Positions 1-64,000 of a DNA stretch of 64,000 bases are shown here, piece by piece. Numbering within the stretch: the stretch's first letter is position 1; each line of letters opens with the position of its first letter. This DNA is from an uncultured Thermoanaerobaculia bacterium. Its GTDB lineage: Bacteria > Acidobacteriota > Thermoanaerobaculia > Thermoanaerobaculales > Sulfomarinibacteraceae. The translations under genes were made by a program, and so were the position numbers. The stretch is taken from assembly GCA_964641415.1 (NCBI GenBank), contig CAZXMW010000005.1:14760-78759 (forward strand), written 5' to 3'. Below the pieces are notes generated by a model that ran no database searches, was not told the DNA's origin, and saw only the letters and a program-made list of their open reading frames with translations.

Positions 1-33
1 AACGCAGAGGCGCAGAGGCGCAGAGGCGCAGAG
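1..33. repeat. Left arm of a perfect 33-nt inverted repeat made of tandem octamer cgcagagg (about 4 units). It may be truncated by the window edge.
   Basis: Sequence 1-33, aacgcagaggcgcagaggcgcagaggcgcagag, is the exact reverse complement of 557-589. Confidence 0.9.
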
Positions 34-125
34 CCATCGCACCATCGCAAGTCGAAGCCATCGCAGCCGTCGCACCGTCGCAGTTCATCGCAGTGGTGCG
101 GAGGAGCGGAGTCATCGCAGTTCGT
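34..125. repeat. Array of about 7 degenerate catcgca/cgtcgca motifs
   Basis: ccatcgca, ccatcgca, ccatcgca, ccgtcgca, ccgtcgca, tcatcgca and tcatcgca can be read directly. The complementary motif tgcgatg recurs at 590-610 and at 16355-16362. Confidence 0.8.
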
Positions 126-146
126 TGGTGAGGGTAAGGTGTTGAG

Positions 147-551
147 ATGAGAGGCGACGAGGAGCTGAATCTGCCCGAGAATCGGGTGAGTAGGGTGGTT
201 CTTGATGCGGCGATCGAGGTCCATCGGGAGCTCGGCGGTCCAGGGCTCCTGGAGAGCGTCTACGAGGAGGCTCTCGCGTTCGAGCTTGCCGAACGAGGGC
301 TCGTTGTCAAACGCCAGCTCGCGGTTCCGATCATGTATAAAGGGCATCGCATCAGCTCCGATCTTCGTCTCGACCTGCTGGTGGAGAACCTCGTGGTGGT
401 CGAGTGCAAGTCAGTCTCGGAGTACAACCCGATCTTCGATGCGCAAGCTCTGACCTACCTTCGGATGCTCGGGCTTCGCCTGGCTCTCGTGATCAACTTC
501 GGTGCGAGGCGCGTGGTGGATGGAATCCACCGCGTGGTGAACGATCTGTGA
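147..551 (+). CDS. GxxExxY family protein (PD-(D/E)XK nuclease superfamily)
   Basis: The 134-aa ORF carries the signature GPGLLESVYEEAL (GxxExxY) and a downstream D...E.K-type core (DLLVENLVVVECKS). The size is typical of the family. Confidence 0.85.
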   Translation: MRGDEELNLPENRVSRVVLDAAIEVHRELGGPGLLESVYEEALAFELAERGLVVKRQLAVPIMYKGHRISSDLRLDLLVENLVVVECKSVSEYNPIFDAQALTYLRMLGLRLALVINFGARRVVDGIHRVVNDL

Positions 552-556
552 TCCTC

Positions 557-589
557 CTCTGCGCCTCTGCGCCTCTGCGCCTCTGCGTT
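557..589. repeat. Right arm of the perfect 33-nt inverted repeat
   Basis: ctctgcgcctctgcgcctctgcgcctctgcgtt is the reverse complement of 1-33. It starts 5 nt after the GxxExxY stop codon. Confidence 0.9.
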
Positions 590-610
590 AACTGCGATGA
601 TTGCGATGGG
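590..610. repeat. Two tgcgatg motifs (complement of the catcgca array)
   Basis: The sequence aactgcgatgattgcgatggg lies immediately before the next start codon. Confidence 0.7.
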
Positions 611-1180
611 ATGGCGGGGGTGGTGCTGGCGGGAGGGGAGGGCCGGCGCTTCGGCGGCCCCAAGGCGTGGGCGACGCTGCCCGACGGCCGCACCTTTCTC
701 GAGGCCTGCGCCGCCGCCCTGGCCGGCGCCTGGCCGCTTCTCGCGACCCTGCCGCCGGGCTCGGACGATCACGACATCGCCGACCTCGAGGTCCTGGCCC
801 TGCCGCGGCCCGGCCTCGACATGTTCGCCTCCCTGCGCCTGGGTCTCGAGCGCCTGCTCGACGACCGCGGCTGGCGCCGCGCCGCCGTCCTGCCCGTCGA
901 TCACCCCCTGGTCCGGCCGGCGACCGTCGCCGCCCTTGCCGCCGCCGAGGGACGGGCGGTGATCCCGAGCTTCGGCGGCAAGCACGGCCACCCGGTGGTG
1001 CTCGACCGCGAGGTCGCCCTCGGGATCGTGAGCGGCGAGCTTCCAGGACCGACCCTGCGCGAGGTTCTCGCTGCCGTCGGCGCCGCGACGCTGCCCGTCG
1101 ACGACCCCGGCGTCGCCGCCAACTGCAACACCCCTGCCGCCCTCGCCGCCGCCTGGGCCGCGTGTCTTGCCACCCGCTGA
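611..1180 (+). CDS. MobA/MocA-like nucleotidyltransferase (molybdenum cofactor nucleotidyltransferase family)
   Basis: The N-terminus is MAGVVLAGGEGRRFGGPKAW (the LAGGxGxRxG NTP-transferase motif) and VLPVDHPLV occurs later. ATG 611 is in frame with the longer ORF 404..1180, whose upstream part overlaps the GxxExxY gene. Confidence 0.7.
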   Translation: MAGVVLAGGEGRRFGGPKAWATLPDGRTFLEACAAALAGAWPLLATLPPGSDDHDIADLEVLALPRPGLDMFASLRLGLERLLDDRGWRRAAVLPVDHPLVRPATVAALAAAEGRAVIPSFGGKHGHPVVLDREVALGIVSGELPGPTLREVLAAVGAATLPVDDPGVAANCNTPAALAAAWAACLATR

Positions 1181-1204
1181 GGCCGGTGCTAGAGTACGCT
1201 CCGC

Positions 1205-1279
1205 GCCAACGTAGCTCAGAGGTAGAGCAAGTGATTCGTAATCACTAGGTCGTCGGTTCAAATCCGACCGTTGGCTCCA
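1205..1279 (+). tRNA. tRNA-Thr (anticodon CGU), CCA encoded
   Basis: The acceptor stem is gccaacg/cgttggc and the D arm is gctc..gagc. The anticodon stem agtga/tcact has loop ttCGTaa. The T arm is gtcgg-ttcaaat-ccgac, followed by discriminator t and cca. Confidence 0.9.
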
Positions 1280-1293
1280 CAAACAACGGACTT

Positions 1294-1323
1294 ACGCGCC
1301 GGGAAACCGGCGCGTTTCTTCTT
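1294..1323 (+). terminator. Rho-independent terminator after tRNA-Thr
   Basis: A 9-bp GC stem acgcgccgg / ccggcgcgt with loop gaaa is followed by ttcttctt. Confidence 0.7.
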
Positions 1324-1731
1324 GGGCACAGCCGGGACACATGCCAGGCCGCGAGGATCCAACCGAAGGAGGATGTCGTGGGAATCGACCGGGATGCGTC
1401 GATCGTCGGTGGTGTGGAGCAGGATTCGGTCCGGGATCGGTGCCATGGGCTGAGTGCACTCCGGTCGATCCAGCGGCTGAGCGGTCGATATCGCCGTTGA
1501 GCGGTCGTTCTGGCGGGGGAGTGGTTCTCGCGTTTTACCTTTTTGCGTCAGCGCCGGCTGCGACGATCGGGCATTCGAATCTCGGTTCTCGCGGTTTCGG
1601 GATTGTCAGAATCTTGGCAGAGGACAGACGCCGCGAGCGAGAGAACCTTTGTAGAGCCGACCGCGGCAAAGGTGCGGATTCCGGTCGACTGCGATATGAT
1701 CTCAGGCCCACATCAACTCAGGAGCAGAACG

Positions 1732-2304
1732 ATGAACATCACGGACATTCTCAACCAGGTCGGCGGTGTGCAGTCGATGGCACGCGAGCTCGGCATCTCG
1801 GAGAACCAGGCGCAGAGTGGCGCGGCGGCGCTGCTGCCCGCGATTCTCGGCGGCTTCAAGAAGCAGGCGCAGACGCAGCCGGCGGGTCTCGAGGGGCTCG
1901 GCGGCCTGCTCGGCCAGCTCGGAGGTGGCGGCCTGCTCGACTCGGTTCTGGCGCCGGAGCCCACCGACGTCGGCCGCGGCAACAACGTGCTCGGCCAGAT
2001 CTTCGGCTCGAAGGACGTCAGCCGGACCGTGGCCGGCAATGCGGCTGCGAGCACCGGGCTCGATGCCGGCGTGCTCAAGCAGATGCTGCCCATGCTCGCG
2101 ATGGCCGTGGCCGGATTCATGGCCAAGGGAGGCGCCTCCTCGGCCTCGCCGCAGTCGAAAGGCGGTGGCCTCGGAGGCATGCTCGGCGGGCTGCTCGGCG
2201 GCAGCGGCGGATCCTCGAGCGGCGTCTCCGGGCTCGCCTCCATGCTCGATCTCGACGGCGACGGCAACCCGCTCGACGATATTCTGAAGATGGTCGGCAG
2301 ATGA
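1732..2304 (+). CDS. DUF937 domain protein
   Basis: The product reads MNITDILNQVGGVQSMARELGISENQAQSGAAALLPAILGGFKK and has a Gly-rich C-terminus. An aggag RBS lies 7 nt upstream of ATG 1732. Confidence 0.7.
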   Translation: MNITDILNQVGGVQSMARELGISENQAQSGAAALLPAILGGFKKQAQTQPAGLEGLGGLLGQLGGGGLLDSVLAPEPTDVGRGNNVLGQIFGSKDVSRTVAGNAAASTGLDAGVLKQMLPMLAMAVAGFMAKGGASSASPQSKGGGLGGMLGGLLGGSGGSSSGVSGLASMLDLDGDGNPLDDILKMVGR

Positions 2305-2533
2305 CGCGACTCTCGAGCGGTTCGACGGGCGGCACGAGCCGTCTCAGACGATTTCGGCAACGAGCGCGCTGCGGACGCCGACGCCCTGCGGACCCGAACA
2401 TCGTTTGAGGGGGCAATCGACGAGCCTGGTCGCGGTGGATTGTGGGCGCGAACCGGCGCCGCCGTGGCGAGGCGGAACCGGAAACTCACTGCCGCCGCAT
2501 GGGAGAGGGAGAGGGCTCATCGGGCAAGGGGAC

Positions 2534-2617
2534 CGCCACGGCCACGGATGCGGATACGGCCACGGCCACGGCCACGGACACGGCCACGGCTACGGATACG
2601 GTCAAGGCCACGGCCAT
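2534..2617. repeat. Hexamer microsatellite array 1 (acggNN units: acggcc/acggat/acggac)
   Basis: About 14 tandem 6-nt units can be read directly in non-coding sequence. Confidence 0.85.
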
Positions 2618-2696
2618 GCGCTGCTCGGGCGCCGGCGGCCTTCCTGCTCGCCGGAGCGCACCCCGGAGATCGAGGACTGGGCTCGGTGAGTGCCCC

Positions 2697-2753
2697 CTTG
2701 AACATTGTGAGGAGCGCGATGTGAGCCGGGAGACGCTCGGCACAATGGTCAAG
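2697..2753. other. Imperfect hairpin in the unique core between the two hexamer arrays
   Basis: cttgaacattgtg (2697-2709) is complementary at 12 of 13 positions to cacaatggtcaag (2741-2753). There is an inner 5-bp pair gagcg/cgctc. Confidence 0.6.
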
Positions 2754-2840
2754 ACGGCACATCCGTCCCAAGGCGCCCGTTCCGGCCCTGGAGGGCGGCG
2801 GTCGCTTCGGCGCGCCCGTGGGGGGATCGAGGCGTATCGT

Positions 2841-3000
2841 GCGGATACGGCCACGGACACGGAGACGGATACGGAGACGGATACGGAGACGGATACGGAT
2901 ACGGCCACGGCCACGGATGCGGATACGGATACGGATACGGATACGGATACGGAGACGGATACGGATACGGATACGGACCCGGCCACGGCCACGGACCCGG
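2841..3000. repeat. Hexamer microsatellite array 2 (acggat/acggag/acggcc/acggac, about 26 units), same orientation as array 1
   Basis: The array can be read directly and it abuts the stop codon (3002-3004) of the minus-strand lipoprotein gene. Confidence 0.9.
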
Positions 3001-3001
3001 G

Positions 3002-4441
3002 CTACGAGAACGGCCGTCGGTTCAGAAAGACCCAATCGCCGTCGGCGATGTCGAGAATCTCGGTCTCGCTGTGGACAACGCTGCCGCTCGGGCCGAGGTA
3101 GTCGACGCGGAGCTCGTGTCGTCCCACCGGCAGGCGAAGCCGGGCCACCGACAGCCGGGCGGGCAGAGTCAGCCAGCAGCGGGTATCGGCGCGCTCGGTG
3201 AGGACGCCGAAGAGGTTGACCAGGACTCCGGCAGTGGCGTCCTCGTTGGCGGCCGCTTCGGTCGCGGCGTACTTGACCAGGCCGCGCAGAAAGGCCTTGA
3301 ACAGGATCTGGCCCATCTCGGCCTCGAGGGTCGCCTCGGCGCGCCGCGACAGGTCGTCCGCCGGCAGCGACTCGACGCCGGCGCCGCCGGCGGACAGCCG
3401 AACCGAGGCCACCGGGCCCGGGTCGGCCCTGCCCATGGTCGGGACCGCGACCGTCAGCCAGTACTCGATGTCGACATCGTAGGACCTGGTCCAGCCGGGA
3501 CCGGCGCGGTTGACCAGACCCCAGGCCCAGTCCTCGTTGGACGAGTAGCGGCGATCGATGTCGAGGATCGGGACGTTGAGCTTGACCTGGTCGCGGGGAG
3601 CGATCCAGCCCGACTCGAGGACGAAGACGACCTCGCCTCCGGGCTGCCGAGGTCCGGCCGCCGATGCCGGGAACAGAGCCGTGGCCGTGGCCGTGGCCCG
3701 CAGCTCCTCGACCTCGTCGCGGAAACCGAAGGTCAGCCCGACCCGCTCGAGATCACGGCCGAGATCGACAGGGGGCGCGATCCCGATGAGGTCGCGATGG
3801 GCGAGATAGGCGCGGGCTGCGTTGCGGTAGGCGACGAAGGCGTCGTTCGCCGCGCCTTCGGACTCGAAGATCATGCCGGAGAACCAGTGCAGAAAACCGC
3901 TGTCCTGCAGCTTGCGAGCGATCCTTCGATCGTCCGGCCGCTCGATCCCGCGGATCGTTGCCTCGACCGCGTCGGCAAGGGCGAGCGTCGCCTTGCGAGC
4001 CTCGACCTGGGCGGCGTCCGCGTCGCCGAGCGACAGATAGTTGAAGGCGCGGTAGAAGGGCGCCATGGCGAGCTCGAAGGGCTTGCCGCGGTAGTCGATG
4101 GTGAGGTCGTTGACGATCAGCGACGCGGCAGCCTGGGAGATGCTCCGGGTGTAGAGCTCGGCGGCCAGATCCTCGGCCGCCTGGAAGGCGGCGTTGGACT
4201 CGTCGAAGCGCCCCGCGTAGTGGAGAACGTGGCCGCGCTGGAGCAGCTCGAGCAGCCGGTCGCGGCCGCCCTGACGGGAGTCGATCCGGTCGAGGGCGTT
4301 CTGGTAGTCCCGGGCCTCGAGCATGGTGCGCAGCTCGAGGTTGGAGGCGACATAGCTCGCGCAGCCGGTCGTCAGCGAGACCGCCACGGCCAGGACGGGC
4401 GCGGCGGCCGCCATGGCGCGGCTCCTGACCCTTGGGTTCAT
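3002..4441 (-). CDS. Lipoprotein of unknown function, co-transcribed with lpoB
   Basis: A signal peptide ends in the lipobox LTTGC. The gene starts 8 nt downstream of the lpoB-like gene on the same strand. Confidence 0.7.
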   Translation of the reverse strand: MNPRVRSRAMAAAAPVLAVAVSLTTGCASYVASNLELRTMLEARDYQNALDRIDSRQGGRDRLLELLQRGHVLHYAGRFDESNAAFQAAEDLAAELYTRSISQAAASLIVNDLTIDYRGKPFELAMAPFYRAFNYLSLGDADAAQVEARKATLALADAVEATIRGIERPDDRRIARKLQDSGFLHWFSGMIFESEGAANDAFVAYRNAARAYLAHRDLIGIAPPVDLGRDLERVGLTFGFRDEVEELRATATATALFPASAAGPRQPGGEVVFVLESGWIAPRDQVKLNVPILDIDRRYSSNEDWAWGLVNRAGPGWTRSYDVDIEYWLTVAVPTMGRADPGPVASVRLSAGGAGVESLPADDLSRRAEATLEAEMGQILFKAFLRGLVKYAATEAAANEDATAGVLVNLFGVLTERADTRCWLTLPARLSVARLRLPVGRHELRVDYLGPSGSVVHSETEILDIADGDWVFLNRRPFS

Positions 4442-4448
4442 GGACGCC

Positions 4449-5051
4449 CTACGGCTTGTACTTGCTGCGGCCGACGAATTTCTTGATCTTGGTGAACCCG
4501 GCCCAGACCTTGACGTTGGTTTCGAGGTCGACCAGGTACGAGTCGACCTGGTAGTACTTGACCTCCTTGCCCTTCTCCGAGTCGAACTGGGAGTTGATCT
4601 CGCCGATCAGCATGTAATCGGCGCCGAGCTCGCGGCCCCACGCCTTCATGCTCTCCTCGGAGGCGAAGCGCTGCTGGTCCTCGCGCTCGGCTCGAAGCTC
4701 GTCGCGCTCCTCGGCGGACGCCACCACGGTGACCCGCCCGGAGTTGATGAACGAGCGCTCGAGGTCGGCGACCAGGGTCTTGACGGCAATGTGCTCCGGG
4801 GTCTTGTTGCGCAGCGTCCCGATGATCACGGCCGGTTTGTCGCCGTGCTTCATCATGTACTCGTCGACCCACGGCGTCGCGGTCGACTGGTCGACCAGAT
4901 CCCCGGCCGCGGTCTGGCTGTCGGTGTCGTTCCACCGTCCGGAGAGATCGATGGTCTCGTCGGTGGGCACTCGAGTGACGGTTGTAGAGCAGCCGGCCAG
5001 CGCCAGCACCAGAATGGTGGCGGCGATCGGTTTGGCAATTCGAGCGGGCAT
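4449..5051 (-). CDS. lpoB: Penicillin-binding protein activator LpoB-like lipoprotein (COG3417 family)
   Basis: It has a lipobox LAGC. Family-typical blocks are present: KPAVIIGTLRNKT, GRELGADYMLIGEI and YYQVDSYLVDLETNVKVW. Confidence 0.7.
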   Translation of the reverse strand: MPARIAKPIAATILVLALAGCSTTVTRVPTDETIDLSGRWNDTDSQTAAGDLVDQSTATPWVDEYMMKHGDKPAVIIGTLRNKTPEHIAVKTLVADLERSFINSGRVTVVASAEERDELRAEREDQQRFASEESMKAWGRELGADYMLIGEINSQFDSEKGKEVKYYQVDSYLVDLETNVKVWAGFTKIKKFVGRSKYKP

Positions 5052-5191
5052 GTGACCTCCCTGTGGATCCCTGCGTCGTTTCGGTCCGTGGTTCGTGGAG
5101 TATAGCCAATCCGCATCCGGCGGTTGCGGTTCAGGGTCTCGGGTGAAGTTGTATTGATCAAATTGTTCGGTTATCGTGCTGTTACTGAATC

Positions 5192-5422
5192 ATGAATATC
5201 GGCGTCCTGATCATCATCGTCGTGACCGTCGCTCTTGTTCTGCTGGTCGTGCTGCCCCGGTTCCGCGGTTTCGCAAGCAGCGAGAAGACCACGGTCGAGC
5301 GCCGCTCGGGTCGTGACCGGCGGCACCGGAACATCACCGTCGCGAACGACCGTCGCAAGCGACCGCGACGTGCCGAGGACGCCGCCAGGGCCTTCGTCCA
5401 GAAGATGTCCGACCCGAGTTAG
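5192..5422 (+). CDS. Hypothetical small membrane protein with a basic tail
   Basis: One N-terminal TM helix (IGVLIIIVVTVALVLLVVL) is followed by an Arg-rich segment. An AT-rich putative promoter lies upstream. There is no clear RBS. Confidence 0.35.
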   Translation: MNIGVLIIIVVTVALVLLVVLPRFRGFASSEKTTVERRSGRDRRHRNITVANDRRKRPRRAEDAARAFVQKMSDPS

Positions 5423-5642
5423 TTCCCATTCGGAAACCCCGATGGGGACTGCGCAGTTCTCGATTCGGGAACGAGTTGAGCGATTCTGCAGGTCGGGGGT
5501 TGGACAGCCGGTGTTCGAAGCCTCGAACCGGACCTTCATGCCGGTCGCGCTCGATGTCGAGATCGCTCGTGACGACCGGGGTCGACGCGACCCTCGCCGT
5601 TCGGTCGCGGCCGTCAGGACGGGCGTCACGTACACTCGTGCC

Positions 5643-6257
5643 ATGGCAGATGCCGATCGCACGATCACCATCGATGGCGTGACCCTCGCGCTGCAGGTGA
5701 CCCGAAAGCAGGTCAAGAACATCAACGCCCGGTTGGTCGGAGGAGAGCTTCGGATCAGCGCGCCGCCCGCGGTGCGGGATACCGAGCTCGAGCCGATCGT
5801 CCGCGAGCTCGGACGGCGGTTGCTCCGGCGCGAACGCGCGCACAACGTCAACGACGCGCACGACGCGCTGGCATTGGCGCAGCGCGTGGCGCTCCGGTTC
5901 GCCGATCCGCCGCGAATCGAGGCGGCGCGTTTCTCCACCAACCAGCGGGCGCGGTGGGGGAGCTACAGCGTCCGAACCCGGACCGTGCACCTCAATGCAG
6001 CTCTGCGCACCATGCCGCCATGGGTGCTCGAGGCGGTCGTCGCGCACGAGCTCGCGCACTCGTTTCACCCCGATCACTCGCCGGCGTTCTGGGCCCTGCT
6101 GCGCGGGATCTGCCCCGAGACCGACCGGGCACGCGCTTTCCTGGAGGGCGTCAGCTGGCTCGCCGGAAGCTGGAATCGGCTGCCGCCGCCGGAGCGCACC
6201 CAGCTCGGAGCATGGACCGAAGGTGGAGCAGACACGGCCGTGAACCCTGCGGGTTAG
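5643..6257 (+). CDS. YgjP-like (DUF45/M48 family) zinc metallopeptidase
   Basis: It contains the HEXXH motif HELAH followed by HSPAFW. The family-typical N-terminus reads ...VTRKQVKNINARL.... Confidence 0.7.
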   Translation: MADADRTITIDGVTLALQVTRKQVKNINARLVGGELRISAPPAVRDTELEPIVRELGRRLLRRERAHNVNDAHDALALAQRVALRFADPPRIEAARFSTNQRARWGSYSVRTRTVHLNAALRTMPPWVLEAVVAHELAHSFHPDHSPAFWALLRGICPETDRARAFLEGVSWLAGSWNRLPPPERTQLGAWTEGGADTAVNPAG

Positions 6258-6266
6258 AGTGGTCGG

Positions 6267-9200
6267 GTGGCAACGAACGTCCGTTTTCCAAGTGTCGCGA
6301 ACCGGCTCGTCTCGGTCCTCGTCGTGCTGTCGGTTGCAGGAGGGTCCGGCGCCGTGCGGGCGGCGCAGCCGGTGTTGGCCGAGTGCGACAGGATCGGTAC
6401 GACTGCCGCGGTGATCCAGCTGGTGCACGATTACGGCGACCTCTGTCTCGTGCGTGTCGTCGGCGAGCCGCCGATCGCGACCGCCCATCGCGTCCACCCG
6501 GTGGCGCCGGTCGGCGCCGTGGGCTTTCGTCACTGGAGCGGCACGACCGTCGACGCCGGCCTGCTGCCGGACGGCGCGCCGATCGTCCTTGGGCTCATCG
6601 GTCCGTTGGATCGAAGGTGGCGGGCCGAGCTGGAGGCGGCCGGGATCGAGATCCTGGCTCCGGCGCACCCGCACGCGCTGGTGATCCGCGGCGACCCCGC
6701 GGCCGCGGCGCGGGTCCTCGGGCTTGAAACCTCGGAGGGCCTGCCGGTCGTCGTGGGTGCCGCCGTGCTGCCCGCCGAAGCCCGGGTCCACCGGTCTCTG
6801 CTGCCGTTGGCGACCGGCTGGGATGCGGCCGACCGCCCCCGGTTGCGGGCGATCGGTTGGGACGGGAGACCGATTCCGGTCGAGACCAAAGACGCGGCGC
6901 CCGGTGGTCTCGCGCGGCTGCTCGACGAGCGCCCCGACATCGGCTACGTCGAGCCGGTGCTCGGTATCGAGCCCCACAACAACCTCGCAGGACGGTCCGA
7001 ACTGCTCGGCGCCGAGGAGCCGTGGAGCCTCGGCTTCGTGGGCGACGGGGTCACGGTGCTGCACAACGACTCGGGGGTGGATCTCGAGCATCCGGGGCTC
7101 GCGGGCGCGATCGTTGCCGCGGCCGGTCGCATGGAGTACTTCGACACGGCGCACGGGACCCACACCGCGGGGTCGATTGTCGGCCGGCCCGCGACGCCCG
7201 CGCCGGTCAACGCCTCGGGATGCGGCGACCTCGTGCCGGGTCTGGAGACGGCGTCCGGCATGGCGCCCGGCGCGGCCTTGGTCACCAATAACATCTTCAA
7301 CGGGGGCTTCGGGGAGATCCCCGAGATGATGGCCTGGGGCGCGGGTCGCGGGGCGCAGCTGAGCAACAACTCGTGGGGGCTGCTCGGGCAGACCGGTCCC
7401 GAGGTCGGCTACAGCGCCGCCGCGGCCGAGGTCGACGCGGCTGTCCGCGATGCGGATCCGGCGACCAGCGGAGACCAGCCGATGACGGTGTTCTTTTCGG
7501 CCGGCAACACCGGTCCCGATCCCGGTACGGTGACCTCTCCGGGAACGGCCAAGAACGCGATCACCGTCGGCGCGGTGCAGAACGCGCGCTGCGGGGCATG
7601 GGTGCCGGCTCAGCAGCCCGGCCCCGACCCGGAGGTGGTCGTCACGAGCTCGGGTCGCGGCCCGTCCCAACTGCGGATCAAGCCCGACCTGGTCGCCCCC
7701 GGCTCGGACGTGATGTCGCTTCAGTCGCAGGACGGTTATGCGATTCAGCTCTGGGACCTGGGCTGGACCGGGCCGCTGCTCGCCCTGAACACCGGCACCT
7801 CACAGGCGTGCGCTCTGGCCACCGGGGCCGGCGCTCTGCTGCACGAGATTCTCTGGAGACACGGCCGAAGCGGCCTGCGACCCAGCCCGGCCCTGCTCAA
7901 GGCGGCGCTGATCGCCACCGCCGATCGGCCGGGCGACGCCGTCGACTCCGACCGGGGCTGGGGCCGGATCGCGCTGTCGCCGGCGCCCACGACCGCCCTG
8001 CCGATCGTCGCGTTCGACCAGGGGGAGACGGCGCAGCTGGCAACCGGCGACCGATGGTCGACCGAAATCGCGGTGCGGTCCGCGGACCGCATCCTCGAGC
8101 TGGCGATGGTCTGGACCGACCCGCCCGGCGAGGCCGACGCCGACCACCCCCTCGTCAACGACCTCGACCTGTTGGTGACGATGCCGTCGGGCGCGGTGCT
8201 GCGCGGCAACGTCTTCGACGGCGGCTGGTCGCGGCCGGACCCGGGCGCGCTGCGCGACGGCGACAACAACGTCGAGGTGGTCCGGGTCGAGCAGCCCGAG
8301 GTCGGCAGCTGGACGGTCGAGGTGGTGGGGGTGGAGGTGGCGGTGCCGCCGGTCGGCCTCGACGGCCAGGACTTCGCCGTGGCAGCGGTCGGCGACGTCG
8401 GCGCCTGTGTCGACCAGCCGCTGCCGCCGGCGGCGGTTCAGGCGGCGCCGGCTGGCGACAACGCCATCGCGGTGACCTGGTCGCCGGTGTCGGGCGCCAC
8501 GCGGTACGAGGTGGCGCGCGCCATTCGTCCCGGCGGGCGCCCCTACCAGGTGGTCGCGACCATCGGCGGCGGGGTCACGTCGGTCGTGGACGCAGGGCTG
8601 TCGGGAGGCACGACCTACTACTACGTGGTGCGGGCCGAAGGGGAGTGCTGGTCGGCCGACTCGTACGAGGTGTCGGCAGCGGCCACCGGGCCGTGCACGA
8701 CGGTGCCCTTGTTCGCCGGCATCGCCTCGGTGACCGGCGTCCCGAGCGCCTCGTGCTCGCTGGAGCTCGCGTGGTCGCCGGCGACCGCCACCTGTCCCGC
8801 GCCTGTGAGCTACGACGTCTACCACGGTTCGACGCCCGACTTCGAGCCTTCCGAGACCAACCGGATCGTCGAGGGCCTGGACGCCGAGACCTGGCTCGAC
8901 CGTGGCCTCGAGCCCGACCGCGAGGCCTTCTACCTGGTTCGCGCGTCGCACGCCGGAAGCGGCGACGACGACGGCAACACCGTGCGGATCGGGGGCCGTC
9001 CCGTCGGACCGGACGAGGCCTACCTGGATCCGATCACCGCGGAGTTCCTGCACACCTGGAATCGCCTTCCCGGGTCCGCGGTCGACCCCGGATCCGAGCC
9101 GTGGCGCAGAACGGAAGATGACGCCTGGGACGGCCTTCGGTCCTGGTTCGTCGCGGACGAGCCCGGGGTCAAGGACCAGGTGCTGGAGCTGCGCGAGCCG

Positions 9201-10829
9201 ATCCCGCTGGTCGAGGGGCAGCCGCCGCGCCTCGAGTTCCACCACCGGATGCGGCTCGACCGGGGCCGCGACGGGGGACGGCTCGAGTACTCCACCAACG
9301 GCGGGCTCGACTGGCACGACATCCGTTCCGGGGACGGCCAGACCGTGCCCGACGGCCCCGGACGCTTCCTCGCCGGCGGTTACACCGACACGATCGCGGC
9401 CCCCGCCAACCCGCTTTATCTCGCGGACGCCTGGTCGGGCGACACCGCGGGCTGGGTCGATACGGTTGTCGATCTCTCCGACCTCGCCGGCCTCCGGATC
9501 CTGCTGCGCTGGCGCTTCGCCGGCGACGACACGCCGGGGGGCGACCGGGGCTGGTGGGTTGACGGTATCCGGCTGGTCGTCGATCGGGAGTGCCAGGACT
9601 GCATCCCGCCCGACCCGCCGCCGTGGCTGTGGTCGACCGCCACCGGGGACGGTGTCGAGCTGAGCTGGCCCGAGGCCCCCGGGGCTGCGACCTATCGGCT
9701 CGATCGCCGGAGCCGGTTGTCGAGCCCCGGCGAGGAGATCGCGAGGGTCGCGGCGCCGCAGACCTTCCACCTCGACGGCGAGGTCTCGGGTGGAACGACC
9801 TACTACTACACCGTCAGAGCCGACGACGGCTGCCTGTCGGACGAGTCGATCATGACGACGGTGACCGCCGTCGGACCGTGCACCCGGGCGCCGGCCTTCT
9901 GGGGTCTCGACGAGGTGGTCGACCGCCGCGAGCCAGGCTGCGCCCTCGACCTCGCCTGGCGGCCGGCCGAGCCGGGCTGTGCCGGCGCCGAGGTCCGGTA
10001 CCGGGTGTACCGGTCGCCGACCGCCGGCTTCGAGCCCGGGCCTGAGACCCTGATTGACGACGGCGTGATCGCAACCCGCGTTCGCGATCTCGGAATCGGC
10101 GACCGCGAGCGCGTCCACTACCGCGTCCGCGCGGTCGACGCCGTCAGCGGCGCCGAAGACGCCAACCCGGTGCTCCAGACCGGTTCGACCACCGGACCCG
10201 ACGAGCTTCTGTTCGAGGACTCGGTGGAGGACGGTGCGGACGGCTGGTGGACCGGCGTCGGGTCGGGCGCCGACAGCGGCACCGAGCCGTGGCGGGTGGT
10301 CGACGACCGCGCCTTCGACGGGACGCACTCCTGGTTCTGCGCCAACGAGCCGCGGGTCAAGGATCAGGTGGTCGGCCTGATCGAGCCGGTGGAGATCACC
10401 GGGTCGACGACGGTGCTCGCCTTGTCCCACCTGTTCGATCTGGAGCCGTTCTGGGACGGCGGCCGGCTCGAGTACTCGACCGATGGCGGCGCCACGTGGC
10501 AGGACATCCTGAGGGGCGGCGGCGGCGCCGTCGGCGACAACCCGAACCGGTTTCTTCGCGGCGGATACAGCGGGTTCGTCAGCTCCGGGACCGGCCATCC
10601 GTTCGGCGGTGAGCCGGCGTGGACCGGCTTCGTCGACGGCTGGTTCGAGACCGTTGTCGATCTCGGCGACTTCGCCGGGCTCACCGTCGCCCTGCGCTGG
10701 CGGCTCGGCTGCGACCGGTCGGACGCCCGGACCGGTTGGTGGCTCGACAACGTCCGGCTGATCCGGACCGTGGCGTGTGAGCCGATCGCGCCACCGGCTC
10801 CGCGAGCCGGTGGCGAACGCCGACCCTGA
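6267..10829 (+). CDS. Secreted S8 (subtilisin-like) serine protease with P-domain-like region, FN3-like domains and a duplicated C-terminal supermodule
   Basis: The catalytic triad context is HNDSGVD (Asp), HGTHTAGS (His) and TGTSQACA (Ser). There is an N-terminal signal peptide and a GTG start. Two roughly 390-aa repeats each end in GGRLEYST.GG..W.DI ... GWW.D..RL. Confidence 0.85.
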   Translation: MATNVRFPSVANRLVSVLVVLSVAGGSGAVRAAQPVLAECDRIGTTAAVIQLVHDYGDLCLVRVVGEPPIATAHRVHPVAPVGAVGFRHWSGTTVDAGLLPDGAPIVLGLIGPLDRRWRAELEAAGIEILAPAHPHALVIRGDPAAAARVLGLETSEGLPVVVGAAVLPAEARVHRSLLPLATGWDAADRPRLRAIGWDGRPIPVETKDAAPGGLARLLDERPDIGYVEPVLGIEPHNNLAGRSELLGAEEPWSLGFVGDGVTVLHNDSGVDLEHPGLAGAIVAAAGRMEYFDTAHGTHTAGSIVGRPATPAPVNASGCGDLVPGLETASGMAPGAALVTNNIFNGGFGEIPEMMAWGAGRGAQLSNNSWGLLGQTGPEVGYSAAAAEVDAAVRDADPATSGDQPMTVFFSAGNTGPDPGTVTSPGTAKNAITVGAVQNARCGAWVPAQQPGPDPEVVVTSSGRGPSQLRIKPDLVAPGSDVMSLQSQDGYAIQLWDLGWTGPLLALNTGTSQACALATGAGALLHEILWRHGRSGLRPSPALLKAALIATADRPGDAVDSDRGWGRIALSPAPTTALPIVAFDQGETAQLATGDRWSTEIAVRSADRILELAMVWTDPPGEADADHPLVNDLDLLVTMPSGAVLRGNVFDGGWSRPDPGALRDGDNNVEVVRVEQPEVGSWTVEVVGVEVAVPPVGLDGQDFAVAAVGDVGACVDQPLPPAAVQAAPAGDNAIAVTWSPVSGATRYEVARAIRPGGRPYQVVATIGGGVTSVVDAGLSGGTTYYYVVRAEGECWSADSYEVSAAATGPCTTVPLFAGIASVTGVPSASCSLELAWSPATATCPAPVSYDVYHGSTPDFEPSETNRIVEGLDAETWLDRGLEPDREAFYLVRASHAGSGDDDGNTVRIGGRPVGPDEAYLDPITAEFLHTWNRLPGSAVDPGSEPWRRTEDDAWDGLRSWFVADEPGVKDQVLELREPIPLVEGQPPRLEFHHRMRLDRGRDGGRLEYSTNGGLDWHDIRSGDGQTVPDGPGRFLAGGYTDTIAAPANPLYLADAWSGDTAGWVDTVVDLSDLAGLRILLRWRFAGDDTPGGDRGWWVDGIRLVVDRECQDCIPPDPPPWLWSTATGDGVELSWPEAPGAATYRLDRRSRLSSPGEEIARVAAPQTFHLDGEVSGGTTYYYTVRADDGCLSDESIMTTVTAVGPCTRAPAFWGLDEVVDRREPGCALDLAWRPAEPGCAGAEVRYRVYRSPTAGFEPGPETLIDDGVIATRVRDLGIGDRERVHYRVRAVDAVSGAEDANPVLQTGSTTGPDELLFEDSVEDGADGWWTGVGSGADSGTEPWRVVDDRAFDGTHSWFCANEPRVKDQVVGLIEPVEITGSTTVLALSHLFDLEPFWDGGRLEYSTDGGATWQDILRGGGGAVGDNPNRFLRGGYSGFVSSGTGHPFGGEPAWTGFVDGWFETVVDLGDFAGLTVALRWRLGCDRSDARTGWWLDNVRLIRTVACEPIAPPAPRAGGERRP

Positions 10830-10994
10830 TCCGGGGTTGGCGCCGGCAGCGAGGTGCGAGTGTCCCAGAACGGCACATGTCTCGCGGCTCGGCCGGCGCG
10901 GCTGCCGGCCGTGATTGGCATGGGCCTTGCTGGTTCCGTGGTCGACGGCCGCGGTAGATAGAGCACGGCGGCCGGAGGGCGGGAAGGTCGAGAG

Positions 10995-11384
10995 ATGAGT
11001 CGAACACACACCGGCGATGTCTACTCCACCAGCGGCGGGCTCGAGATCTCCCAGTGCGTCTGGTGCCGGCACCGATCCCAGGACGGGCGGCGGTGTCGCG
11101 CGTTTCCCGACGGTATCCCTGCAGCGATTCTCGGCAACCGCCACGACCACCGCTCACCGTACGACAATGACCGGGGTATCCGCTTCGAGCCGGAGATGGT
11201 GGAGATCGAGTTCGTCGACGTCGACCATCAAGCGAAGGACGCCCCGCTCAGCGTAGAGCTCGCCCTCGCCGCGGCGCGTTCGCGAGCCGAACGGACCCGA
11301 GGAAGCGCGGCCGAAGATGTCAATGACGACGCGTGCGAGCTCGTCATCGACGCCGAGGCGCTCGATCTCGCTGAGACGGGCTGA
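10995..11384 (+). CDS. Hypothetical small Cys-motif protein
   Basis: A gggaagg RBS lies upstream of the ATG. The motif is CVWCRH-x8-CRAFPDGIP...H...P...D.GI.F. The C-terminus is acidic. Confidence 0.5.
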   Translation: MSRTHTGDVYSTSGGLEISQCVWCRHRSQDGRRCRAFPDGIPAAILGNRHDHRSPYDNDRGIRFEPEMVEIEFVDVDHQAKDAPLSVELALAAARSRAERTRGSAAEDVNDDACELVIDAEALDLAETG

Positions 11385-11489
11385 CCGGCGAGTCGCCGTC
11401 TGGCGCCGATTCGGCCCTCGGCTGCTCTGCGCAAATCGTTCGGCCTCCGAATGATACAATCGAGATGTCCGGAGCGCAGGAGGGCCGCC

Positions 11490-12341
11490 ATGAGCCGAGC
11501 AGCGCGTGTTCTGACGATCACTGTCTTGGTGTGCGGGCCGATCATGGCCCAGGATGGCCGGTTGGGCGACGTCGCAGGGTCGATCACTCTCGATCCGAAT
11601 GCGGTGGTCGAGAAGCAGGGTGTGGTCGAGGATCCCCGAACCGCGCTGAAGGCCGACAGCGATCTGCTCGGTGAGATTCTTGCCGGGTGCTCGGCCCGGG
11701 CGGACCGGCTTGACGAGCTCATCAACGAGGCGCGTGAGACCTTTCTGACCGAGGACAGCGACATCCCGGTTCGCCTGCGCGACTCCTCGCTCGAGCTCGA
11801 GACGGCGATCCGGGAGATCGAGCTTCTGCGCCTGACCGGGATCTTGAGCGAGCCGCTGACGGCCGCCCGCCGTGCGGCCGAGGTCTGTGACGAAACGACA
11901 CGAAGCGTGCGAACCGAGCTCGCTCGCGGCGGAATCGCCTTCCGTGAAGCCAATGAAAAGGTCGCTCGCTGCCGCGGCCTGCTCGACGATGCCGCGGCCC
12001 TGCTCGCGGACGCCACGACCACCGACGAAGCGGCGGGCAACGGCGCTGCCGAAGAGGAGCAGGAATCGCCCCGGACGGCGGCAACGTCGCCCGATGACGT
12101 CATCGCGGAGCTCTGTGAGGCCCGGCGGTCCGAAGGCGAGGCGGCGGTCGAGGACTGTCGGGGGCGGCAGTACCGTGCCCTGGCGGCCATCGAGTCGCGC
12201 ACCGCAGAGTACGAGATGCTCGACGAGCTGAGCTTCGCGGGTGTGCGCAGTCTGTGCGCGACCGTCCACCTGCGGGACTTCGTCGCCCGCAACGAGTGCG
12301 AGATCGAGAAGATGACGGCGCTTCGGCTCGAGCTCGAGTGA
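11490..12341 (+). CDS. Hypothetical secreted, Cys-containing helical protein
   Basis: The signal peptide is MSRAARVLTITVLVCGPIMAQ. An aggaggg RBS lies 6-8 nt upstream of ATG 11490. The upstream ATG 11451 is less likely. Confidence 0.5.
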   Translation: MSRAARVLTITVLVCGPIMAQDGRLGDVAGSITLDPNAVVEKQGVVEDPRTALKADSDLLGEILAGCSARADRLDELINEARETFLTEDSDIPVRLRDSSLELETAIREIELLRLTGILSEPLTAARRAAEVCDETTRSVRTELARGGIAFREANEKVARCRGLLDDAAALLADATTTDEAAGNGAAEEEQESPRTAATSPDDVIAELCEARRSEGEAAVEDCRGRQYRALAAIESRTAEYEMLDELSFAGVRSLCATVHLRDFVARNECEIEKMTALRLELE

Positions 12342-12352
12342 CGGTTGGTCGG

Positions 12353-14167
12353 TCAGGGTTGACCGGGCGCTTGGCGGCGAACCGGCGGGACGACGATCTC
12401 GGTCACAGCTCGTCGCAGATCGTCATCCGCGATGAGCTCGAGCAGAGCCGGGTTGGTCCGGCACACCCTCGCCAGATGGACGATCGCCTCGCCGCGTAGA
12501 TTGCGTGCGTCGAGCCGGTTGCCGGTGTCGCGGCGTCTGCGATCCTGGTCGGCCAGCGCGAGTCCGAGACCGAACTCGGCTTCCTCGTGGGGCCACAGCC
12601 CCATGGCTCGACGGAATGCGGTCTCGGCGCCGACGCCGTCGCCGCGCGCCATCCTGGCCTGACCGACCATTCGCCACAGCCACGGTTGGGCGCTCGCCAG
12701 CGGCTCGATCCGCGCCAGGATCTGACCTTCCACGGCGGCTGCGTGGGTCGCCCGGCGGCTCGGCTCGAGCCGCTCGATGGTGGCGAGCGCGTGCCCCAGG
12801 CCACCCCGCCAGAGATTGACGATCAGCTTGTGAAGCTGCCAGTAGACGCCGGCCAGTACCAGTGCGATGGCAACCGCGACGCCGACCCGGCGGCGCCAGG
12901 CAGCCGGCTCGACGACGATCTCCCGGCCGCCGGACAGCAGGCGGCCGAGCACGAGGACCGTCGGCACGAGCCCGACCGCGAGATGGGTCGGGAAGTGAAA
13001 CAGGAGGAAGGGCAGAAATGCGGCCACCGCAAGAGCGGGCAGCGGGTCGCCGCGCGGTTTGGCCCGGAGCAGCGCGGCCGCCAAGGCGGCCATCCAGAGC
13101 AGTCCCAGAACGCCGAGCTCGGCGGTCATTTGCAGCGGGTCGCAGTGGGCGAACCGGAAGTGGGTGGCGAACTCGGCGCGGTTGCCCACCGCGCCGGTTC
13201 GGTCCAAGAAGGCGAGTCGGCTCGGGTAGAAGGAGTGGGTGAAGTTGGCGGCGCCGGTTCCGATCAGCGGTCGGCCGCGGACCATCTCGCCGGCGGCGGT
13301 CCAGCCGTCGCTGCGGGCCGACAGCAGGAAGTACCAGTCACCCATCTCGAGCCTTCTGATCTGCCGCCGAATCCGGTCGTCGAGCCCGGTGGCGAGCCCG
13401 ACGGCGATCAGCGCCAGGACGGTGGCTGCGGCCACCACCCACAGCCGGCGCGATCGTCGCTGAACCAGCCAGAGACCCCAGACCAACACGACCGCAACCA
13501 GCGCAGTCATGGTCTGGGACACGACCGCCGCTCCGGTCAGCAGCACGGCGAGGAAGTGTCGGAAGCGCCTCTCGCCGGGTGAGCACTCCGGTGCGGCCAG
13601 CACCAGCGGGAGCAGCAGAACGGCAGCCGCCGCGAGGTCGGCCGGGTTACCGGTGAGCCCGGTGAGCGCGAGGCGCCCGGTGGGTCCGCTGAGTCCGATC
13701 GCGAACACCGCAGCGCCGGCCGCCTGGGCGAACATCACCAGTGCCGACACTGCGGCGCCGATAGCCGCAGCGTCGACCAGCCGGCGGTGCTCCGGGCCCC
13801 CGGTGGTTGCGAGCCAGAGCGCTCCGGACACCCAGATCGCCGACGACAAGGCGGCGTCGAGGGCGAGGCGCGGACTGCCGCTCCACAGCATTGACAGCGC
13901 CTGCAGGACGGGCAGGGCGAGCAGCACAAGGGCAGCGGGCGACCAGCGCAGCGTCAGCCGCCCACGGGCGAAGCCGGCGGCGGCGCTGAGCCCGACGACG
14001 GCCAGCAGCGCGGACAGCGCGACAACTTCCTTGGGCGCTCGAAACGGACTCGCCGCACCGGGCAGCACCACGATCTCGACGAGCAGAAAGGCCGCCGCGA
14101 GCAGCCACACGCTTTTCCTCACGGTCGCCGGTGTCGGCGGGGGAGTCGCTCGCTGTTTCCGTGCCAC
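12353..14167 (-). CDS. O-antigen ligase (Wzy_C)-like polytopic membrane protein with C-terminal TPR-like region
   Basis: There are about 10 TM helices and the motif GTGAANFTH...FAHCDPLQMTAELG. The start is uncertain: GTG 14167 or GTG 14122. The annotated 1180-aa ORF extends antisense over the POT gene and is not credible upstream. Confidence 0.6.
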   Translation of the reverse strand: MARKQRATPPPTPATVRKSVWLLAAAFLLVEIVVLPGAASPFRAPKEVVALSALLAVVGLSAAAGFARGRLTLRWSPAALVLLALPVLQALSMLWSGSPRLALDAALSSAIWVSGALWLATTGGPEHRRLVDAAAIGAAVSALVMFAQAAGAAVFAIGLSGPTGRLALTGLTGNPADLAAAAVLLLPLVLAAPECSPGERRFRHFLAVLLTGAAVVSQTMTALVAVVLVWGLWLVQRRSRRLWVVAAATVLALIAVGLATGLDDRIRRQIRRLEMGDWYFLLSARSDGWTAAGEMVRGRPLIGTGAANFTHSFYPSRLAFLDRTGAVGNRAEFATHFRFAHCDPLQMTAELGVLGLLWMAALAAALLRAKPRGDPLPALAVAAFLPFLLFHFPTHLAVGLVPTVLVLGRLLSGGREIVVEPAAWRRRVGVAVAIALVLAGVYWQLHKLIVNLWRGGLGHALATIERLEPSRRATHAAAVEGQILARIEPLASAQPWLWRMVGQARMARGDGVGAETAFRRAMGLWPHEEAEFGLGLALADQDRRRRDTGNRLDARNLRGEAIVHLARVCRTNPALLELIADDDLRRAVTEIVVPPVRRQAPGQP

Positions 14168-14332
14168 GGCGAGATGGTACCGGAAACCGCGCGCACGGTG
14201 TGAGCGCGGCCGGTCGCGATGCCCGATGACCCGAGCTCGCCTCACGATTTCGTTTCCGACCCGAGCTGCGATAGGATGCCGCGGGCCCGCCTCGGCGGGC
14301 CCGCGACTCGATGCGCTCGGAAGGAGACTCAC

Positions 14333-16288
14333 ATGGCGTTCGGACACCCGAAGGGACTCTTCCCGCTGTTCTTCACCGAGATGTGGGAGCGACTGGCCTT
14401 CTACACCATGGTCGGCATCCTGCTCCTGTACACCATCGATGCGGAACGCGGGGGCCTCGGGTTGCCGCGGGCGCAGGGCAACGAGATCTACGGGCTGTAC
14501 CTGGCGTTCGTCTACTTCACGCCGTTTCTCGGCGGCATGATCGCCGACCGCTACCTCGGGTACCGTCGATCGGTGGCGATCGGCGGGCTGCTCATGGCGA
14601 GCGGACTGTTCATGATGGGCATCCCGGGCTACACCTTCTTCGTCATGGGCCTGATCGGCCTCATCGTCGGCAACGGCTTCTTCAAGCCCAACATCTCGGT
14701 GATGGTCGGCAACCTGTACGAGCCCGGTGACCCGAAGCGCGACTCGGGCTTCAACATCTTCTACATGGGGATCAACGTCGGCGCTCTCGCGGCGACGCTC
14801 ATCGTCGCCCCGATCGTGCGGAACTACTTCGGCTGGCTGTGGACCTTCCGTGCCGCCGGCATCGGCGTGCTGTTCGCGGTGGTGCTGCTGGCGATCTTCT
14901 GGCGGTCCCTGGCCAATGCCGACCGGCAGCCCGAGCGGAGCGCAGGCGACACCTCGATGGGCGAGATCTTCGGCAAGATCCTGGCGCCGGCGTTCATCGT
15001 CGGGTTCATCGGCTACTTCGCCGCCAAGCAGTTCGAGATGCAGCTGGTCCGGCCGTCGGACTTCGGTTTCCTGGTCGGGATGATCCCGGTGGTCATCTTC
15101 TTCGTCCGGCTCGGGCTCACCGCCAATGAGGAGGAGCGCCCCGGGCTGCTCGCCCTGCTGCCGATCTTCGTCGCCGGCGGCGCCTTCTTCATGATCCTCC
15201 ACCTCAACGGCAGCGCCATGACCCAGTGGGCGCGCGACTACACCGACCGCAGGCCGGGGGTCGCCGCCAGCGTCCCGCTGATCGGGCAGATTCAGCAGGA
15301 TGCCCTGCCCAGCTACTACCTCAACGCCGGTCAGGACGTGCCCCGGCCCCATCCCGACAGCCTGCTCGTGGTGGCCTCGTCGGAGATCGCCAACCAGTTC
15401 GGTCAGAGCCGGATGCGGGAGAGCGCGGTGGCGACCCTGGACGGCTTCGCCGGCATCTCCGTCGTGCGGGTCGGACCGAAGGGCTCGGGTCAGGACCTCG
15501 ACTCCGCCTGGCTGGACCGGGCGGTCAAGGTCTACCCCGACGACGAGGTCAATGTCCGGACCGAAACCGGTTCCCACGGCGAGAAAATCACCACCGTCGC
15601 GCTCGGTGACGGTGCGGTGCCGACCGGCCAGGTCGTGCTGCTCAGGGAGCTCTCGGACGGCGTCCGGATCCCGGTGTTCGTCGTCGACGAGGCGACCAGG
15701 GATGCCATCTACGGTGGCTTCATCGCGCGCTACGGCCGCCCGCCCGACTACTTGCCTCCAGGTCGCTTCCTGCAGGTCGTCAACGCCGAGGTCTACCAGA
15801 GCTGGAACCCGTTCTGGGTCATCTTCCTGACCCCGGTCGTGGTCTGGTTCTTCGGCTGGAGGCTCAAGCTCGGCAAGCCGGTACCGACCGCTCACAAGCT
15901 GCTCTACGGCATGCTGCTGACCACCGCCGCGCTGCTCATCATGGCGGTCGCGGGGTCCCAGACGGACGCCGGTGCGGTCAAGGTGGCCGGGTTGTGGATG
16001 GCGATCTTCTACCTGGTGATCACCCTCGGCGAGCTCTGTCTGTCACCGATCGGGCTGTCGTTGGTGACCAAGCTCGCGCCGCCCCGGCTGGTCGGTCTCG
16101 CGATGGGCGGATGGTTCCTGGCGACCTCGATCGGCAACAAGTTCTCGGGCTTTCTGGGTGCGGTCCAGAATCACATGGAGCCCATGTGGTTCTTCGTATT
16201 CCTGGCCGGGCTGGCGGCCGTGGTGGCGACCTTCATCTTTCTCGTGCTGCCCAGGCTCGACCGCGCAATCAAGAAGTACGGAGCATAG
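14333..16288 (+). CDS. Proton-dependent oligopeptide transporter (POT/PTR2 family)
   Basis: The N-terminus is GHPKGLFPLFFTEMWERLAFYTMVGILLLY, followed by FTPFLGGMIADRYLG (PTR2 signatures). An aaggag RBS lies 7 nt before the ATG. Confidence 0.85.
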   Translation: MAFGHPKGLFPLFFTEMWERLAFYTMVGILLLYTIDAERGGLGLPRAQGNEIYGLYLAFVYFTPFLGGMIADRYLGYRRSVAIGGLLMASGLFMMGIPGYTFFVMGLIGLIVGNGFFKPNISVMVGNLYEPGDPKRDSGFNIFYMGINVGALAATLIVAPIVRNYFGWLWTFRAAGIGVLFAVVLLAIFWRSLANADRQPERSAGDTSMGEIFGKILAPAFIVGFIGYFAAKQFEMQLVRPSDFGFLVGMIPVVIFFVRLGLTANEEERPGLLALLPIFVAGGAFFMILHLNGSAMTQWARDYTDRRPGVAASVPLIGQIQQDALPSYYLNAGQDVPRPHPDSLLVVASSEIANQFGQSRMRESAVATLDGFAGISVVRVGPKGSGQDLDSAWLDRAVKVYPDDEVNVRTETGSHGEKITTVALGDGAVPTGQVVLLRELSDGVRIPVFVVDEATRDAIYGGFIARYGRPPDYLPPGRFLQVVNAEVYQSWNPFWVIFLTPVVVWFFGWRLKLGKPVPTAHKLLYGMLLTTAALLIMAVAGSQTDAGAVKVAGLWMAIFYLVITLGELCLSPIGLSLVTKLAPPRLVGLAMGGWFLATSIGNKFSGFLGAVQNHMEPMWFFVFLAGLAAVVATFIFLVLPRLDRAIKKYGA

Positions 16289-16421
16289 TGTTGAGTTTTG
16301 AGTGTTTAGTTTTTAGTTCCATCGCACATGAGTCCTTTCGCGGTGGAATCACGCTGCGATGGAAACTCAAAACTAAACACTAAAAACTGAGAACTGAGAA
16401 CTGAGAACTGAGAACTGAGAA
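16289..16421. repeat. AT-rich imperfect inverted repeat with a ccatcgca/tgcgatgg clamp and (ctgagaa)x5 heptamer array. It fills the whole convergent intergenic gap.
   Basis: The left arm is gttgagttttgagtgtttagtttttagtt-ccatcgca and the 28-nt centre follows. The right arm is tgcgatgg-aaactcaaaactaaacactaaaaa plus five ctgagaa units (16387-16421). Confidence 0.85.
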
Positions 16422-16422
16422 C

Positions 16423-18363
16423 TCATTGGCTCTTGCCCTTGAGGCGGTCGAGCGCCCGGTGGAGGCGCCACGCCTTGGTGCGCTCCATGGCCCCGATCAG
16501 CGCACCGAGCCGCTCGATTTCGGCGTGCAACCGCTCGATCTCGGACGCTCGTTCGTCGCACGCGATCTGCAGGGCCGTCTCCCGCTCGCCGAGACTCTCG
16601 ACCTCCGTTCGAAGCTCCCCGATCAGCTGTTGGCGCTCGCCGATGGCGGCGTTGGCCGCGGCGAGGTCGGCGCCGTGCCGCCTGACCTCGGCGGTCAGGC
16701 GTTCGCGTTCGGCGCGCAATGCCTCGACCTCGCCGTTGAGGCGGTGAGAGGCGTCGGCCGCCGCCGCGTCGGCAGCGCGTACCTTCGCGATGTCGCGCCG
16801 CGCGGCGTTCGCCGCCTCGCCGGCGGTCACCGCCTCGGCGCGCAGGGTGTCGACGACCCGGGCGACGACCTCGGGCCCGATCAGGTCGGCGTGACGGCCG
16901 ATGACCGCCGCCTTGAGGCGAAGGAAGTCCGCCCGACGGCGGGGGCTCTCGCCGAGCACATGGTGAGCAGCGCCCCGAAAGTGCCGGTACTCGGCGGTGA
17001 CCCGAGGCAGGTGGTGGAACGGAACCAGCGCGGCGAGCCGGATCAGGAAGTCCCAGTCCTCGAAGAACTCGAGCTCGGGGTCGAAGGGTCCCGCCCGGCG
17101 CGCCAAGGACAGGTCCATGATCAGGGTGTTGAACGGAATGTAGTTGTCGACGAGGAGCAGCTCGGGGTCGAAGTCTCTGCTGTACGGAAGTCGTCGTTCG
17201 ACCTCGCTCCAGCCGCCCTCCGGGCCGAGCTCGTAGATGCCGACGGCGGCGTCGGTGTAGGCGACGCGGACGTCCGCCGCGGCCACCAGACCGACCAGGG
17301 TGGCGATGTGCTCGGGCTCGACGAGATCGTCGTCGTCGAGAAAGCAGAGATAGGCCCCGGTGGCCGCGTCGACCCCGGCGTTGGCGGCGGCGGCCCGGCC
17401 CAGGGTGCGGCCCGTTTCGACCCGGACGACCGGGAAGGGAAAGTCGGCCGGCACCGTGGGCTCGGCGCCGCCGTCGTTGACCAGGACGATCTCAAGCCGG
17501 CGGTAGCTGCTGGCGGAGAGACTTGCCAGAGCCTCGGCGAGCAGGTCCGGGCGGTCCTTGGTTCGGACGACGACGCTGACGGTCGGACCCGCGGTGTTTG
17601 CCGCGAGCTCGACCATTGCCCCGAGCCGACGTGCCAGCTCGGTCGGGCCCTGGGTCACGATGTCGTTCAGGCCGATCTCGCAGTAGGCCTCGGCGGCGAC
17701 GGTGCCGGTCGGCAGCGACAGTGCCCGGAATCGGCGCATCCCGAGGGCAGCCTCTCGGTAGTTGTGCAGCTCGAGTTGGCTCGCGTGGGCCTCGATGGCG
17801 GCTGCCAGCCGGTCGAGCTCGTCGCTGACGTCGATCAGCAGGTTGGGATAGCTCGGGTGGTTGACCTCATAGAGCAGAATCCGGCACCCGGCCATGATCT
17901 CGTCGAGCTCGGTGCCGCCGCGCAGGGAGGTCAGGGCGAGATGGAGGGCAGTGAAGGCCGCCCGGTGATCGGTGGTGATCTCGCAGGGCGACACCGACAG
18001 AATGAGGTCAGGACGAACGTCGCGGATCGCTCCGGAGGCCGTTTCGGCGGCGGTGTCCACCCAGGCGGCGAGCTCACCGTCAGGGATCGACAGGACCTCC
18101 ATCCGGGAGATGCCCAGGACGCCGAGTCCCTGTCGGGCCTCGGCGCGGCGGCGCGCCCCATAACCCTCTCGGTCGGTGGTGACCTCGCTGCCCCCCGACG
18201 AATCGGTCAGGTAGACGATGCGGATGTCGGCGCCCCGGTCGGCGAGCTGGACGAGCAGACCGCCGCAGCCGAGGACCTCGTCGTCGAAGTGTGGGGCGAG
18301 CACCAGCACGCGTCGGGCGCCGACCGTCGTCGTGGTCGTCGGGGGCATCGGGTCGAGCTGCAT
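16423..18363 (-). CDS. Fusion protein: PIG-L/LmbE-type deacetylase, GT2 glycosyltransferase and a C-terminal coiled coil
   Basis: The PIG-L part reads VLVLAPHFDDEVLGCGG. The GT2 part reads VSVVVRTKDRPDLL...VLVNDGG ... FLDDDD. A heptad-rich tail is present. ATG 18363 precedes the PIG-L domain. Confidence 0.8.
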   Translation of the reverse strand: MQLDPMPPTTTTTVGARRVLVLAPHFDDEVLGCGGLLVQLADRGADIRIVYLTDSSGGSEVTTDREGYGARRRAEARQGLGVLGISRMEVLSIPDGELAAWVDTAAETASGAIRDVRPDLILSVSPCEITTDHRAAFTALHLALTSLRGGTELDEIMAGCRILLYEVNHPSYPNLLIDVSDELDRLAAAIEAHASQLELHNYREAALGMRRFRALSLPTGTVAAEAYCEIGLNDIVTQGPTELARRLGAMVELAANTAGPTVSVVVRTKDRPDLLAEALASLSASSYRRLEIVLVNDGGAEPTVPADFPFPVVRVETGRTLGRAAAANAGVDAATGAYLCFLDDDDLVEPEHIATLVGLVAAADVRVAYTDAAVGIYELGPEGGWSEVERRLPYSRDFDPELLLVDNYIPFNTLIMDLSLARRAGPFDPELEFFEDWDFLIRLAALVPFHHLPRVTAEYRHFRGAAHHVLGESPRRRADFLRLKAAVIGRHADLIGPEVVARVVDTLRAEAVTAGEAANAARRDIAKVRAADAAAADASHRLNGEVEALRAERERLTAEVRRHGADLAAANAAIGERQQLIGELRTEVESLGERETALQIACDERASEIERLHAEIERLGALIGAMERTKAWRLHRALDRLKGKSQ

Positions 18364-18418
18364 CGTGGTTGAGATAGTACACCGCTTCGACGACCAACAC
18401 GCGGGGGAACGCCGGTCA

Positions 18419-18579
18419 CCTGAGGTGAACGGTTCTGCCGGATGAGATGTGCCGAGATCGTGATGGGCTGATGGTTGCCGAAAACGGAGGCATACCCTTC
18501 GACGTGTCGAGTCTTTTCGCAGCCATCCAGGGCGCAGGAAATGTGGTGCAGATCGCCGGTGAGAATCGCTCATCTCAGG
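18419..18579 (+). repeat. Copy A of a dispersed, roughly 160-nt repeat family with 10-nt terminal inverted repeats
   Basis: It aligns end to end with 31191-31350, with about 30 mismatches and one 1-nt indel by eye. The termini are cctgaggtga and tcatctcagg. Confidence 0.85.
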
Positions 18580-18627
18580 TCTCTGCTACCATCCGCCCAT
18601 GGTCGAGACCGTGGCCGGGAGGCGTCG

Positions 18628-19908
18628 GTGAGCCGGGTGTTCATGATCTGTCCGGAGCCCGTGCGACGGCTCACCGCAGGCGTCGGCACCCGCTTCGTCG
18701 CCATCGCGGGAGTGCTCGGTCAGTGCGGCCATGCGGTGACTCTGGCGATCCCGAATCCTGCCGACGAGGCCGAGGCGGTTCCGGAAGAGGTCACGGTCGT
18801 CACCGCCGAACCGGATCGCATCGGCGTCCAGGCCGACGGCCACGACTGGGTGCTGATCCACGGCCACCTCGGCAACCACTACCTGGCGCAACGGGACGAT
18901 CTGCCGGTGGTGGTCGACCTCTACGACCCGTTCCTGATCGAGAACCTGCACTACCACCACCAGCTCGGATTCGAGCCCTACCGAACGGATCATGCGACCT
19001 GGAAGCTGCAGCTCGGCCGTGGCGACTTCTTCCTGTGCTCATCGTCGGACCAGCGCTACTTCTATCTCGGCTGGCTGGGCGCTCTGGGGCGGGTCAACCC
19101 GTCGATGGTCGATGACGATCCGACTCTGAACCGGCTGATCGCCGAGCTGCCCTTCGGCAGCCCGTCCGGCAACCCGCCGCCGAGGGCTCAGGCGTCAGAT
19201 CTTCTGCCGGGTGTCGGCGCCGGCGCCACCGTGCTCTACTTCGGCGGCATCTACGACTGGTACGATCCCGAGCTGGTGCTCGAAGCTCTGCCGAGGATCC
19301 TCGAGCTGCGGCCCGACGCGATCGTGCTTTTCGTCGACCACCCCCACCCGGAGGCGACGCCGCTTGCCGTCGCCGAACGGACGCGGGCCGAAGCCGAGCG
19401 CCGCGGCTGGCTCGGTACGACGGTCCGTTTCGAGCCCTGGCGCCCCTGGGATCGGCGCTTCGAGCTCGCTTCGGCGTCCGACCTCGCGGTGGTCACCCAC
19501 CGGCCGGGGATCGAGACGGACCTCAGTCTTCGGACCCGCATGGTCGACCTGTTGTGGCTCGGCCTGCCGGTGGTGGCGACGTCCGGCGGCGCCATGTCGG
19601 GGGTGGTCGAGACCATCGGCGCCGGTCGCGTGGTGCCGCCGGGCGATGATCGAGCGCTCGCCGACGCCGTGATCGAGCTGATCGTCGACGACGACCTGCG
19701 CCGCCGGGCCCGAACCGCCGGGCGCGAGTGGGCGGCCGGGCGGTGCTGGCGTGCGGTGTCTCGTCCGCTGCGCGAGTATGCCGCTGCCCCGTGGCGAGAC
19801 CCGCACCGGGACCGGTTCGTCGATCTTTCGCCGGCGGCGAGCTCGGCAACGGAGCCGTGGCGCGTCCGGCTTGATCGTGCGCTGCGCCGCCGGGGCGGCC
19901 GGTCGTGA
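18628..19908 (+). CDS. GT-B fold glycosyltransferase (GT4/GT1-like)
   Basis: The C-terminal half has the typical ...LAVVTHRPGIETDLSLRTRMVDLLWLGLPVVATSGGAMSGVVE... block. A gggagg RBS lies 6 nt before GTG 18628. ATG 18643 is an alternative start. Confidence 0.7.
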   Translation: MSRVFMICPEPVRRLTAGVGTRFVAIAGVLGQCGHAVTLAIPNPADEAEAVPEEVTVVTAEPDRIGVQADGHDWVLIHGHLGNHYLAQRDDLPVVVDLYDPFLIENLHYHHQLGFEPYRTDHATWKLQLGRGDFFLCSSSDQRYFYLGWLGALGRVNPSMVDDDPTLNRLIAELPFGSPSGNPPPRAQASDLLPGVGAGATVLYFGGIYDWYDPELVLEALPRILELRPDAIVLFVDHPHPEATPLAVAERTRAEAERRGWLGTTVRFEPWRPWDRRFELASASDLAVVTHRPGIETDLSLRTRMVDLLWLGLPVVATSGGAMSGVVETIGAGRVVPPGDDRALADAVIELIVDDDLRRRARTAGREWAAGRCWRAVSRPLREYAAAPWRDPHRDRFVDLSPAASSATEPWRVRLDRALRRRGGRS

Positions 19909-21158
19909 CGGCAGCTTCAATCATCGTCGTGTCCCACGCCGGGCTCGACCATCTCGAGGACAGTCTGGGATCGTTGGCCGACGGACGGGTCCGCTCCGGC
20001 GCTCAGGTGGTGCTGGTCGACAACGGGTCGGCCCACGACTGCGACGAAACCGTGGCTCGGCGCTGGCCGTGGGCCGAGGTCGTCCGGTCCGAGGTCAACC
20101 TCGGCTTCGCCGGCGGCGTCGCCCTCGGCGTCGAGGCGGCATCCGGCGACGTGCTGATTCTGCTCAACGACGATGCGGCGGCCGGCGACGGCCTGGTCGA
20201 GGCGCACGTCGAGGCCCTGGTCGACCACCCGCAGGCGGCGGTCTCGGCCGGTCGGCTCACCAGTTGGGACGGCGGCGGACACGATTTCGTCCGCGGTGTC
20301 GTCACCTTCGACGTGCACGCGTTCCAGCTCGGCCAGGGTTGGCCGCTCGACGAATTTTCGACCCCCTCGCGCGGCGAGCCGCTGGCTTTCCCGTGCGGCG
20401 GCAACATGGCGATCCGGCGGTCGGACTGGGACGCACTCGGTGGATTTGACCGCGACCTGTTCGCCTACTTCGAGGACGTTGACCTCGGCTGGCGCCTGTG
20501 GGCGTCGGACCGCGCCGTCGTTGCGGCGCCCGACGCCGTCGCCCGGCACCGCGGTGCGGCGACCTCGTCCCGGCTCGGCGATTTTCGCCGCGGCGTGCTC
20601 TTCGAGCGCAACGCCCTGCGGACCTTCTTCGCCTGCGCCGACGACGAGCACCGCACTGCGCTCGCGCCGGCGGTGATCACGACGTTTTTCCACCGTCTGG
20701 CGGCGTACGCCGAGACCGACCCGGCGCTGCGTGGGTTGGCCGCCGACCCGTTCGGGCCGGTCCCGCCACCGCCGGGCCGGGCCGAGCGTTGGCGGCGACG
20801 GCTGCGCGAGCGAGGCGCGTTCGGCGCCGCGCGGCACCTGCTGTCGAGGATCGTCATGGGCCCCGGTGCCGGGGCGCCGACAGTCACGGACGGACACTTT
20901 CTCATGCAGCTGCGGGCGATGAGCGGGTTCTTCACCGGGCTCGACGACACGAGACGGCGGCGTCACGAGCTCGACCTGCTGCGCAGGGTGCCGGACCGCG
21001 CAATCCTGGAGCGCTTTCCACGGCTCGTGGTGCCGACCTACCCGGGCGACGACCGGTGGTTCGCCTCCGGCGCCTTCGCCGATCTGCTGCCGGACGACTG
21101 GCCGATCGAGATGCGGCGTCTCGACGATGTGCTGCACCCGAGCATCGTGGGTGCGTGA
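19905..21158 (+). CDS. GT2 family glycosyltransferase
   Basis: The sequence reads SIIVVSHAGLDHL...VVLVDNGS...NLGFAGG...LLNDD. The GTGA start/stop overlap links it to the upstream GT4 gene. Confidence 0.8.
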   Translation: MTAASIIVVSHAGLDHLEDSLGSLADGRVRSGAQVVLVDNGSAHDCDETVARRWPWAEVVRSEVNLGFAGGVALGVEAASGDVLILLNDDAAAGDGLVEAHVEALVDHPQAAVSAGRLTSWDGGGHDFVRGVVTFDVHAFQLGQGWPLDEFSTPSRGEPLAFPCGGNMAIRRSDWDALGGFDRDLFAYFEDVDLGWRLWASDRAVVAAPDAVARHRGAATSSRLGDFRRGVLFERNALRTFFACADDEHRTALAPAVITTFFHRLAAYAETDPALRGLAADPFGPVPPPPGRAERWRRRLRERGAFGAARHLLSRIVMGPGAGAPTVTDGHFLMQLRAMSGFFTGLDDTRRRRHELDLLRRVPDRAILERFPRLVVPTYPGDDRWFASGAFADLLPDDWPIEMRRLDDVLHPSIVGA

Positions 21159-21167
21159 GACCGGCCG

Positions 21168-22016
21168 GTGACCACATCGGACCCCGGGCTCGAGCGACGC
21201 CGGCGCCACTTCGAGATCGAGCGCGAGCTCGCCGATCGGCTCCGAGCGGCGTCCGGAGCCGATCGACGGGAGCTGTATCCGGAGATCTACAGCGAGCTTT
21301 TCAGACGGATCGAGCTGCCGGATGACCGGTCGGCCCAGCGTGCCCAGGTCGGCCCGCTGCTGGAGCTTGCGGCACCGTTCGTCAGGCCGGACAGTCGATT
21401 CGCCGAGTTCGGCGCCGGCCGGTGCGATCTCAGCCGCGCCATGGCCGGGCGGGTCGCCCGGGTCTGGGCGGTGGATGCGGTCGATCCAGGGCTGGCGCCG
21501 GGCGAGGTTCCGTCGGGCTTCGAGTTCGTCATTTCCGGGGCGGTGGGCGCCCGACTGCCTGCCGGCGGCATCGACCTCGCGCTGAGCTGCCACTTCGTCG
21601 AGCATCTCCACCCCGACGACCTGCCCGAGCATCTGGCGCAGGTCCGGGACCTGCTGTCCGACCGTGGCGTGTACATCGTGGTGACGCCGAACCGTATCTA
21701 CGGACCGCACGACATCTCGCGCGGTTTCTCCGACCGGGCGCAGGGGCTTCACCTCCGGGAGTACTGCCACCACGACCTGGCCCGGGCCATGCGCCGGGCC
21801 GGCTTCGCCCGGGTCGGCGCCATCGGGAGGCCCGGAAGGCTACCGAGCGTCGGGAGGCTGCTGGCGGCAGGCTCGGCCGAACGGGTGGTCGATGCTCTGC
21901 CGGGCACGTGGCGGCGGGCGCTGCTGGCGTCGGCGCCGCGCAGGCCGCCGTTCCGGCCCCTCGAGCAGGTCAAGCTCGCCGCCGTCAATCGAGCAGCGTC
22001 AGGGTCCGGCGGTTGA
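21168..22016 (+). CDS. Class I SAM-dependent methyltransferase
   Basis: Motif I-like FAEFGAGRCD is present, with a later FVEHLHPDDLPEHL...GVYIVVTPN block. Confidence 0.7.
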   Translation: MTTSDPGLERRRRHFEIERELADRLRAASGADRRELYPEIYSELFRRIELPDDRSAQRAQVGPLLELAAPFVRPDSRFAEFGAGRCDLSRAMAGRVARVWAVDAVDPGLAPGEVPSGFEFVISGAVGARLPAGGIDLALSCHFVEHLHPDDLPEHLAQVRDLLSDRGVYIVVTPNRIYGPHDISRGFSDRAQGLHLREYCHHDLARAMRRAGFARVGAIGRPGRLPSVGRLLAAGSAERVVDALPGTWRRALLASAPRRPPFRPLEQVKLAAVNRAASGSGG

Positions 22017-22774
22017 CGACGCCGGTCTTCGTCTCCGACGGTCCACCGAGCCGGGACCTGGCCTTCGAGGGCGACATGCTGGCCCGGGCGGCGGCCGGGA
22101 CGCCGTCGCTGCTGACGACCTCGTGGCCGGGGCCGGTGGTCGTTCTCGGCTATGCCCAGCCGCCGACCGACGTCGATCTCGGGTGGTGCCGCGACCGCGC
22201 CATCCCGGTGCTGAGGCGCCTCAGCGGCGGTACCGGAGTGATTCACAGACAGGATCTCGGGGTGGCGCTGGCGCTGCCCCGGGAGCACCCCTGGGCATCG
22301 GCCATCGTCGGGCTCTACGACCGATTCCTCGACGCGTTGGCGCCTGCTCTCGTCGAGGTCGGCAGCCGCGTCGAGCGGGTTGCACAACCGCGCCGGGCGG
22401 GCCGGGTACGGTCACCGATCTGCTTCGAGGATCAGCTGTCGGACACCCTGGTCGTCGACGGCCGCAAAGCGGTCGGCTGTTCTCAGACCCGCCGCAAGAA
22501 CGCGGTGTTGATCCACGCGGCGATCATGCTCGGTCTCGACCCGTCGCTGTACGCCGGTGTTTTCGGTGTCGGTGAGGAGCGCGTCCGTCGCGGGCTGGCG
22601 CCCGCCCTCACAGGGGCCGAGATCGAGGACGTTTCGGACGCGGTGATCCGGCAGCTCGCAGAGCGTCTCGGTTGGACGCCGGCGGCGCCGGAGAAGCCGA
22701 CCCCGTCGGCCGAGGAGCTGGCGCGGTACCGCCATGAACGCTGGTCGATGGTCCCGGATTGCGGAATGCGGTGA
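22013..22774 (+). CDS. Lipoate-protein ligase / octanoyltransferase family protein (BPL_LplA_LipB domain)
   Basis: The sequence contains RRLSGGTGVIHRQDLG and GRKAVGCSQTRRKNAVLIHAAI (the catalytic Lys context). A TTG start overlaps the upstream stop. ATG 22076 is an alternative start. Confidence 0.6.
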   Translation: MTTPVFVSDGPPSRDLAFEGDMLARAAAGTPSLLTTSWPGPVVVLGYAQPPTDVDLGWCRDRAIPVLRRLSGGTGVIHRQDLGVALALPREHPWASAIVGLYDRFLDALAPALVEVGSRVERVAQPRRAGRVRSPICFEDQLSDTLVVDGRKAVGCSQTRRKNAVLIHAAIMLGLDPSLYAGVFGVGEERVRRGLAPALTGAEIEDVSDAVIRQLAERLGWTPAAPEKPTPSAEELARYRHERWSMVPDCGMR

Positions 22775-22904
22775 CAACCGCCCGAGTTTGATCTGATGCG
22801 GTCAAAACGGTGGCCACGGGTCGTGCCGCCTCCTTCTGCTGCGAAATAGCCACTCCACGAACCCTGTTCTCCACGAGGGAAAGCACGATCGGAAAGGCGA
22901 ACGT

Positions 22905-23978
22905 ATGCCCCTTACGCAGGTCTACCACGCGGTCACCGAGCGGCTGGAGATTCTCGGGCCCGACGGCTCCGTCGACGAGGAACTGCTGCCGAAGCTCGAG
23001 GAGGATCGCGTCCGTTCGATCTACCTCGACATGATTCGGATGCGCGCGATGGACGACAAGGCGCTCAAGCTCCAGCGTCAGGGACGGATGGGAACGTGGC
23101 CGCCGATCAAGGGCCAGGAGGCGATTCAGGCCGGCGTTGCCCAGGCCATGACCGACGACGACTGGTTGATCCCCGCCTTCCGCGAGCACGGCATCATGCT
23201 CCTGCGCGGCGTTCCGGCCCACCTGATCTACGCCTACTGGGCCGGCGACGAGCGCGGTTCGGCATTCCCCGAAGGCGTGCGGGTGTTCCCGGTTGCGGTG
23301 CCGGTGGGCAGTCAGTGGCAGCACGGAACCGGGGTCGGTCTGTCAATCAAGCTTCGCGGCGAGGATGCGGTGGCGGTGACCTTCGGCGGCGATGGTTCGA
23401 CGTCGGAGGGCGACTTCCACGAGGCCATGAACTGCGCCGGCGTGTTCCAGGTGCCGTGCGTCTTCGTGATTCAGAACAACCAGTGGGCGATCTCGGTTCC
23501 TCTGCATCGGCAGACCGCGTCCAAAACTCTCGCCCAAAAGGCGCACGCCTACGGCATTCCGGGCATTCAGGTGGACGGCAATGACGTCTTCGCAGTGTTT
23601 GCCGCGGCGTCTGAAGCCATCGAGCGGGCGCGCAGCGGCAACGGCCCGACCCTGATCGAGGCGGTGACCTATCGGATCGGCGACCACACCACCGCCGACG
23701 ACGCGAGTCGCTATCGCGAGGATGAAGAGGTCGCCGAATGGTCCCGGCGCGATCCCATCGTGCGGCTCCGGGCGTTCATGGAGAGCCGCAGCTGGTGGGA
23801 CGAGGCGCGCGAGGAGCAGGCCCAATCCGAGGCCCACGCGTGGGTCGACCAGGTGGTCGCCGACGCCGAGGCCATGCCGCCCCAAGATCCCGCCGACATC
23901 TTCACCCACATGTACGCCGATCTGCCGCCGCACCTTGCCGAGCAGATGGCCGAGGTGGTCGATCGGGAGGGGTCATGA
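22905..23978 (+). CDS. 2-oxoacid (pyruvate/acetoin/branched-chain) dehydrogenase E1 alpha subunit, TPP-dependent
   Basis: The TPP motif is FGGDGSTSEGDFHEAMNCAGVFQVPCVFVIQNNQWAIS. Confidence 0.85.
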   Translation: MPLTQVYHAVTERLEILGPDGSVDEELLPKLEEDRVRSIYLDMIRMRAMDDKALKLQRQGRMGTWPPIKGQEAIQAGVAQAMTDDDWLIPAFREHGIMLLRGVPAHLIYAYWAGDERGSAFPEGVRVFPVAVPVGSQWQHGTGVGLSIKLRGEDAVAVTFGGDGSTSEGDFHEAMNCAGVFQVPCVFVIQNNQWAISVPLHRQTASKTLAQKAHAYGIPGIQVDGNDVFAVFAAASEAIERARSGNGPTLIEAVTYRIGDHTTADDASRYREDEEVAEWSRRDPIVRLRAFMESRSWWDEAREEQAQSEAHAWVDQVVADAEAMPPQDPADIFTHMYADLPPHLAEQMAEVVDREGS

Positions 23979-25000
23979 GCAATGCCGAGGTCCGCGCTGT
24001 GGAGGCGCAGCCGTCCGGCGCCACCGGGAAGCTGACCATCGCTCAGGCGGTGCGGGATGCCATGCGCGACGAGCTGCGCCGGGACGAGACGGTCGTCGTG
24101 CTCGGCGAAGACGTCGGGGTCGACGGCGGTGTGTTTCGCGCCACCGAAGGACTCATCGAAGAGTTCGGTCCCGAACGGGTCATCGACACCCCGCTCGCCG
24201 AGAGCGCCATCATCGGGATGTCGGTCGGCATGGCGGCCACCGGCATGCGGCCGGTGGCCGAAATCCAGTTCATGGGTTTCGTCTACCCGGCGGTCAACCA
24301 GTTGCTGGCCCACGCCTCCCGGATGCGCAACCGCACCCGCGGTGTGCTGTCGGTGCCCATGGTGGTGCGGATGCCCTACGGTGGCGGCATCCACCCGCCT
24401 GAGCACCACTCCGAGAGCTACGAGTCGATGTTTCTCAACAGTCCGGGCTTCAAGGTGGTGGTACCGTCCAACCCCTACGATGCCAAGGGGCTGCTCACCG
24501 CGGCGATCCGCGATCCTGATCCGGTGCTGTTCATGGAGCCGAAGCGGATCTACCGGGCGTTCCGTGACAGCGTTCCGACCGAGCCGTACACGGTGCCGCT
24601 CGGCGAGGCCGCTGTGGCCCGCGAGGGAGACGACGTGACCCTGATCTCCTGGGGAGCCATGGTGCGAGTCTGCCTCGATGCCGCCGACATGCTGGACCGC
24701 GAGGACGTCAGCGTCGAGGTCGTCGATCTGCGGACCCTCAATCCCCTCGACCGGCCGACCGTGCTCGCCAGCGTCGAGAAGACCGGTCGGGCCGTGGTTG
24801 TCCACGAGGCGCCTCGCACCACCGGGTTCGGCGCCGAGATCGCCGCCCTGATCGGCGAGCACGCGCTGCTCCACCTGGTCGCTCCGGTCAAGCGGGTGAC
24901 CGGCTACGATATCGTGTTTCCGCTCGCCAAGAACGAGAAGCTCTACCTGCCGACCCGCGATCGGATTGCCGGCGTGGTTCGCGAGACGCTGGAGTTTTAG
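23975..25000 (+). CDS. 2-oxoacid dehydrogenase E1 beta subunit
   Basis: The sequence reads VLGEDVG..GGVFRATEGL...RVIDTPLAESAIIG. An ATGA overlap links it to E1 alpha. Confidence 0.85.
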   Translation: MSNAEVRAVEAQPSGATGKLTIAQAVRDAMRDELRRDETVVVLGEDVGVDGGVFRATEGLIEEFGPERVIDTPLAESAIIGMSVGMAATGMRPVAEIQFMGFVYPAVNQLLAHASRMRNRTRGVLSVPMVVRMPYGGGIHPPEHHSESYESMFLNSPGFKVVVPSNPYDAKGLLTAAIRDPDPVLFMEPKRIYRAFRDSVPTEPYTVPLGEAAVAREGDDVTLISWGAMVRVCLDAADMLDREDVSVEVVDLRTLNPLDRPTVLASVEKTGRAVVVHEAPRTTGFGAEIAALIGEHALLHLVAPVKRVTGYDIVFPLAKNEKLYLPTRDRIAGVVRETLEF

Positions 25001-25041
25001 CGGTCCCGGTGAGCGGCCGGGGACCGATCGAAAGGCAGACC

Positions 25042-26303
25042 ATGGCATTCGTCTTCAATTTTCCCGATGTCGGCGAGGGCATTCACGAGGGGCGCGTCGT
25101 CGAGTGGCTGGTCGCCGAGGGTGACGTGGTCGCAGAGGATCAACCGCTGGTCAAGGTCGAAACCGACAAGGCCGTCGTCGAGCTGCCGTCGCCGCGGGCC
25201 GGTTCGGTGATCGCCCTCCACGTTCCGGCCGAGACCGACATCGAGGTCGGCGACGCCCTGGTCACCATCGGCGAGCCCGGCGAGGCCGCAGTCGACGGGT
25301 CATCCGGGCCGGCGCGCGCCACCCTGACCGAGGTTCCGGCCGCTCCGCAGCCCAAACCGGCGTCCGAGCCGGCGCCCGAGCCGGTGAGCTCGGCCGGCCG
25401 ACGTCCGCTGGCGACCCCCAGAACCCGGGCGCTCGCCCGCCGCCTCGGAGTCGACCTCGCCGGCGTGACCGGAACCGGCTCCGGCGGCCGGATCACCGAC
25501 GATGACGTCGAGCGCGCCGCCGCAGCCGCCGCCCCGTCGGATGGACGGGATGCGATCAAGCGCGTGCCGGCGCCGGTCGGAGTCGCCTCGTCGACCGCAG
25601 ACGGCGACATCGAGCGAGTGCCGTTGACGCACCTGCGCAAGGTCATCGCCGGCGCCATGCGGACCTCCAAGCAGACCTCAGCCCACGTCACGCACGTCGA
25701 CGAGGCCGACGTCACCGAGCTGTACGAGCATTACCGCTCGGTCAAGGCGGAGGTCGAGGCGGACGGCGGCCGGTTCACGCTGCTGCCGTTCTTCGTCAAG
25801 GCGCTGGTCACCGTGCTCAAGCGCTACCCGATGTTCAACGCCAGCGTCGACGAGGAACGAGGCGAGGTGCTGCTCAAACGCTTCTACAACATCGGGATTG
25901 CGGTCGACACCCCGGAAGGCCTGATCGTGCCGGTGATCCGAGGCGCCGATCGCAAGAACATGGTCGAGCTGTCGGGCGAGATCGCCGATCTCGCGGAGCG
26001 GGCCCGCGACCGCAGGCTCGGGCTCGACGAGCTTCGCGGCGGGACCTGTACCATCACCAACATCGGTCCGCTGGGTGGGGTGTTCGCGACGCCGATCATC
26101 AACCAGCCCGAGCTCGCCATCGTCGGTCTGCACAAGATCCAGGATCGGCCGGTGGTGATCGACGGCGAGATCACGGTGCGCAAGATGATGTACCTCAGCG
26201 TGTCCTTCGATCACCGGTGGATCGACGGCGCCGAGGGAGCGCGTTTCATGACCGAGCTGGTCGGACTGCTCGCCAGCCCGGGTCTGTTGATGGCGAGGTT
26301 GTG

Positions 26304-26304
<1 letters not shown>
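25042..26304 (+). CDS. Dihydrolipoamide acyltransferase (E2)
   Basis: The lipoyl domain reads PLVKVETDKAVVELPSP. There is a PSBD region, and the catalytic part reads SVSFDHRWIDGAEGARF. Confidence 0.9.
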
Positions 26305-27722
<1,418 letters not shown>

Positions 27723-27925
27723 GTCACGGATGCAGGCGGCGTTTCCTCGGACCCTGCCGAGAGTCGGCTTCGGGTCGTCAGACATCGACCGACGATCCCG
27801 GAACCGGCGCCCTCGTGCGCCTCGTCCGGCCGCGGCTGAAGGGCGACTCGACCGGATGACGACTCGTGGTACGCTCGCAAAGGACGAGAGCGCCATCCGC
27901 GCGACCCCTTCGGGACAGATGTGCC

Positions 27926-28894
27926 ATGACCACGACTCCAGTGCCGCCGCCTTCGGTCAACGGTCTTCGACGTCGTCGTCGCGAGGAAGGGATCTTCTTC
28001 CACGCTGATGACATGGGCTCGACCCCGACCATCACGACGCGGCTGTTCGACGCCTGGGACCAGGGTCTGCTCGACGGTTTCAGCGTCTTCGGTGACTGTG
28101 ACCACCCCGAGATGATCGCGGCTCGCCTCCAGGCCCGGCCGGAGCGACCGGTCCGGCTCGCGGTTCATCTCAATCTCTGGGAGGGTCGGCCGCTGGTCCG
28201 TGGGTCCGGCGTCGACCGCCTGGTCGATCGGTCGGGCAACTTCGACGTCGAGTTCGTCGGCCTGCTGCGCCGGGGTTGGGGCAAGGGCTCGCAGCGCGAG
28301 AGAAACGAGCTGGTGTCCCAAATCGAGCGCGAGTGGCGGACCCAGATCGAAAACGTGATCGAAATGATCGCCGGGCGCTCGCTGACCGCGTTGGACGGAC
28401 ACCTGCACATGCACATGGTCCCGATCCTGTTCCAGCTCGCGGTCAAGCTCTCCAGGGAGTACGGAATTCCCGAGATTCGCAACGTTCGGGAGCCCTTCTA
28501 CCTGTCCCGGAACATCCGGGAGTGCGTCACGACCAGGTTCGTGAGGAACATCACCAAACGAACCGTGCTGAACACGCTCGCGGGCGGCAACGCCCGGATC
28601 GCCGCGGACGCCGGGCTGAGGTCGCCGGACCGTTTGCTCGGCGTGCTTTACAGCGGAATGATGAGCCGTGCCAACATCGTTGCCGGCATCGCCGCGGCTC
28701 GCGCGCGAGCGGCGCGGCGGGTCGAGATTGTGGTCCATATCGGCAGGGCCGCCCGAACCGAGCTCGGTCGTTGGAGCGGCCGCCCCGGCAAGGCCGCGTT
28801 CGTCCTGAGCCCGGCACGAGACGCCGAGTATCGGGAGCTGATGTGGCTCAGGGCGCCGAAGGCCATGGTCGCGCAGGAGCGACGGGCGAAATGA
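27926..28894 (+). CDS. ChbG/YdjC/HpnK-family carbohydrate deacetylase
   Basis: The sequence reads FFHADDMGSTPTIT, then LAVHLNLWEG and DGHLHMHMVP. Confidence 0.7.
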   Translation: MTTTPVPPPSVNGLRRRRREEGIFFHADDMGSTPTITTRLFDAWDQGLLDGFSVFGDCDHPEMIAARLQARPERPVRLAVHLNLWEGRPLVRGSGVDRLVDRSGNFDVEFVGLLRRGWGKGSQRERNELVSQIEREWRTQIENVIEMIAGRSLTALDGHLHMHMVPILFQLAVKLSREYGIPEIRNVREPFYLSRNIRECVTTRFVRNITKRTVLNTLAGGNARIAADAGLRSPDRLLGVLYSGMMSRANIVAGIAAARARAARRVEIVVHIGRAARTELGRWSGRPGKAAFVLSPARDAEYRELMWLRAPKAMVAQERRAK

Positions 28895-29922
28895 TCGGGC
28901 GGCAGCAGCGCCGGCGCAGTACGCATGATCCCGACCCGGGGGCCGCAGGACGAGAGCCGATGGTCGAGATCCAGACGGCGAACGACATCGACTACGACGC
29001 CTACGCGGCCTTTCAAAGACGAGCCTTTCGGGATCTTCTCGAGCGACAAAGAGCCACCGACGACCACATGACGGCGGAATACTATCGTTGGAAGTACCGC
29101 CCGCCGAGCGGCGCCGGGCGAGTCGCCAGGGTGGTCGCGGACGGCGTCACGCTGAGCTCGAGCGCCATCTTCCCGCTCCGGGTCAGCTGCTGCGGGAGAT
29201 CCGTGACGGCGTGGCAGTACGTCGACGTCGCCACGGTACCCGAGGCTCGACGGAGGGGCCTGTTGACGGCGACCTTGCGGCGCCTCGCCGACGGTGTCGC
29301 CGACGACGAAATCCTGTACGGCTTCCCCAACGCTGGATCGCTGGGCGCCTTCGCCGCGCTCGGCTTCGCCGAGCACGGGGTCGTCACCACGTGGGCCAGT
29401 CCGGAGGTCCGGCTGGTCGCGAGGCGGCACGACAGGATTGGTCCGGTCGACCGCTTCGGGCCGGAGCACGATCTTGCCGGACGCTGCGCGGGCGGCGACG
29501 GGCCGATGGTCGACCGAGGGCACGACTACCTCAATTGGAGATACGCGGATCACCCGATCCACGACTATGCTCTGCTCGCGTACGAGGACAACGGCTGTCG
29601 GGGGATCTGTATCGTGCGCTCGGCGTCGATCATGGGCCGCGATCTGGCGCTCGTCATGGAACTCCTGGGCACGGAGCCCCAAGTCCTGACCGCGCTGCTG
29701 TCGCATGCGTCCGACTGGGCCCGCGGCTCGGGGCTCGCAGCCATCGCCCTCATGACGACCGCGCTGCCCTTGCGCACGGCGGTGCGGGTGCTGCTCGTCC
29801 CGATTCCGAGCCGCCTGCTGCGCAAACGGCAGGTGCTCATCCTTCGTGCCGGTGACCGGGTGCCGTCGGTCATGACGACCCGAGGCTGGGCCGTGCAGAC
29901 CGGTGATTGGGACGTCTTTTAG
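28891..29922 (+). CDS. Putative GNAT-family N-acetyltransferase
   Basis: The acetyl-CoA pocket-like segment reads VDVATVPEARRRGLLTATLRRL. An ATGA overlap links it to ChbG. ATG 28960 is an alternative start. Confidence 0.5.
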   Translation: MIGRQQRRRSTHDPDPGAAGREPMVEIQTANDIDYDAYAAFQRRAFRDLLERQRATDDHMTAEYYRWKYRPPSGAGRVARVVADGVTLSSSAIFPLRVSCCGRSVTAWQYVDVATVPEARRRGLLTATLRRLADGVADDEILYGFPNAGSLGAFAALGFAEHGVVTTWASPEVRLVARRHDRIGPVDRFGPEHDLAGRCAGGDGPMVDRGHDYLNWRYADHPIHDYALLAYEDNGCRGICIVRSASIMGRDLALVMELLGTEPQVLTALLSHASDWARGSGLAAIALMTTALPLRTAVRVLLVPIPSRLLRKRQVLILRAGDRVPSVMTTRGWAVQTGDWDVF

Positions 29923-30036
29923 AGCCCGGGGCCTGCAGCGCATCGAATCACGGCGGCTTTTCGGACTTCGGGTCGGCCCGTCTTTGTCGGTTGCTCGCCC
30001 CGTACTTTGTCCGCACCATTCACGAGTGATCGACCG

Positions 30037-30441
30037 TCAGCCGTCAGCTTCTCCGGTCAGCTCCTGCCAGGCTCGGACCGCCCGTCTGAGGTGTGGGATG
30101 ACGATCGACCCGCCGACCACGAGAGCGATCGCGAAGACGTCCTGGATCTCCTCGGTGGCGACGCCCTCGTCGTGGCACCGGTCGAGGTGGTAGAGCACGC
30201 AGTCGTCACAGCGCAGCACCATGGACGCCACCAGTCCGAGCATCTCCTTGGTCCGGCTCGGCAGTGCGCCGTCGCGGTAGGTCTGGCTGTCCAGGCTGAA
30301 GAAGCGCTTGATCTCGAGGTTCGCCGTGTCGAGGGTCAGCTGATTGAGCGCCTCGCGCTCGGTCCTGAAGTCGTCGATGAGGCGGTGCGGCATGGAGTCC
30401 CCCTGGTGGGCGGCGTGCCCGGTCGAGACCGGGTTTCCCAT
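30037..30441 (-). CDS. Carboxymuconolactone decarboxylase / AhpD-like family protein
   Basis: The CxxC core reads [13 protein letters not shown] in a roughly 130-aa helical protein. Confidence 0.7.
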
Positions 30442-30563
30442 GCTACCCCGGAAACGCCCTGCGGTTGAAAAAGAGGATCGGATGCTCGAGCGCGACCGCG
30501 GTTCACGGACCGAGGATCATGTCACCTTGGCAGTGCTACCCTCCAGCTCATGAGAGACGCCCC

Positions 30564-31184
30564 ATGAGCCCCTTGCGTCCCGGAGGCGGGCGGATCGAGA
30601 TCGTCGCCGGACCGATGTTCTCCGGCAAGTCCGAGGAGCTGATCCGGTTGTTGCGACGTGCCGCCATCGCGCGCCAGCGGATCCAGGTCTTCAAGCCGGC
30701 GCTCGACAACCGCTACGCCGAAGAGGACGTCGTGTCGCACTCTCAGTGGCGGATCCCGTGCCAGGTGGTGGAGAAGGCGGACGAGATTCTGGTCCATCTC
30801 GATCCGCGGACCGAGGTCGTGGGAATTGATGAGGGACAGTTCTTCGACGATCAGTTGCCGAAGGTCTGCGGCCATCTCGCTGACCTCGGCAAGCGCGTGG
30901 TCGTGGCGGGTCTCGACATGGACTACCGGGGGGCGCCCTTCGGGCCCATGCCCGAGCTGCTCGCCATCGCCGAGGACGTCCGGAAGATCCACGCGATCTG
31001 CACCCGCTGCGGCGCGCCGGCGAGCTACACGCAGCGCCTGACCCGAGACGAGCAGCGGGTCCTGGTCGGCGCCACCGATGTCTACGAGGCCAGGTGCCGC
31101 CGGTGCCACGAGCCCGACGGTGGCGCCGGGGACCGGGCGCGCTGGTTGTTCCCGCCGAACCAGGAGACCCCCGAAAGCGGTTGA
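30564..31184 (+). CDS. tdk: Thymidine kinase
   Basis: The P-loop is [11 protein letters not shown], the Walker B-like segment is [10 protein letters not shown], and the zinc ribbon is C.RCG...C..C. Confidence 0.85.
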
Positions 31185-31190
31185 CTGCCG

Positions 31191-31350
31191 CCTGAGGTGA
31201 GCGGTTCTGCTGGATGAGGTGCGCCACAATCCCGATACGCTGGTGGCTGCGAAAAGCGGAGGCATGCCCTTGGGTATGTCGAGTGTTTTTGCGGCCTTTC
31301 AGGGCGCGGGAGACCGGTGCAGATCGTCGGTGAGGATCGCTCATCCCAGG
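31191..31350 (+). repeat. Copy B of the roughly 160-nt repeat family
   Basis: It begins 6 nt after the tdk stop and ends 18 nt before the kinase GTG. The termini are cctgaggtga and tcatcccagg. Confidence 0.85.
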
Positions 31351-31368
31351 CGCCGGTATCATGGACCG

Positions 31369-34017
31369 GTGACCATCGGTGATCTTCATGCCGGCACGGT
31401 TCTCGGGCGCTATCGGCTCGAGGTTTGCATCGGCGAGGGCGGCATGGGCTCGGTGTGGCGGGCGCGCGACGAGGTGCTCGAGCGGGATGTCGCGCTCAAG
31501 GCGCTGCCCCGGCATGTGGTCGTCGACCCGGCGGCGGAACGTCGGTTCGAGCGCGAGGCGCGCGCCATGGGCCGGCTCCAGCATCCCAACGTGGTCGGCA
31601 TCTACGACATCGGACGCGGCGATCCGGGAACCGGAGGAGAGATCCCCTTTCTGGTCATGGAGCTGGTTCGCGGTCGGCCGCTTCATGACGTGATCGCGGC
31701 CGGACGGCCCGGCGTGGGCGAGGTTCTGAGGTGGATGGAGCAGGTTGCCCGGGCGCTCGCCGAGGCCCACGCCGCCGGCATCGTTCACCGCGATCTCAAG
31801 CCGTCCAACATCATGGTCGACGAAACCGGCCACGTGGTCGTGCTCGACTTCGGTCTCGCGCGGCTGACCCGGCAAGACGGCGAGGTCACCGAGGAGACCC
31901 TGACCACTCCGGGCATGGTCCTCGGCTCGTGTCCCTACATGGCGCCGGAGCAGGCGCTCGGCCGGGAGGTGACGCCGGCGAGCGATCTCTTCGCCTTCGG
32001 CGCGGTGCTCTACGAGGCGCTGACCGGGACACGGGCGTTCCACGGCGACACTCCGATGCGGGTGCTCCAGGCCGTGGTGCGCAGCGAGCGGGTTCCGATG
32101 GAGGACCTCGCGCCCGGCCTGCCGACCGCGGTCGTCGAGATCGTCGACCGCTGTCTCGAGCGGGACAGCTCCCGACGCTATCCGAGCGCCGGCGCGCTGG
32201 CCGCCGATCTGGCGGCGGCGGGCGCGATCGAGGCATCGTCGCCGTCGGGTGTTCTCACGACAGTCGTCAGCCACGGTCCGGAGGTTGTGGCGAGTGTGCT
32301 GCGCCGCCGGCGCCGACGTCGCGGTTTCGCCGGCGCCGTGGCGGTCGGGCTTGTCGCCGGCACAGCCGCCGGCCTGTGGTTCGGACGGCGCGGTTACGAG
32401 CCGATCCGCCCGGACCCCGGGCGCTGGACGATGACCGAACTCTACCGGGGCAGCGGGGACCTCGACCGTCCGGCATGGAGCCCGGGAGGCGACAGCCTGG
32501 CGGTCGCCCGGACCGAGGGCGACACCGGCGTCGTGGTGGTGGTTCCGGTGAGCGGTGACGACCCGAGAGTGCTGGTCCGGGGCGGCAGCCACGAAGTGCC
32601 GAGTCGGCCGAGCTTCTCGCCGGAAGCAGCGGCGGTTGCGGTGTCGGTCATCAGTGGCAGCTCTCAATCGGTTCACGTGGTCCCGGCCGTGGGAGGGCCA
32701 CCGGCGTACGAGATCGAGAACGCGCTGCACGGCGTCTGGCTCGACCGTTCGACCCTCGCCTTCTCCCGGCTGGTCGATGGAAGGTCGGCGATCTGGACCG
32801 TCGAGCTGGAAACCGGGCGCGAGGGACTGCTCGTCGACGAGCGCGACGGCCTGTCGTGGTGGGAAGTGGTTCCGCGACCGGGTGGCGGCCTGGCGCTGGT
32901 CGGTGGCGCGACCGACATCGATCCCGGGATCTTCGTCAGCGACGCCGCCGGAGATCGAGTCGACCAGTGGCTGGCGCCGGGGCGCAAGGTACAGGGCGCC
33001 GACTGGGCCCCCGGCGGAGCGGTTCTCGTGGCCTCGGTGGACGGCCAATTGGTCAAGCTCGACGGTACCCGGGTGAGCCCCCTGCTCCCCGATTCGGACG
33101 AGGTCTTCCAGTTTCCTGCGTTTTCCGACGACGGCCGGCTCGCGGCCGTGCAGAACCGCCGGACCTACGACATCATCAGCGTCGATCCGGACGGTGGCGG
33201 TTGGGAATGCCTGGTGTGCGACAGGCCTCGATCGGGGTGGGGCAGCGCGGGATCCGATGGTTCGGTTGTCTACCGGTTGACGGTCGGGGACAGCTCCCGC
33301 GTATATCTGCGCGCGCCCGGCATCGAGGCGCGCGCGCTGACGACGCCGGACGAAATGGCCTCGTGTCCGGTGATGTCACCGGACGCGATCCGCGTCGCCT
33401 ATCTGGCTCGTGTCGAAGGCAGCACCGAGCTTCGGGTCCGGCCCCGGTCGGGTGGCGATCCGGTGACCCTGGCGCGTGACGTCGAGAGCTCCGAGCTCGT
33501 CGCATGGTCGCCCGACGGGCGCAGCATCGCCTACGCCGGCGGCCGGCCTCTTCAGGTATTCGTCGTGTCGACGGCCGGCGGGACTCCGCGGGCCGTCAGC
33601 CCGAGCGGCGGCGACTATCCGAGCTGGAGCCCGGATGGGCGGTTGATCGCATTCGCGGTCTGGAACGAAGCGTCGGACCCTGCCCAGGGAACGTGGGTGG
33701 TCGCAAGCGGCGGCGGCGAACCGCGCAAGGTCGGTGAGGCGCCGACGCGAGCGGTGTGGGATCCGGTCACCGGCGAGCTTCTGCAGCTTCGTCGGTCGGC
33801 CGACGGCGCGGTGCTCGAGCTGTGGAGCGCCGATTCCGGGCGATGGAGATGGCGCCGACGCGCGGAGCTGGACATCGGGGTGAGGCCTCCGATCCAGATC
33901 GAGTATCTGCCGCTGTCGACCGATTGGCGCACCGGACGACTCGTGATGAACCGGAGGTCGGGCACGGGGCGGTTGGTCGTCTTTGACGGCATCGAGCCGG
34001 AGCGCTGGGAAAGGTGA
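31369..34017 (+). CDS. Ser/Thr protein kinase with TM segment and C-terminal TolB-like (PD40/WD40-like) beta-propeller repeats
   Basis: The kinase motifs are GEGGMGSVWRA, VALK, HRDLKPSNIM, DFGLA and APE. The C-terminus has repeated SPDG/WSPDG propeller motifs. Confidence 0.85.
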   Translation: MTIGDLHAGTVLGRYRLEVCIGEGGMGSVWRARDEVLERDVALKALPRHVVVDPAAERRFEREARAMGRLQHPNVVGIYDIGRGDPGTGGEIPFLVMELVRGRPLHDVIAAGRPGVGEVLRWMEQVARALAEAHAAGIVHRDLKPSNIMVDETGHVVVLDFGLARLTRQDGEVTEETLTTPGMVLGSCPYMAPEQALGREVTPASDLFAFGAVLYEALTGTRAFHGDTPMRVLQAVVRSERVPMEDLAPGLPTAVVEIVDRCLERDSSRRYPSAGALAADLAAAGAIEASSPSGVLTTVVSHGPEVVASVLRRRRRRRGFAGAVAVGLVAGTAAGLWFGRRGYEPIRPDPGRWTMTELYRGSGDLDRPAWSPGGDSLAVARTEGDTGVVVVVPVSGDDPRVLVRGGSHEVPSRPSFSPEAAAVAVSVISGSSQSVHVVPAVGGPPAYEIENALHGVWLDRSTLAFSRLVDGRSAIWTVELETGREGLLVDERDGLSWWEVVPRPGGGLALVGGATDIDPGIFVSDAAGDRVDQWLAPGRKVQGADWAPGGAVLVASVDGQLVKLDGTRVSPLLPDSDEVFQFPAFSDDGRLAAVQNRRTYDIISVDPDGGGWECLVCDRPRSGWGSAGSDGSVVYRLTVGDSSRVYLRAPGIEARALTTPDEMASCPVMSPDAIRVAYLARVEGSTELRVRPRSGGDPVTLARDVESSELVAWSPDGRSIAYAGGRPLQVFVVSTAGGTPRAVSPSGGDYPSWSPDGRLIAFAVWNEASDPAQGTWVVASGGGEPRKVGEAPTRAVWDPVTGELLQLRRSADGAVLELWSADSGRWRWRRRAELDIGVRPPIQIEYLPLSTDWRTGRLVMNRRSGTGRLVVFDGIEPERWER

Positions 34018-34149
34018 CGGCTCAAGACTTCTCAGAGGTTCCAGGAGCTGTGGTCAAGCGACGCGAGCTCATTCGAATGCATGAATTTATAGTGATATAC
34101 TTATCTTGAAGTCGCTACTGGAACGCGAATCGGTCGCGGCGGGTTGCTG

Positions 34150-34178
34150 TTGATCGGGTTCGGCGGTGGTGCTACATT
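34150..34178 (+). promoter_or_regulatory. Candidate sigma70-type promoter for the cytochrome gene
   Basis: The elements are TTGATC-N17-TACATT, 43 nt upstream of ATG 34221. Confidence 0.35.
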
Positions 34179-34220
34179 CGTCACGGATCGGTCATCGAGA
34201 CCGGTGGGAAACAAGGGAGG

Positions 34221-34697
34221 ATGGAGATGAAGAGAACGACGATCACCGGTGCGCTGGGTCTTGCGGCCATTGCGCTGATTGCCGTGAACCTGCAGGCCGG
34301 CGATCATGCCTATGTCGGCGCCGAAAAGTGCAAGATGTGCCACAAGGTCCAGTACAACACGTGGATCGAAACGACCCACGCCAAGTCGACCGACGCGGCC
34401 AAGGCGTCGACCGACCCGGCGTTCGATGCCGCCTGCCTGAGCTGCCACGCGACCAACGCCGACGAGTCGCTGCCCGGCGTCCAGTGTGAGGCCTGCCACG
34501 GCCCCGGCGCAGACTTCAAGAAGATGAGCATCATGAAGGACCGCGAGGCCGCCGTGGCCAACGGTCTGATCATTCCGAGCCAGGAAACCTGCGACAACTG
34601 CCACAAGGATGACGGCCATTCGAAGGCTGTGGTCTACGCGGATCATCTCGACAATCCGGCCGCAATGCACGAGTTCAAGAACCCGCCCGGCGAGTGA
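34221..34697 (+). CDS. Small secreted tetraheme c-type cytochrome
   Basis: There are four CxxCH motifs (CKMCH, CLSCH, CEACH, CDNCH) and a signal/TM segment. A gggagg RBS is present. Confidence 0.85.
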   Translation: MEMKRTTITGALGLAAIALIAVNLQAGDHAYVGAEKCKMCHKVQYNTWIETTHAKSTDAAKASTDPAFDAACLSCHATNADESLPGVQCEACHGPGADFKKMSIMKDREAAVANGLIIPSQETCDNCHKDDGHSKAVVYADHLDNPAAMHEFKNPPGE

Positions 34698-34776
34698 TCG
34701 CCCGGCTCGAAGACCACACGACGGTGGGCGCGGTCGAACCTGTGCCCGCCGTTTTTTCTTGACCACCGCTGACGCC

Positions 34777-35076
34777 ATGCAGTCCTTCGAGTTCCAATCG
34801 ACCACGCCGATCGACTTCGTCGACCGGGTCCGAGCGGGTCTGGCCGCCCGCGGCTACGACCGCAACCTCGCGATCACACTCGAGAGTGATCGCTTGATCG
34901 TCCGGTTTTGCTGGCTGGGCGCCTCGAGCTTCGAGTACCGCGTGACCGAGAGTGGCGACGGTTTTCGCGCCGACCTCGTCGGCCAGCGGGTCGCCCCCCT
35001 CCACGCCCCCTTCGCCGACCGTTTCGAAGGCTACTTCAATCAGGCCCTCGAGGAACTGGGTGCAACGGCCGTGTGA
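34777..35076 (+). CDS. Hypothetical 99-aa protein
   Basis: The ORF has GC-typical codon usage and starts MQSFEFQSTT. It is followed by a strong terminator. No motif was recognised. Confidence 0.45.
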   Translation: MQSFEFQSTTPIDFVDRVRAGLAARGYDRNLAITLESDRLIVRFCWLGASSFEYRVTESGDGFRADLVGQRVAPLHAPFADRFEGYFNQALEELGATAV

Positions 35077-35086
35077 GGAAACGACT

Positions 35087-35142
35087 CTCTGAAAACGAGA
35101 GACGCTCGGGCCCGTCAGCCCGAGCGTCTCTCGTTTTCAGAG
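35087..35142. terminator. Bidirectional hairpin terminator, 25-bp perfect stem
   Basis: The stem is ctctgaaaacgagagacgctcgggc / gcccgagcgtctctcgttttcagag with a 6-nt loop. It lies between convergent genes. Confidence 0.75.
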
Positions 35143-35159
35143 TCTGAACCGCGTTCCGG

Positions 35160-36323
35160 CTACGCCATCTCGAGCAGATACGCGAAGCCCATTCCGCCAC
35201 CGATGCACATGGTCACGATGCCGCGCTTGGCGCCGCGGCGTTTGAGCTCGCCGAGGATCTTGACCGTCAGAACGGCGCCGGTCGCGCCGAGCGGATGTCC
35301 GGTGGCGATGGCGCCGCCGTTGACGTTGGTCTTTTCGGGGTCGAGTCCGAGCTCGTTGACGCAGTACACCGACTGGCTGGCGAATGCCTCGTTGATCTCG
35401 ACCAGGTCGATGTCGTCGAGGGTCATGCCGGTCTTGGCGAGGAGCTTGGGAACCGCCTTGACCGGCCCGATGCCCATGATGTCGGGCTCGACACCGGCCA
35501 CCGCCCATTGGCGGACGAACGCGATCGGTTCGAGACCGAGCTCGGCGGCCCGATCGTCGCCCATGATCACCACGGCGGCGGCGCCGTCGTTGATCTGTGA
35601 CGCATTCCCCGCAGTCACGGTGCCTTTGGGATCAAAGACCGGTTTGAGCCGGGCCAACCCCTCGACGGTGGTGTCGGCGCGCGGGCCCTCGTCCTTGGAG
35701 AACACCAGCTCCTTCCATGAACCGTTGACCCGGGTCCGCACCCCGAGGGGCACGATTTCTTCGGCAAAGACTCCCGACTCGAGAGCGGCCACCGCTTTCT
35801 TGTGTGAGTTGCAGGCGAACTCGTCCTGGATCTCCCGGGTGATGCCGAACTTCCGCGCGACCACCTCGGCGGTGGTTCCCATGGCGGCGTAGGCGTTGGG
35901 GAGGTCCTCCATCAGCTGGGGGTAGGCGATGGGTTTGTTGCCGCCCATCTCGACCATGGACATGGATTCGAGCCCTCCGGCGATGATGATGTCGGCATTG
36001 CCGGCTCGGATCGTGTCGGCGGCCAGTGCGATGGTCTGTGAGCCCGAGCAGCAGAACCGGTTGACGGTCATGGCGGGGACATCGACCGGGAAGCCGGCGG
36101 CCAGAGAGACCAGCCGCGCGACATTCATACCCTGCTCGCCTTCGGGCATGGCGCAGCCGAGGATGATGTCGTCGACCATGGCCTTGTCGAGCCCTGGGGT
36201 GCGCTCGACCAGCGCTTCGAGCATCTTGGATGTGAAGAACTCCGGTCGGGTGTCCTTGAGGCTGCCCTTCTTGGCCCGACCGATGGGCGTTCTCGCGACT
36301 GAAACGATGACGGCTTCTCGCAT
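35160..36323 (-). CDS. fadA: Acetyl-CoA C-acyltransferase (thiolase)
   Basis: The sequence reads [10 protein letters not shown] (active Cys), NEAFA and [14 protein letters not shown], and CIGGGMG lies near the C-terminus. Confidence 0.9.
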
Positions 36324-36336
36324 GGCTACTCCCTCT

Positions 36337-38763
36337 TCAGTTCCGCAGCGGCTTGTTGTTGACCAGCATGTACTTGATCCGGTCCTGGGTCTTGGGCTCG
36401 CCGCACAGCGAGAGGAACGCCTCGCGCTCGAGGTCGAGGATGGTCTGCTCGTCGACCGGATCGTTGATCGTCGTGTCGCCGCCGGTGAGGATCCGACCGA
36501 GGTGGGTGGCGATCTTCTCGTCGTGTGACGAGATCCAGTGGGTCAGCTTCATGTTGTGAAGCATCATCTTGAGCGTTGCCAGCCCTTCTTCGCCCGGTAG
36601 TCTGTAGGTCTTCGGCATCGGCGGCGTGTAACCCTCCTCAGCCATGGCGATGGCCATTCGTTTGGCGGTCCACAGCTGCTGTTCGCGGTTGATCTCCACC
36701 TTGTCGTAGGGCCGCAGGAACTTGCGGTCGCGAGCTTCCTCGCCCGACGTGGCGACCTTGGCCATACCGATGTTCTCGAAGGCGGTCCGGATGAAGGGAA
36801 TCTGCGACAGCACCGGCTGATCGATGCCCTCGAGCACTCGCTCGAGCATGTACAGGCAGCCGCCGCCGGCCGGAATGACGCCGACCCCGACCTCGACCAG
36901 CCCGATGTACGACTCGGCGGCGGCGCACACCCGGTCGGCGCCCATGGTAATCTCACAACCGCCGCCGAAGGTGAAGCCGAAGGGCGCTGAGATCACCGGG
37001 ACCGAAGCGCGGCGCAGACCGATGGTCATGCCCTGGAAGATCCCGATCATCTCTTCGAGCCCGGCCCACTGGTCGGCTTGAACCGCCTCGAGGATCGCGA
37101 GCAGGTTGGCGCCTGCGCTGAAGTTCTCCCCCTGGTGGTGGATGACGAGACCGCGGAAGTCGCGCTCAGCGATCTCGACGCCCTTGATCATGACTTCGGT
37201 GATGAACTCGTCGACCGGGTTGAGCTTCGGTTGCAGGGTCGAGTGGAACTCGATGCAGGCGATCCCGTCGCCGATGTCGACCAGGGAGGCGCCGCGGTTG
37301 CCGAAGACGACCTTGCGTTCATCGAGCTTGATCTGGGACAGCACCAGGAAGGACTCGGGCTTCGGCTCGGCAACGTGGGTCGAGGACGTGGGATCGTACA
37401 CGCTGCGGCCGTCGGCCGACTCGACGTAGAAGCTGTCGTGACCGGCGACGAGCATGTCCTCGACCCATTTCGCGGGCTCGACTCCGTCGGCGGTCATCCG
37501 GTCGACGGTGGCCTTGACGCCGAGCGCGTCCCAGGTTTCGAACGGTCCGAGAGCCCAGTTGAAGCCCCATTTGAGTGCGTTGTCGACATCGACGAGGGTG
37601 TCGGAGATCTCGCCGATCCGGCGCGATGTGTAGGCGAGGGTGTCACGCAGCACGGCCCACGCGAACCGACCGGCTCGGTCGTCGGTCTCGACCAGCTGCT
37701 TGATTCTCTGGCCGACATCGTTGGTCTTCTTGGCCTTGCCCAATGACGGGTACTTGTAGGTCTGCTTGGGCCTCTTTTCTCCGGTCTTCCAGTCCAGAAC
37801 GAGCTTGGTCTTGGACCCGTCGGGGTTCTTCTGAATGCCGGTGAAGCCGCCCTTGTCCTTGGTCTTGCGGCCGAGCGCGCCGTCGGCGATGAGCTTTTCG
37901 ACGAAGTCCGGAACCGTGAACAGCTCGCGCTCCTCGTCGTCCGGGCAGCCGTCGGCGATGGTCTTGATGACGTGGGCCATGACGTCGATCCCGACGAGGT
38001 CGGCGGTGCCGAAGGTGGCGCTGCTCGGGTGGCCCATGGCCGGGCCCGTGATGGCGTCGACCTCGTCCACCTGGTAGTCCATTTCGATCATGTGGCGGAG
38101 CGTCGCGGCGATGCCGTAGACGCCGATGCGGTTGCCGACGAAGTTCGGCGTGTCCTTGCCGAAGACGATGCCCTTGCCGAGCCGGAAACGACCGAAGTCG
38201 GCGAAGAAGTCCGTGATCTCGGGCAGCGTGTGTTCGCCGGCAACGAGCTCGAGGAGCTTCATGTAACGGACCGGATTGAAGAAGTGGGTCACCAGGAAAT
38301 GTTGCTTGAATTCGTCGGACCGGCCTTCGGTCATGCCCTTGATCGACAGCCCCGATGTGTTGGACGAGACGATGGCGCCGGGCTTGCGGACCTCCTCGAG
38401 GCGCGCGAACATCTTCTGCTTGACGTCGAGCCTCTCGACAACGACCTCGACGATCCAGTCGCACTCCGCCAGACGATCCCAGTCGTCGTCGAAGTTCCCG
38501 ATCTCGATGAGGGGAAGGAAGCGCGGGCTGTACAGGGCCGCCGGCTTGCTCTTCTTGAGCCCCTGGAGCCCGTTGAGCGCGAACTTGTTGCGGAACCGCG
38601 GGTCCGATTCGGTCAAACCCTTCGAAATGTCGTCCTCGGTGAGGTCGGACGGCACGATGTCGAGCATCAATACCGGAATCCCGGCGTTGGCGAGGTGGGC
38701 GGCAATCCCGGAGCCCATGACTCCGGCTCCGAGAACTGCGGCCCGTTCGATCTTTCTAGGCAT
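36337..38763 (-). CDS. fadN: Bifunctional 3-hydroxyacyl-CoA dehydrogenase / enoyl-CoA hydratase (FadN-type, dehydrogenase domain N-terminal)
   Basis: The N-terminal Rossmann motif is [12 protein letters not shown]. The crotonase domain in the C-terminal half reads [11 protein letters not shown]. The protein is 808 aa. Confidence 0.85.
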
Positions 38764-38852
38764 GGATCAACCTCCCGATATCAGTGATGGTGAGCCCCTG
38801 GACCGTCAGACGGTGTCGTCGACCGGTTTGGTCGCGGCAGGGGTGACGTCTG

Positions 38853-38872
38853 ATGAATGAACACTCATTCAT
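38853..38872. promoter_or_regulatory. 20-bp palindromic operator ATGAATGA-acac-TCATTCAT upstream of fadN-fadA
   Basis: It has perfect 8-bp arms and is AT-rich in a GC-rich context. It overlaps the -10/TSS of the predicted minus-strand promoter. Confidence 0.65.
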
Positions 38873-38899
38873 TCTGAACCATCTGCCGCGAGTTGGCAA
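38871..38899 (-). promoter_or_regulatory. Candidate sigma70-type promoter of fadN-fadA
   Basis: The minus strand reads TTGCCA-N17-CAGAAT. The -10 element overlaps the palindrome by 2 nt. Confidence 0.5.
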
Positions 38900-39117
38900 G
38901 AGCCGGATCCGAATGGCAGCGGAACGACCAGCGTCTGACCGGGTATCATCCGGAACGGCGAGTTCTATCTCTAGATTTTACTTGGACTTCAGTGAATTGT
39001 GCAGAGGGGCTCCCGGAAGATTGTCGCGCTGCGGCAACGACGTGGCGCCACCGACGCCACGAACGGCAGCGACCCTGTCCGCGGTCCGCGCACCGGAATC
39101 GGGATAGAATGGCCGAG

Positions 39118-39149
39118 GGAGATCGTCCGCGAGAATCGCCATCTCAAGG
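39118..39149 (+). repeat. Partial copy F (3' module only) of the roughly 160-nt repeat family
   Basis: gagatcgtccgcgagaatcgccatctcaagg compares with copy A cagatcgccggtgagaatcgctcatctcagg. Confidence 0.65.
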
Positions 39150-39156
39150 GAGAACG

Positions 39157-39258
39157 ATGCAAACCGGCCTGGACACTCTGTCCGAATTGAAATATGTTAT
39201 CCTCTTTTATATCGTGTATGGAGTGGTCGTATCAAGTACGAATCCTGAGTTGTCGTGA
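39157..39258 (+). CDS. Candidate 33-aa hydrophobic small protein
   Basis: The product is MQTGLDTLSELKYVILFYIVYGVVVSSTNPELS. An aagggag SD lies 4 nt upstream. The codon usage is unusually AT-rich. Confidence 0.35.
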   Translation: MQTGLDTLSELKYVILFYIVYGVVVSSTNPELS

Positions 39259-39308
39259 CGATCATGACGAGAACAACAGCTTCGGCAACGCAACTCGAGG
39301 AAGGATCC

Positions 39309-40562
39309 ATGATCAACCTCAGACCTCAGCTTGCGATGTGCCTCGCGGTGCTGGTACTGGCGGCGCCGACGGCGTTCGCCCAGCAGGGCCAGGGTGAGCT
39401 CGAACCCCCGAACGCCCAGTCTGGAAAGGTCAATCCCAATCCGAGCGAGGCGATCCCGATCGGACCGTTCCTGTTCAGCCCCGCGGTGCAGCTCAACTGG
39501 CAGCACCGCGACAATATCTTCTTCACGCCCGAGAATGAGGTCTCGGATCAGGTTCTGATGGCCCGCGCTCGTCTCCAGTTCGAGCTGCCGATCTACGAAT
39601 CCTATGTTCTGTTTTCGTACACGCCACAGTACCGCGCGTACAGCGACTACGAGCTTGATGACAAGTGGGGACATTTCATCGACGTTCTCGGCGGTTTTGA
39701 ATTCTCGAACGGAGTTGTCCTGGAGACCACGTACAAGTATATGGAAGGCAACCTCGAGACCCGCGAGGTCGATCCGGGCGGCGAGCTGGTGTGGGGCGAT
39801 CGGCTGTTCAAGAAGCACTTCGCGGCGGCGCGTCTCGACTACTGGATCACGAACACCGACGGGCTCACCATCTTCGCCGACTACACGGATCTGTCGCACG
39901 AGGATCCAGATCTGTTCTACGACTACACGCGGCTGATCGCAGGAGCCGGGTGGCTGCACCAGATCAGCGAGGTGCTGGTCCTGAACCTGGCCTACCGCCA
40001 CACCGAGTTCGAGCCGACCCAGACCGTCGAGTTTCGCGAGTCGAGCTCCGACGAGCTGACGGTGGGGCTGCGCGGCAATGTCAGCCCGGTGGTTGCGACC
40101 GAGCTCGTCGTCGGCTACCGGAACACGTCGTACAACGTCCAGCCCGGCGACCCGCCGGTGAGCGACTTCAGCGGCTTCATCATGAACGGCTGGGTCAACT
40201 GGGAGCTCGGCCACGGGTCGTCACTCAGGCTCGACCTGCTGCGCTCGGACTACCCGTCGAACTACGGCATCAACGCCAACTACGTCGCGACCGGCGGCAG
40301 CCTGCAGTATCAGTTCGACCGGCACCGTTTCTACGCCCAGGCCCGGGCCCGCTATCAGGTCAACGACTACGAGCTGCCCGACATCAGCACCGGCGAAGAC
40401 CGCGAGGATCCGATCACGACCTACGCTCTCGGTCTGGGCTACCGTTTCGGTCCGTACATTTCGTTGTGGGGCGGCTACCTCCGTGAGAACAGGGACTCGA
40501 CGATCCACCAGTATTCCTACGACTACAACGTCTTCACCCTCGGGCTGGTGGTCGGATACTGA
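39309..40562 (+). CDS. Outer-membrane beta-barrel protein (polysaccharide-locus type)
   Basis: The signal peptide ends AFAQQ. There is an alternating beta-strand pattern, and the C-terminus is ...YNVFTLGLVVGY. Confidence 0.65.
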   Translation: MINLRPQLAMCLAVLVLAAPTAFAQQGQGELEPPNAQSGKVNPNPSEAIPIGPFLFSPAVQLNWQHRDNIFFTPENEVSDQVLMARARLQFELPIYESYVLFSYTPQYRAYSDYELDDKWGHFIDVLGGFEFSNGVVLETTYKYMEGNLETREVDPGGELVWGDRLFKKHFAAARLDYWITNTDGLTIFADYTDLSHEDPDLFYDYTRLIAGAGWLHQISEVLVLNLAYRHTEFEPTQTVEFRESSSDELTVGLRGNVSPVVATELVVGYRNTSYNVQPGDPPVSDFSGFIMNGWVNWELGHGSSLRLDLLRSDYPSNYGINANYVATGGSLQYQFDRHRFYAQARARYQVNDYELPDISTGEDREDPITTYALGLGYRFGPYISLWGGYLRENRDSTIHQYSYDYNVFTLGLVVGY

Positions 40563-40608
40563 TCTGTTGTCGGACACCGATCGAGTGAAATTGTGGTACG
40601 GTCCGGCC

Positions 40609-41442
40609 ATGCGCCGGATGGTTGTTCTGTCGTGTCTCCTCGGGCTCGCCGCGTTCGTCATACCGGCCGGTGCAGACAGCGTCGTGGCGGAGGCGGGCTA
40701 TCGGGTCGGCGCCGGGGACGTTCTCGACGTGGAGGCTTACAGCCACGACGAAATCTCGGGCCGGTTCGCGGTCGAGGAGACCGGAGAGGTCAGCTTTCCG
40801 CTACTCGGCAGGGTTCCGGTTGCGGGACGCACCACGGCCGAGGTCGCCGAGCTGCTGGAAACCCTCCTCGAAAAGGACTACTACGTCGACGTCCAGCTCC
40901 AGGTCGAGGTCGAGACCTTTCGGTCGCAGCCGGTCACCGTGCTCGGCGAGGTGTCCCGCCCCGGGACCTACTATCTGGAAGGTCGGACCGGGCTGCATAC
41001 GATTCTCGCCGAGGCGGGCGGCCTCAAGACCTCAGCCGGGCCGGTGGTCGAGCTGCGTCGTCTCGAAATGGTCGACAGCGAGGAGCGCCCGGTGGTCCGG
41101 ATCTTCAGCACGGCTGCCCTGCTCACGGGAGAAGACGGCCGCGATGTCATTCTGAGGCCGGGCGACGTGATCTCGGTGTCGGCCAAGCAACGTTACTTCA
41201 TCACCGGCGAGGTCGCCAGCCCGGGTCAGTACGATCTGACGCCCGACATGACCCTGATGCAGGCGATCTCGCAGGCCGGCGGTCAGGGGAAGTTCGCGTC
41301 GCAAAGCGTCGAGGTGCACCGGGGCGGCAATGGGGACAAGGAGATCCACGAGTTCGACCTGGCCCAGATCCGCAAGGGCCGGATCCCGGACCCGACCATC
41401 GAGGCCGGCGACGTCGTCATCATCCGACGGCGCTTTTTCTGA
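40609..41442 (+). CDS. Polysaccharide export protein (Wza-like: Poly_export plus SLBB domains)
   Basis: The sequence reads YRVGAGDVLDVEAY...G.V.FPLLGRV.VAG.T..E... and has two SLBB-like segments, including VTVLGEVSRPGTYYL and YFITGEVASPGQYDL. Confidence 0.8.
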   Translation: MRRMVVLSCLLGLAAFVIPAGADSVVAEAGYRVGAGDVLDVEAYSHDEISGRFAVEETGEVSFPLLGRVPVAGRTTAEVAELLETLLEKDYYVDVQLQVEVETFRSQPVTVLGEVSRPGTYYLEGRTGLHTILAEAGGLKTSAGPVVELRRLEMVDSEERPVVRIFSTAALLTGEDGRDVILRPGDVISVSAKQRYFITGEVASPGQYDLTPDMTLMQAISQAGGQGKFASQSVEVHRGGNGDKEIHEFDLAQIRKGRIPDPTIEAGDVVIIRRRFF

Positions 41443-41464
41443 GCGCGGCCGCGCGGCGCACAGG

Positions 41465-41493
41465 TTGACACCTCGGTGGGCGGGACGTACGAT
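41465..41493 (+). promoter_or_regulatory. Candidate sigma70-type promoter
   Basis: The elements are TTGACA-N17-TACGAT, followed by a ggagg RBS and ATG 41520. Confidence 0.55.
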
Positions 41494-41519
41494 AAGTCGA
41501 GAGCACACGGAGGTCTCAT

Positions 41520-41978
41520 ATGCGATGGCTGTTGACGGTATGCGCGATGCTCCTTTTGACCCCTGCCGTGGCGGTCGCCCAGGGTGATCCGAAGGACGTC
41601 CGCTACGAGGGCGCCATCACCCATGGTGAGGCCGCCCAGCTCATGCTCAAGATCGCCGCCGGTTACGCCGAGGCGACGCCCGATCCCCAGTCCGCGCACG
41701 AGCGGCTCCAGAGCTGGGGCATCGTGCCGGTGACCTGGGCTTGGGACGACCCGCTGCTGCACGGCGAGCTGGCTCAGATGCTCGAGCACCTCGGAATCGA
41801 ATACCTGCCCGCCAAGGCCGACTCGCCGGTATCCGGGGTTTTTCTCGAGGCGCTGCTGTGGCGCGAGGTGACCAAGCTCCGCGACTACCACGCAAAACGT
41901 CTCGGCCACGGATTCTCGGCCAACCACGTGCTCGACGCTGGCGTCGACCGGGCGGTCAGTCCATCGGACTTCAACTGA
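41520..41978 (+). CDS. Hypothetical secreted protein
   Basis: The signal peptide is MRWLLTVCAMLLLTPAVAVAQG. It has its own promoter and RBS. Confidence 0.55.
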   Translation: MRWLLTVCAMLLLTPAVAVAQGDPKDVRYEGAITHGEAAQLMLKIAAGYAEATPDPQSAHERLQSWGIVPVTWAWDDPLLHGELAQMLEHLGIEYLPAKADSPVSGVFLEALLWREVTKLRDYHAKRLGHGFSANHVLDAGVDRAVSPSDFN

Positions 41979-42116
41979 ACGAGACCGGACGAAAAGCGTC
42001 ACACGACACGATCCACGAGGCGGCTCAGGCCGCCTCGTTTGGTTTGGTGGGCCGAGGTACACTCGCGTGGCTCGCTGCGGAAGCCGCGACCGTTCCCGAA
42101 AAGGAGGCACTTCGAC

Positions 42117-42899
<783 letters not shown>

Positions 42900-42995
42900 A
42901 CGGCCGTCGTCGGATCGCCGGACGCACGAATCGTCCTTGATGCGACGGCCGAAGCCTCGTAGTATTGTTGCATACGAGTATGTGAGGAGGACCGC

Positions 42996-43460
42996 GTGAG
43001 CGAAGGTGGTGATGGGCCGAGCAAGATCAAGGTTGTGGATCGGCGACGTTTCGACGACAGCGGAGAGCCGAGGCCGGATCGTCCGGCGCCCGAGCCCAAA
43101 CCGAAACCGGAACGCCAGGATCCGCTGACCGGATCGGTCGGGGATGGGCGGACGGCAGCGCCAGACAGTGCCGGCCCGGCCCCCGGGGCTTCGGCAACAG
43201 TGCCCGGTGAAGGGTCGACTGCCGATGCGGCGGGCTCGCCGTTGTTTCTGGAGCTTGTCGCGGCGCTCGCTCAACAGGCGGAGATCCTCATCACCGGCGG
43301 CCAGGGCCTCCCCGCTCAGCCTGCCGAGGCACAACGGGTCATCGACTATCTCGGTGTTCTGGAGAGCAAGACCCGTGGCAATCTTTCGTCCGAAGAGAAG
43401 CAGATTCTGTCCAATGTAATTTTCCAGCTCCGGACACTCTACGTTCAACAGGCAAGATGA
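42996..43460 (+). CDS. DUF1844 domain protein
   Basis: The C-terminal block reads FLELVAALAQQAEILI...AQRVIDYLGVLESKTRGNLSSEEKQILSNVIFQLRTLY. The start is GTG. Confidence 0.7.
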   Translation: MSEGGDGPSKIKVVDRRRFDDSGEPRPDRPAPEPKPKPERQDPLTGSVGDGRTAAPDSAGPAPGASATVPGEGSTADAAGSPLFLELVAALAQQAEILITGGQGLPAQPAEAQRVIDYLGVLESKTRGNLSSEEKQILSNVIFQLRTLYVQQAR

Positions 43461-45262
43461 AACCGCTGGCCCGCGTGTCGATCCTGGTGTGCGCCGCGTT
43501 CGTGGCGGCACCGGTGAGCGCCACGGTTGACGAGGCATGGCTCGGGGTCCAGGAGGTTCTGTCGGCGCCGGAGGATCGGGCGCTCGATGAGCCGGTCGAC
43601 GACCTGGTTCGAGCGGCGGAAGAGATCGATGTCCGACGCCTGACGCCCCAAGCCTCGGCGATGGTCGCCTGGTCGATCAGCCACCCCGAGCAAGGCGACG
43701 CGGCGATGCGAACGGCGATTCGCTTTGACTCGCAGCTGCCGGCGCCCCACTTCCTGCTGTCGAGTCGCAGCTGGCAACGTGGAGCCTATCTCGAAAGCGC
43801 ATCGCACTACGTGCGCGGGTGGTTGGCCGCGTTTCGCCACGAGGTGACGCGTCGTCACCTGGTGATGTCCCTGGGGATTTGGATCATCCTCGGCGCGGTG
43901 GCGGCCGGGACCGCGGCCATGATCGTGATGACGCTGTACACGCTCTCCCGAACTACATTCGACGCACTGTCGGTCGGCGACATGATCTTCGCGCGTGCCA
44001 ACGCCATCGTCTTCGGCGCAGTGCTCGTGCTGCTGCCGGTGTTCGCCGGGCTCGGACCGGCATGGCTGGTGGTCTATCTCTTCGTCGGTGGCTGGATCTA
44101 CCTGGCCCCCGGTGCGCGAGGCCTCGCGGTCGGGCTGTGCTGCTTCCTCGCTGTGGTTCCGGCATTGCTCGAGACCTGGCAGCGCTCGCTGCTCCGGGTG
44201 CCGCCGGTGACCGAACGGGTTTCGGTCATGCTCGACGAGAGGCAGCTCAACCCGTCAGCTCTTCGCGAGTTTCTCGACCTCAAGGGGGAGTTCGACGGCG
44301 ATCCGCTCTTCCACCTGATTCTCGGGGAGCTGCTGCGCATGCACTCGGCCGTCGAATCCGCCAAGGTCGAGTTCCAGACCGCGGCCGTCGAATCCGCTCA
44401 CGACTCTCGCCCGTACGTGTTCCTCGGCAACATGGCGCTGGAGGACGGCAATGTCCAGCTCGCCATCCAGTACTACGATTCGGCGATCGATCTTGACGAT
44501 CGGACGGCGCTGGCGTACCACAACCTGTCCTCCGCGTACGATCTCATTCGTCGTTTCCAGCAGGGCGATGCGGCCCGGGCGCGGGCCCGCGACCTCGCGG
44601 GCGGCCGCTCGGCAACACTCGGCGTGCGCGGGCGCGATCCGAGAGTCCGTTATCCCGGGGTGACTTCTGACGACGTCGACGAGTTCGTGGTGGGTCTGAC
44701 CGACGAGGGTCGACTCCAGGTCGGTTACAGCGCCGCCTCGTTGCGCTCGGCGGTGCAGCTGTTGAGCCCGACGTCGATGCTGTTCTGGCTCGGTGCGGTG
44801 ATGGGTGGAGCGCTGCTGGCGGCTCGGTCGAGGTGGTTTCCGGCCGCCCGACAGTGCTCGAAGTGCGGCAAGGTGTATCGACTCGAGGACGAACCGGGCG
44901 AGAGCCCACTGTACTGCCGCCAGTGCGTGTCGGTGTTCCTGCAGCGTGACCTGGTGCCCATCGAGCAGCAGACGGCGAAGCTCGCCCAGGTTCGCCGCTG
45001 GGATCGTTGGGTCGACGTCTGCCGCCGCGCGGCCTCGGTGCTCGCTCCAGGGTCGGCCATGATCGTGGGCGACCGGGTCGGTCTCGGTCTCGCGGTCGGA
45101 CTGGCTTCGTGGACCGCGCTGGTCGGTCTCGTCGTGTGGACGCCGAGATTTCTCGAGACCATCGAGCCGACCGTGCCGACTCAGCCGGTGATTGCCGTCC
45201 TCGCGGTCGTGCTCGCTGCGAGCTGGCTGCGCTCCGTGCTCGGGTCGTGGCGGAGGAGTTGA
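43457..45262 (+). CDS. Polytopic membrane protein with TPR-like repeats and a C-terminal zinc ribbon
   Basis: There is a signal peptide and several TM helices. TPR-like segments include AIQYYDSAIDLDDRTALAYHNLSSAY. The zinc ribbon is CSKCG...CRQC. An ATGA overlap links it to the DUF1844 gene. Confidence 0.65.
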   Translation: MKPLARVSILVCAAFVAAPVSATVDEAWLGVQEVLSAPEDRALDEPVDDLVRAAEEIDVRRLTPQASAMVAWSISHPEQGDAAMRTAIRFDSQLPAPHFLLSSRSWQRGAYLESASHYVRGWLAAFRHEVTRRHLVMSLGIWIILGAVAAGTAAMIVMTLYTLSRTTFDALSVGDMIFARANAIVFGAVLVLLPVFAGLGPAWLVVYLFVGGWIYLAPGARGLAVGLCCFLAVVPALLETWQRSLLRVPPVTERVSVMLDERQLNPSALREFLDLKGEFDGDPLFHLILGELLRMHSAVESAKVEFQTAAVESAHDSRPYVFLGNMALEDGNVQLAIQYYDSAIDLDDRTALAYHNLSSAYDLIRRFQQGDAARARARDLAGGRSATLGVRGRDPRVRYPGVTSDDVDEFVVGLTDEGRLQVGYSAASLRSAVQLLSPTSMLFWLGAVMGGALLAARSRWFPAARQCSKCGKVYRLEDEPGESPLYCRQCVSVFLQRDLVPIEQQTAKLAQVRRWDRWVDVCRRAASVLAPGSAMIVGDRVGLGLAVGLASWTALVGLVVWTPRFLETIEPTVPTQPVIAVLAVVLAASWLRSVLGSWRRS

Positions 45263-45263
45263 C

Positions 45264-46571
45264 GTGGCGTTGGAAGGCACTCTCAGGGACTTCTCCTTCG
45301 CTGACATTCTGCAGCTGATCTCGCTGCAGAGGAAGACCGGGGTCCTGACTCTCAAGTCGGATGACAACCTCACCACGATTTCATTCGTCGACGGCAACAT
45401 CGTCGGCGCCTCGACGCTCAACCAACACACCGAGGATCTCATCGGCCTGATCCTGCTCAAGCGCGGCGAGGTCGAGGCTGCGGCTCTCGACGAGGCGCTT
45501 CGGTGGCAGCAGGAAACACTCCAACGTCTGGGTCGGATCTTCATCGACCACGGCGTTGTCACGGTCGAGACGGTTCGCTCTGCCCTGCAACAGCAGATTC
45601 TCCAGATCGTCTACCGCGTCTTTCGCTGGAATGACGGCGATTACCACTTTTCTCAGGAATCGGACATCGACTACGATCGCGAGCTCACCGAGCCGATGGC
45701 TGCCGATCACATCATCATGGAAGGCGCCAGAATGACCGACGAGTGGCCGTTCATCGAGCAACGGCTGCCGGACCGCAACGTGGTTCTCGTTCAGGTCGAT
45801 CCGAGGCGCGAGCTCGAGATGGTCGAACCGGCGTCCGACGATTTTGACAATTTGGGCTTCAGCTTTACCGATACGCCACAGGAGGAGCCGCGGCACGTCG
45901 ACGGGCCCGGCGAAGGACAGGTCACTCCCGATCAACTGGCGGTGTACCGACTGGTCAACGGCAGGGATGACGTTCATGAGGTCATCCTGGCGAGCCCGCT
46001 CATCGAGTTCGAGACCTGCAAGGCCCTGGCGGAGCTCATCGAGAGCGGCCTGATTCGAGAACGCAGCAATCAGGAAACGATCCAAGCGGAGCTTCTGACC
46101 GAAGCCGGGTCGACGAGCCGTCGTCGGCGGATCAACATCAGCGCCTTGCCCTGGCTCGCGATTCCGTTTCTGGTTCTTCTCGGTTTCGCCTTGACGGTCA
46201 TGCCGCGCAACCCGTTCAACCCGACCTTCACGGTGCGGCAGGATTTCTGGCAGCGCTACGTGGTGCAGAGTCAGTCCTGGTTGAAGATGGACTGGCTCGC
46301 GCGGAATGCCGAGGCCGACTTCTTTCTCCGGGGCCTCTATCCCGCCGGGCTGGACACACTTTCGGCCTCGCGTCTCGGCCGCTCGATGGCCGAGGACCCT
46401 TGGCAGCGACCCTATCGGATGGCCATTCGGGGGCACAAGCTCATGTTCACCGGTTCGGACAGTCAGGGCCAGCCGGTGCCGATGCTGATTTTGAGCCGCA
46501 GCCTGGCCTGGGAGGGCGAGGTGCAGGATGCTGTGGACCGAACCGGGCCGGGTCTGATCCTCCTCCCGTAG
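45264..46571 (+). CDS. DUF4388 (PatA-N-like) domain protein with a TM segment
   Basis: The N-terminus reads LEGTLRDFSFADILQLISLQRKTGVLTLKSD...ISFVDGNIVGA. A GTG start lies 1 nt after the upstream stop, with a ggaggag RBS. Confidence 0.7.
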   Translation: MALEGTLRDFSFADILQLISLQRKTGVLTLKSDDNLTTISFVDGNIVGASTLNQHTEDLIGLILLKRGEVEAAALDEALRWQQETLQRLGRIFIDHGVVTVETVRSALQQQILQIVYRVFRWNDGDYHFSQESDIDYDRELTEPMAADHIIMEGARMTDEWPFIEQRLPDRNVVLVQVDPRRELEMVEPASDDFDNLGFSFTDTPQEEPRHVDGPGEGQVTPDQLAVYRLVNGRDDVHEVILASPLIEFETCKALAELIESGLIRERSNQETIQAELLTEAGSTSRRRRINISALPWLAIPFLVLLGFALTVMPRNPFNPTFTVRQDFWQRYVVQSQSWLKMDWLARNAEADFFLRGLYPAGLDTLSASRLGRSMAEDPWQRPYRMAIRGHKLMFTGSDSQGQPVPMLILSRSLAWEGEVQDAVDRTGPGLILLP

Positions 46572-46674
46572 CCGGTCTCGACGCGGGAGGCCGCGCCGCC
46601 GCCTTCTCGGTCGAGCCGCCCGCGCAATCTCACGACAATCCGCCACGTGGGGCGATGCGGTGTGGGTGACGTCT

Positions 46675-46727
46675 TCCTCAGATGAGCGACTGTCACCGGC
46701 GATCTGCACCAATCTGGACGGTTGCGA
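46675..46727 (-). repeat. Partial copy C (3' part, inverted) of the roughly 160-nt repeat family
   Basis: The plus strand cctcagatgagcgactgtcaccggcgatctgcacc is the near reverse complement of the copy A 3' end. There is an internal deletion relative to A. Confidence 0.7.
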
Positions 46728-46752
46728 CGATCGCGTGAGGCCGCCCGGTCTG

Positions 46753-46786
46753 CAGTCAAGAATATACTTGACAAAGAAACACTCAG
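46753..46786. promoter_or_regulatory. HAIR-like HspR operator half-sites overlapping the dnaK promoter
   Basis: CTTGACA-N7-ACTCAGG (46766-46786) compares with the HAIR consensus CTTGAGT-N7-ACTCAAG. There is also an upstream GTCAAG-N6-CTTGAC inverted repeat. Confidence 0.55.
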
Positions 46787-46795
46787 GTTTTATGA
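46767..46795 (+). promoter_or_regulatory. Sigma70-type promoter of dnaK
   Basis: The elements are TTGACA-N17-TATGAT, about 37 nt upstream of ATG 46832, with a gaggagg RBS. Confidence 0.65.
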
Positions 46796-46831
46796 TGTGT
46801 CCGGATCGCAGAATTTGAGGAGGACATTAGC

Positions 46832-48757
46832 ATGTCTCGTGTCATCGGAATCGACCTCGGAACGACCAACTCGGTCGTCGCCGTCATGGAAGGCGGGAAG
46901 CCGGCCGTCATCGCAAATCAAGAGGGAAACCGCACCACCGCATCGGTGGTCGCCTTCAATTCGTCCGGAGAGCGTCTTGTCGGCCAGGTGGCCAAACGCC
47001 AGGCCGTGACCAACCCCGAAAACACAGTCTTTTCGGTCAAACGTTTCATGGGGCGTAGGTTCGACGAGGTAGCCGGGGAGATCAAGACCGTTCCCTATAT
47101 GGTGGTCAAGGGCGAGAACGATACCGCCCGGATCGAGATCCTCGACAGGGTCTACTCGCCGCCTGAAATTTCGGCGATGGTCCTGCAGAAGCTCAAGGCG
47201 GCTGCCGAGGACCATCTGGGAGGGCCGGTCGACAAGGCGGTGATTACCGTCCCGGCCTACTTCAACGATGCCCAGCGGAAGGCAACCAAGGACGCCGGCC
47301 AGATCGCCGGGCTTGAGGTGCTGCGGCTGGTCAACGAGCCGACCGCTGCGGCCCTCGCCTACGGGCTCGACCGGAAGGAAGACGAAACGATTGCCGTGTT
47401 CGACTTCGGCGGCGGCACCTTCGACATCTCGATTCTCGAGGTCGGCGCCGGCGTTGTCGAGGTCAAGTCGACCAACGGCGACACCCATCTCGGAGGCGAC
47501 GACATCGACCAGCTGATCATCGACTGGTTGGTGGAGGAGTTCAAGAAGGACCAGGGCGTCGACCTGAGCCAGGACCGGATGGCGCTGCAGCGGCTCAAAG
47601 AAGCCGGAGAAAAGGCCAAGATGGAGCTCAGCGCGACCATGGAAACCGACATCAATCTGCCGTTCATCACCGCCGACGCCTCGGGGCCGAAGCATCTGGC
47701 GCTGAAGCTCACCCGGTCGAAGTTCGAGCAGATGATCGGCCCGCTGGTCGACCGGACGCTCGAGCCCTGTCGGCAGGCGCTCAAGGACGCCGGCATCGAG
47801 GCCAAGGACGTCGACGAGGTGGTTCTGGTCGGTGGTTCGACCCGGATCCCGATGGTCCAGAAGGCGGTGACGGACTTTTTCGGCAAGGAACCTCACCGCG
47901 GCGTCAACCCCGACGAGGTGGTCGCCATCGGAGCGGCGGTCCAGGCTGGCGTGCTCGCCGGTGAGGTCAAGGACGTGCTCCTGCTCGACGTCACCCCGCT
48001 TTCGCTCGGCGTCGAGACCCTGGGCGGCGTGACCGACGTCGTGATTCCCCGCAATACGACGATTCCGACCCGCAAGAGCAAGGTCTACTCGACGGCGGAC
48101 GACAACCAGAATCAGGTCGAGATTCACGTTCTCCAGGGCGAGCGCACCATGGCTCCGGACAACCGGACCCTCGGTCGGTTTCACCTGATGGGCATTCCGG
48201 CGGCGCCCCGCGGGGTGCCGCAGATCGAGGTCACGTTCGACATCGACGCCAACGGCATTCTCCACGTCTCGGCCAAGGACCGCGGAACCGGCCAGGAGCA
48301 GAAGATCCAGATCACCAGCTCGTCGGGTCTCAACGACGACGAGATCGACCGCATGGTGAACGAGGCCAAGACTCACGCCACTGACGACGAGGCCAAGCGC
48401 AAGCAGATCGAAACCCGAAACAAGCTCGACGGGCTCGTATACTCGACCGAGAAGCTGCTCGCCGAGAACCGCGACAAGCTGCCCGAGGGCGAGACCAGGA
48501 ACATCGACGAGGTCATCGCCGACGCCAAGAAGGCACTCGAGGAGGGCGACGAGAGCCGGATGGAGCAGGTGTACGAACAGCTGACCCAGGCGAGCCACCA
48601 GATCGCCGCGGCGCTCTATCAGACCGCCACCGGCGACGGCGGACCGGCCGGCGACGGCGCGTCGGACTCCGGCGCCGCGGCGGGCGCGGCGGGCGAGGAC
48701 GACGAGGTCATTGATGCCGAGTACGTCGACGTCGAGCCGGAAGAAGAAAAATCATGA
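46832..48757 (+). CDS. dnaK: Molecular chaperone DnaK (Hsp70)
   Basis: The sequence reads [33 protein letters not shown] and a C-terminal Gly/Ala/acidic tail. Confidence 0.97.
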
Positions 48758-48765
48758 TTGCGGCC

Positions 48766-48794
48766 GGGAGGCGGGCTTCCGGCGCCCGCCTCCC
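48766..48794 (+). other. GC-rich hairpin between dnaK and hspR (possible partial terminator or processing site)
   Basis: An 11-bp perfect stem gggaggcgggc / gcccgcctccc has a 7-nt loop. There is no U tract. Confidence 0.4.
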
Positions 48795-48921
48795 CCGGGC
48801 CCTCCTCCCGTCGTGACGACACGGCGGGAAAGGGGCAATGGTAGAGTCGAGACACAGGCACATCGAGAGTCGGTGCCGGCAAGCGGTCGTCATCGACCGG
48901 TCGTGGGTGTTTGGAGGCCTC

Positions 48922-49296
48922 GTGAAGTCCAAGCCGCGGTACCGCATGATCTCCTGGGTCGCGGAGAAGTACAACGTACACCCGCAGACGCTGCGTTTGT
49001 GGGAGCGCGAGGGTCTGATCCAGCCGAGCCGTTCCGAAGGCAACACGCGCCTGTATGACGAGCAGGCATGTCTCCAGCTCGAGACGATTCTGACTCTGAC
49101 CCGCGACCTGGGCGTCAATCTCGCCGGAGTCGAGATCATTCTCAATCTGAAGTCCCAGATCGGTCAGCTTCAGGCCGAGAACCGGATGCTCAAGAAGCTC
49201 GTCCGGCAGGCTTTGCGAAGCAAGCGGGAGGTGCCGCGCTATCACGCCCTGGTCAAGTTCGAGACCGGCTCGATCCAGGTCGTGGATGACGAATGA
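48922..49296 (+). CDS. hspR: MerR-family heat-shock repressor HspR
   Basis: The HTH reads YRMISWVAEKYNVHPQTLRLWEREGLIQPSRSEGNTRLY and a coiled-coil tail follows. It lies directly downstream of dnaK. A ggagg RBS precedes GTG 48922. Confidence 0.75.
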   Translation: MKSKPRYRMISWVAEKYNVHPQTLRLWEREGLIQPSRSEGNTRLYDEQACLQLETILTLTRDLGVNLAGVEIILNLKSQIGQLQAENRMLKKLVRQALRSKREVPRYHALVKFETGSIQVVDDE

Positions 49297-50162
49297 CCGC
49301 CTCCACCGGGCGACCGCGCAACGCCGAATCCGCTACCCTGCGCCGATACCTGGAAGACATCTCCAGATATCCGATGCTGAGCCACGACGAGGAGGTCGAG
49401 CTCGCTCGTCGTGTCAAGGCCGGCGATCACGAGGCCGTTCGGCGGCTTGTCGAGGCCAACCTGCGCTTCGTGGTTGCCTACGCCAAGCGCTACCGGACAC
49501 CCAACGTGCCGTTTCTCGATCTCATCCACGAGGGGAACCTCGGCCTGATCCAGGCGGCCAAGAAGTACGACCCGTTCGGCGAGGGCCACGACGTCAAGTT
49601 CATCACCTATGCCGTTTGGTGGATCCGCCAGGCGATCCTGCACGCGCTGGCGGAGCATGCAGGATCGTTCCGCCTGCCCCAGAAGCAGGCGAACAACCTG
49701 TACCGGCTCGAAAGGGTCCGGTCACTGCTCCAGGAGCGACATGGACGGGCGCCGACCGACGTCGAGCTCGCCGACGAGCTCGATCTGTCGGTGGACGACG
49801 TGCAGGTGCTGACCCAGGCGTCCCAGTCTTCGCTATCCCTCAACGAGCCGGTCGACGTCGACGGCAATTCCGAACTCGGCGATCTTCTCGAGCAGACGAC
49901 GCTCCCGGACACCGACGACCGGCTCGTTCAGGAGTCGTTCCGGGTCGCGTTGGCAGATGCCCTCGGCGAGCTGCCCGACCGGGAGCGACGCGTGCTCGAG
50001 CTGCGGTTCGGTCTCCTGGACGACCAACCCAAAACCCTGAGGGAGATCGGCGAGATCCTCGATTTGTCGCGGGAGCGCGTGCGGCAGATCGAGAGCCGCG
50101 CCCTCAACCGACTGCGATGCTCACACACCACCCAGTCCCTCTCCGGATACCTCAGTGCATGA
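49293..50162 (+). CDS. Sigma-70 family RNA polymerase sigma factor (regions 2, 3 and 4 present; group 2/3-like)
   Basis: Region 2 reads NLRFVVAYAKRY...DLIHEGNLGLIQAAKKYD...FITYAVWWIRQAI. Region 4 reads LREIGEILDLSRERVRQIESRAL. An ATGA overlap links it to hspR. Confidence 0.85.
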   Translation: MTASTGRPRNAESATLRRYLEDISRYPMLSHDEEVELARRVKAGDHEAVRRLVEANLRFVVAYAKRYRTPNVPFLDLIHEGNLGLIQAAKKYDPFGEGHDVKFITYAVWWIRQAILHALAEHAGSFRLPQKQANNLYRLERVRSLLQERHGRAPTDVELADELDLSVDDVQVLTQASQSSLSLNEPVDVDGNSELGDLLEQTTLPDTDDRLVQESFRVALADALGELPDRERRVLELRFGLLDDQPKTLREIGEILDLSRERVRQIESRALNRLRCSHTTQSLSGYLSA

Positions 50163-50210
50163 TGACCGCAGCTGTGCGATGTCATTGATCATTCAAAATT
50201 CATCATTGGC

Positions 50211-50765
50211 TCAGATTTCATCGCCATCCTCGGCATCGTCGCGGGCCTCTTCGTGCCGGGCAGCCGCCTTGTTCCGCACGACGACCCAGGTTCCGGCGAG
50301 GAGGTCGTGGAGAGCGCGTCTGTCTTCGCGAAGCACGATCAGGAGATGGCCCATTCCCGCCGTCACCGAGCTCACCGAGTACGCGGCGAGCCGGAGGAAA
50401 GCGCGGGACAGGCCGATCGGCCACTTCCCTCGATGATCGACGACGACAAGGCCGAACATCCACTTGCCGATGGTCGTCCCGACGAGACCCCAGCCGACTG
50501 CGAAGTAACACCACCACAGCGCGATCCACAGACCGATGATGCCGGCCACGTGGGCAATCCAAGCGGGGTCGGACAGCGAGTCGACGGCCAGCGTCGGGTC
50601 TCGGATCAGCGGTTGCCAGTCGATGGCCCGAGCGGCGGGGTAGGCGAGGAGAGCGCAGATACCGCAGTACACGACCATGTCGACGAGGGTTGCCGGCAGT
50701 CGCCGAAACAGGCCCGCCGGGAGCAGCGCGCCGGGTGGACGGCCGTTTGCGCGACCGTCGATCAC
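50211..50765 (-). CDS. RDD family membrane protein
   Basis: The sequence reads RRLPATLVDMVVY and has 3 TM helices. The GTG start overlaps the stop of the upstream gene (GTGA). Confidence 0.6.
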   Translation of the reverse strand: MIDGRANGRPPGALLPAGLFRRLPATLVDMVVYCGICALLAYPAARAIDWQPLIRDPTLAVDSLSDPAWIAHVAGIIGLWIALWWCYFAVGWGLVGTTIGKWMFGLVVVDHRGKWPIGLSRAFLRLAAYSVSSVTAGMGHLLIVLREDRRALHDLLAGTWVVVRNKAAARHEEARDDAEDGDEI

Positions 50766-52426
50766 AGCGGTGTCAGACCTCCGTTTTTCTGGTGATCCAG
50801 CCAAAGGCCGGCGTAGGCGTAGAGGAAGCGGAACCGAGACCTGTAGATCTGTTCGAGCTGCTCGGTTTCGGCCCGATACAGCATGTCGTCGATGAACCAC
50901 AGGAACCTGCGCTCGATCTCGCGGGCCCGGTCGAGGCTGCTCGCCGACGTCTCGAGCATCTCGAACAGGCGGTCTGGTTTGGAGCTCGAAGCCAGCCGTT
51001 CGATCTCTCGCCGTTCCTCCTCCATCTTGACCCTGAGGGCCGCGCTGGTGAGGAAAAACCGCTGCAGCTGACGGTCCTCGCTGTCATCAGACTCCTGCTG
51101 CTCGGCCATCTGACGGTAGGTTTCGACCTCCCACGCTTCGAGGCCGAGGCTCCTGATCTCCGGCGCCTCGACGACCTGTTCGGGCGTCCGGTCCCAGATC
51201 ACGAGTTCGAGCGCGAACATGATCTTGTGAAGAACCTCGTTGAGCAGCGGATCGCTGGGAAGGAGGTCGGTGATGGAAGTGATGGGCGGCTCGCCGGGCG
51301 ACCTGCCCCCGGCTGGTTCCAGCTCACGTTCGGGCCGAATCGGTGCGGGCTCGATCTCGGCGACCTCGTCCACGAGCTCGAGGGGTTTGGACGCTCTGGC
51401 GGCGACGCTCCGGTCGGTCGGGACGCCGGTTGCGAGCACATCCGCGGCGGTCGACTCGAAGTGCGCCAAAACATCGTGCATGGACTGGCGGAGCTCGAGA
51501 ATGTCCGAGCGCTTGACATTGTGCTGCCGTCGCGCATCCTCGAACCGGACCCGTGACTGCCGAAAGACGTCGATCTTGTCCTTGATCTCACGGGTCGCGA
51601 GCCCGGGATTCTTGGTCAGGTACCGCTCGATGTCGAAGATCCGGTTGGTGCCCTCGAGGAGCTGCCGTTCCTCGATGTCGAAGAGTTCGCGAAAGCGGTT
51701 TCGGGCGGCGATGTTGGTCGCCGTGATCTCGACCAGCAGCGGCGGGTGCAGCATGGCTCGCCCGATTCTGGTCTTGAAGCCGCGCAGACGGTCGTAGACC
51801 CTCGATTGGACCAGGGTGTCGAAGTCTCCGATTCGCTCGAACTCGTCGTGGAGCTCCTTGACGGCTTCGATCAGCGGTTTCTCCTCCTCGGGCGGCAGCA
51901 CGGCGAGCCCGGCGAACGCCGCCAGACGCTCGAAGGTCGAGAGCAGCTCGGGTCGCGCTCTCTGCATCAGCTCATCGTTGTCGGCCGGGGTCTCGGCGAG
52001 CCGGGTCAGCAGAATGTCGAGCTTGTCGAAGGTCTCCTGACTCGGGTGCTTCGCCATCAGGTAGAACTTGACCAGCGCAAACAGGATTTTTTCGTCCTGC
52101 CGCTTGAGATGGTCGAAAAAACGCCGCAGATACGATGGCGGAAACGTCCGTTCCAGGCGGGTCAGCTCGCCATGAATCCGTTCCAGCTCGCGCTCGATGG
52201 TCTCGAACTCGATGAGCACCAGCTTGTCGACGTGATCACCGATTCGGGGCACGATCCCCTGAATTCGCTGATACAGCGCCTGAAAATCATACTCGTACGG
52301 TATTGCTCCATCGCCGCGGTGCTTGTAGACCCCGGCCAGAAACTGGAAGAAGGTCCACAGTGAACGGAATCGATCCGAAAGCCCGGTGTAGCGCTCACTG
52401 ATCCCGTGGGCCCCAGCAGTTTTCAT
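50762..52426 (-). CDS. Conserved-looking hypothetical 554-aa helical protein
   Basis: It is a long ORF with GC-typical codon usage and starts MKTAGAHG. No motif was recognised. It is translationally coupled to the RDD gene. Confidence 0.6.
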   Translation of the reverse strand: MKTAGAHGISERYTGLSDRFRSLWTFFQFLAGVYKHRGDGAIPYEYDFQALYQRIQGIVPRIGDHVDKLVLIEFETIERELERIHGELTRLERTFPPSYLRRFFDHLKRQDEKILFALVKFYLMAKHPSQETFDKLDILLTRLAETPADNDELMQRARPELLSTFERLAAFAGLAVLPPEEEKPLIEAVKELHDEFERIGDFDTLVQSRVYDRLRGFKTRIGRAMLHPPLLVEITATNIAARNRFRELFDIEERQLLEGTNRIFDIERYLTKNPGLATREIKDKIDVFRQSRVRFEDARRQHNVKRSDILELRQSMHDVLAHFESTAADVLATGVPTDRSVAARASKPLELVDEVAEIEPAPIRPERELEPAGGRSPGEPPITSITDLLPSDPLLNEVLHKIMFALELVIWDRTPEQVVEAPEIRSLGLEAWEVETYRQMAEQQESDDSEDRQLQRFFLTSAALRVKMEEERREIERLASSSKPDRLFEMLETSASSLDRAREIERRFLWFIDDMLYRAETEQLEQIYRSRFRFLYAYAGLWLDHQKNGGLTPL

Positions 52427-52455
52427 GTTGAGTCTACGATACACTGCGCAGCGGC

Positions 52456-52998
52456 GTGACACAACGAGAAGAGATCTTCATGCTGGGACCGGTGGTGGTG
52501 CCGAGAGCCGACATCGAGACCATGATCGACCGCCTCTCGCGCGAGATCGAGGCGGATCTGAAAGGCCGGTCGCCGGTCTTCATCGGGGTGCTCAAGGGCT
52601 GCGTCTTTTTCTTCACGGACCTCGTGTCCCGCCTGAGTCAATCGGTGGAGATGGACTTCATCCAGGTTTCAAGCTATGGCGCGAGCACTACCTCATCGGG
52701 ATCCGTGGTCCTGGTCAAGGACATCACCGTCAACGTCCGCGACCGCGACGTCTATCTCGTCGAGGACATCGTCGACACCGGGTCGACCCTGACCGATGTC
52801 ATCAGTCTGCTCGAGGCACGACACCCGCGGTCGATCCAGGTGGTGTCGCTGCTGTCCAAGCCGGCTCGGCGTCAGGTCGAGGTCGACATCGCGTTTCTCG
52901 GCACCGAGATCGAAGATCGTTTCGTCATCGGTTACGGTCTCGACTACGACGAGCGCTATCGTAATCTGCCGGAGATCCACGAACTTGTGTCCGAGTGA
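52456..52998 (+). CDS. hpt: Hypoxanthine phosphoribosyltransferase
   Basis: The PRPP motif is VYLVEDIVDTGSTL. The sequence also reads GVLKGCVFFFTDL and FVIGYGLDYDERYRNLPEI. The start is either GTG 52456 or ATG 52480. Confidence 0.9.
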   Translation: MTQREEIFMLGPVVVPRADIETMIDRLSREIEADLKGRSPVFIGVLKGCVFFFTDLVSRLSQSVEMDFIQVSSYGASTTSSGSVVLVKDITVNVRDRDVYLVEDIVDTGSTLTDVISLLEARHPRSIQVVSLLSKPARRQVEVDIAFLGTEIEDRFVIGYGLDYDERYRNLPEIHELVSE

Positions 52999-53079
52999 CG
53001 CCCGAACTCGGTCGGTCCGGGTTACAATGCGCGCACCTTTGACACGCCCAGCTGCGAGGGCCGCCGACAGGGAGAGGCG

Positions 53080-53979
53080 ATGAAGCCAGTCGATGTTCGT
53101 GTGCTGATTCGTGGTGCCGGCGAGCTAGCGTCGGCGACCGCGCATCTGCTGTTCACTCAGGGGTTCGAGCGGATCCTGCTGCTCGACCGCCGATTCCCCA
53201 AGGCTGTTCGGAGACGGGTGTGTTTCTGTGAGGCCATTCTCGACGGGTCGCAGAAGATCCAAGGAGTGGTGGGTCGATTCGCTCCCGACATCGCAGCGGT
53301 CGAGGCGGCCCATGTCGACGGCGAGATCGCGGTCGGGATCATGAACCACGAGACCGTGCTCGGTCAGTGGCGCCCCGAGGTCTTCATCGAGGCGGCGATG
53401 CAACGCCGTAACTGGGGTCTGACCCGGGACCTCGCGCCCATCGTCATCGCCCTCGGCCCGGGCTATGTCGCCCACAAGGACTGCGACGCCCTCGTCGACA
53501 CCGTACGCGGCCCGATGGTCGGCAACATCATCGAGGACACCGGCGAGCACCTCGCCAATGAGCCGCCCGCCGAGATCATGGGTTACTCCGAGGAGAGGGT
53601 TTTGAAGGCGATTCGGGACGGCATCTTCTTCACCCAGCATGCGATCGGCGACACGGTCGAGCGGGGCGAGCGGATCGGAACGGTGGTTTCGGTGTACGGT
53701 GTCGACGACTACCGGCGAGGGGTGCCGGTGGATGCGTCGTACTCGGTGACGGCTCGGATCGGCGGGGCGATTCGGGGGCTGCTCCGCGACGGTGTCCCGG
53801 TCAAGGGCGGCGACCGGATCGGCGACATCGATCCCCGAGGCGCGACCGACGACCTCGATCACGTGTCCGACAAGTCCCATCGGGTGGCGGAGGGCGTGCT
53901 CGAAGCGCTGTTGAGCCTCATGTCCGAGCTCCGGAAATCACCTCCCGCCGAGGTCGAGAACAGCTACAATCCGCGTTGA
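53080..53979 (+). CDS. YqeB/EF2563-like protein (family linked to selenium-dependent molybdenum hydroxylase maturation)
   Basis: The N-terminus VLIRGAGELASATAHLLFTQGFERILLLD...PKAVRRRVCFCEAILDG matches my recollection of the family pattern. This was not verified by a search. Confidence 0.45.
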   Translation: MKPVDVRVLIRGAGELASATAHLLFTQGFERILLLDRRFPKAVRRRVCFCEAILDGSQKIQGVVGRFAPDIAAVEAAHVDGEIAVGIMNHETVLGQWRPEVFIEAAMQRRNWGLTRDLAPIVIALGPGYVAHKDCDALVDTVRGPMVGNIIEDTGEHLANEPPAEIMGYSEERVLKAIRDGIFFTQHAIGDTVERGERIGTVVSVYGVDDYRRGVPVDASYSVTARIGGAIRGLLRDGVPVKGGDRIGDIDPRGATDDLDHVSDKSHRVAEGVLEALLSLMSELRKSPPAEVENSYNPR

Positions 53980-54857
53980 TGGCTTGGCAGGGTTCGGTCC
54001 GCCGCGCCGCAATGCGTTTGCGGTCTCCGGTGCTCGCGCTCGGAGGCGGCGGCGCGCGCGGATTCGCCCACATCGGGGTGCTCCGGGTCATCGAACAGCA
54101 GTCTGTGGGTTTTCGTGCCGTCGTCGGGACCAGTATGGGATCGGTGATGGGGGCCATGTATCTGGTCCACGGGAGCGCCGACGCGGTCGAGGCTCGGTGG
54201 CGCGACGCGATTGAGGAGCGGATTCTGCCTGAAGTCCGTCAGGTCCGGATGGTGCCGCGGGCGATGCAACGTGAGCACCCACTGATCCAGGTCGCCCGGC
54301 AGATCAAGAACCGCGTCGTGGTCTCCTTCGCACTCAACCGCAGCACGGTGCTCGACGGTGCGGTGCTCGACCGCGCGATCGACTACCTGCTTCCTGATAT
54401 CGGGATCGAGGATCTTCCGAAACCGTTCATCGCGGTCGCAACAGACCTGGAGATCGGGACCGAGGTCAGATTGACCCGCGGTCCGCTCAGGCCGGCCGTC
54501 AAGGCGTCGAGCTCGATTCCCGGCATGGTGCCGGCGGTCGTCATCGACGGTGAGATGCTGGTCGACGGCGGGGTCATCGCCGAGGTTCCGGTCGCAGCGG
54601 CACGCGGCTGCGGGAAACCGGTGCTGGCGGTCGACGCGTCCATGGTGATTCCGCCGCTGGCCGACGATGATCTCGCGCTCGACACCATGATGCGTACCCA
54701 AATGATGACGTCTCAACGGCTGCGGGAGCGGCAGCTTGCCGGCGCACGCTGGGTCATCCGCCCCGACATCGGCCATGTGGCCTGGGCCGACTGGAACGCC
54801 CTCGACGACATGATCGACGCCGGGCAGAGCGCCGCTCAGGCATTTTTCGTCGGGTGA
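53979..54857 (+). CDS. Patatin-like phospholipase
   Basis: The motifs are GGGGARG (oxyanion), GTSMG (GxSxG) and DGG. The start overlaps the upstream stop. Confidence 0.85.
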   Translation: MAWQGSVRRAAMRLRSPVLALGGGGARGFAHIGVLRVIEQQSVGFRAVVGTSMGSVMGAMYLVHGSADAVEARWRDAIEERILPEVRQVRMVPRAMQREHPLIQVARQIKNRVVVSFALNRSTVLDGAVLDRAIDYLLPDIGIEDLPKPFIAVATDLEIGTEVRLTRGPLRPAVKASSSIPGMVPAVVIDGEMLVDGGVIAEVPVAAARGCGKPVLAVDASMVIPPLADDDLALDTMMRTQMMTSQRLRERQLAGARWVIRPDIGHVAWADWNALDDMIDAGQSAAQAFFVG

Positions 54858-54889
54858 CTGTAGCCCTTCGGGGCGCCTCGACTCGCGTG

Positions 54890-56407
54890 TCACTCTCCGA
54901 AGGTTTCGACGTGCCGCTCGTGCGCTCGTTCGAGCCACGGGCGCCAGGTTCGGGACGCGCGGAGCAGCTCGCTCACCTTGACCGGTCGCAGCCGGCGACG
55001 GGTGAGCTCCTGGACGAATCGCGGCAGGTCGGACCACGGCGGCTCCTCGCGCTCGGTCGCCAGGTGCATCAGGACGATGCCTCCTTCGAGCCGTGGAAAC
55101 GCGAGCAGCCGGTCGACCATCCGGCGCGAGTTTCGGTACAGGCGCGAGTGCTCGTCGGCGATCCAGTCAAGGGAGTCCAGCGACGCGCCTTCGAGCGAGC
55201 TCCAGCGGACGTGCAGGTACCCGAGTTCCATGCCCCACTGACGCAGCTCGGAGTTCTCTTCGCCGTACGGTGCGCGCCACAGCGGCACCATGGCACGACC
55301 GGTGGCCTTGCGAAAGGCGATCTCTGTCTGTCGCAGCTGGTCATGCAGCATGGCCCGCGTCACACCAGGGAGAGTGCGGTGGCGGCGGTCGTCCGCCCAG
55401 CTCGTCAGGTGCGGGTGTGAGTAGGTGTGACTGCCGACCTCATGGCCGGCGAGCACGGCCTGACGGACCAGAGTCGGGTACCGCTCGACGAAACGGCCGG
55501 TGACGAAGAGCGTAATCTGCAAATCAAGACGTTGCAGCAGATCGAGAAGCTCCGCGGTGCCGTTGGAGGACCCGTCGCCGTCGAAGGTGACGGCGATTCG
55601 AGGTCCGGCGTCGGTGACCAGGTGGAGCACCGGCGGCGACGGACCGCGCGACCTCGACCGGGTCGCCGCACCGTCGCGAATCGCCGTCGGCAGCCGATCT
55701 CGGGCAGGAGGCGCCGTGGCGGTCGGTCGTCGGGTCTCTGTCGGCGTCGTTGTCGGCGTCTCTGTCGGCGTCATTGTCGGTGTCTCGGTTGCGGTTGCAC
55801 TGGCGGTCTGCGTCGGGGACGAGGTTGCGGTTGCCGTCGGAGTCGAGGTCGCCGTCGGTGTTTCGGTCGGCAGAGGCGGGATCGTCTCCGGGGCCTCGGC
55901 GAACGAGGCGATGGCGAGCTCGGCGCCGGGATCGATCTCGAGATCGTCGACGAGCGCTTCGCCCCGACGATCCAGGGTCACGATCCTCACCGGACGCCCA
56001 TCGGCGATCAGAACCGCTTGAGAGTCCGGAGTGCCCCGGACGCGGACTGTGGGCCGGTCGCTGCCGCGCACCAGCTCGGCGACGGCGTGCGGCCCTTCGG
56101 CGAGTCCGGGTGCGTGCCGAATCTCGACCATCCAGCCGGCGAGCACGACACCGATCCAGGAGCTCGCGGCCAGCAGGCTGACGGCGACCACGATGGTTGC
56201 CCAAGGCCGGGGAACGCGTCGTCGGAGCCCGGTCCGACCGGTCGCGGCGAGGCGTGCTCCGAGGTCATGGAGTCGGCATCTCCAACCGCAGTAGGCGTAA
56301 CCGCTCCTCAGCTCGACGCAGCGGTCGCACAGCCACTTTCCGCAGCCGCGACACCGGACCTCGGCCTCGCGCGACGGGTGGTTCGCACAGCGCGAGATCA
56401 CCCGCAT
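54890..56407 (-). CDS. Polysaccharide deacetylase (NodB homology) with N-terminal zinc ribbon, TM helix and Pro/Thr-rich linker
   Basis: The zinc ribbon is C..H...E..C..CG...C..C. The linker is TPTATSTPTATATSSPTQTASATATETPTMTPTETPTTTPTE. The NodB part reads VTFDGDG...TLFVTG...GHEVGSHTYSHPHL. Confidence 0.8.
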   Translation of the reverse strand: MRVISRCANHPSREAEVRCRGCGKWLCDRCVELRSGYAYCGWRCRLHDLGARLAATGRTGLRRRVPRPWATIVVAVSLLAASSWIGVVLAGWMVEIRHAPGLAEGPHAVAELVRGSDRPTVRVRGTPDSQAVLIADGRPVRIVTLDRRGEALVDDLEIDPGAELAIASFAEAPETIPPLPTETPTATSTPTATATSSPTQTASATATETPTMTPTETPTTTPTETRRPTATAPPARDRLPTAIRDGAATRSRSRGPSPPVLHLVTDAGPRIAVTFDGDGSSNGTAELLDLLQRLDLQITLFVTGRFVERYPTLVRQAVLAGHEVGSHTYSHPHLTSWADDRRHRTLPGVTRAMLHDQLRQTEIAFRKATGRAMVPLWRAPYGEENSELRQWGMELGYLHVRWSSLEGASLDSLDWIADEHSRLYRNSRRMVDRLLAFPRLEGGIVLMHLATEREEPPWSDLPRFVQELTRRRLRPVKVSELLRASRTWRPWLERAHERHVETFGE

Positions 56408-56569
56408 GAGCTTCCCTGCCGCTGGCCGTTCAGACGGTCGTTCGCGTCCCGCGCCAGCACGAGCCGGCGTGCTGTAGAATCGGGGCGCCGACGCGTGGAG
56501 ATCGGGTCACGGCTGCAACCCGAGAGCAAAGCTGGATTCCTCGTCGGCCGAGCCGAGGAGATCATCCGT

Positions 56570-57112
56570 ATGTGGAATGTTCCCAACAGCTTGACGATTC
56601 TTCGCATCGGCCTCGCACCGCTGCTCGTCGTGGTGTTGCTGACCGAGTTTCCGGACAAGGAAGTCTGGGGTCTGATCATCTTCTTGGTCGCGGCGCTGAC
56701 CGACGCGCTCGACGGGATCATCGCTCGCCGCACCAATAGAATAACCGTTACCGGCGCGATGCTCGATCCGATTGCCGACAAGCTGCTCATGAGCGCTGCG
56801 TTCATCTCGCTCGTCGAGCTCGGTCTGGCGCCGGCGTGGATGGTGACGCTCATCGTCGGCCGCGAGTTTGCGGTCACCGGGTTGCGGCTCATCGCCATGG
56901 AGCGACAGATCCCGATCTCGGCCAATCGCTGGGGTAAGGCCAAGACGACGACCCAGGTGATCGCCATCTCCTTGTTGATCTTTGGGAAGCACTTGGGCGA
57001 GCTGCGAGTCGTCGGCGAGATCGTGCTCTGGATCGCGGTGATCCTGACCGTGATCTCGATGGTGGTGTACTTCCGCCAGAATTGGGGAATCGTGCGCGGG
57101 ACCGACGAGTGA
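56570..57112 (+). CDS. pgsA: CDP-diacylglycerol--glycerol-3-phosphate 3-phosphatidyltransferase
   Basis: The CDP-alcohol phosphatidyltransferase motif is DALDGIIAR....TVTGAMLDPIADK. The protein is 180 aa with 4 TM helices. Confidence 0.85.
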   Translation: MWNVPNSLTILRIGLAPLLVVVLLTEFPDKEVWGLIIFLVAALTDALDGIIARRTNRITVTGAMLDPIADKLLMSAAFISLVELGLAPAWMVTLIVGREFAVTGLRLIAMERQIPISANRWGKAKTTTQVIAISLLIFGKHLGELRVVGEIVLWIAVILTVISMVVYFRQNWGIVRGTDE

Positions 57113-57209
57113 GGAACGGATCGCGCCGTCGTGTCGAGCGGAGACCGGCGAGCCGACGGCGATTGAGGACACCAACCCGACCGACCGGTCGGAGACGCCC
57201 GGAGGGTGC

Positions 57210-59660
57210 ATGATTCGCAAACTCGAGTCCGAAGAACTGGCGTGGTCCTGCCCGGATGAGTGGCTCAGCTGGCAGGCGTCGAACGAAATCGAGCCGGCGT
57301 CCACGATCGTCGGTCAGGATCGCGCGGTCGAGGCCATCGCGTTCGGCCTCGCCATGCGAGGAATCGGCTACAACGTTTTCGTCACCGGCCTGTCCGGAAC
57401 CGGTCGACTGACCACCATCAAGCAGTTCCTCGAGCACATCGACGGCGATCCGACGATTCCGGACGACGTCTGCTTCGTTCACAACTTCCGCAACCCCGAG
57501 GAACCGAATGCGCTGTTCATCGAGGCCGGCGCCGGCCGTCGACTCCGGGACGGAATGGAAAACCTGATCGAAGAGCTCGCCGAGAACCTGCCCAAAATCC
57601 TCAACGACAAGGAGATTCGGGCGAGATTGGATCGAGCGGTCAAGAGCTTCCAGCGGCAGGAACGGGAGCTGGTGGAGAGCTTCGACGAGGAGGTCAAGAA
57701 GGCCGGCTTCTCGATGGTCCAGATCCAGTCCGGACCGATCACTCGTCCCGAGATCATGCTCCTGGTCGAAGGCGACCCGGTGGCGGTCGATGACCTCGAG
57801 TCTCTGGTGGAGGACGGCAAGATCGAGGCCGACCGGGTGAAGACCCTGACCGAGAAGCACCGTGAGCTGTCGGGAAAGCTGCGCGAGATCTTCGAGCAGG
57901 TCGGCGAGCTGCGGCGCCAGGCACAGCAGGAGATCGAGCGGGTCCGGGCCGAGCTCCTGCACCCGACCTTCTCCGAGGCGGTGAGGCGGGTTTTGGTCGA
58001 GGTCGGCGACGAGCGCGCCCAGCCCTACCTCGAGGCGGTGCAACAGGATCTCGAAGAGAATGTCCACGTGTTCGTGGTCGATGACGACGAACAGAAACGA
58101 GACCGTTTCATCCGTTGGCGCGTCAACCTTGCAGTCGACAACTCGGAGCTCGACGGGCGGCCGGTCGTCATGGAGACCGAGCCGACCTACACCAATTTAT
58201 TCGGCACCATCGAGCGCTCGTTGCTGCCGTCGGGAGAGGGCACGACCTCGTTCATGCGGATCCGGGCTGGCTCGATGCTGCGGGCGAACGGCGGATACCT
58301 GGTGGTCAACGCCGAAGACGTGCTCATGGAACCTCGGGTTTGGCCTGGTCTGAAGCGCGCATTGCGCTACCGGCGGGTACAGATCCAGGCCTGGGAGAGC
58401 GTGGTCTTCGGCGCGGCGGTCCTCAAGCCGGAGCCGGTTCCGCTCGACGTCAAGGTGGTGGTCATCGGCGACCGCGCGATCTACGATCTCCTGTACCGGC
58501 GGGATGCTGATTTTCCCAAGATCTTCAAGGTGCTGGCCGACTTCGAGCGCGTCATCGCGAAGTCGAAGGACCACGCTGCGGACATTCTCTCAGTCCTCCA
58601 GAAGGTGGCGACCGAGGAGGACCTGCTGCCTTTCCATCGGAGCGGGATGGCGGCCGTCTTGGAACATGCGGTGTATCTCGGAAGCTGGCGCCGGCGATTC
58701 TCGAGCCGGTTTTCGGACCTCGCCGACATTCAACGCGAGGCGGACTACCATGCTCGCCTGGACAATGCCGAGGCGATCGAACGCCGGCATGTCATGGCGG
58801 CCAAGCAGGCGCGAAACCGCCGCCATGGACTGTCCGAGGACCGGACCCACGACCTCATCGCAGACGGTGTGGTGCACGTTGCGACCGACGGCGAGACCGT
58901 CGGCCAGGTCAACGGTCTCGCGGTGTACGACCTCGGTCACCACCGGTTCGGCAAGCCGTCGCGGATCACGGCCAGGGTCGGTTTGGGTCGGGAAGGGGTC
59001 ATCAACATCGAGCGGCAGGCGGGCCTGTCCGGGCCGACCCACGACAAGGGTGTGAGCATTCTGACCGGCTTCCTGCGCGGCACCTTTGCTCGAAGGGTCC
59101 CGCTCACCATGGCGTGCTCGGTGACCTTCGAGCAGAGCTACGGCGGCATCGACGGCGATTCGGCGTCGTCGACCGAGGTCTACGCCATTCTGTCGGCGCT
59201 GTCGGGTCTGCCGTTGAAGCAGGGCATCGCGGTGACCGGTTCCGTCGATCAGTACGGACGGGTCCAGGCCATCGGAGGGGTCAACGAGAAGATCGAGGGG
59301 TTCTTCCGAGTCTGCTCGAGCCGAGGGTTGACCGGCGCCGAGGGGGTGATGATCCCGTCGAGCAACGTCGGAGATCTCCACCTCGCCGACGAGGTCACCG
59401 AGGCGGTCGAGGCGGGCCGGTTCAACATCTGGTCGGTTGACAGCGTGGAGGACGGGGTCGAGCTGCTGGCCGGTGTTCCGGCGGGGCAGTGGTCGGACGA
59501 CGAAGGCTGGTCCGAGGACGGAGTGTACGGCCGTTGCGAAGCCAGGCTGGAGGAGATGGCGAGGCTGCTGCGTCGGTCAATCAAGGACCCGGAAACGAGC
59601 GGGACCGGCGATGACGACGGAAGTTCTCGGGGCGGTCGCGACGAAGAGACTGATGCCTGA
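57210..59660 (+). CDS. Lon-like (S16) protease with degenerate AAA-like domain (LonC/COG1067-like)
   Basis: The Lon protease domain reads GIDGDSASSTEVYAILSAL (Ser) and GGVNEKIEGF (Lys). The P-loop-like segment TGLSGTGRLTT lacks the canonical Lys. Confidence 0.75.
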   Translation: MIRKLESEELAWSCPDEWLSWQASNEIEPASTIVGQDRAVEAIAFGLAMRGIGYNVFVTGLSGTGRLTTIKQFLEHIDGDPTIPDDVCFVHNFRNPEEPNALFIEAGAGRRLRDGMENLIEELAENLPKILNDKEIRARLDRAVKSFQRQERELVESFDEEVKKAGFSMVQIQSGPITRPEIMLLVEGDPVAVDDLESLVEDGKIEADRVKTLTEKHRELSGKLREIFEQVGELRRQAQQEIERVRAELLHPTFSEAVRRVLVEVGDERAQPYLEAVQQDLEENVHVFVVDDDEQKRDRFIRWRVNLAVDNSELDGRPVVMETEPTYTNLFGTIERSLLPSGEGTTSFMRIRAGSMLRANGGYLVVNAEDVLMEPRVWPGLKRALRYRRVQIQAWESVVFGAAVLKPEPVPLDVKVVVIGDRAIYDLLYRRDADFPKIFKVLADFERVIAKSKDHAADILSVLQKVATEEDLLPFHRSGMAAVLEHAVYLGSWRRRFSSRFSDLADIQREADYHARLDNAEAIERRHVMAAKQARNRRHGLSEDRTHDLIADGVVHVATDGETVGQVNGLAVYDLGHHRFGKPSRITARVGLGREGVINIERQAGLSGPTHDKGVSILTGFLRGTFARRVPLTMACSVTFEQSYGGIDGDSASSTEVYAILSALSGLPLKQGIAVTGSVDQYGRVQAIGGVNEKIEGFFRVCSSRGLTGAEGVMIPSSNVGDLHLADEVTEAVEAGRFNIWSVDSVEDGVELLAGVPAGQWSDDEGWSEDGVYGRCEARLEEMARLLRRSIKDPETSGTGDDDGSSRGGRDEETDA

Positions 59661-59684
59661 GGGCGCGCGCAAGAATCACTGCCG

Positions 59685-59749
59685 CCTCGGGTGAGCGATT
59701 CTCACGGGAAGTGAAATCTGCAGCACATCTGGGCGCGAAAAATCCACAC
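59685..59749 (-). repeat. Partial, diverged copy D (inverted) of the roughly 160-nt repeat family
   Basis: The plus strand cctcgggtgagcgattctcac...atctgcagcacat matches the reverse complement of copy A (cctgagatgagcgattctcac...atctgcaccacat). Confidence 0.6.
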
Positions 59750-59829
59750 TGACTCTCGCGCGGGCCCTGATGTGAGGGTGACACAGCGCACACAAGATGA
59801 GATCGGAGCCGTTTTGGCGTGGTTTCCGG

Positions 59830-59859
59830 TTGACATGCGTTGACGCCCCGGTTCATAAT
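59830..59859 (+). promoter_or_regulatory. Candidate sigma70-type promoter of the M23 peptidase gene
   Basis: The elements are TTGACA-N18-CATAAT, 39 nt upstream of ATG 59898. Confidence 0.55.
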
Positions 59860-59897
59860 TGGCGGGCATCGCACTCCCGCGGCTGGGGAGCAAATCG

Positions 59898-60791
59898 ATG
59901 GAGGGGGACGTGCCGCGAAGACTCAATACGATCATCATCGTGCCCCACAGCCAGGCGCGATTCATCAAGCTGACGTTCTCGACGCGCACCATGGTCACGG
60001 CCGGCGTGGTTCTCGTCGCTGCGGTTGTGTTGTCGCTGGTCGCGGTCGCGTTCTCGGGCAATGCGGTGAGCCGGCGGGCCGAAGCCCAGCAGCTCCAAGC
60101 CGAGAACCGCGAGCTCGTCGAGGTCAATCGGGAGCTGTCGCGCACCATTGCCGAGGTCCAGGCGAGGCTCGACGACTTCGAGGAGCGAACGGCGCGTTTG
60201 GCTCTGGCGGCCGGCATGCCGAACGACTCTCCGGGTGTCGTGGGGGTGGTCAGGGTCGACGGCCAGGTCGGCAGCGGCGGGCCCTATGATCGTCTGTCGG
60301 ACCCTCCCGAGTCGCTTCGGCTGCAGGGCCAGTGGATCGACCAGCAGATCAAGCTGCTTGACGAGACCTTGGCCGAGAACCTCGACATGCTCTCCTGCAC
60401 ACCGACCATCGCACCGACCATCGGCGTGCTGACCGACGGGTTCGGGACGCGGAACGACCCGATCACGGGTCGACGCGCCTTCCACCGTGGTCTCGACATC
60501 TCGGCGCGGCGCGGCACACCAGTGTATGCGACCGCTGACGGCGTTGTCGTGTTCGCGGCGCGCAACGGCGGACTGGGCAGGACGCTCAAGATTTCGCATG
60601 GATTCGGTTTCACGACCGTCTACGGCCACCTGCACGAGATCGATGTCGAGCTCGGCGCCGAGGTTCGCCGTGGCGATCGGATCGGCGCCGTGGGCAACAC
60701 CGGGCGATCGACGGGTTCGCACCTGCACTACGAGGTTCACCAGGACGGGGCGGCCAAGAACCCGCTGTACTTCATTTTGGACCGTTTCTAG
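59898..60791 (+). CDS. M23 family metallopeptidase (membrane-anchored, coiled-coil N-terminus)
   Basis: The sequence reads HRGLDISA..GTPVYA, then GHL and GNTGRSTGSHLHYEV. Confidence 0.85.
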   Translation: MEGDVPRRLNTIIIVPHSQARFIKLTFSTRTMVTAGVVLVAAVVLSLVAVAFSGNAVSRRAEAQQLQAENRELVEVNRELSRTIAEVQARLDDFEERTARLALAAGMPNDSPGVVGVVRVDGQVGSGGPYDRLSDPPESLRLQGQWIDQQIKLLDETLAENLDMLSCTPTIAPTIGVLTDGFGTRNDPITGRRAFHRGLDISARRGTPVYATADGVVVFAARNGGLGRTLKISHGFGFTTVYGHLHEIDVELGAEVRRGDRIGAVGNTGRSTGSHLHYEVHQDGAAKNPLYFILDRF

Positions 60792-60808
60792 GATCTGCCG
60801 GCTCGGAG

Positions 60809-60846
60809 AACCGCCGCACGCAGGCCATGCGTGCGGCGGTTTTCTG
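60809..60846 (+). terminator. Rho-independent terminator
   Basis: A 13-bp stem aaccgccgcacgc / gcgtgcggcggtt has a 7-nt loop and is followed by ttctg. Confidence 0.75.
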
Positions 60847-60883
60847 ATGGTGGCGAGCCGGTCGGTCCGAGATCCTGAGTCGA

Positions 60884-60912
60884 TTGAAATCGCCGGCGAG
60901 GTGGACTACCCT
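60884..60912 (+). promoter_or_regulatory. Candidate promoter of secA
   Basis: The elements are TTGAAA-N17-TACCCT. The -10 element is weak. Confidence 0.3.
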
Positions 60913-60980
60913 GCCGGCACCGTCTTGGAGAGACCGGAGTGGGCCGCCGGCCTTCGGTGACGGTCAGCAGTGAACAGGGG

Positions 60981-64000
<3,020 letters not shown>

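Follow-up and report, generated by a model that had tools for sequence, protein, structure and literature searches.

A conserved gene pair of Acidobacteriota and Nitrospirota encodes a seven-TM TPR/zinc-ribbon protein and a PATAN protein with a putative MshEN-type c-di-GMP motif and a pseudopilin-like tail

The c-di-GMP receptors of the MshEN/GSPII type, among them V. cholerae MshE, T. thermophilus PilF (GSPII-B) and E. coli NfrB, share a pair of 24-residue motifs, (R/K/L)LGxx(LVI)(LVI)xxG(LVI)(LVI)xxxxLxxxLxxQ, set exactly five residues apart; a secretion ATPase or a glycosyltransferase carries them N-terminally. Leu is allowed at the first motif position in the extended consensus (PMC11731258). 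The PatA-type regulators (Synechocystis PixE, PixG and LsiR and Anabaena PatA) and M. xanthus SgnC carry a PATAN domain (PF14332) with an alpha-clip, the PatA-type proteins in chemotaxis-like operons. In cyanobacteria, PATAN is an output module that binds the N-terminus of PilB1 and PilC's N-terminal domain, and its alpha-clip corresponds to the repeats with which type II secretion and type IV pilus ATPases begin (bioRxiv 10.1101/2021.06.11.447907). A third relevant family, the major pseudopilins GspG and EpsG, is recognizable by a globular signature of a helix, (Y/F)P..L..L, DPWGxxYxY and a beta-sheet. Here we analyze three genes, g1, g2 and g3, in a 64-kb stretch of DNA (the window); what appears to be new in the last of them, judging from its sequence, is a tandem MshEN-type motif within a PATAN domain, together with a tail resembling the GspG pseudopilin.

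The three genes follow one another closely on the + strand (Table 1). The ATG of g2 overlaps the TGA of g1 in an ATGA, and a single nucleotide separates the TGA of g2 from the GTG of g3, so the coordinates confirm the packing that an earlier note on this DNA had described for 42996-46571. The g3 start at 45264 is preceded by a GGAGGAG site. A longer reading of g3, as a 459-aa ORF from TTG 45192, was rejected as an over-extension because all orthologues begin with MALEGTL. Upstream of g1, a weak sigma-70-like promoter candidate (TTGATG-17-TAGTAT, 42937-42965) was picked out by eye and is a guess; it was not listed by the promoter scan because it matches at only 8 of 12 positions. The arrangement is best explained as a single operon whose products would form an inner-membrane complex.

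Table 1. Features of the g1-g2-g3 locus, in window coordinates
Feature	Position	Strand	Basis
g1, 154-aa cytoplasmic DUF1844 protein	42996..43460	+	Pfam PF08899, E 1.2e-11
g1 Shine-Dalgarno GAGGAGG	42985..42991	+	read from sequence; g1 start codon GTG
g2, 601-aa polytopic inner-membrane protein, partner of g3	43457..45262	+	family alignments, AF2
g2 signal peptide aa 1-22, ...PVSA|T	43457..43522	+	hydropathy; basic n-region, A-x-A-like site; predicted cleavage
g2 N-terminal helical-repeat domain aa 24-127, predicted periplasmic	43526..43837	+	six helices in AF2
g2 first TM cluster aa 134-244, four helices	43856..44188	+	hydropathy, alignments, AF2
g2 TPR domain aa 250-436, predicted periplasmic	44204..44764	+	Foldseek, Pfam in family
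g2 cytoplasmic zinc ribbon C467xxC470...C487xxC490	44855..44926	+	conserved Cys; putative metal binding
g2 C-terminal TM hairpin aa 541-598	45077..45250	+	hydropathy, AF2
g3, 435-aa bitopic protein	45264..46571	+	profile matches, hydropathy, alignments
g3 PATAN (DUF4388/PatA_N) aa 4-161	45273..45746	+	Pfam PF14332
g3 MshEN-type motif aa 59-111, inside PATAN: LIGLILLKRGEVEAAALDEALRWQ - QETLQ - RLGRIFIDHGVVTVETVRSALQQQ	45438..45596	+	NCBIfam NF053729
g3 TM helix aa 290-316, RRRR on cytoplasmic side before helix	46131..46211	+	hydropathy, alignment A2
g3 GspG-pseudopilin-like domain aa ~325-420, periplasmic	46236..46523	+	profile A7, Pfam T2SSG in family

Conservation of the gene order was examined in loci anchored on g2 relatives as distant as ~20% identity and, reciprocally, on g3. 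Synteny, which the earlier note had named as a way to check the grouping, proved strongly positive across two phyla, and the note's refuting condition, synteny confined to close relatives, clearly fails: g3 lies directly 3' of g2 in every one of the ~170 loci with room for it, drawn from Acidobacteriota (Thermoanaerobaculia and Polarisedimenticolia) and Nitrospirota. The order is the same in locus L001, whose g2 is 42% identical, in 80 loci from Thermoanaerobaculia in which the anchor is a g2 relative of ~20% identity, in Polarisedimenticolia and four further divergent loci (L083, L084, L085, L086 and L087), and in L090; in L084 a peptidase gene is inserted in the unit. Reciprocally, g2 is immediately upstream of g3 in 71/71 g3-anchored metagenome loci, mostly with gaps of 0-15 nt. 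Recurrence in over 150 independent loci shows that such tight packing is not a matter of chance. The DUF1844 gene is less constant. It precedes g2 in 35 of 37 g3-anchored metagenome loci and is found in about 75 of the 80 g2-anchored Thermoanaerobaculia loci, but it is absent from the four Nitrospirota loci in which there was space to look for it, and g2 and g3 stand without it in the P0341 locus, L088 and Nitrospirota L089. Thus, the triad reported earlier stands as three coupled genes in which DUF1844 is usual, although not as a fixed set; a more accurate description is of an obligate g2-g3 pair accompanied by a frequent, dispensable DUF1844 gene.

The locus had also been described as lying just upstream of dnaK. 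In the window this is so, with dnaK at 46832-48757, 260 nt past g3, and hspR-sigma behind it, but dnaK does not belong to the unit. Although dnaK also follows g3 in L001, L083, L084, L085, L087 and 8 of 52 metagenome loci, it is missing beside the triad in the other 44, in all 80 sister-clade loci, and in L086 and L088-L090. It also has a strong promoter of its own (TTGACA-17-TATGAT, 11/12 match) overlapping a palindromic operator. The linkage to dnaK is therefore separable from the g1-g3 unit, and on these grounds we rejected the assignment of g1-g3 to an HspR-type dnaK operon. One could nonetheless imagine a chaperone or heat-shock module acting with DnaK, as a membrane proteostasis factor or DnaK adaptor, given the loci in which the genes are adjacent, the ability of eukaryotic TPR domains to bind Hsp70 tails and the presence of Tom70/71 among the Foldseek matches of g2. 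The separate promoter and the many loci without dnaK count against this idea, as do the g2 TPR domains, whose predicted periplasmic location places them beyond DnaK's reach, and we consider it highly improbable.

The product of g1 is a DUF1844 protein (PF08899; 45.1 bits against a cutoff of 27, model positions 33-76), and PF08899 matches are likewise precomputed on g1 orthologues of other loci. It consists of an N-terminal KIKVVDRRRF segment (aa 10-19), a linker and a helical, conserved C-terminal domain (aa ~82-154); its first 80 residues are rich in Pro, Gly, Ala and Asp, which bears out the long Pro/acidic N-terminus noted earlier. In the orthologue alignment (A8), K12, V13, D15, R17 and F19 are nearly invariant, and an (E)KTxGNL motif is present, while a PDB search with g1 found no relative. 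The protein is best explained as a small cytoplasmic accessory subunit, which outside Nitrospirota is lacking in just a few loci.

Members of the g2 family are of constant length (~601 aa) as far as 40% identity, and full-length relatives at 17-26% identity have the same architecture. Hydropathy and an AF2 model (pLDDT 88, pTM 0.77) agree on seven TM helices, and the topology suggested by the signal peptide, the positive-inside residues and the AF2 helices would place two TPR-type domains in the periplasm and the zinc ribbon in the cytoplasm. The N-terminal helical-repeat domain, probably periplasmic because of the signal peptide that precedes it, includes W28, which is invariant throughout the family, and the first TM cluster has a conserved LP(L/V)FxxLGPxWL turn. 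The TPR-like repeats proposed by the earlier note hold for the family, since 25 of 27 members match Pfam TPR models and about 130 residues superimpose on consensus TPRs in Foldseek (TM ~0.8, rmsd 2-3 A), although the window copy scores below the Pfam cutoff (19.1 against 26.8). Neither Foldseek nor PDB profile searches matched g2 outside this region. The ribbon cysteines C467, C470, C487 and C490 (CSKC467, CRQC487) are invariant in alignments A1 and A3, including relatives 17-26% identical, and distant relatives add two more in CxKCGRxFCxRCK...YCxQC. TM5 (aa 438-460) lies N-terminal to the ribbon, and a conserved helix, RDxVxIEQQTAKL, lies C-terminal to it. The signal peptide, TM helices and CxxC...CxxC ribbon seen earlier in the middle protein are thus all corroborated, and g2 is best explained as forming, with g3, the core of the complex.

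The third protein begins with a PATAN domain, predicted to be cytoplasmic, that contains an alpha-clip; a single TM helix follows, and the C-terminal domain is predicted to be periplasmic. The PATAN match is strong (106.5 bits against a cutoff of 25); residues 1-30 are invariant in close orthologues, and the spread of 158 g3 residues over 121 model positions reflects the alpha-clip insertion, with its two repeated helix pairs. Searches of Pfam and NCBIfam gave no match to a receiver (REC) domain in g3, and the C-terminal half is instead taken up by the TM helix and the GspG-like domain, so a PatA-type response regulator was rejected.

Within the PATAN domain lies a tandem motif in the frame 24+5+24 (aa 59-82, 83-87 and 88-111), kept identically in 84 orthologues. 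The g3 family profile matches the c-di-GMP-binding PilF (E 1.3e-7) and MshE 5htl (E 2.9e-4). Against NF053729 (c-di-GMP_motif), the window protein reaches a marginal 40.4 bits, 2.4 above the cutoff of 38. The motif has the same place in 10/10 distant orthologues, nine of which exceed the cutoff (42.7-64.9 bits), the tenth scoring 35.5. When the motif strings are read at the strict consensus positions (1, 2, 3, 6, 7, 10, 11, 12, 17, 21 and 24 in both motifs), the window fits 18 of 22. Leu at position 1 agrees with the extended consensus. The deviations, at positions 2 and 11 of motif I and 6 and 17 of motif II, are conservative (I at 2, F at 6, V at 17) except for a Glu at the hydrophobic position 11 of motif I. 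We predict from these matches that the g3 PATAN domain binds one c-di-GMP, and the earlier statement that no member has an assigned function is accordingly too strong, as g3 bears a recognizable, if putative, MshEN-type c-di-GMP-binding motif.

It is also conceivable that the alpha-clip is a structural protein-interaction element that does not bind c-di-GMP, and that g3 is a PATAN-type polarity or assembly factor under other regulation. Alpha-clips are widespread in PATAN domains, none of which is known to bind c-di-GMP; some MshEN-like domains, XpsE and PilF GSPII-A among them, lost binding despite overall similarity; and the four deviations in the window point the same way. However, 84/84 orthologues have Gly3, Leu6, Leu17, Leu21 and Gln24 in motif I, their equivalents in motif II are invariant or conservatively replaced, and the five-residue spacer is exact. 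Considering also that nearly all distant orthologues surpass a curated cutoff, a non-binding alpha-clip seems to us unlikely.

The ~120-aa tail beyond the TM helix was anticipated by the earlier note only as a periplasmic tail on a DUF4388 protein with a TM helix, a description that stands but can be made more specific. The seven best PDB matches of profile A7 are all GspG/EpsG structures (E 1.3e-5 to 7e-3), and Pfam T2SSG (PF08334) is matched by 14 of 16 orthologue tails (best E 1.9e-6), although not by the window tail alone. The window protein has DPWQRPYR at aa 378-385, and the calcium loop of GspG (S.G.DG..GT.DDI), degenerate here, is retained in Nitrospirota orthologues. With this loop, a tail that T2SSG does not match, a marginal motif score and the Glu in motif I, the window g3 is the weakest member of its family. 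The AF2 model of g3 is poor (pLDDT 48.8), and Foldseek with it returned nothing significant; only in this domain does pLDDT reach 70-82, over a long helix and a three-stranded sheet. No prepilin leader, peptidase site or G|F/M-xxxE motif was found in g3. Because its hydrophobic helix is not N-terminal but lies behind the cytoplasmic PATAN region, g3 cannot be polymerized.

Taken together, these features agree with the earlier view that the genes are translationally coupled and encode a signalling or assembly module associated with the membrane. To the more definite proposal that g1-g3 form an inner-membrane complex that responds to c-di-GMP and may act on type IV filament machinery, we give a little less than an even chance. 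Under this proposal, c-di-GMP would bind the alpha-clip of the PATAN domain and alter its engagement with cytoplasmic partners, whether the zinc-ribbon region of g2, DUF1844 or an external target. The state of the PATAN domain would in turn be coupled across the membrane to the pseudopilin-like and TPR domains. The likeliest external target would be a type IV filament machine (type IV pilus or type II secretion), at its inner-membrane platform, because all three g3 modules derive from or bind such machinery, and g3 could then serve as a membrane-tethered, non-polymerizable pilin mimic or adaptor.

The genomic neighborhoods lend themselves to a different account, in which the proteins form a self-contained envelope signalling or scaffolding complex unconnected to type IV filament machines, with c-di-GMP at most a modulator. 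The TPR and pseudopilin-like domains would serve to sense an envelope component or to bind it, and PATAN, the zinc ribbon and DUF1844 would relay this to a cytoplasmic process such as polarity, division or envelope biogenesis. The module stands alone amid highly varied neighborhoods, in which envelope genes (kds, pgsA, lnt, LPG synthase, GT4) are frequent. No pilus, secretion or GGDEF gene occurs within the window, and the only genomic link to type IV filament genes in ~170 loci is a single nearby T2SSE ATPase; nor is the pseudopilin-like domain a polymerizing pilin. Yet the closest relatives or partners of all three g3 modules are found in type IV filament machinery, and the motif is strictly conserved, which argues for a central role of c-di-GMP. 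We therefore regard the envelope account as possible, if on the unlikely side.

Returning to the c-di-GMP-responsive complex, its boldest form would make g2-g3, with or without DUF1844, an undescribed class of c-di-GMP receptor in which g3, a membrane-tethered pseudopilin unable to polymerize, would read c-di-GMP through its cytoplasmic PATAN/MshEN module and so gate the type IV pilus or type II secretion platform from inside the membrane. We hold this to be rather doubtful. If it were true, Acidobacteriota and Nitrospirota would gain a second-messenger switch devoted to surface filaments, and DUF1844 and the seven-TM TPR/zinc-ribbon family would receive their first functions.

Compared with known systems, g3 resembles GspL and PilM-PilN in having a cytoplasmic domain able to engage the N-terminus of a secretion ATPase, one TM segment and a periplasmic domain, an analogy in architecture alone, with no sequence or fold relationship detected. 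At family level it shares the globular signature of GspG/EpsG (TIGR01710), but it has neither the leader, the processing site nor Glu5; its helix follows a ~290-aa cytoplasmic region that makes processing as well as polymerization impossible, and its gene does not belong to a gsp or pil operon. Its profile matches to ligand-bound MshEN structures are significant, and it has the same paired motifs and spacing, whereas the MshEN_C subdomain is absent, g3 is anchored in the membrane and has a periplasmic domain, and binding is putative, with a Glu in motif I of the window protein. Finally, g3 shares PF14332 and the alpha-clip with PatA-type regulators, but in an Acidobacteriota/Nitrospirota setting it replaces REC with a TM helix and a pseudopilin-like ectodomain and invariably has a seven-TM TPR/zinc-ribbon protein as its partner.

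Our results establish that g1, g2 and g3, which encode a DUF1844 protein, a polytopic TPR/zinc-ribbon protein and a PATAN (DUF4388/PatA_N) protein, respectively, form a conserved operon; its products probably assemble into a membrane complex with g2 and g3 as the core. A mechanical ORF list began g3 at TTG 45192, an over-extension; the real start is GTG 45264, since it lies 1 nt past the g2 stop, follows a GGAGGAG and begins the MALEGTL shared by all orthologues. The host DNA is high in GC (63–73%), and named close homologues suggest a source within the Thermoanaerobaculales/Thermoanaerobaculia. Pfam searches upheld the domain assignments of the earlier note: g1 scored 45.1 bits with DUF1844, whose cutoff is 27, and g3 scored 106.5 bits with DUF4388/PatA_N, whose cutoff is 25; the TPR matches of the window g2 were all sub-threshold. 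Its further description of the proteins is also borne out: the N-terminal half of g1, claimed to be disordered and Pro/acidic, is rich in Pro, Gly, Ala and Asp by hydropathy and composition, g2 begins with a signal-peptide-like segment and also contains several TM helices and the expected CxxC pairs (CSKC467 and CRQC487), and hydropathy places a single TM helix at aa 290–316 of g3.

Coordinates of features in the window and predicted parts of the g2 protein (aa numbering)
Feature	Position	Strand	Details
479-aa protein gene	3002-4441	-	no Pfam match; directly 3' of LpoB-like gene
LpoB-like (peptidoglycan-synthase activator) gene	4449-5051	-	
Subtilase (Peptidase_S8) gene	6267-10829	+	very large, 1520 aa; C-terminal InhA-like MAM domain
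152-aa ORF	41520-41978	+	signal-peptide-like start; between Poly_export and enoyl-CoA hydratase genes
g1	42996-43460	+	GTG start; 154 aa; GAGGAGG Shine-Dalgarno 5 nt upstream
g2	43457-45262	+	601 aa; ATG overlaps g1 stop as ATGA
g2 part 1			predicted cleaved signal peptide
g2 part 2	aa 24-127		predicted periplasmic helical-repeat domain
g2 part 3			four predicted TM helices
g2 part 4	aa 250-436		predicted periplasmic TPR domain
g2 part 5			predicted TM5
g2 part 6			predicted cytoplasmic zinc ribbon and conserved helix
g2 part 7			predicted terminal TM hairpin
g3	45264-46571	+	435 aa; GTG start
dnaK promoter plus palindrome GTCAAGAAT/ATACTTGAC	46755-46796		promoter and palindrome overlap
dnaK promoter	46768-46796		TTGACA-17-TATGAT; 11/12 match
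dnaK	46832-48757		own near-consensus promoter
MerR/HspR-like gene	48838-49296		3' of dnaK
Sigma-70-family gene	49293-50162		3' of MerR/HspR-like gene
RDD-family membrane protein gene	50211-50900	-	
566-aa protein gene	50762-52462	-	adjoins RDD-family gene
LonC/LonB-like protease gene	57210-59660	+	816 aa; LonC_helical, AAA_32, LonB lid and Lon_C domains

Loss of synteny beyond close relatives had been set beforehand as grounds for refuting the arrangement, and in scans anchored on g2 and on g3 the synteny extends beyond close relatives. Among 1.84 billion representative proteins, a g2-family profile detected 177 relatives below 1e-30, many of them full-length (600–800 aa) and 17–26% identical, with the same architecture and four invariant cysteines. 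Scanning species-representative genomes with a 7-sequence g2 subset (~20% identical to g2) yielded 80 loci, all from Thermoanaerobaculia/Acidobacteriota MAGs, and an HMM scan of their ORFs placed DUF1844-like, g2-like and g3-like genes in order and tightly packed wherever the contig was long enough. In the contig L001 the whole neighbourhood is the same as in the window, though its g2 is only 42% identical. A profile search with distant g2 relatives returned mainly a Polarisedimenticolia clade and generic TPR proteins, and deeper lineages were reached by single look-ups of contigs, one at a time. These gave the order DUF1844-g2-PatA_N in a Candidatus Polarisedimenticolia MAG and four other divergent loci, and locus L090 has it as well. 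Three loci carry g2-PatA_N without any DUF1844 gene, one of them Nitrospirota by the names on its CTP synthase and DnaB clusters. The only interrupted pair seen is in locus L084, one of the divergent loci with DUF1844, where a gene for a 771-aa peptidase S8 (5351–7666) separates the g2-like and PatA_N genes.

In the reciprocal test, metagenomes were scanned with g3-type proteins as the anchor, which gave 80 loci with a GC content of 28–74%. A g2-like gene ends just 5' of g3 in all 71 loci with at least 300 nt upstream, mostly with gaps of 0–15 nt, and a DUF1844-like gene precedes g2 in 35 of the 37 loci with room for one, both exceptions being Nitrospirota. On the strength of the g2-anchored, single-locus and reciprocal surveys, the unit consists of g2 and g3 as an obligate pair, frequently accompanied by a DUF1844 gene, and chance adjacency of the three genes is rejected. 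It is documented in two phyla only, Acidobacteriota and Nitrospirota, a tally that leaves out one "Verrucomicrobiae" label that we do not trust. Clustering the flanking ORFs in an unbiased way gave, in these high-GC genomes, results too noisy to use. A gene for a MazG-family NTP pyrophosphohydrolase lies close 5' of DUF1844 or g2 in six loci (L083, L084, L085, L087, L088 and P0341) from several unrelated lineages, in most as a direct and divergent neighbour; in L083 and L087 it occurs together with accA, poly(A)-polymerase/CCA-type, xerD-like and dtd genes.

A role linked to DnaK might be suggested by the position of the triad and by the recurrence of this adjacency in several Acidobacteriota lineages, but the adjacency is absent from most loci: the HMM scan of ORFs found no dnaK beside the triad in the 80 g2-anchored Thermoanaerobaculia/Acidobacteriota loci, and only 8 of 52 g3-anchored metagenome loci have dnaK within 600 nt 3' of g3. 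We therefore read the adjacency as retained gene order rather than a shared operon, and membership of g1–g3 in a dnaK operon is rejected given that dnaK has its own promoter and most loci lack the adjacency. A DnaK-linked role is very improbable, the least likely of the readings considered here. The palindrome overlapping the dnaK promoter resembles the HspR operator (HAIR), although the match is not exact, and neither grpE nor dnaJ lies beside the dnaK, MerR/HspR-like and sigma-70-family genes in the window.

Elsewhere in the window, the 152-aa ORF has no Pfam or NCBIfam match and may be a lineage-specific insertion, since the corresponding position of the syntenic contig L001 lacks a gene call. 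The 566-aa protein likewise has no Pfam or NCBIfam match, and because L001 has the same RDD-adjacent pair, with a protein of 544+ aa that also lacks a Pfam match, it is a conserved unknown. A 561-aa protein encoded 5' of the LonC/LonB-like gene has a CDP-alcohol phosphatidyltransferase domain in its C-terminal third only.

Aligned orthologues of g1 share an N-terminal (I/L)KVxD(K/R)RxF motif; a low-complexity linker connects it to a C-terminal helical domain of ~70 aa, which contains an EKTxGNL motif. The DUF1844 profile had no match in the PDB, and mention of the family in the literature searched was limited to a table in one paper, where it is "linked to D-Tyr-tRNA deacylase" in Deinococcus (PMC9425974).

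For g2, an AF2 model of good quality (pLDDT 88, pTM 0.77), hydropathy and positive-inside residues suggest the topology listed in the table. Foldseek and PDB profile searches gave generic TPR matches and no whole-protein analogue; structural and sequence relatives are confined to the TPR part, and neither Pfam nor NCBIfam has a family spanning the full architecture. In an alignment of distant relatives, the stretch corresponding to window 44855–44926 has six cysteines (CxKCGRxFCxRCK...YCxQC), which might make up two zinc sites; in the clade of the window the middle pair is lost, leaving only four.

Within the PATAN domain of g3, residues 60–111 match the NCBIfam model NF053729, an MshE-related cyclic-di-GMP-binding motif, at 40.4 bits (cutoff 38). 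The motif reads LIGLILLKRGEVEAAALDEALRWQ + QETLQ + RLGRIFIDHGVVTVETVRSALQQQ, and MshEN is defined by the same layout of two 24-residue motifs with a 5-residue spacer (PMC5013675). Over exactly this stretch, a profile of g3 orthologues matched c-di-GMP-binding domains of solved structure, those in Thermus PilF (E 1.3e-7) and in Vibrio MshE (5htl, E 2.9e-4). All 10 distant orthologues have the motif at the same position, nine above the NF053729 cutoff and up to 64.9 bits. All 84 orthologues compared share Gly3, Leu6, Leu17, Leu21 and Gln24 in motif I, and the equivalent positions of motif II are invariant or conservatively substituted. We rejected g3 as a PatA-type response regulator; on its sequence, it is a candidate MshEN-type c-di-GMP receptor. 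The stretch corresponds to the "alpha-clip", a helical insertion previously described for PATAN domains and for the beginning of type II secretion/type IV pilus ATPases (bioRxiv 10.1101/2021.06.11.447907); in the literature searched we found no paper testing whether the PATAN version binds c-di-GMP. An alpha-clip that does not bind c-di-GMP would fit the single non-conservative deviation in the window g3, a Glu at motif I position 11, and is improbable beside the NF053729 scores of the distant orthologues and the invariant positions. Position 1 of motif I is Leu rather than Arg, and a study of the GSPII-B domain of PilF showed that Lys or Leu at this position still allows very high affinity, and extended the consensus to (R/K/L)LG... 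(PMC11731258). If the alpha-clip does not bind c-di-GMP, the operon would still encode a well-defined conserved membrane complex.

At family level, the predicted periplasmic C-terminal tail of g3 is pseudopilin-like. The first sign was a faint T2SSG match in one distant orthologue, and weak matches occur in 5 of 18 close orthologues. Among diverse aligned C-terminal regions, 14 of 16 match Pfam T2SSG (best E 1.9e-6), and the seven best PDB matches of a tail profile are all GspG/EpsG pseudopilins (E 1.3e-5 to 7e-3). The alignment has a clear (Y/F)P..L..L...DPWGxxYxY signature, and Nitrospirota orthologues retain the S.G.DG..GT.DDI calcium loop; the window tail is degenerate and on its own has no T2SSG match. 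A true pseudopilin was rejected: the hydrophobic helix follows ~290 cytoplasmic residues and there is no prepilin leader, so g3 is not a pilin substrate. An AF2 model from 18 close orthologues was poor (pLDDT 48.8, with only the C-terminal helix-plus-sheet part at 70–82), and a Foldseek search of the PDB with it gave nothing at E<1, type IV pilins appearing only among non-significant matches; model and search were kept out of the evidence.

In the most likely mechanism, the alpha-clip of g3 would sense c-di-GMP, and its state would be linked through the membrane to an assembly in the periplasm formed by the pseudopilin-like domain and the TPR domains of g2; DUF1844 and the g2 zinc ribbon would serve as partners on the cytoplasmic side. 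Our best guess for the target is the type IV filament machinery, because each of the three g3 modules has its origin in that machinery or binds to it, and in Synechocystis the PATAN domain interacts with PilB1 and PilC (bioRxiv 10.1101/2021.06.11.447907). This target stays uncertain because genomic linkage to filament genes is lacking. Genes for pili, type II secretion or GGDEF/EAL proteins are absent from the 64-kb window, and a secretion-type ATPase lies beside the pair in only one of ~170 loci (L088), which counts against a dedicated linked machine. This pattern would suit a self-contained envelope signalling complex, a rather unlikely reading given the shared filament ancestry or binding of the g3 modules. 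In L088 (456–5717, minus strand), from a 48%-GC lineage, g2-g3 adjoins a PilB/GspE-type ATPase gene (MshEN+T2SSE), and the pair also has beside it a second MshEN protein of 531 aa and a TIG-domain gene at the usual DUF1844 position.

Each domain family involved is already known. In the literature searched we found no protein that combines an MshEN motif within its PATAN domain with a TM helix and a pseudopilin-like ectodomain, nor a description of such a protein being obligately paired with a seven-TM TPR/zinc-ribbon partner, or of the link of this pair to DUF1844. Our study identifies an obligate g3 partner not covered by any Pfam family and, in the g2-g3 pair, a first genomic partner for DUF1844. 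Of the components of c-di-GMP signalling, receptors are the least known, and the widespread receptor domains comprise only PilZ, MshEN and, recently, ComFB (PMC12448109). To these, g3 would add a conserved and easily recognised candidate in two abundant, poorly studied environmental phyla. The PATAN alpha-clip has long been noted and so far lacks an explanation; if it does bind c-di-GMP, the finding would have implications for the PatA/PixE regulators of cyanobacteria too.

Follow-up and report, generated by a model that had tools for sequence, protein, structure and literature searches.

Bacterial heat-shock control is conventionally split between activation of the sigma-32 type and repression of the HrcA or HspR type. 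In Streptomyces and Mycobacterium, repression is organised around the dnaK-grpE-dnaJ-hspR operon, in which a MerR-type HspR gene lies downstream of dnaK and a HAIR-type repeat lies over the dnaK promoter, while in Helicobacter and Campylobacter the cbpA-hspR-orf cluster places hspR after a J-domain co-chaperone gene and adds a tightly linked third gene, which is a helicase-like ORF and not a sigma factor gene. Among activators, the proteobacterial sigma-32 (RpoH), with its DnaK/DnaJ feedback, is a dedicated sigma factor tied to chaperone expression, and the group 2 sigma factors (RpoS, cyanobacterial SigB and actinobacterial SigB) comprise regions 1.2–4 without region 1.1 and carry an RpoD-like C-terminal tail. 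Repressor and sigma factor are predicted to be combined in Geobacter sulfurreducens, where HrcA/CIRCE would control rpoH from an operator directly upstream of that gene (PMC545781), placing a heat-shock repressor above a stress sigma factor in a two-tier cascade. Here we describe a locus from an uncultured Thermoanaerobaculia bacterium (Acidobacteriota) that shares elements with these systems and joins an HspR-type repressor gene to a sigma factor gene behind dnaK.

The stretch of DNA analysed (64 kb, hereafter the window) carries dnaK, an hspR-like gene and a sigma factor gene adjoining one another in the same direction, all on the forward strand. The dnaK (Hsp70) gene (46832–48757, 641 aa) is well supported by the NCBIfam DnaK equivalog NF001413 (1003 bits, cutoff 648) and by Pfam HSP70 (875 bits), has a Shine-Dalgarno sequence GAGGAGG at 46817–46823 (+), and is preceded by TTGAGGAGG, which is kept in all close relatives. 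Behind it follow a GC-rich stem-loop (48762–48801, +), an hspR-like MerR-family gene (48922–49296, +) and a gene for an alternative sigma-70-family factor of 289 aa (49293–50162, +). A previous sequence-only reading had proposed exactly this layout, from dnaK through an 11-bp-stem hairpin and hspR to a 289-aa sigma-70-family gene, and every element lies where it was placed. Its observation that grpE and dnaJ are missing beside dnaK was likewise borne out, as tblastn retrieved no grpE, dnaJ or hsp20 homologue anywhere in the 64-kb window, and an E. coli GrpE query, which is weakly sensitive, had no match in the window or in any of the 80 related loci described below. The cluster thus differs from the actinobacterial operon in lacking grpE and dnaJ, both within it and throughout the window, and further in its hybrid operator, the hairpin and candidate extended −10 element between dnaK and hspR, the sigma factor gene coupled to hspR, and its acidobacterial host. 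The whole neighbourhood is syntenic in one relative. An Rfam scan of 46500–50300 returned nothing at E ≤ 1, and that of the entire window only a tRNA; together with the weak folding of the hspR leader (z-score −0.97), this led us to reject an RNA thermometer in that leader.

The hspR-like gene most likely starts at the GTG at 48922, behind a Shine-Dalgarno sequence GGAGG at 48913–48917, and would encode 124 aa. The longer open reading frame originally listed (48838–49296) begins with an ATG at 48838 that falls inside a conserved promoter-like element, more than 100 homologues are 124 aa long, and in a close relative the gene was independently called at the same length. The N-terminus forms a MerR-type winged helix-turn-helix (Pfam MerR_1 56, MerR_2 51 and MerR 45 bits, all above cutoffs), and homologues are named ‘MerR family/heat shock protein HspR’ at JGI. 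The NCBIfam HspR model NF047375 scores 89.4 bits (E = 1e-25), which is below its trusted cutoff of 105 and short of an equivalog assignment, while the next MerR subfamily reaches at most 35 bits for the 124-aa protein, leaving the HspR model approximately 55 bits higher. Two further properties accord with an HspR identity: a predicted HAIR-type operator in a chaperone promoter and the position of the gene inside a dnaK or J-protein chaperone cluster. The sigma ATG overlaps the hspR TGA in an ATGA at 49293–49296 (+). This −4 overlap is present in the window and in 32/80 loci, while in other lineages the junction has either a longer overlap (−11 or −17) or a short gap (+1 to +4), and it implies that the two genes are translationally coupled, in support of what had been read from the window sequence.

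A near-consensus promoter, P1 (46768–46796, +), precedes dnaK, with TTGACA (46768–46773) and TATGAT (46791–46796) separated by a 17-bp spacer and 11/12 consensus matches in a promoter scan. Overlapping its −35 element and spacer is a candidate HAIR-like HspR operator, CTTGACA-N7-ACTCAGG (46767–46787, +), which shares 11 of 14 specified bases with the HAIR consensus CTTGAGT-N7-ACTCAAG (PMC7464140). No other zero-mismatch site of this type lies in the window, and all 40 operator sites found in the window and loci lie upstream of dnaK; a second HAIR-like site was absent from the window and the 80 loci, apart from a chance-level match with three mismatches at 4779. The operator is present in 40/50 loci with hspR and in none of 12 without it (Fisher p = 3e-7, phylogeny not corrected for). 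Since the left half (CTTGACA) coincides with the −35 hexamer, its conservation could reflect the promoter alone. Only the right half is a good HAIR half-site, and its near invariance as ACTCA(G/A)G within the P1 spacer counts for the operator, because sigma-70 needs no particular sequence in a promoter spacer. The presumed HAIR control at dnaK is therefore upheld at the level of predicted sites, with an operator that overlaps a near-consensus promoter and co-occurs with hspR across relatives. The wider geometry CTTGAC[AG]-N14-TYYTA occurs 47 times in the approximately 1.1 Mb of window and loci, each time directly upstream of dnaK. The −10 region of P1 varies with hspR: the −7 T of the housekeeping −10 element is found in 41/41 loci with hspR and in 2/13 without; in the hspR-less loci the −10 region reads TCTTA(A/G).

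Between dnaK and hspR, the stem-loop has a perfect 11-bp core in which GGGAGGCGGGC (48766–48776) pairs with GCCCGCCTCCC (48784–48794), extendable to 15 pairs. Its fold energy is −33.5 kcal/mol; given the high GC content of the region, the z-score amounts to only −1.7. No T-run follows the stem, and a terminator scan of the + strand returned nothing. Comparable hairpins stand directly 3′ of dnaK in most relatives, in several of them with a T-tract that completes a canonical terminator (L002, L003, L022, L024 and L059), and the hairpin of the window is probably an attenuator, a partial terminator or a stabiliser of the mRNA 3′ end. Downstream of it lies a candidate promoter, P2, with the extended −10 element TGGTAGAGT (TGn + TAGAGT; 48839–48847, +). 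Of 38 type A/B loci, 25 carry a TGnTAnAnT motif between dnaK and hspR or hsp20, where shuffled sequences would give 0.6, and analogues in other lineages (TGnTATACT or TTGAAC-18-TATACT) precede sigma or hspR genes. Neither a conserved −35 element nor a HAIR was found beside P2. In the Thermoanaerobaculaceae-type loci L027–L037, P2 is absent and dnaK-hsp20-hspR-sigma is tightly packed. The hspR-sigma pair therefore probably has a promoter of its own and a basal transcription independent of HspR; with a candidate P2 that lacks a HAIR, it would not be solely under HspR control. The proposal of a single HspR/HAIR-controlled dnaK-hspR-sigma operon thus keeps its dnaK operator but loses its simplicity to the hairpin 3′ of dnaK and to the HAIR-less P2, and a separate sigma promoter, which it had named as speaking against its proposal, is indicated by this candidate motif upstream of hspR-sigma. 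Heat induction of the sigma gene by read-through past the hairpin is possible.

The 289-aa protein contains Pfam sigma-70 regions 1.2, 2, 3 and 4, and its family shares the signature KFITYAVWWIRQAILHAL...FRLPQKQANxLYR. Region 1.2 begins at approximately residue 15, region 1.1 is absent, and nothing in the alignment matches RpoD residues 1–95. Its best PDB matches are Firmicute SigA (217 bits), RpoS (160) and RpoH (88), with sequence identities of 38.6% to E. coli RpoD and 28.8% to E. coli RpoH, and no NCBIfam equivalog cutoff is reached: the best RpoD models give 234–251 bits against cutoffs of 384–572 (e.g. 246 against 572), placing the protein outside RpoD/SigA as curated, and the RpoH models give 160 against 323 and 155 against 241 bits. 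The RpoH box QRKLFFNLR does not align. These scores and identities rule out RpoH, and the question of RpoH-like versus group 2 or 3 affiliation raised by the sequence-only reading comes out as RpoD/SigA-like (217 versus 88 bits) and not RpoH-type. Numbered after E. coli sigma-70 from the alignment, T440L, R441H, H455K and E458N are replaced family-wide, while Q437 and, in region 4.2, R584, E585, R588 and Q589 are retained. The protein has the domain set of group 2 sigma factors (1.2–4, no 1.1) and their RpoD-like C-terminal tail, and shares 38–39% identity with RpoD and RpoS, but it differs from that group in these four replacements of primary promoter-reading residues, in reaching no curated family cutoff and in the FRLPQKQAN signature. 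We therefore suggest that it represents a new RpoD-like subfamily with a phylum-specific signature.

The sequence-only reading had also called for a gene-neighbourhood survey, which was run here on 80 species-level loci of Acidobacteriota (47–89% sigma identity) and revealed recurrent dnaK-sigma linkage. Where upstream sequence sufficed, a sigma orthologue lies just downstream of dnaK in nearly all of the 80 loci, and the genes that intervene (hsp20, dnaJ or hspR) distinguish five variants. Lineages other than that of the window carry dnaJ and/or hsp20 inside the cluster; types D/E, with the order dnaK-(hsp20)-dnaJ-hspR-sigma, resemble the cbpA-hspR-orf cluster in having hspR after a J-protein gene and a tightly linked third gene, whereas the lineage of the window has no J-protein gene. 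The supposition that this architecture is undescribed was supported, as our literature search found no description of hspR with a sigma factor in Acidobacteria or Thermoanaerobaculia, or of hspR with a group 2 sigma factor. The arrangement is not rare: genes of this sigma family are placed in this way as a rule throughout Acidobacteriota. Among the best 120 matches of three protein searches, all were MAGs or metagenomes and none was a cultured carrier of the module. A Granulicella WH15 transcriptome in which dnaK, hspA, ‘RpoD’ and lon2 are co-downregulated was considered and set aside, as the locus tags are non-adjacent and thus do not represent the module. The module may accordingly be regarded as a variant of the HspR/dnaK system that, judging from the literature search, is previously undescribed.

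We consider it reasonably probable that these genes form a module for heat-shock regulation that is run from two promoters and conserved in Acidobacteriota. It combines the gene order, the overlap, the conserved and co-varying motifs and the family placement of the sigma factor observed here with functions for P1, P2 and read-through that are deduced at motif level. P1, of near-consensus housekeeping type, would drive dnaK, with the HAIR-like operator overlying its −35 element and spacer; the 124-aa HspR would bind this operator and repress dnaK at normal temperature, probably with DnaK as co-repressor, and would be released when unfolded proteins titrate DnaK, by analogy with Streptomyces and Mycobacterium, whose autoregulatory repressor logic is expected here as well. 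The GC hairpin would cut transcription past dnaK, leaving DnaK in excess over HspR and the sigma factor, which would be supplied at a basal level from the HAIR-less P2 independently of HspR and held at a fixed ratio by the ATGA coupling. Upon heat shock, derepression of P1 together with transcription past the hairpin, whose stem is not followed by a U-tract here, would add to P2 and raise the sigma factor and HspR together. The sigma factor appears to be RpoD-derived, with the residues reading a TTGACA-type −35 element kept and those reading −12 and the extended −10 changed, and it would therefore probably recruit RNA polymerase to a stress or heat-shock regulon of its own. Such a module would share with the Geobacter HrcA/CIRCE-rpoH system the logic of a heat-shock repressor above a stress sigma factor; it differs in using HspR/HAIR and another sigma family, and in having its operator at dnaK and a separate, HAIR-less candidate promoter for the sigma factor.

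The lack of a HAIR beside the conserved P2 is also what would be expected if hspR-sigma were an independent, essentially constitutive unit transcribed from P2 only, with the hairpin terminating dnaK transcripts and derepression from HspR leaving the sigma gene uninduced. Stress would then control the activity of the sigma factor and not its amount, for instance through sequestration by DnaK, the mode known for sigma-32, or through an anti-sigma factor encoded elsewhere, and the linkage to dnaK would reflect functional partnership rather than co-transcription. We regard this as a possible but less probable account: canonical hairpin and T-tract terminators do stand 3′ of dnaK in the five loci named above, and every lineage examined has its own −10 element directly upstream of the sigma gene or of the hspR-sigma pair, yet the hairpin of the window has no T-tract, the tight packing of L027–L037 in the absence of P2 implies co-transcription there, and the simplest reading of an adjacency and shared direction that persist over deep divergence is at least partial co-transcription. 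The same adjacency bears on the view that the genes met by chance or by a recent accident without functional link, which is effectively refuted by linkage kept over approximately 70 species-level loci at 47–89% sigma identity, by a 4-nt overlap kept in dozens of species-level genomes and by the syntenic neighbourhood in a relative. That the 289-aa protein is simply the housekeeping primary sigma factor, its position beside dnaK having no regulatory meaning, would agree with the JGI and NCBI automatic names (‘primary sigma factor’, ‘RpoD/SigA’) and with primary sigma factors being its best matches. We judge this very improbable, as region 1.1 is entirely missing, RpoD equivalog cutoffs are unmet, T440, R441, H455 and E458, which are conserved in primary and primary-like sigma factors, are replaced, and the gene sits in a heat-shock cluster instead of the usual dnaG-rpoD context; the public name ‘primary sigma factor RpoD/SigA’ is probably wrong.

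A further alternative, which we put forward only tentatively, is that the sigma factor itself reads P1, as an acidobacterial functional analogue of sigma-32 that positively autoregulates dnaK-(hsp20)-sigma, with P2 providing the basal pool and HspR, where present, superimposing repression on a P1 that had also become accessible to the housekeeping sigma factor. Autoregulated alternative sigma factors classically pair an operon promoter with a basal one next to their own gene, which favours this alternative, as do the kept TTGACA −35 readers with altered residues in regions 2.4 and 3.0 and the invariance of CTTGAC[AG]-N14-TYYTA in all lineages and at dnaK only. Moreover, the TCTTA(A/G) of hspR-less relatives mostly lacks the −7 T needed by the housekeeping sigma factor (2/13 have it) and makes their dnaK promoter resemble promoters of the sigma-32 type, for instance the CTTGAcA-N13-aCttAT given for grpE-dnaK of a delta-proteobacterium (PMC545781). 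Against it, this is guilt by association, since an unlinked RpoH or another sigma factor could read P1; the DNA-reading residues are identical in lineages with and without hspR though the −10 region of P1 differs; and the motif occurs at no other promoter in the approximately 1.1 Mb of neighbouring sequence. The related proposal that the protein is the heat-shock sigma factor of Acidobacteriota, an independently evolved analogue of sigma-32 that would read the sigma-32-like dnaK promoter (CTTGAC-N14-TYYTA), kept at fixed stoichiometry with HspR and possibly restrained by DnaK or HspR, is similarly one we would entertain but not favour. It would share with sigma-32 the function of a dedicated sigma factor tied to chaperone expression, while lying outside the RpoH family and being encoded by a gene physically linked to dnaK.

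Acidobacteriota are among the most abundant bacteria of soils and sediments, and to our knowledge their stress regulation is essentially unstudied. The linkage of dnaK, hspR and this sigma factor gene across almost all of approximately 80 related species points to a heat-shock wiring not previously described in the phylum, and a sigma gene that is joined to hspR behind dnaK throughout the phylum would mark out a new sigma subfamily whose concrete role can be tested. The lineages also offer a natural comparison, in which those with hspR have a housekeeping-type dnaK promoter with operator and those without it an alternative-type promoter, and this contrast may show how repressor-based and sigma-based control can substitute for each other. 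If the protein is indeed the acidobacterial heat-shock sigma factor, a single compact locus would unite the repressor and sigma tiers, and the loss of hspR would have left some lineages dependent on the sigma factor alone.

The locus comprises three forward-strand genes, namely dnaK (46832–48757; 641 aa; 1003 bits against the NCBIfam DnaK equivalog, cutoff 648), a MerR-family, hspR-like ORF ending at 49296 and a sigma-70-family gene (49293–50162; 289 aa) with Pfam regions 1.2, 2, 3 and 4, whose ATG overlaps the hspR TGA in an ATGA read directly from the sequence. All three are present as described in the sequence-only reading, and its claim that grpE and dnaJ are missing holds across the 64-kb window, in which tblastn returned no homologue of grpE, dnaJ or hsp20 and no second sigma gene. 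The window is GC-rich (~63–72%) and its best protein matches are to Acidobacteriota, among MAGs labelled Thermoanaerobaculia, ‘Holophagae’ or Sulfomarinibacteraceae. A DUF4388/PatA_N protein is encoded upstream of dnaK–hspR–sigma and a convergent RDD-family gene lies on the downstream side, neither of them related to stress. The listed TTG start of the PatA_N ORF (45192–46571) overlaps the preceding 601-aa ORF by 71 nt; its true start is probably near 45264, because the orthologue in a relative is called as 435 aa, starting right after the 601-aa ORF. The sole Rfam match in the 64-kb window is a tRNA gene (1205–1276; 74 bits), with no known RNA family near dnaK–hspR–sigma.

A survey of one genome per species, scanned with the sigma factor and with intervening ORFs identified by tblastn and Pfam, returned 80 loci (sigma identity 47–89%), all from Acidobacteriota except for a few odd bin labels. 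A sigma orthologue lies just 3′ of dnaK in nearly all loci with enough upstream sequence, and five gene orders were distinguished: dnaK–hspR–sigma (type A; the window and ~22 loci), dnaK–hsp20–hspR–sigma (type B), dnaK–hsp20–sigma without hspR (type C), dnaK–hsp20–dnaJ–hspR–sigma (type D) and dnaK–dnaJ–hspR–sigma (type E). One locus (L073) has dnaK–sigma with nothing between. Among loci for which 8 kb of upstream sequence is available, L038 (hspR–sigma without dnaK) and L076 (Acidobacteria bacterium Mor1; sigma alone) clearly depart from the pattern. The window shares the ATGA overlap with 32 loci; elsewhere this junction shows 11- or 17-nt overlaps or 1–4 nt gaps, with a handful of gaps larger. 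In a close relative, the 20-kb neighbourhood is syntenic with the window throughout. The dnaK–sigma linkage in nearly all loci with enough upstream sequence, the kept overlap and this synteny therefore identify the arrangement as a deep, conserved feature of Acidobacteriota, not peculiar to the window genome. Chance adjacency is effectively excluded, as the linkage is kept in nearly all of these loci and the ATGA overlap in 32. Protein searches yielded no cultured organism carrying the module among the homologues listed. Window positions ~42000–56400 are syntenic with L087/L088, a Thermoanaerobaculales MAG, in the order enoyl-CoA hydratase, DUF1844, 601-aa membrane protein, PatA_N, dnaK, hspR, sigma, RDD (reverse strand), 555–566-aa protein without Pfam match (reverse strand), phosphoribosyltransferase, 288–299-aa unknown, patatin and polysaccharide deacetylase; this relative also carries a LonC-type protease ~7 kb 3′ of sigma.

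Against the NCBIfam HspR model, the MerR protein scores 89 bits (E = 1e-25), short of the curated cutoff (105) yet ~55 bits above every other MerR subfamily, and JGI annotates its homologues as ‘MerR family/heat shock protein HspR’. While the longest ORF opens at ATG 48838, inside a conserved promoter-like motif, a start at GTG 48922, just behind a GGAGG, yields a product of 124 aa, the length of >100 homologues and of the independent gene call in a relative with an 81% identical sigma factor, making GTG 48922 the most likely start.

The sigma factor reached no curated NCBIfam family cutoff. Among solved structures, the closest was Firmicute primary SigA (217 bits), followed by actinobacterial SigA/HrdB and SigB, RpoD (178) and RpoS (160), with RpoH at only 88 bits; identity to E. 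coli proteins was 38.6% for RpoD, 38.0% for RpoS, 30.3% for FliA and 28.8% for RpoH. Alignment with E. coli RpoD shows that region 1.1 is missing, the N-terminus beginning at region 1.2, and that the melting residues Y430, W433 and W434, plus Q437, are conserved. Also conserved are R584, E585, R588 and Q589 of region 4.2, which read the TTGACA-type -35 element, while the positions reading the -12 and the TG of extended -10 promoters are replaced (T440 to L, R441 to H, H455 to K, E458 to N). The signature KFITYAVWW(I/V)RQ(A/S)I(L/I)HAL...FRLPQKQANxLYR is nearly invariant across orthologues. Together, the scores, the missing region, the kept and replaced residues and the signature indicate that this is an RpoD-derived alternative sigma factor. 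An RpoH identity was rejected on both the structural scores and the identity to E. coli RpoH, and a primary sigma factor is very unlikely, effectively excluded by the missing region 1.1 and the changed promoter-reading residues; for the same reasons, the automatic names of the homologues (‘RNA polymerase primary sigma factor’ at JGI, ‘RpoD/SigA’ at NCBI) are probably misleading for the family. Relative to primary sigma factors, the window's protein and its closest relatives carry a 3-aa insertion between regions 2.2 and 2.3, where the L015 and L019 proteins have an 11-aa insertion (IPDPSxPxxTK).

Upstream of dnaK, the forward-strand promoter P1 (TTGACA-17-TATGAT, 46768–46796; 11/12 consensus positions) is overlapped by a HAIR-like operator, CTTGACA-N7-ACTCAGG (46767–46787, forward strand), identical at 11/14 specified positions to the HAIR consensus CTTGAGT-N7-ACTCAAG (PMC7464140). 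Forty operator sites were found in the window and the related loci, all upstream of dnaK. A sigma-70-type promoter has no sequence requirement in its spacer, and the right half-site, (A/G)CTCA(G/A)G, is nearly invariant in relatives at a fixed position within the P1 spacer. With at most one mismatch, the operator is present in 40/50 loci with hspR and 0/12 without (Fisher p = 3e-7, related loci counted as independent). On comparative grounds, this co-variation is good support for action of the MerR protein at the dnaK operator, and HspR/HAIR control of dnaK is highly probable. A perfect 6-bp inverted repeat, GTCAAG-N6-CTTGAC (46755–46772), also overlaps the P1 -35 but occurs in the window genome only and is not kept in relatives.

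The geometry CTTGAC[AG]-N14-TYYTA is common to all lineages (47 matches, each at dnaK), with a -10 that differs according to hspR. Loci with hspR have a hexamer ending in T (41/41) that reads as a housekeeping -10, whereas those without read TCTTA(A/G)... and have the -7 T in only 2/13 (p = 8e-10, related loci treated as independent). The hspR-less P1 is similar to promoters of the sigma-32 type, an example being CTTGAcA-N13-aCttAT, which is given for a delta-proteobacterial grpE-dnaK (PMC545781). Judged by this contrast, repressor-bearing lineages thus pair HspR with a strong housekeeping-type promoter, while in hspR-less lineages dnaK seems to rely on an alternative sigma, for which the co-encoded sigma factor is the obvious, though unproven, candidate.

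The dnaK stop is followed by a hairpin (48766–48776/48784–48794, forward strand) with a perfect 11-bp stem, extendable to 15 pairs (-33.5 kcal/mol); neither inspection of the sequence nor a terminator scan found a T-run after it. GC-rich hairpins lie 3′ of dnaK in most relatives, and in L002, L003, L022, L024 and L059 a T-tract makes them canonical terminators. Just after the hairpin, 25/38 loci of type A and near type B contain TGnTA(G/A/C)A(G/T)T, where shuffled sequence would give 0.6. In the window, this candidate promoter, P2, has a classical extended -10, TGGTAGAGT (48839–48847, forward strand); neither a conserved -35 nor a HAIR was found beside it in these loci, and folding gave no significant structure in the hspR leader. 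The distance from P2 to the hspR start ranges from 22 to 242 nt, which fits a promoter and not a signal for translation, and we consider P2 likely to be a real promoter. In type C loci, TG(n)TATACT or TATAAT immediately precedes sigma; in type D loci, TTGAAC-18-TATACT lies inside the dnaJ 3′ end, a short way ahead of hspR. Thermoanaerobaculaceae-type B loci, with tightly packed genes, are without P2. The dnaJ-embedded element (L045, L056, L063, L065–L067, L070, L071, L074) occupies the last dnaJ codons (...RLNPENPRxYT), and DNA-level conservation including third codon positions suggests that coding and promoter function both constrain it. In hspR-less L039, L043, L046, L048, L049, L055 and L062, sigma has its own TATACT or TATAAT -10 ~60–150 nt upstream; CCGATAAG is conserved ~20 nt 3′ of it, within a small stem-loop, and the GC-rich leader (~90–110 nt) may be a regulatory 5′ UTR, e.g. 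a thermosensor or protein-binding site.

The sequence-only reading had proposed a dnaK–hspR–sigma operon forming a feed-forward stress circuit. Its observation is confirmed and its interpretation partly supported: the genes are adjacent and co-directional, but the hairpins, P2 and comparable elements in relatives lead us to read two nested units, a putative P1/HAIR–dnaK–hairpin followed by P2–hspR–sigma. All statements on expression rest on motifs and conservation. HspR would repress P1 by occupying the -35 and spacer, and heat shock would lift this repression, probably by DnaK titration as in Streptomyces. The hairpin would keep HspR and sigma below DnaK in amount, and P2 and translational coupling would supply the pair at a basal level and fixed ratio. 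Transcription may run through the hairpin, which has no U-tract, though this is unproven; with derepression, such read-through would raise both HspR and sigma, although heat induction of sigma by this route is somewhat less likely than not. The promoters from which sigma would then drive second-tier transcription would combine a TTGACA-like -35 with a -10 or extended -10 of non-canonical form, and the chances that sigma governs a stress or heat regulon are about even. Of the two main rivals, one makes hspR–sigma an independent constitutive unit, with sigma controlled by activity, while in the other P1 is read by sigma itself, acting as a positively autoregulated analogue of sigma-32, a reading to which the sigma-32-like P1 of hspR-less loci, pointing to an alternative sigma at dnaK, lends support; these rivals are not mutually exclusive.

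The closest known system is the actinobacterial dnaK–grpE–dnaJ–hspR/HAIR operon, and the epsilon-proteobacterial cbpA–hspR–orf operon parallels the dnaJ–hspR–X variants of relatives. A predicted precedent for a heat-shock repressor above a stress sigma is found in Geobacter sulfurreducens, in which a predicted CIRCE site precedes rpoH (PMC545781). The literature searched contains nothing on an hspR–sigma module in Acidobacteria or elsewhere, in line with the suggestion that the architecture was undescribed; a Granulicella transcriptome lead proved unrelated to it. The new elements are the conserved, translationally coupled hspR–sigma pair, the RpoD-derived sigma subfamily, the hybrid -35/HAIR operator and the internal promoter. 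The locus is a previously undescribed variant of the HspR/dnaK system, with an RpoD-derived sigma subfamily, conserved across the phylum.
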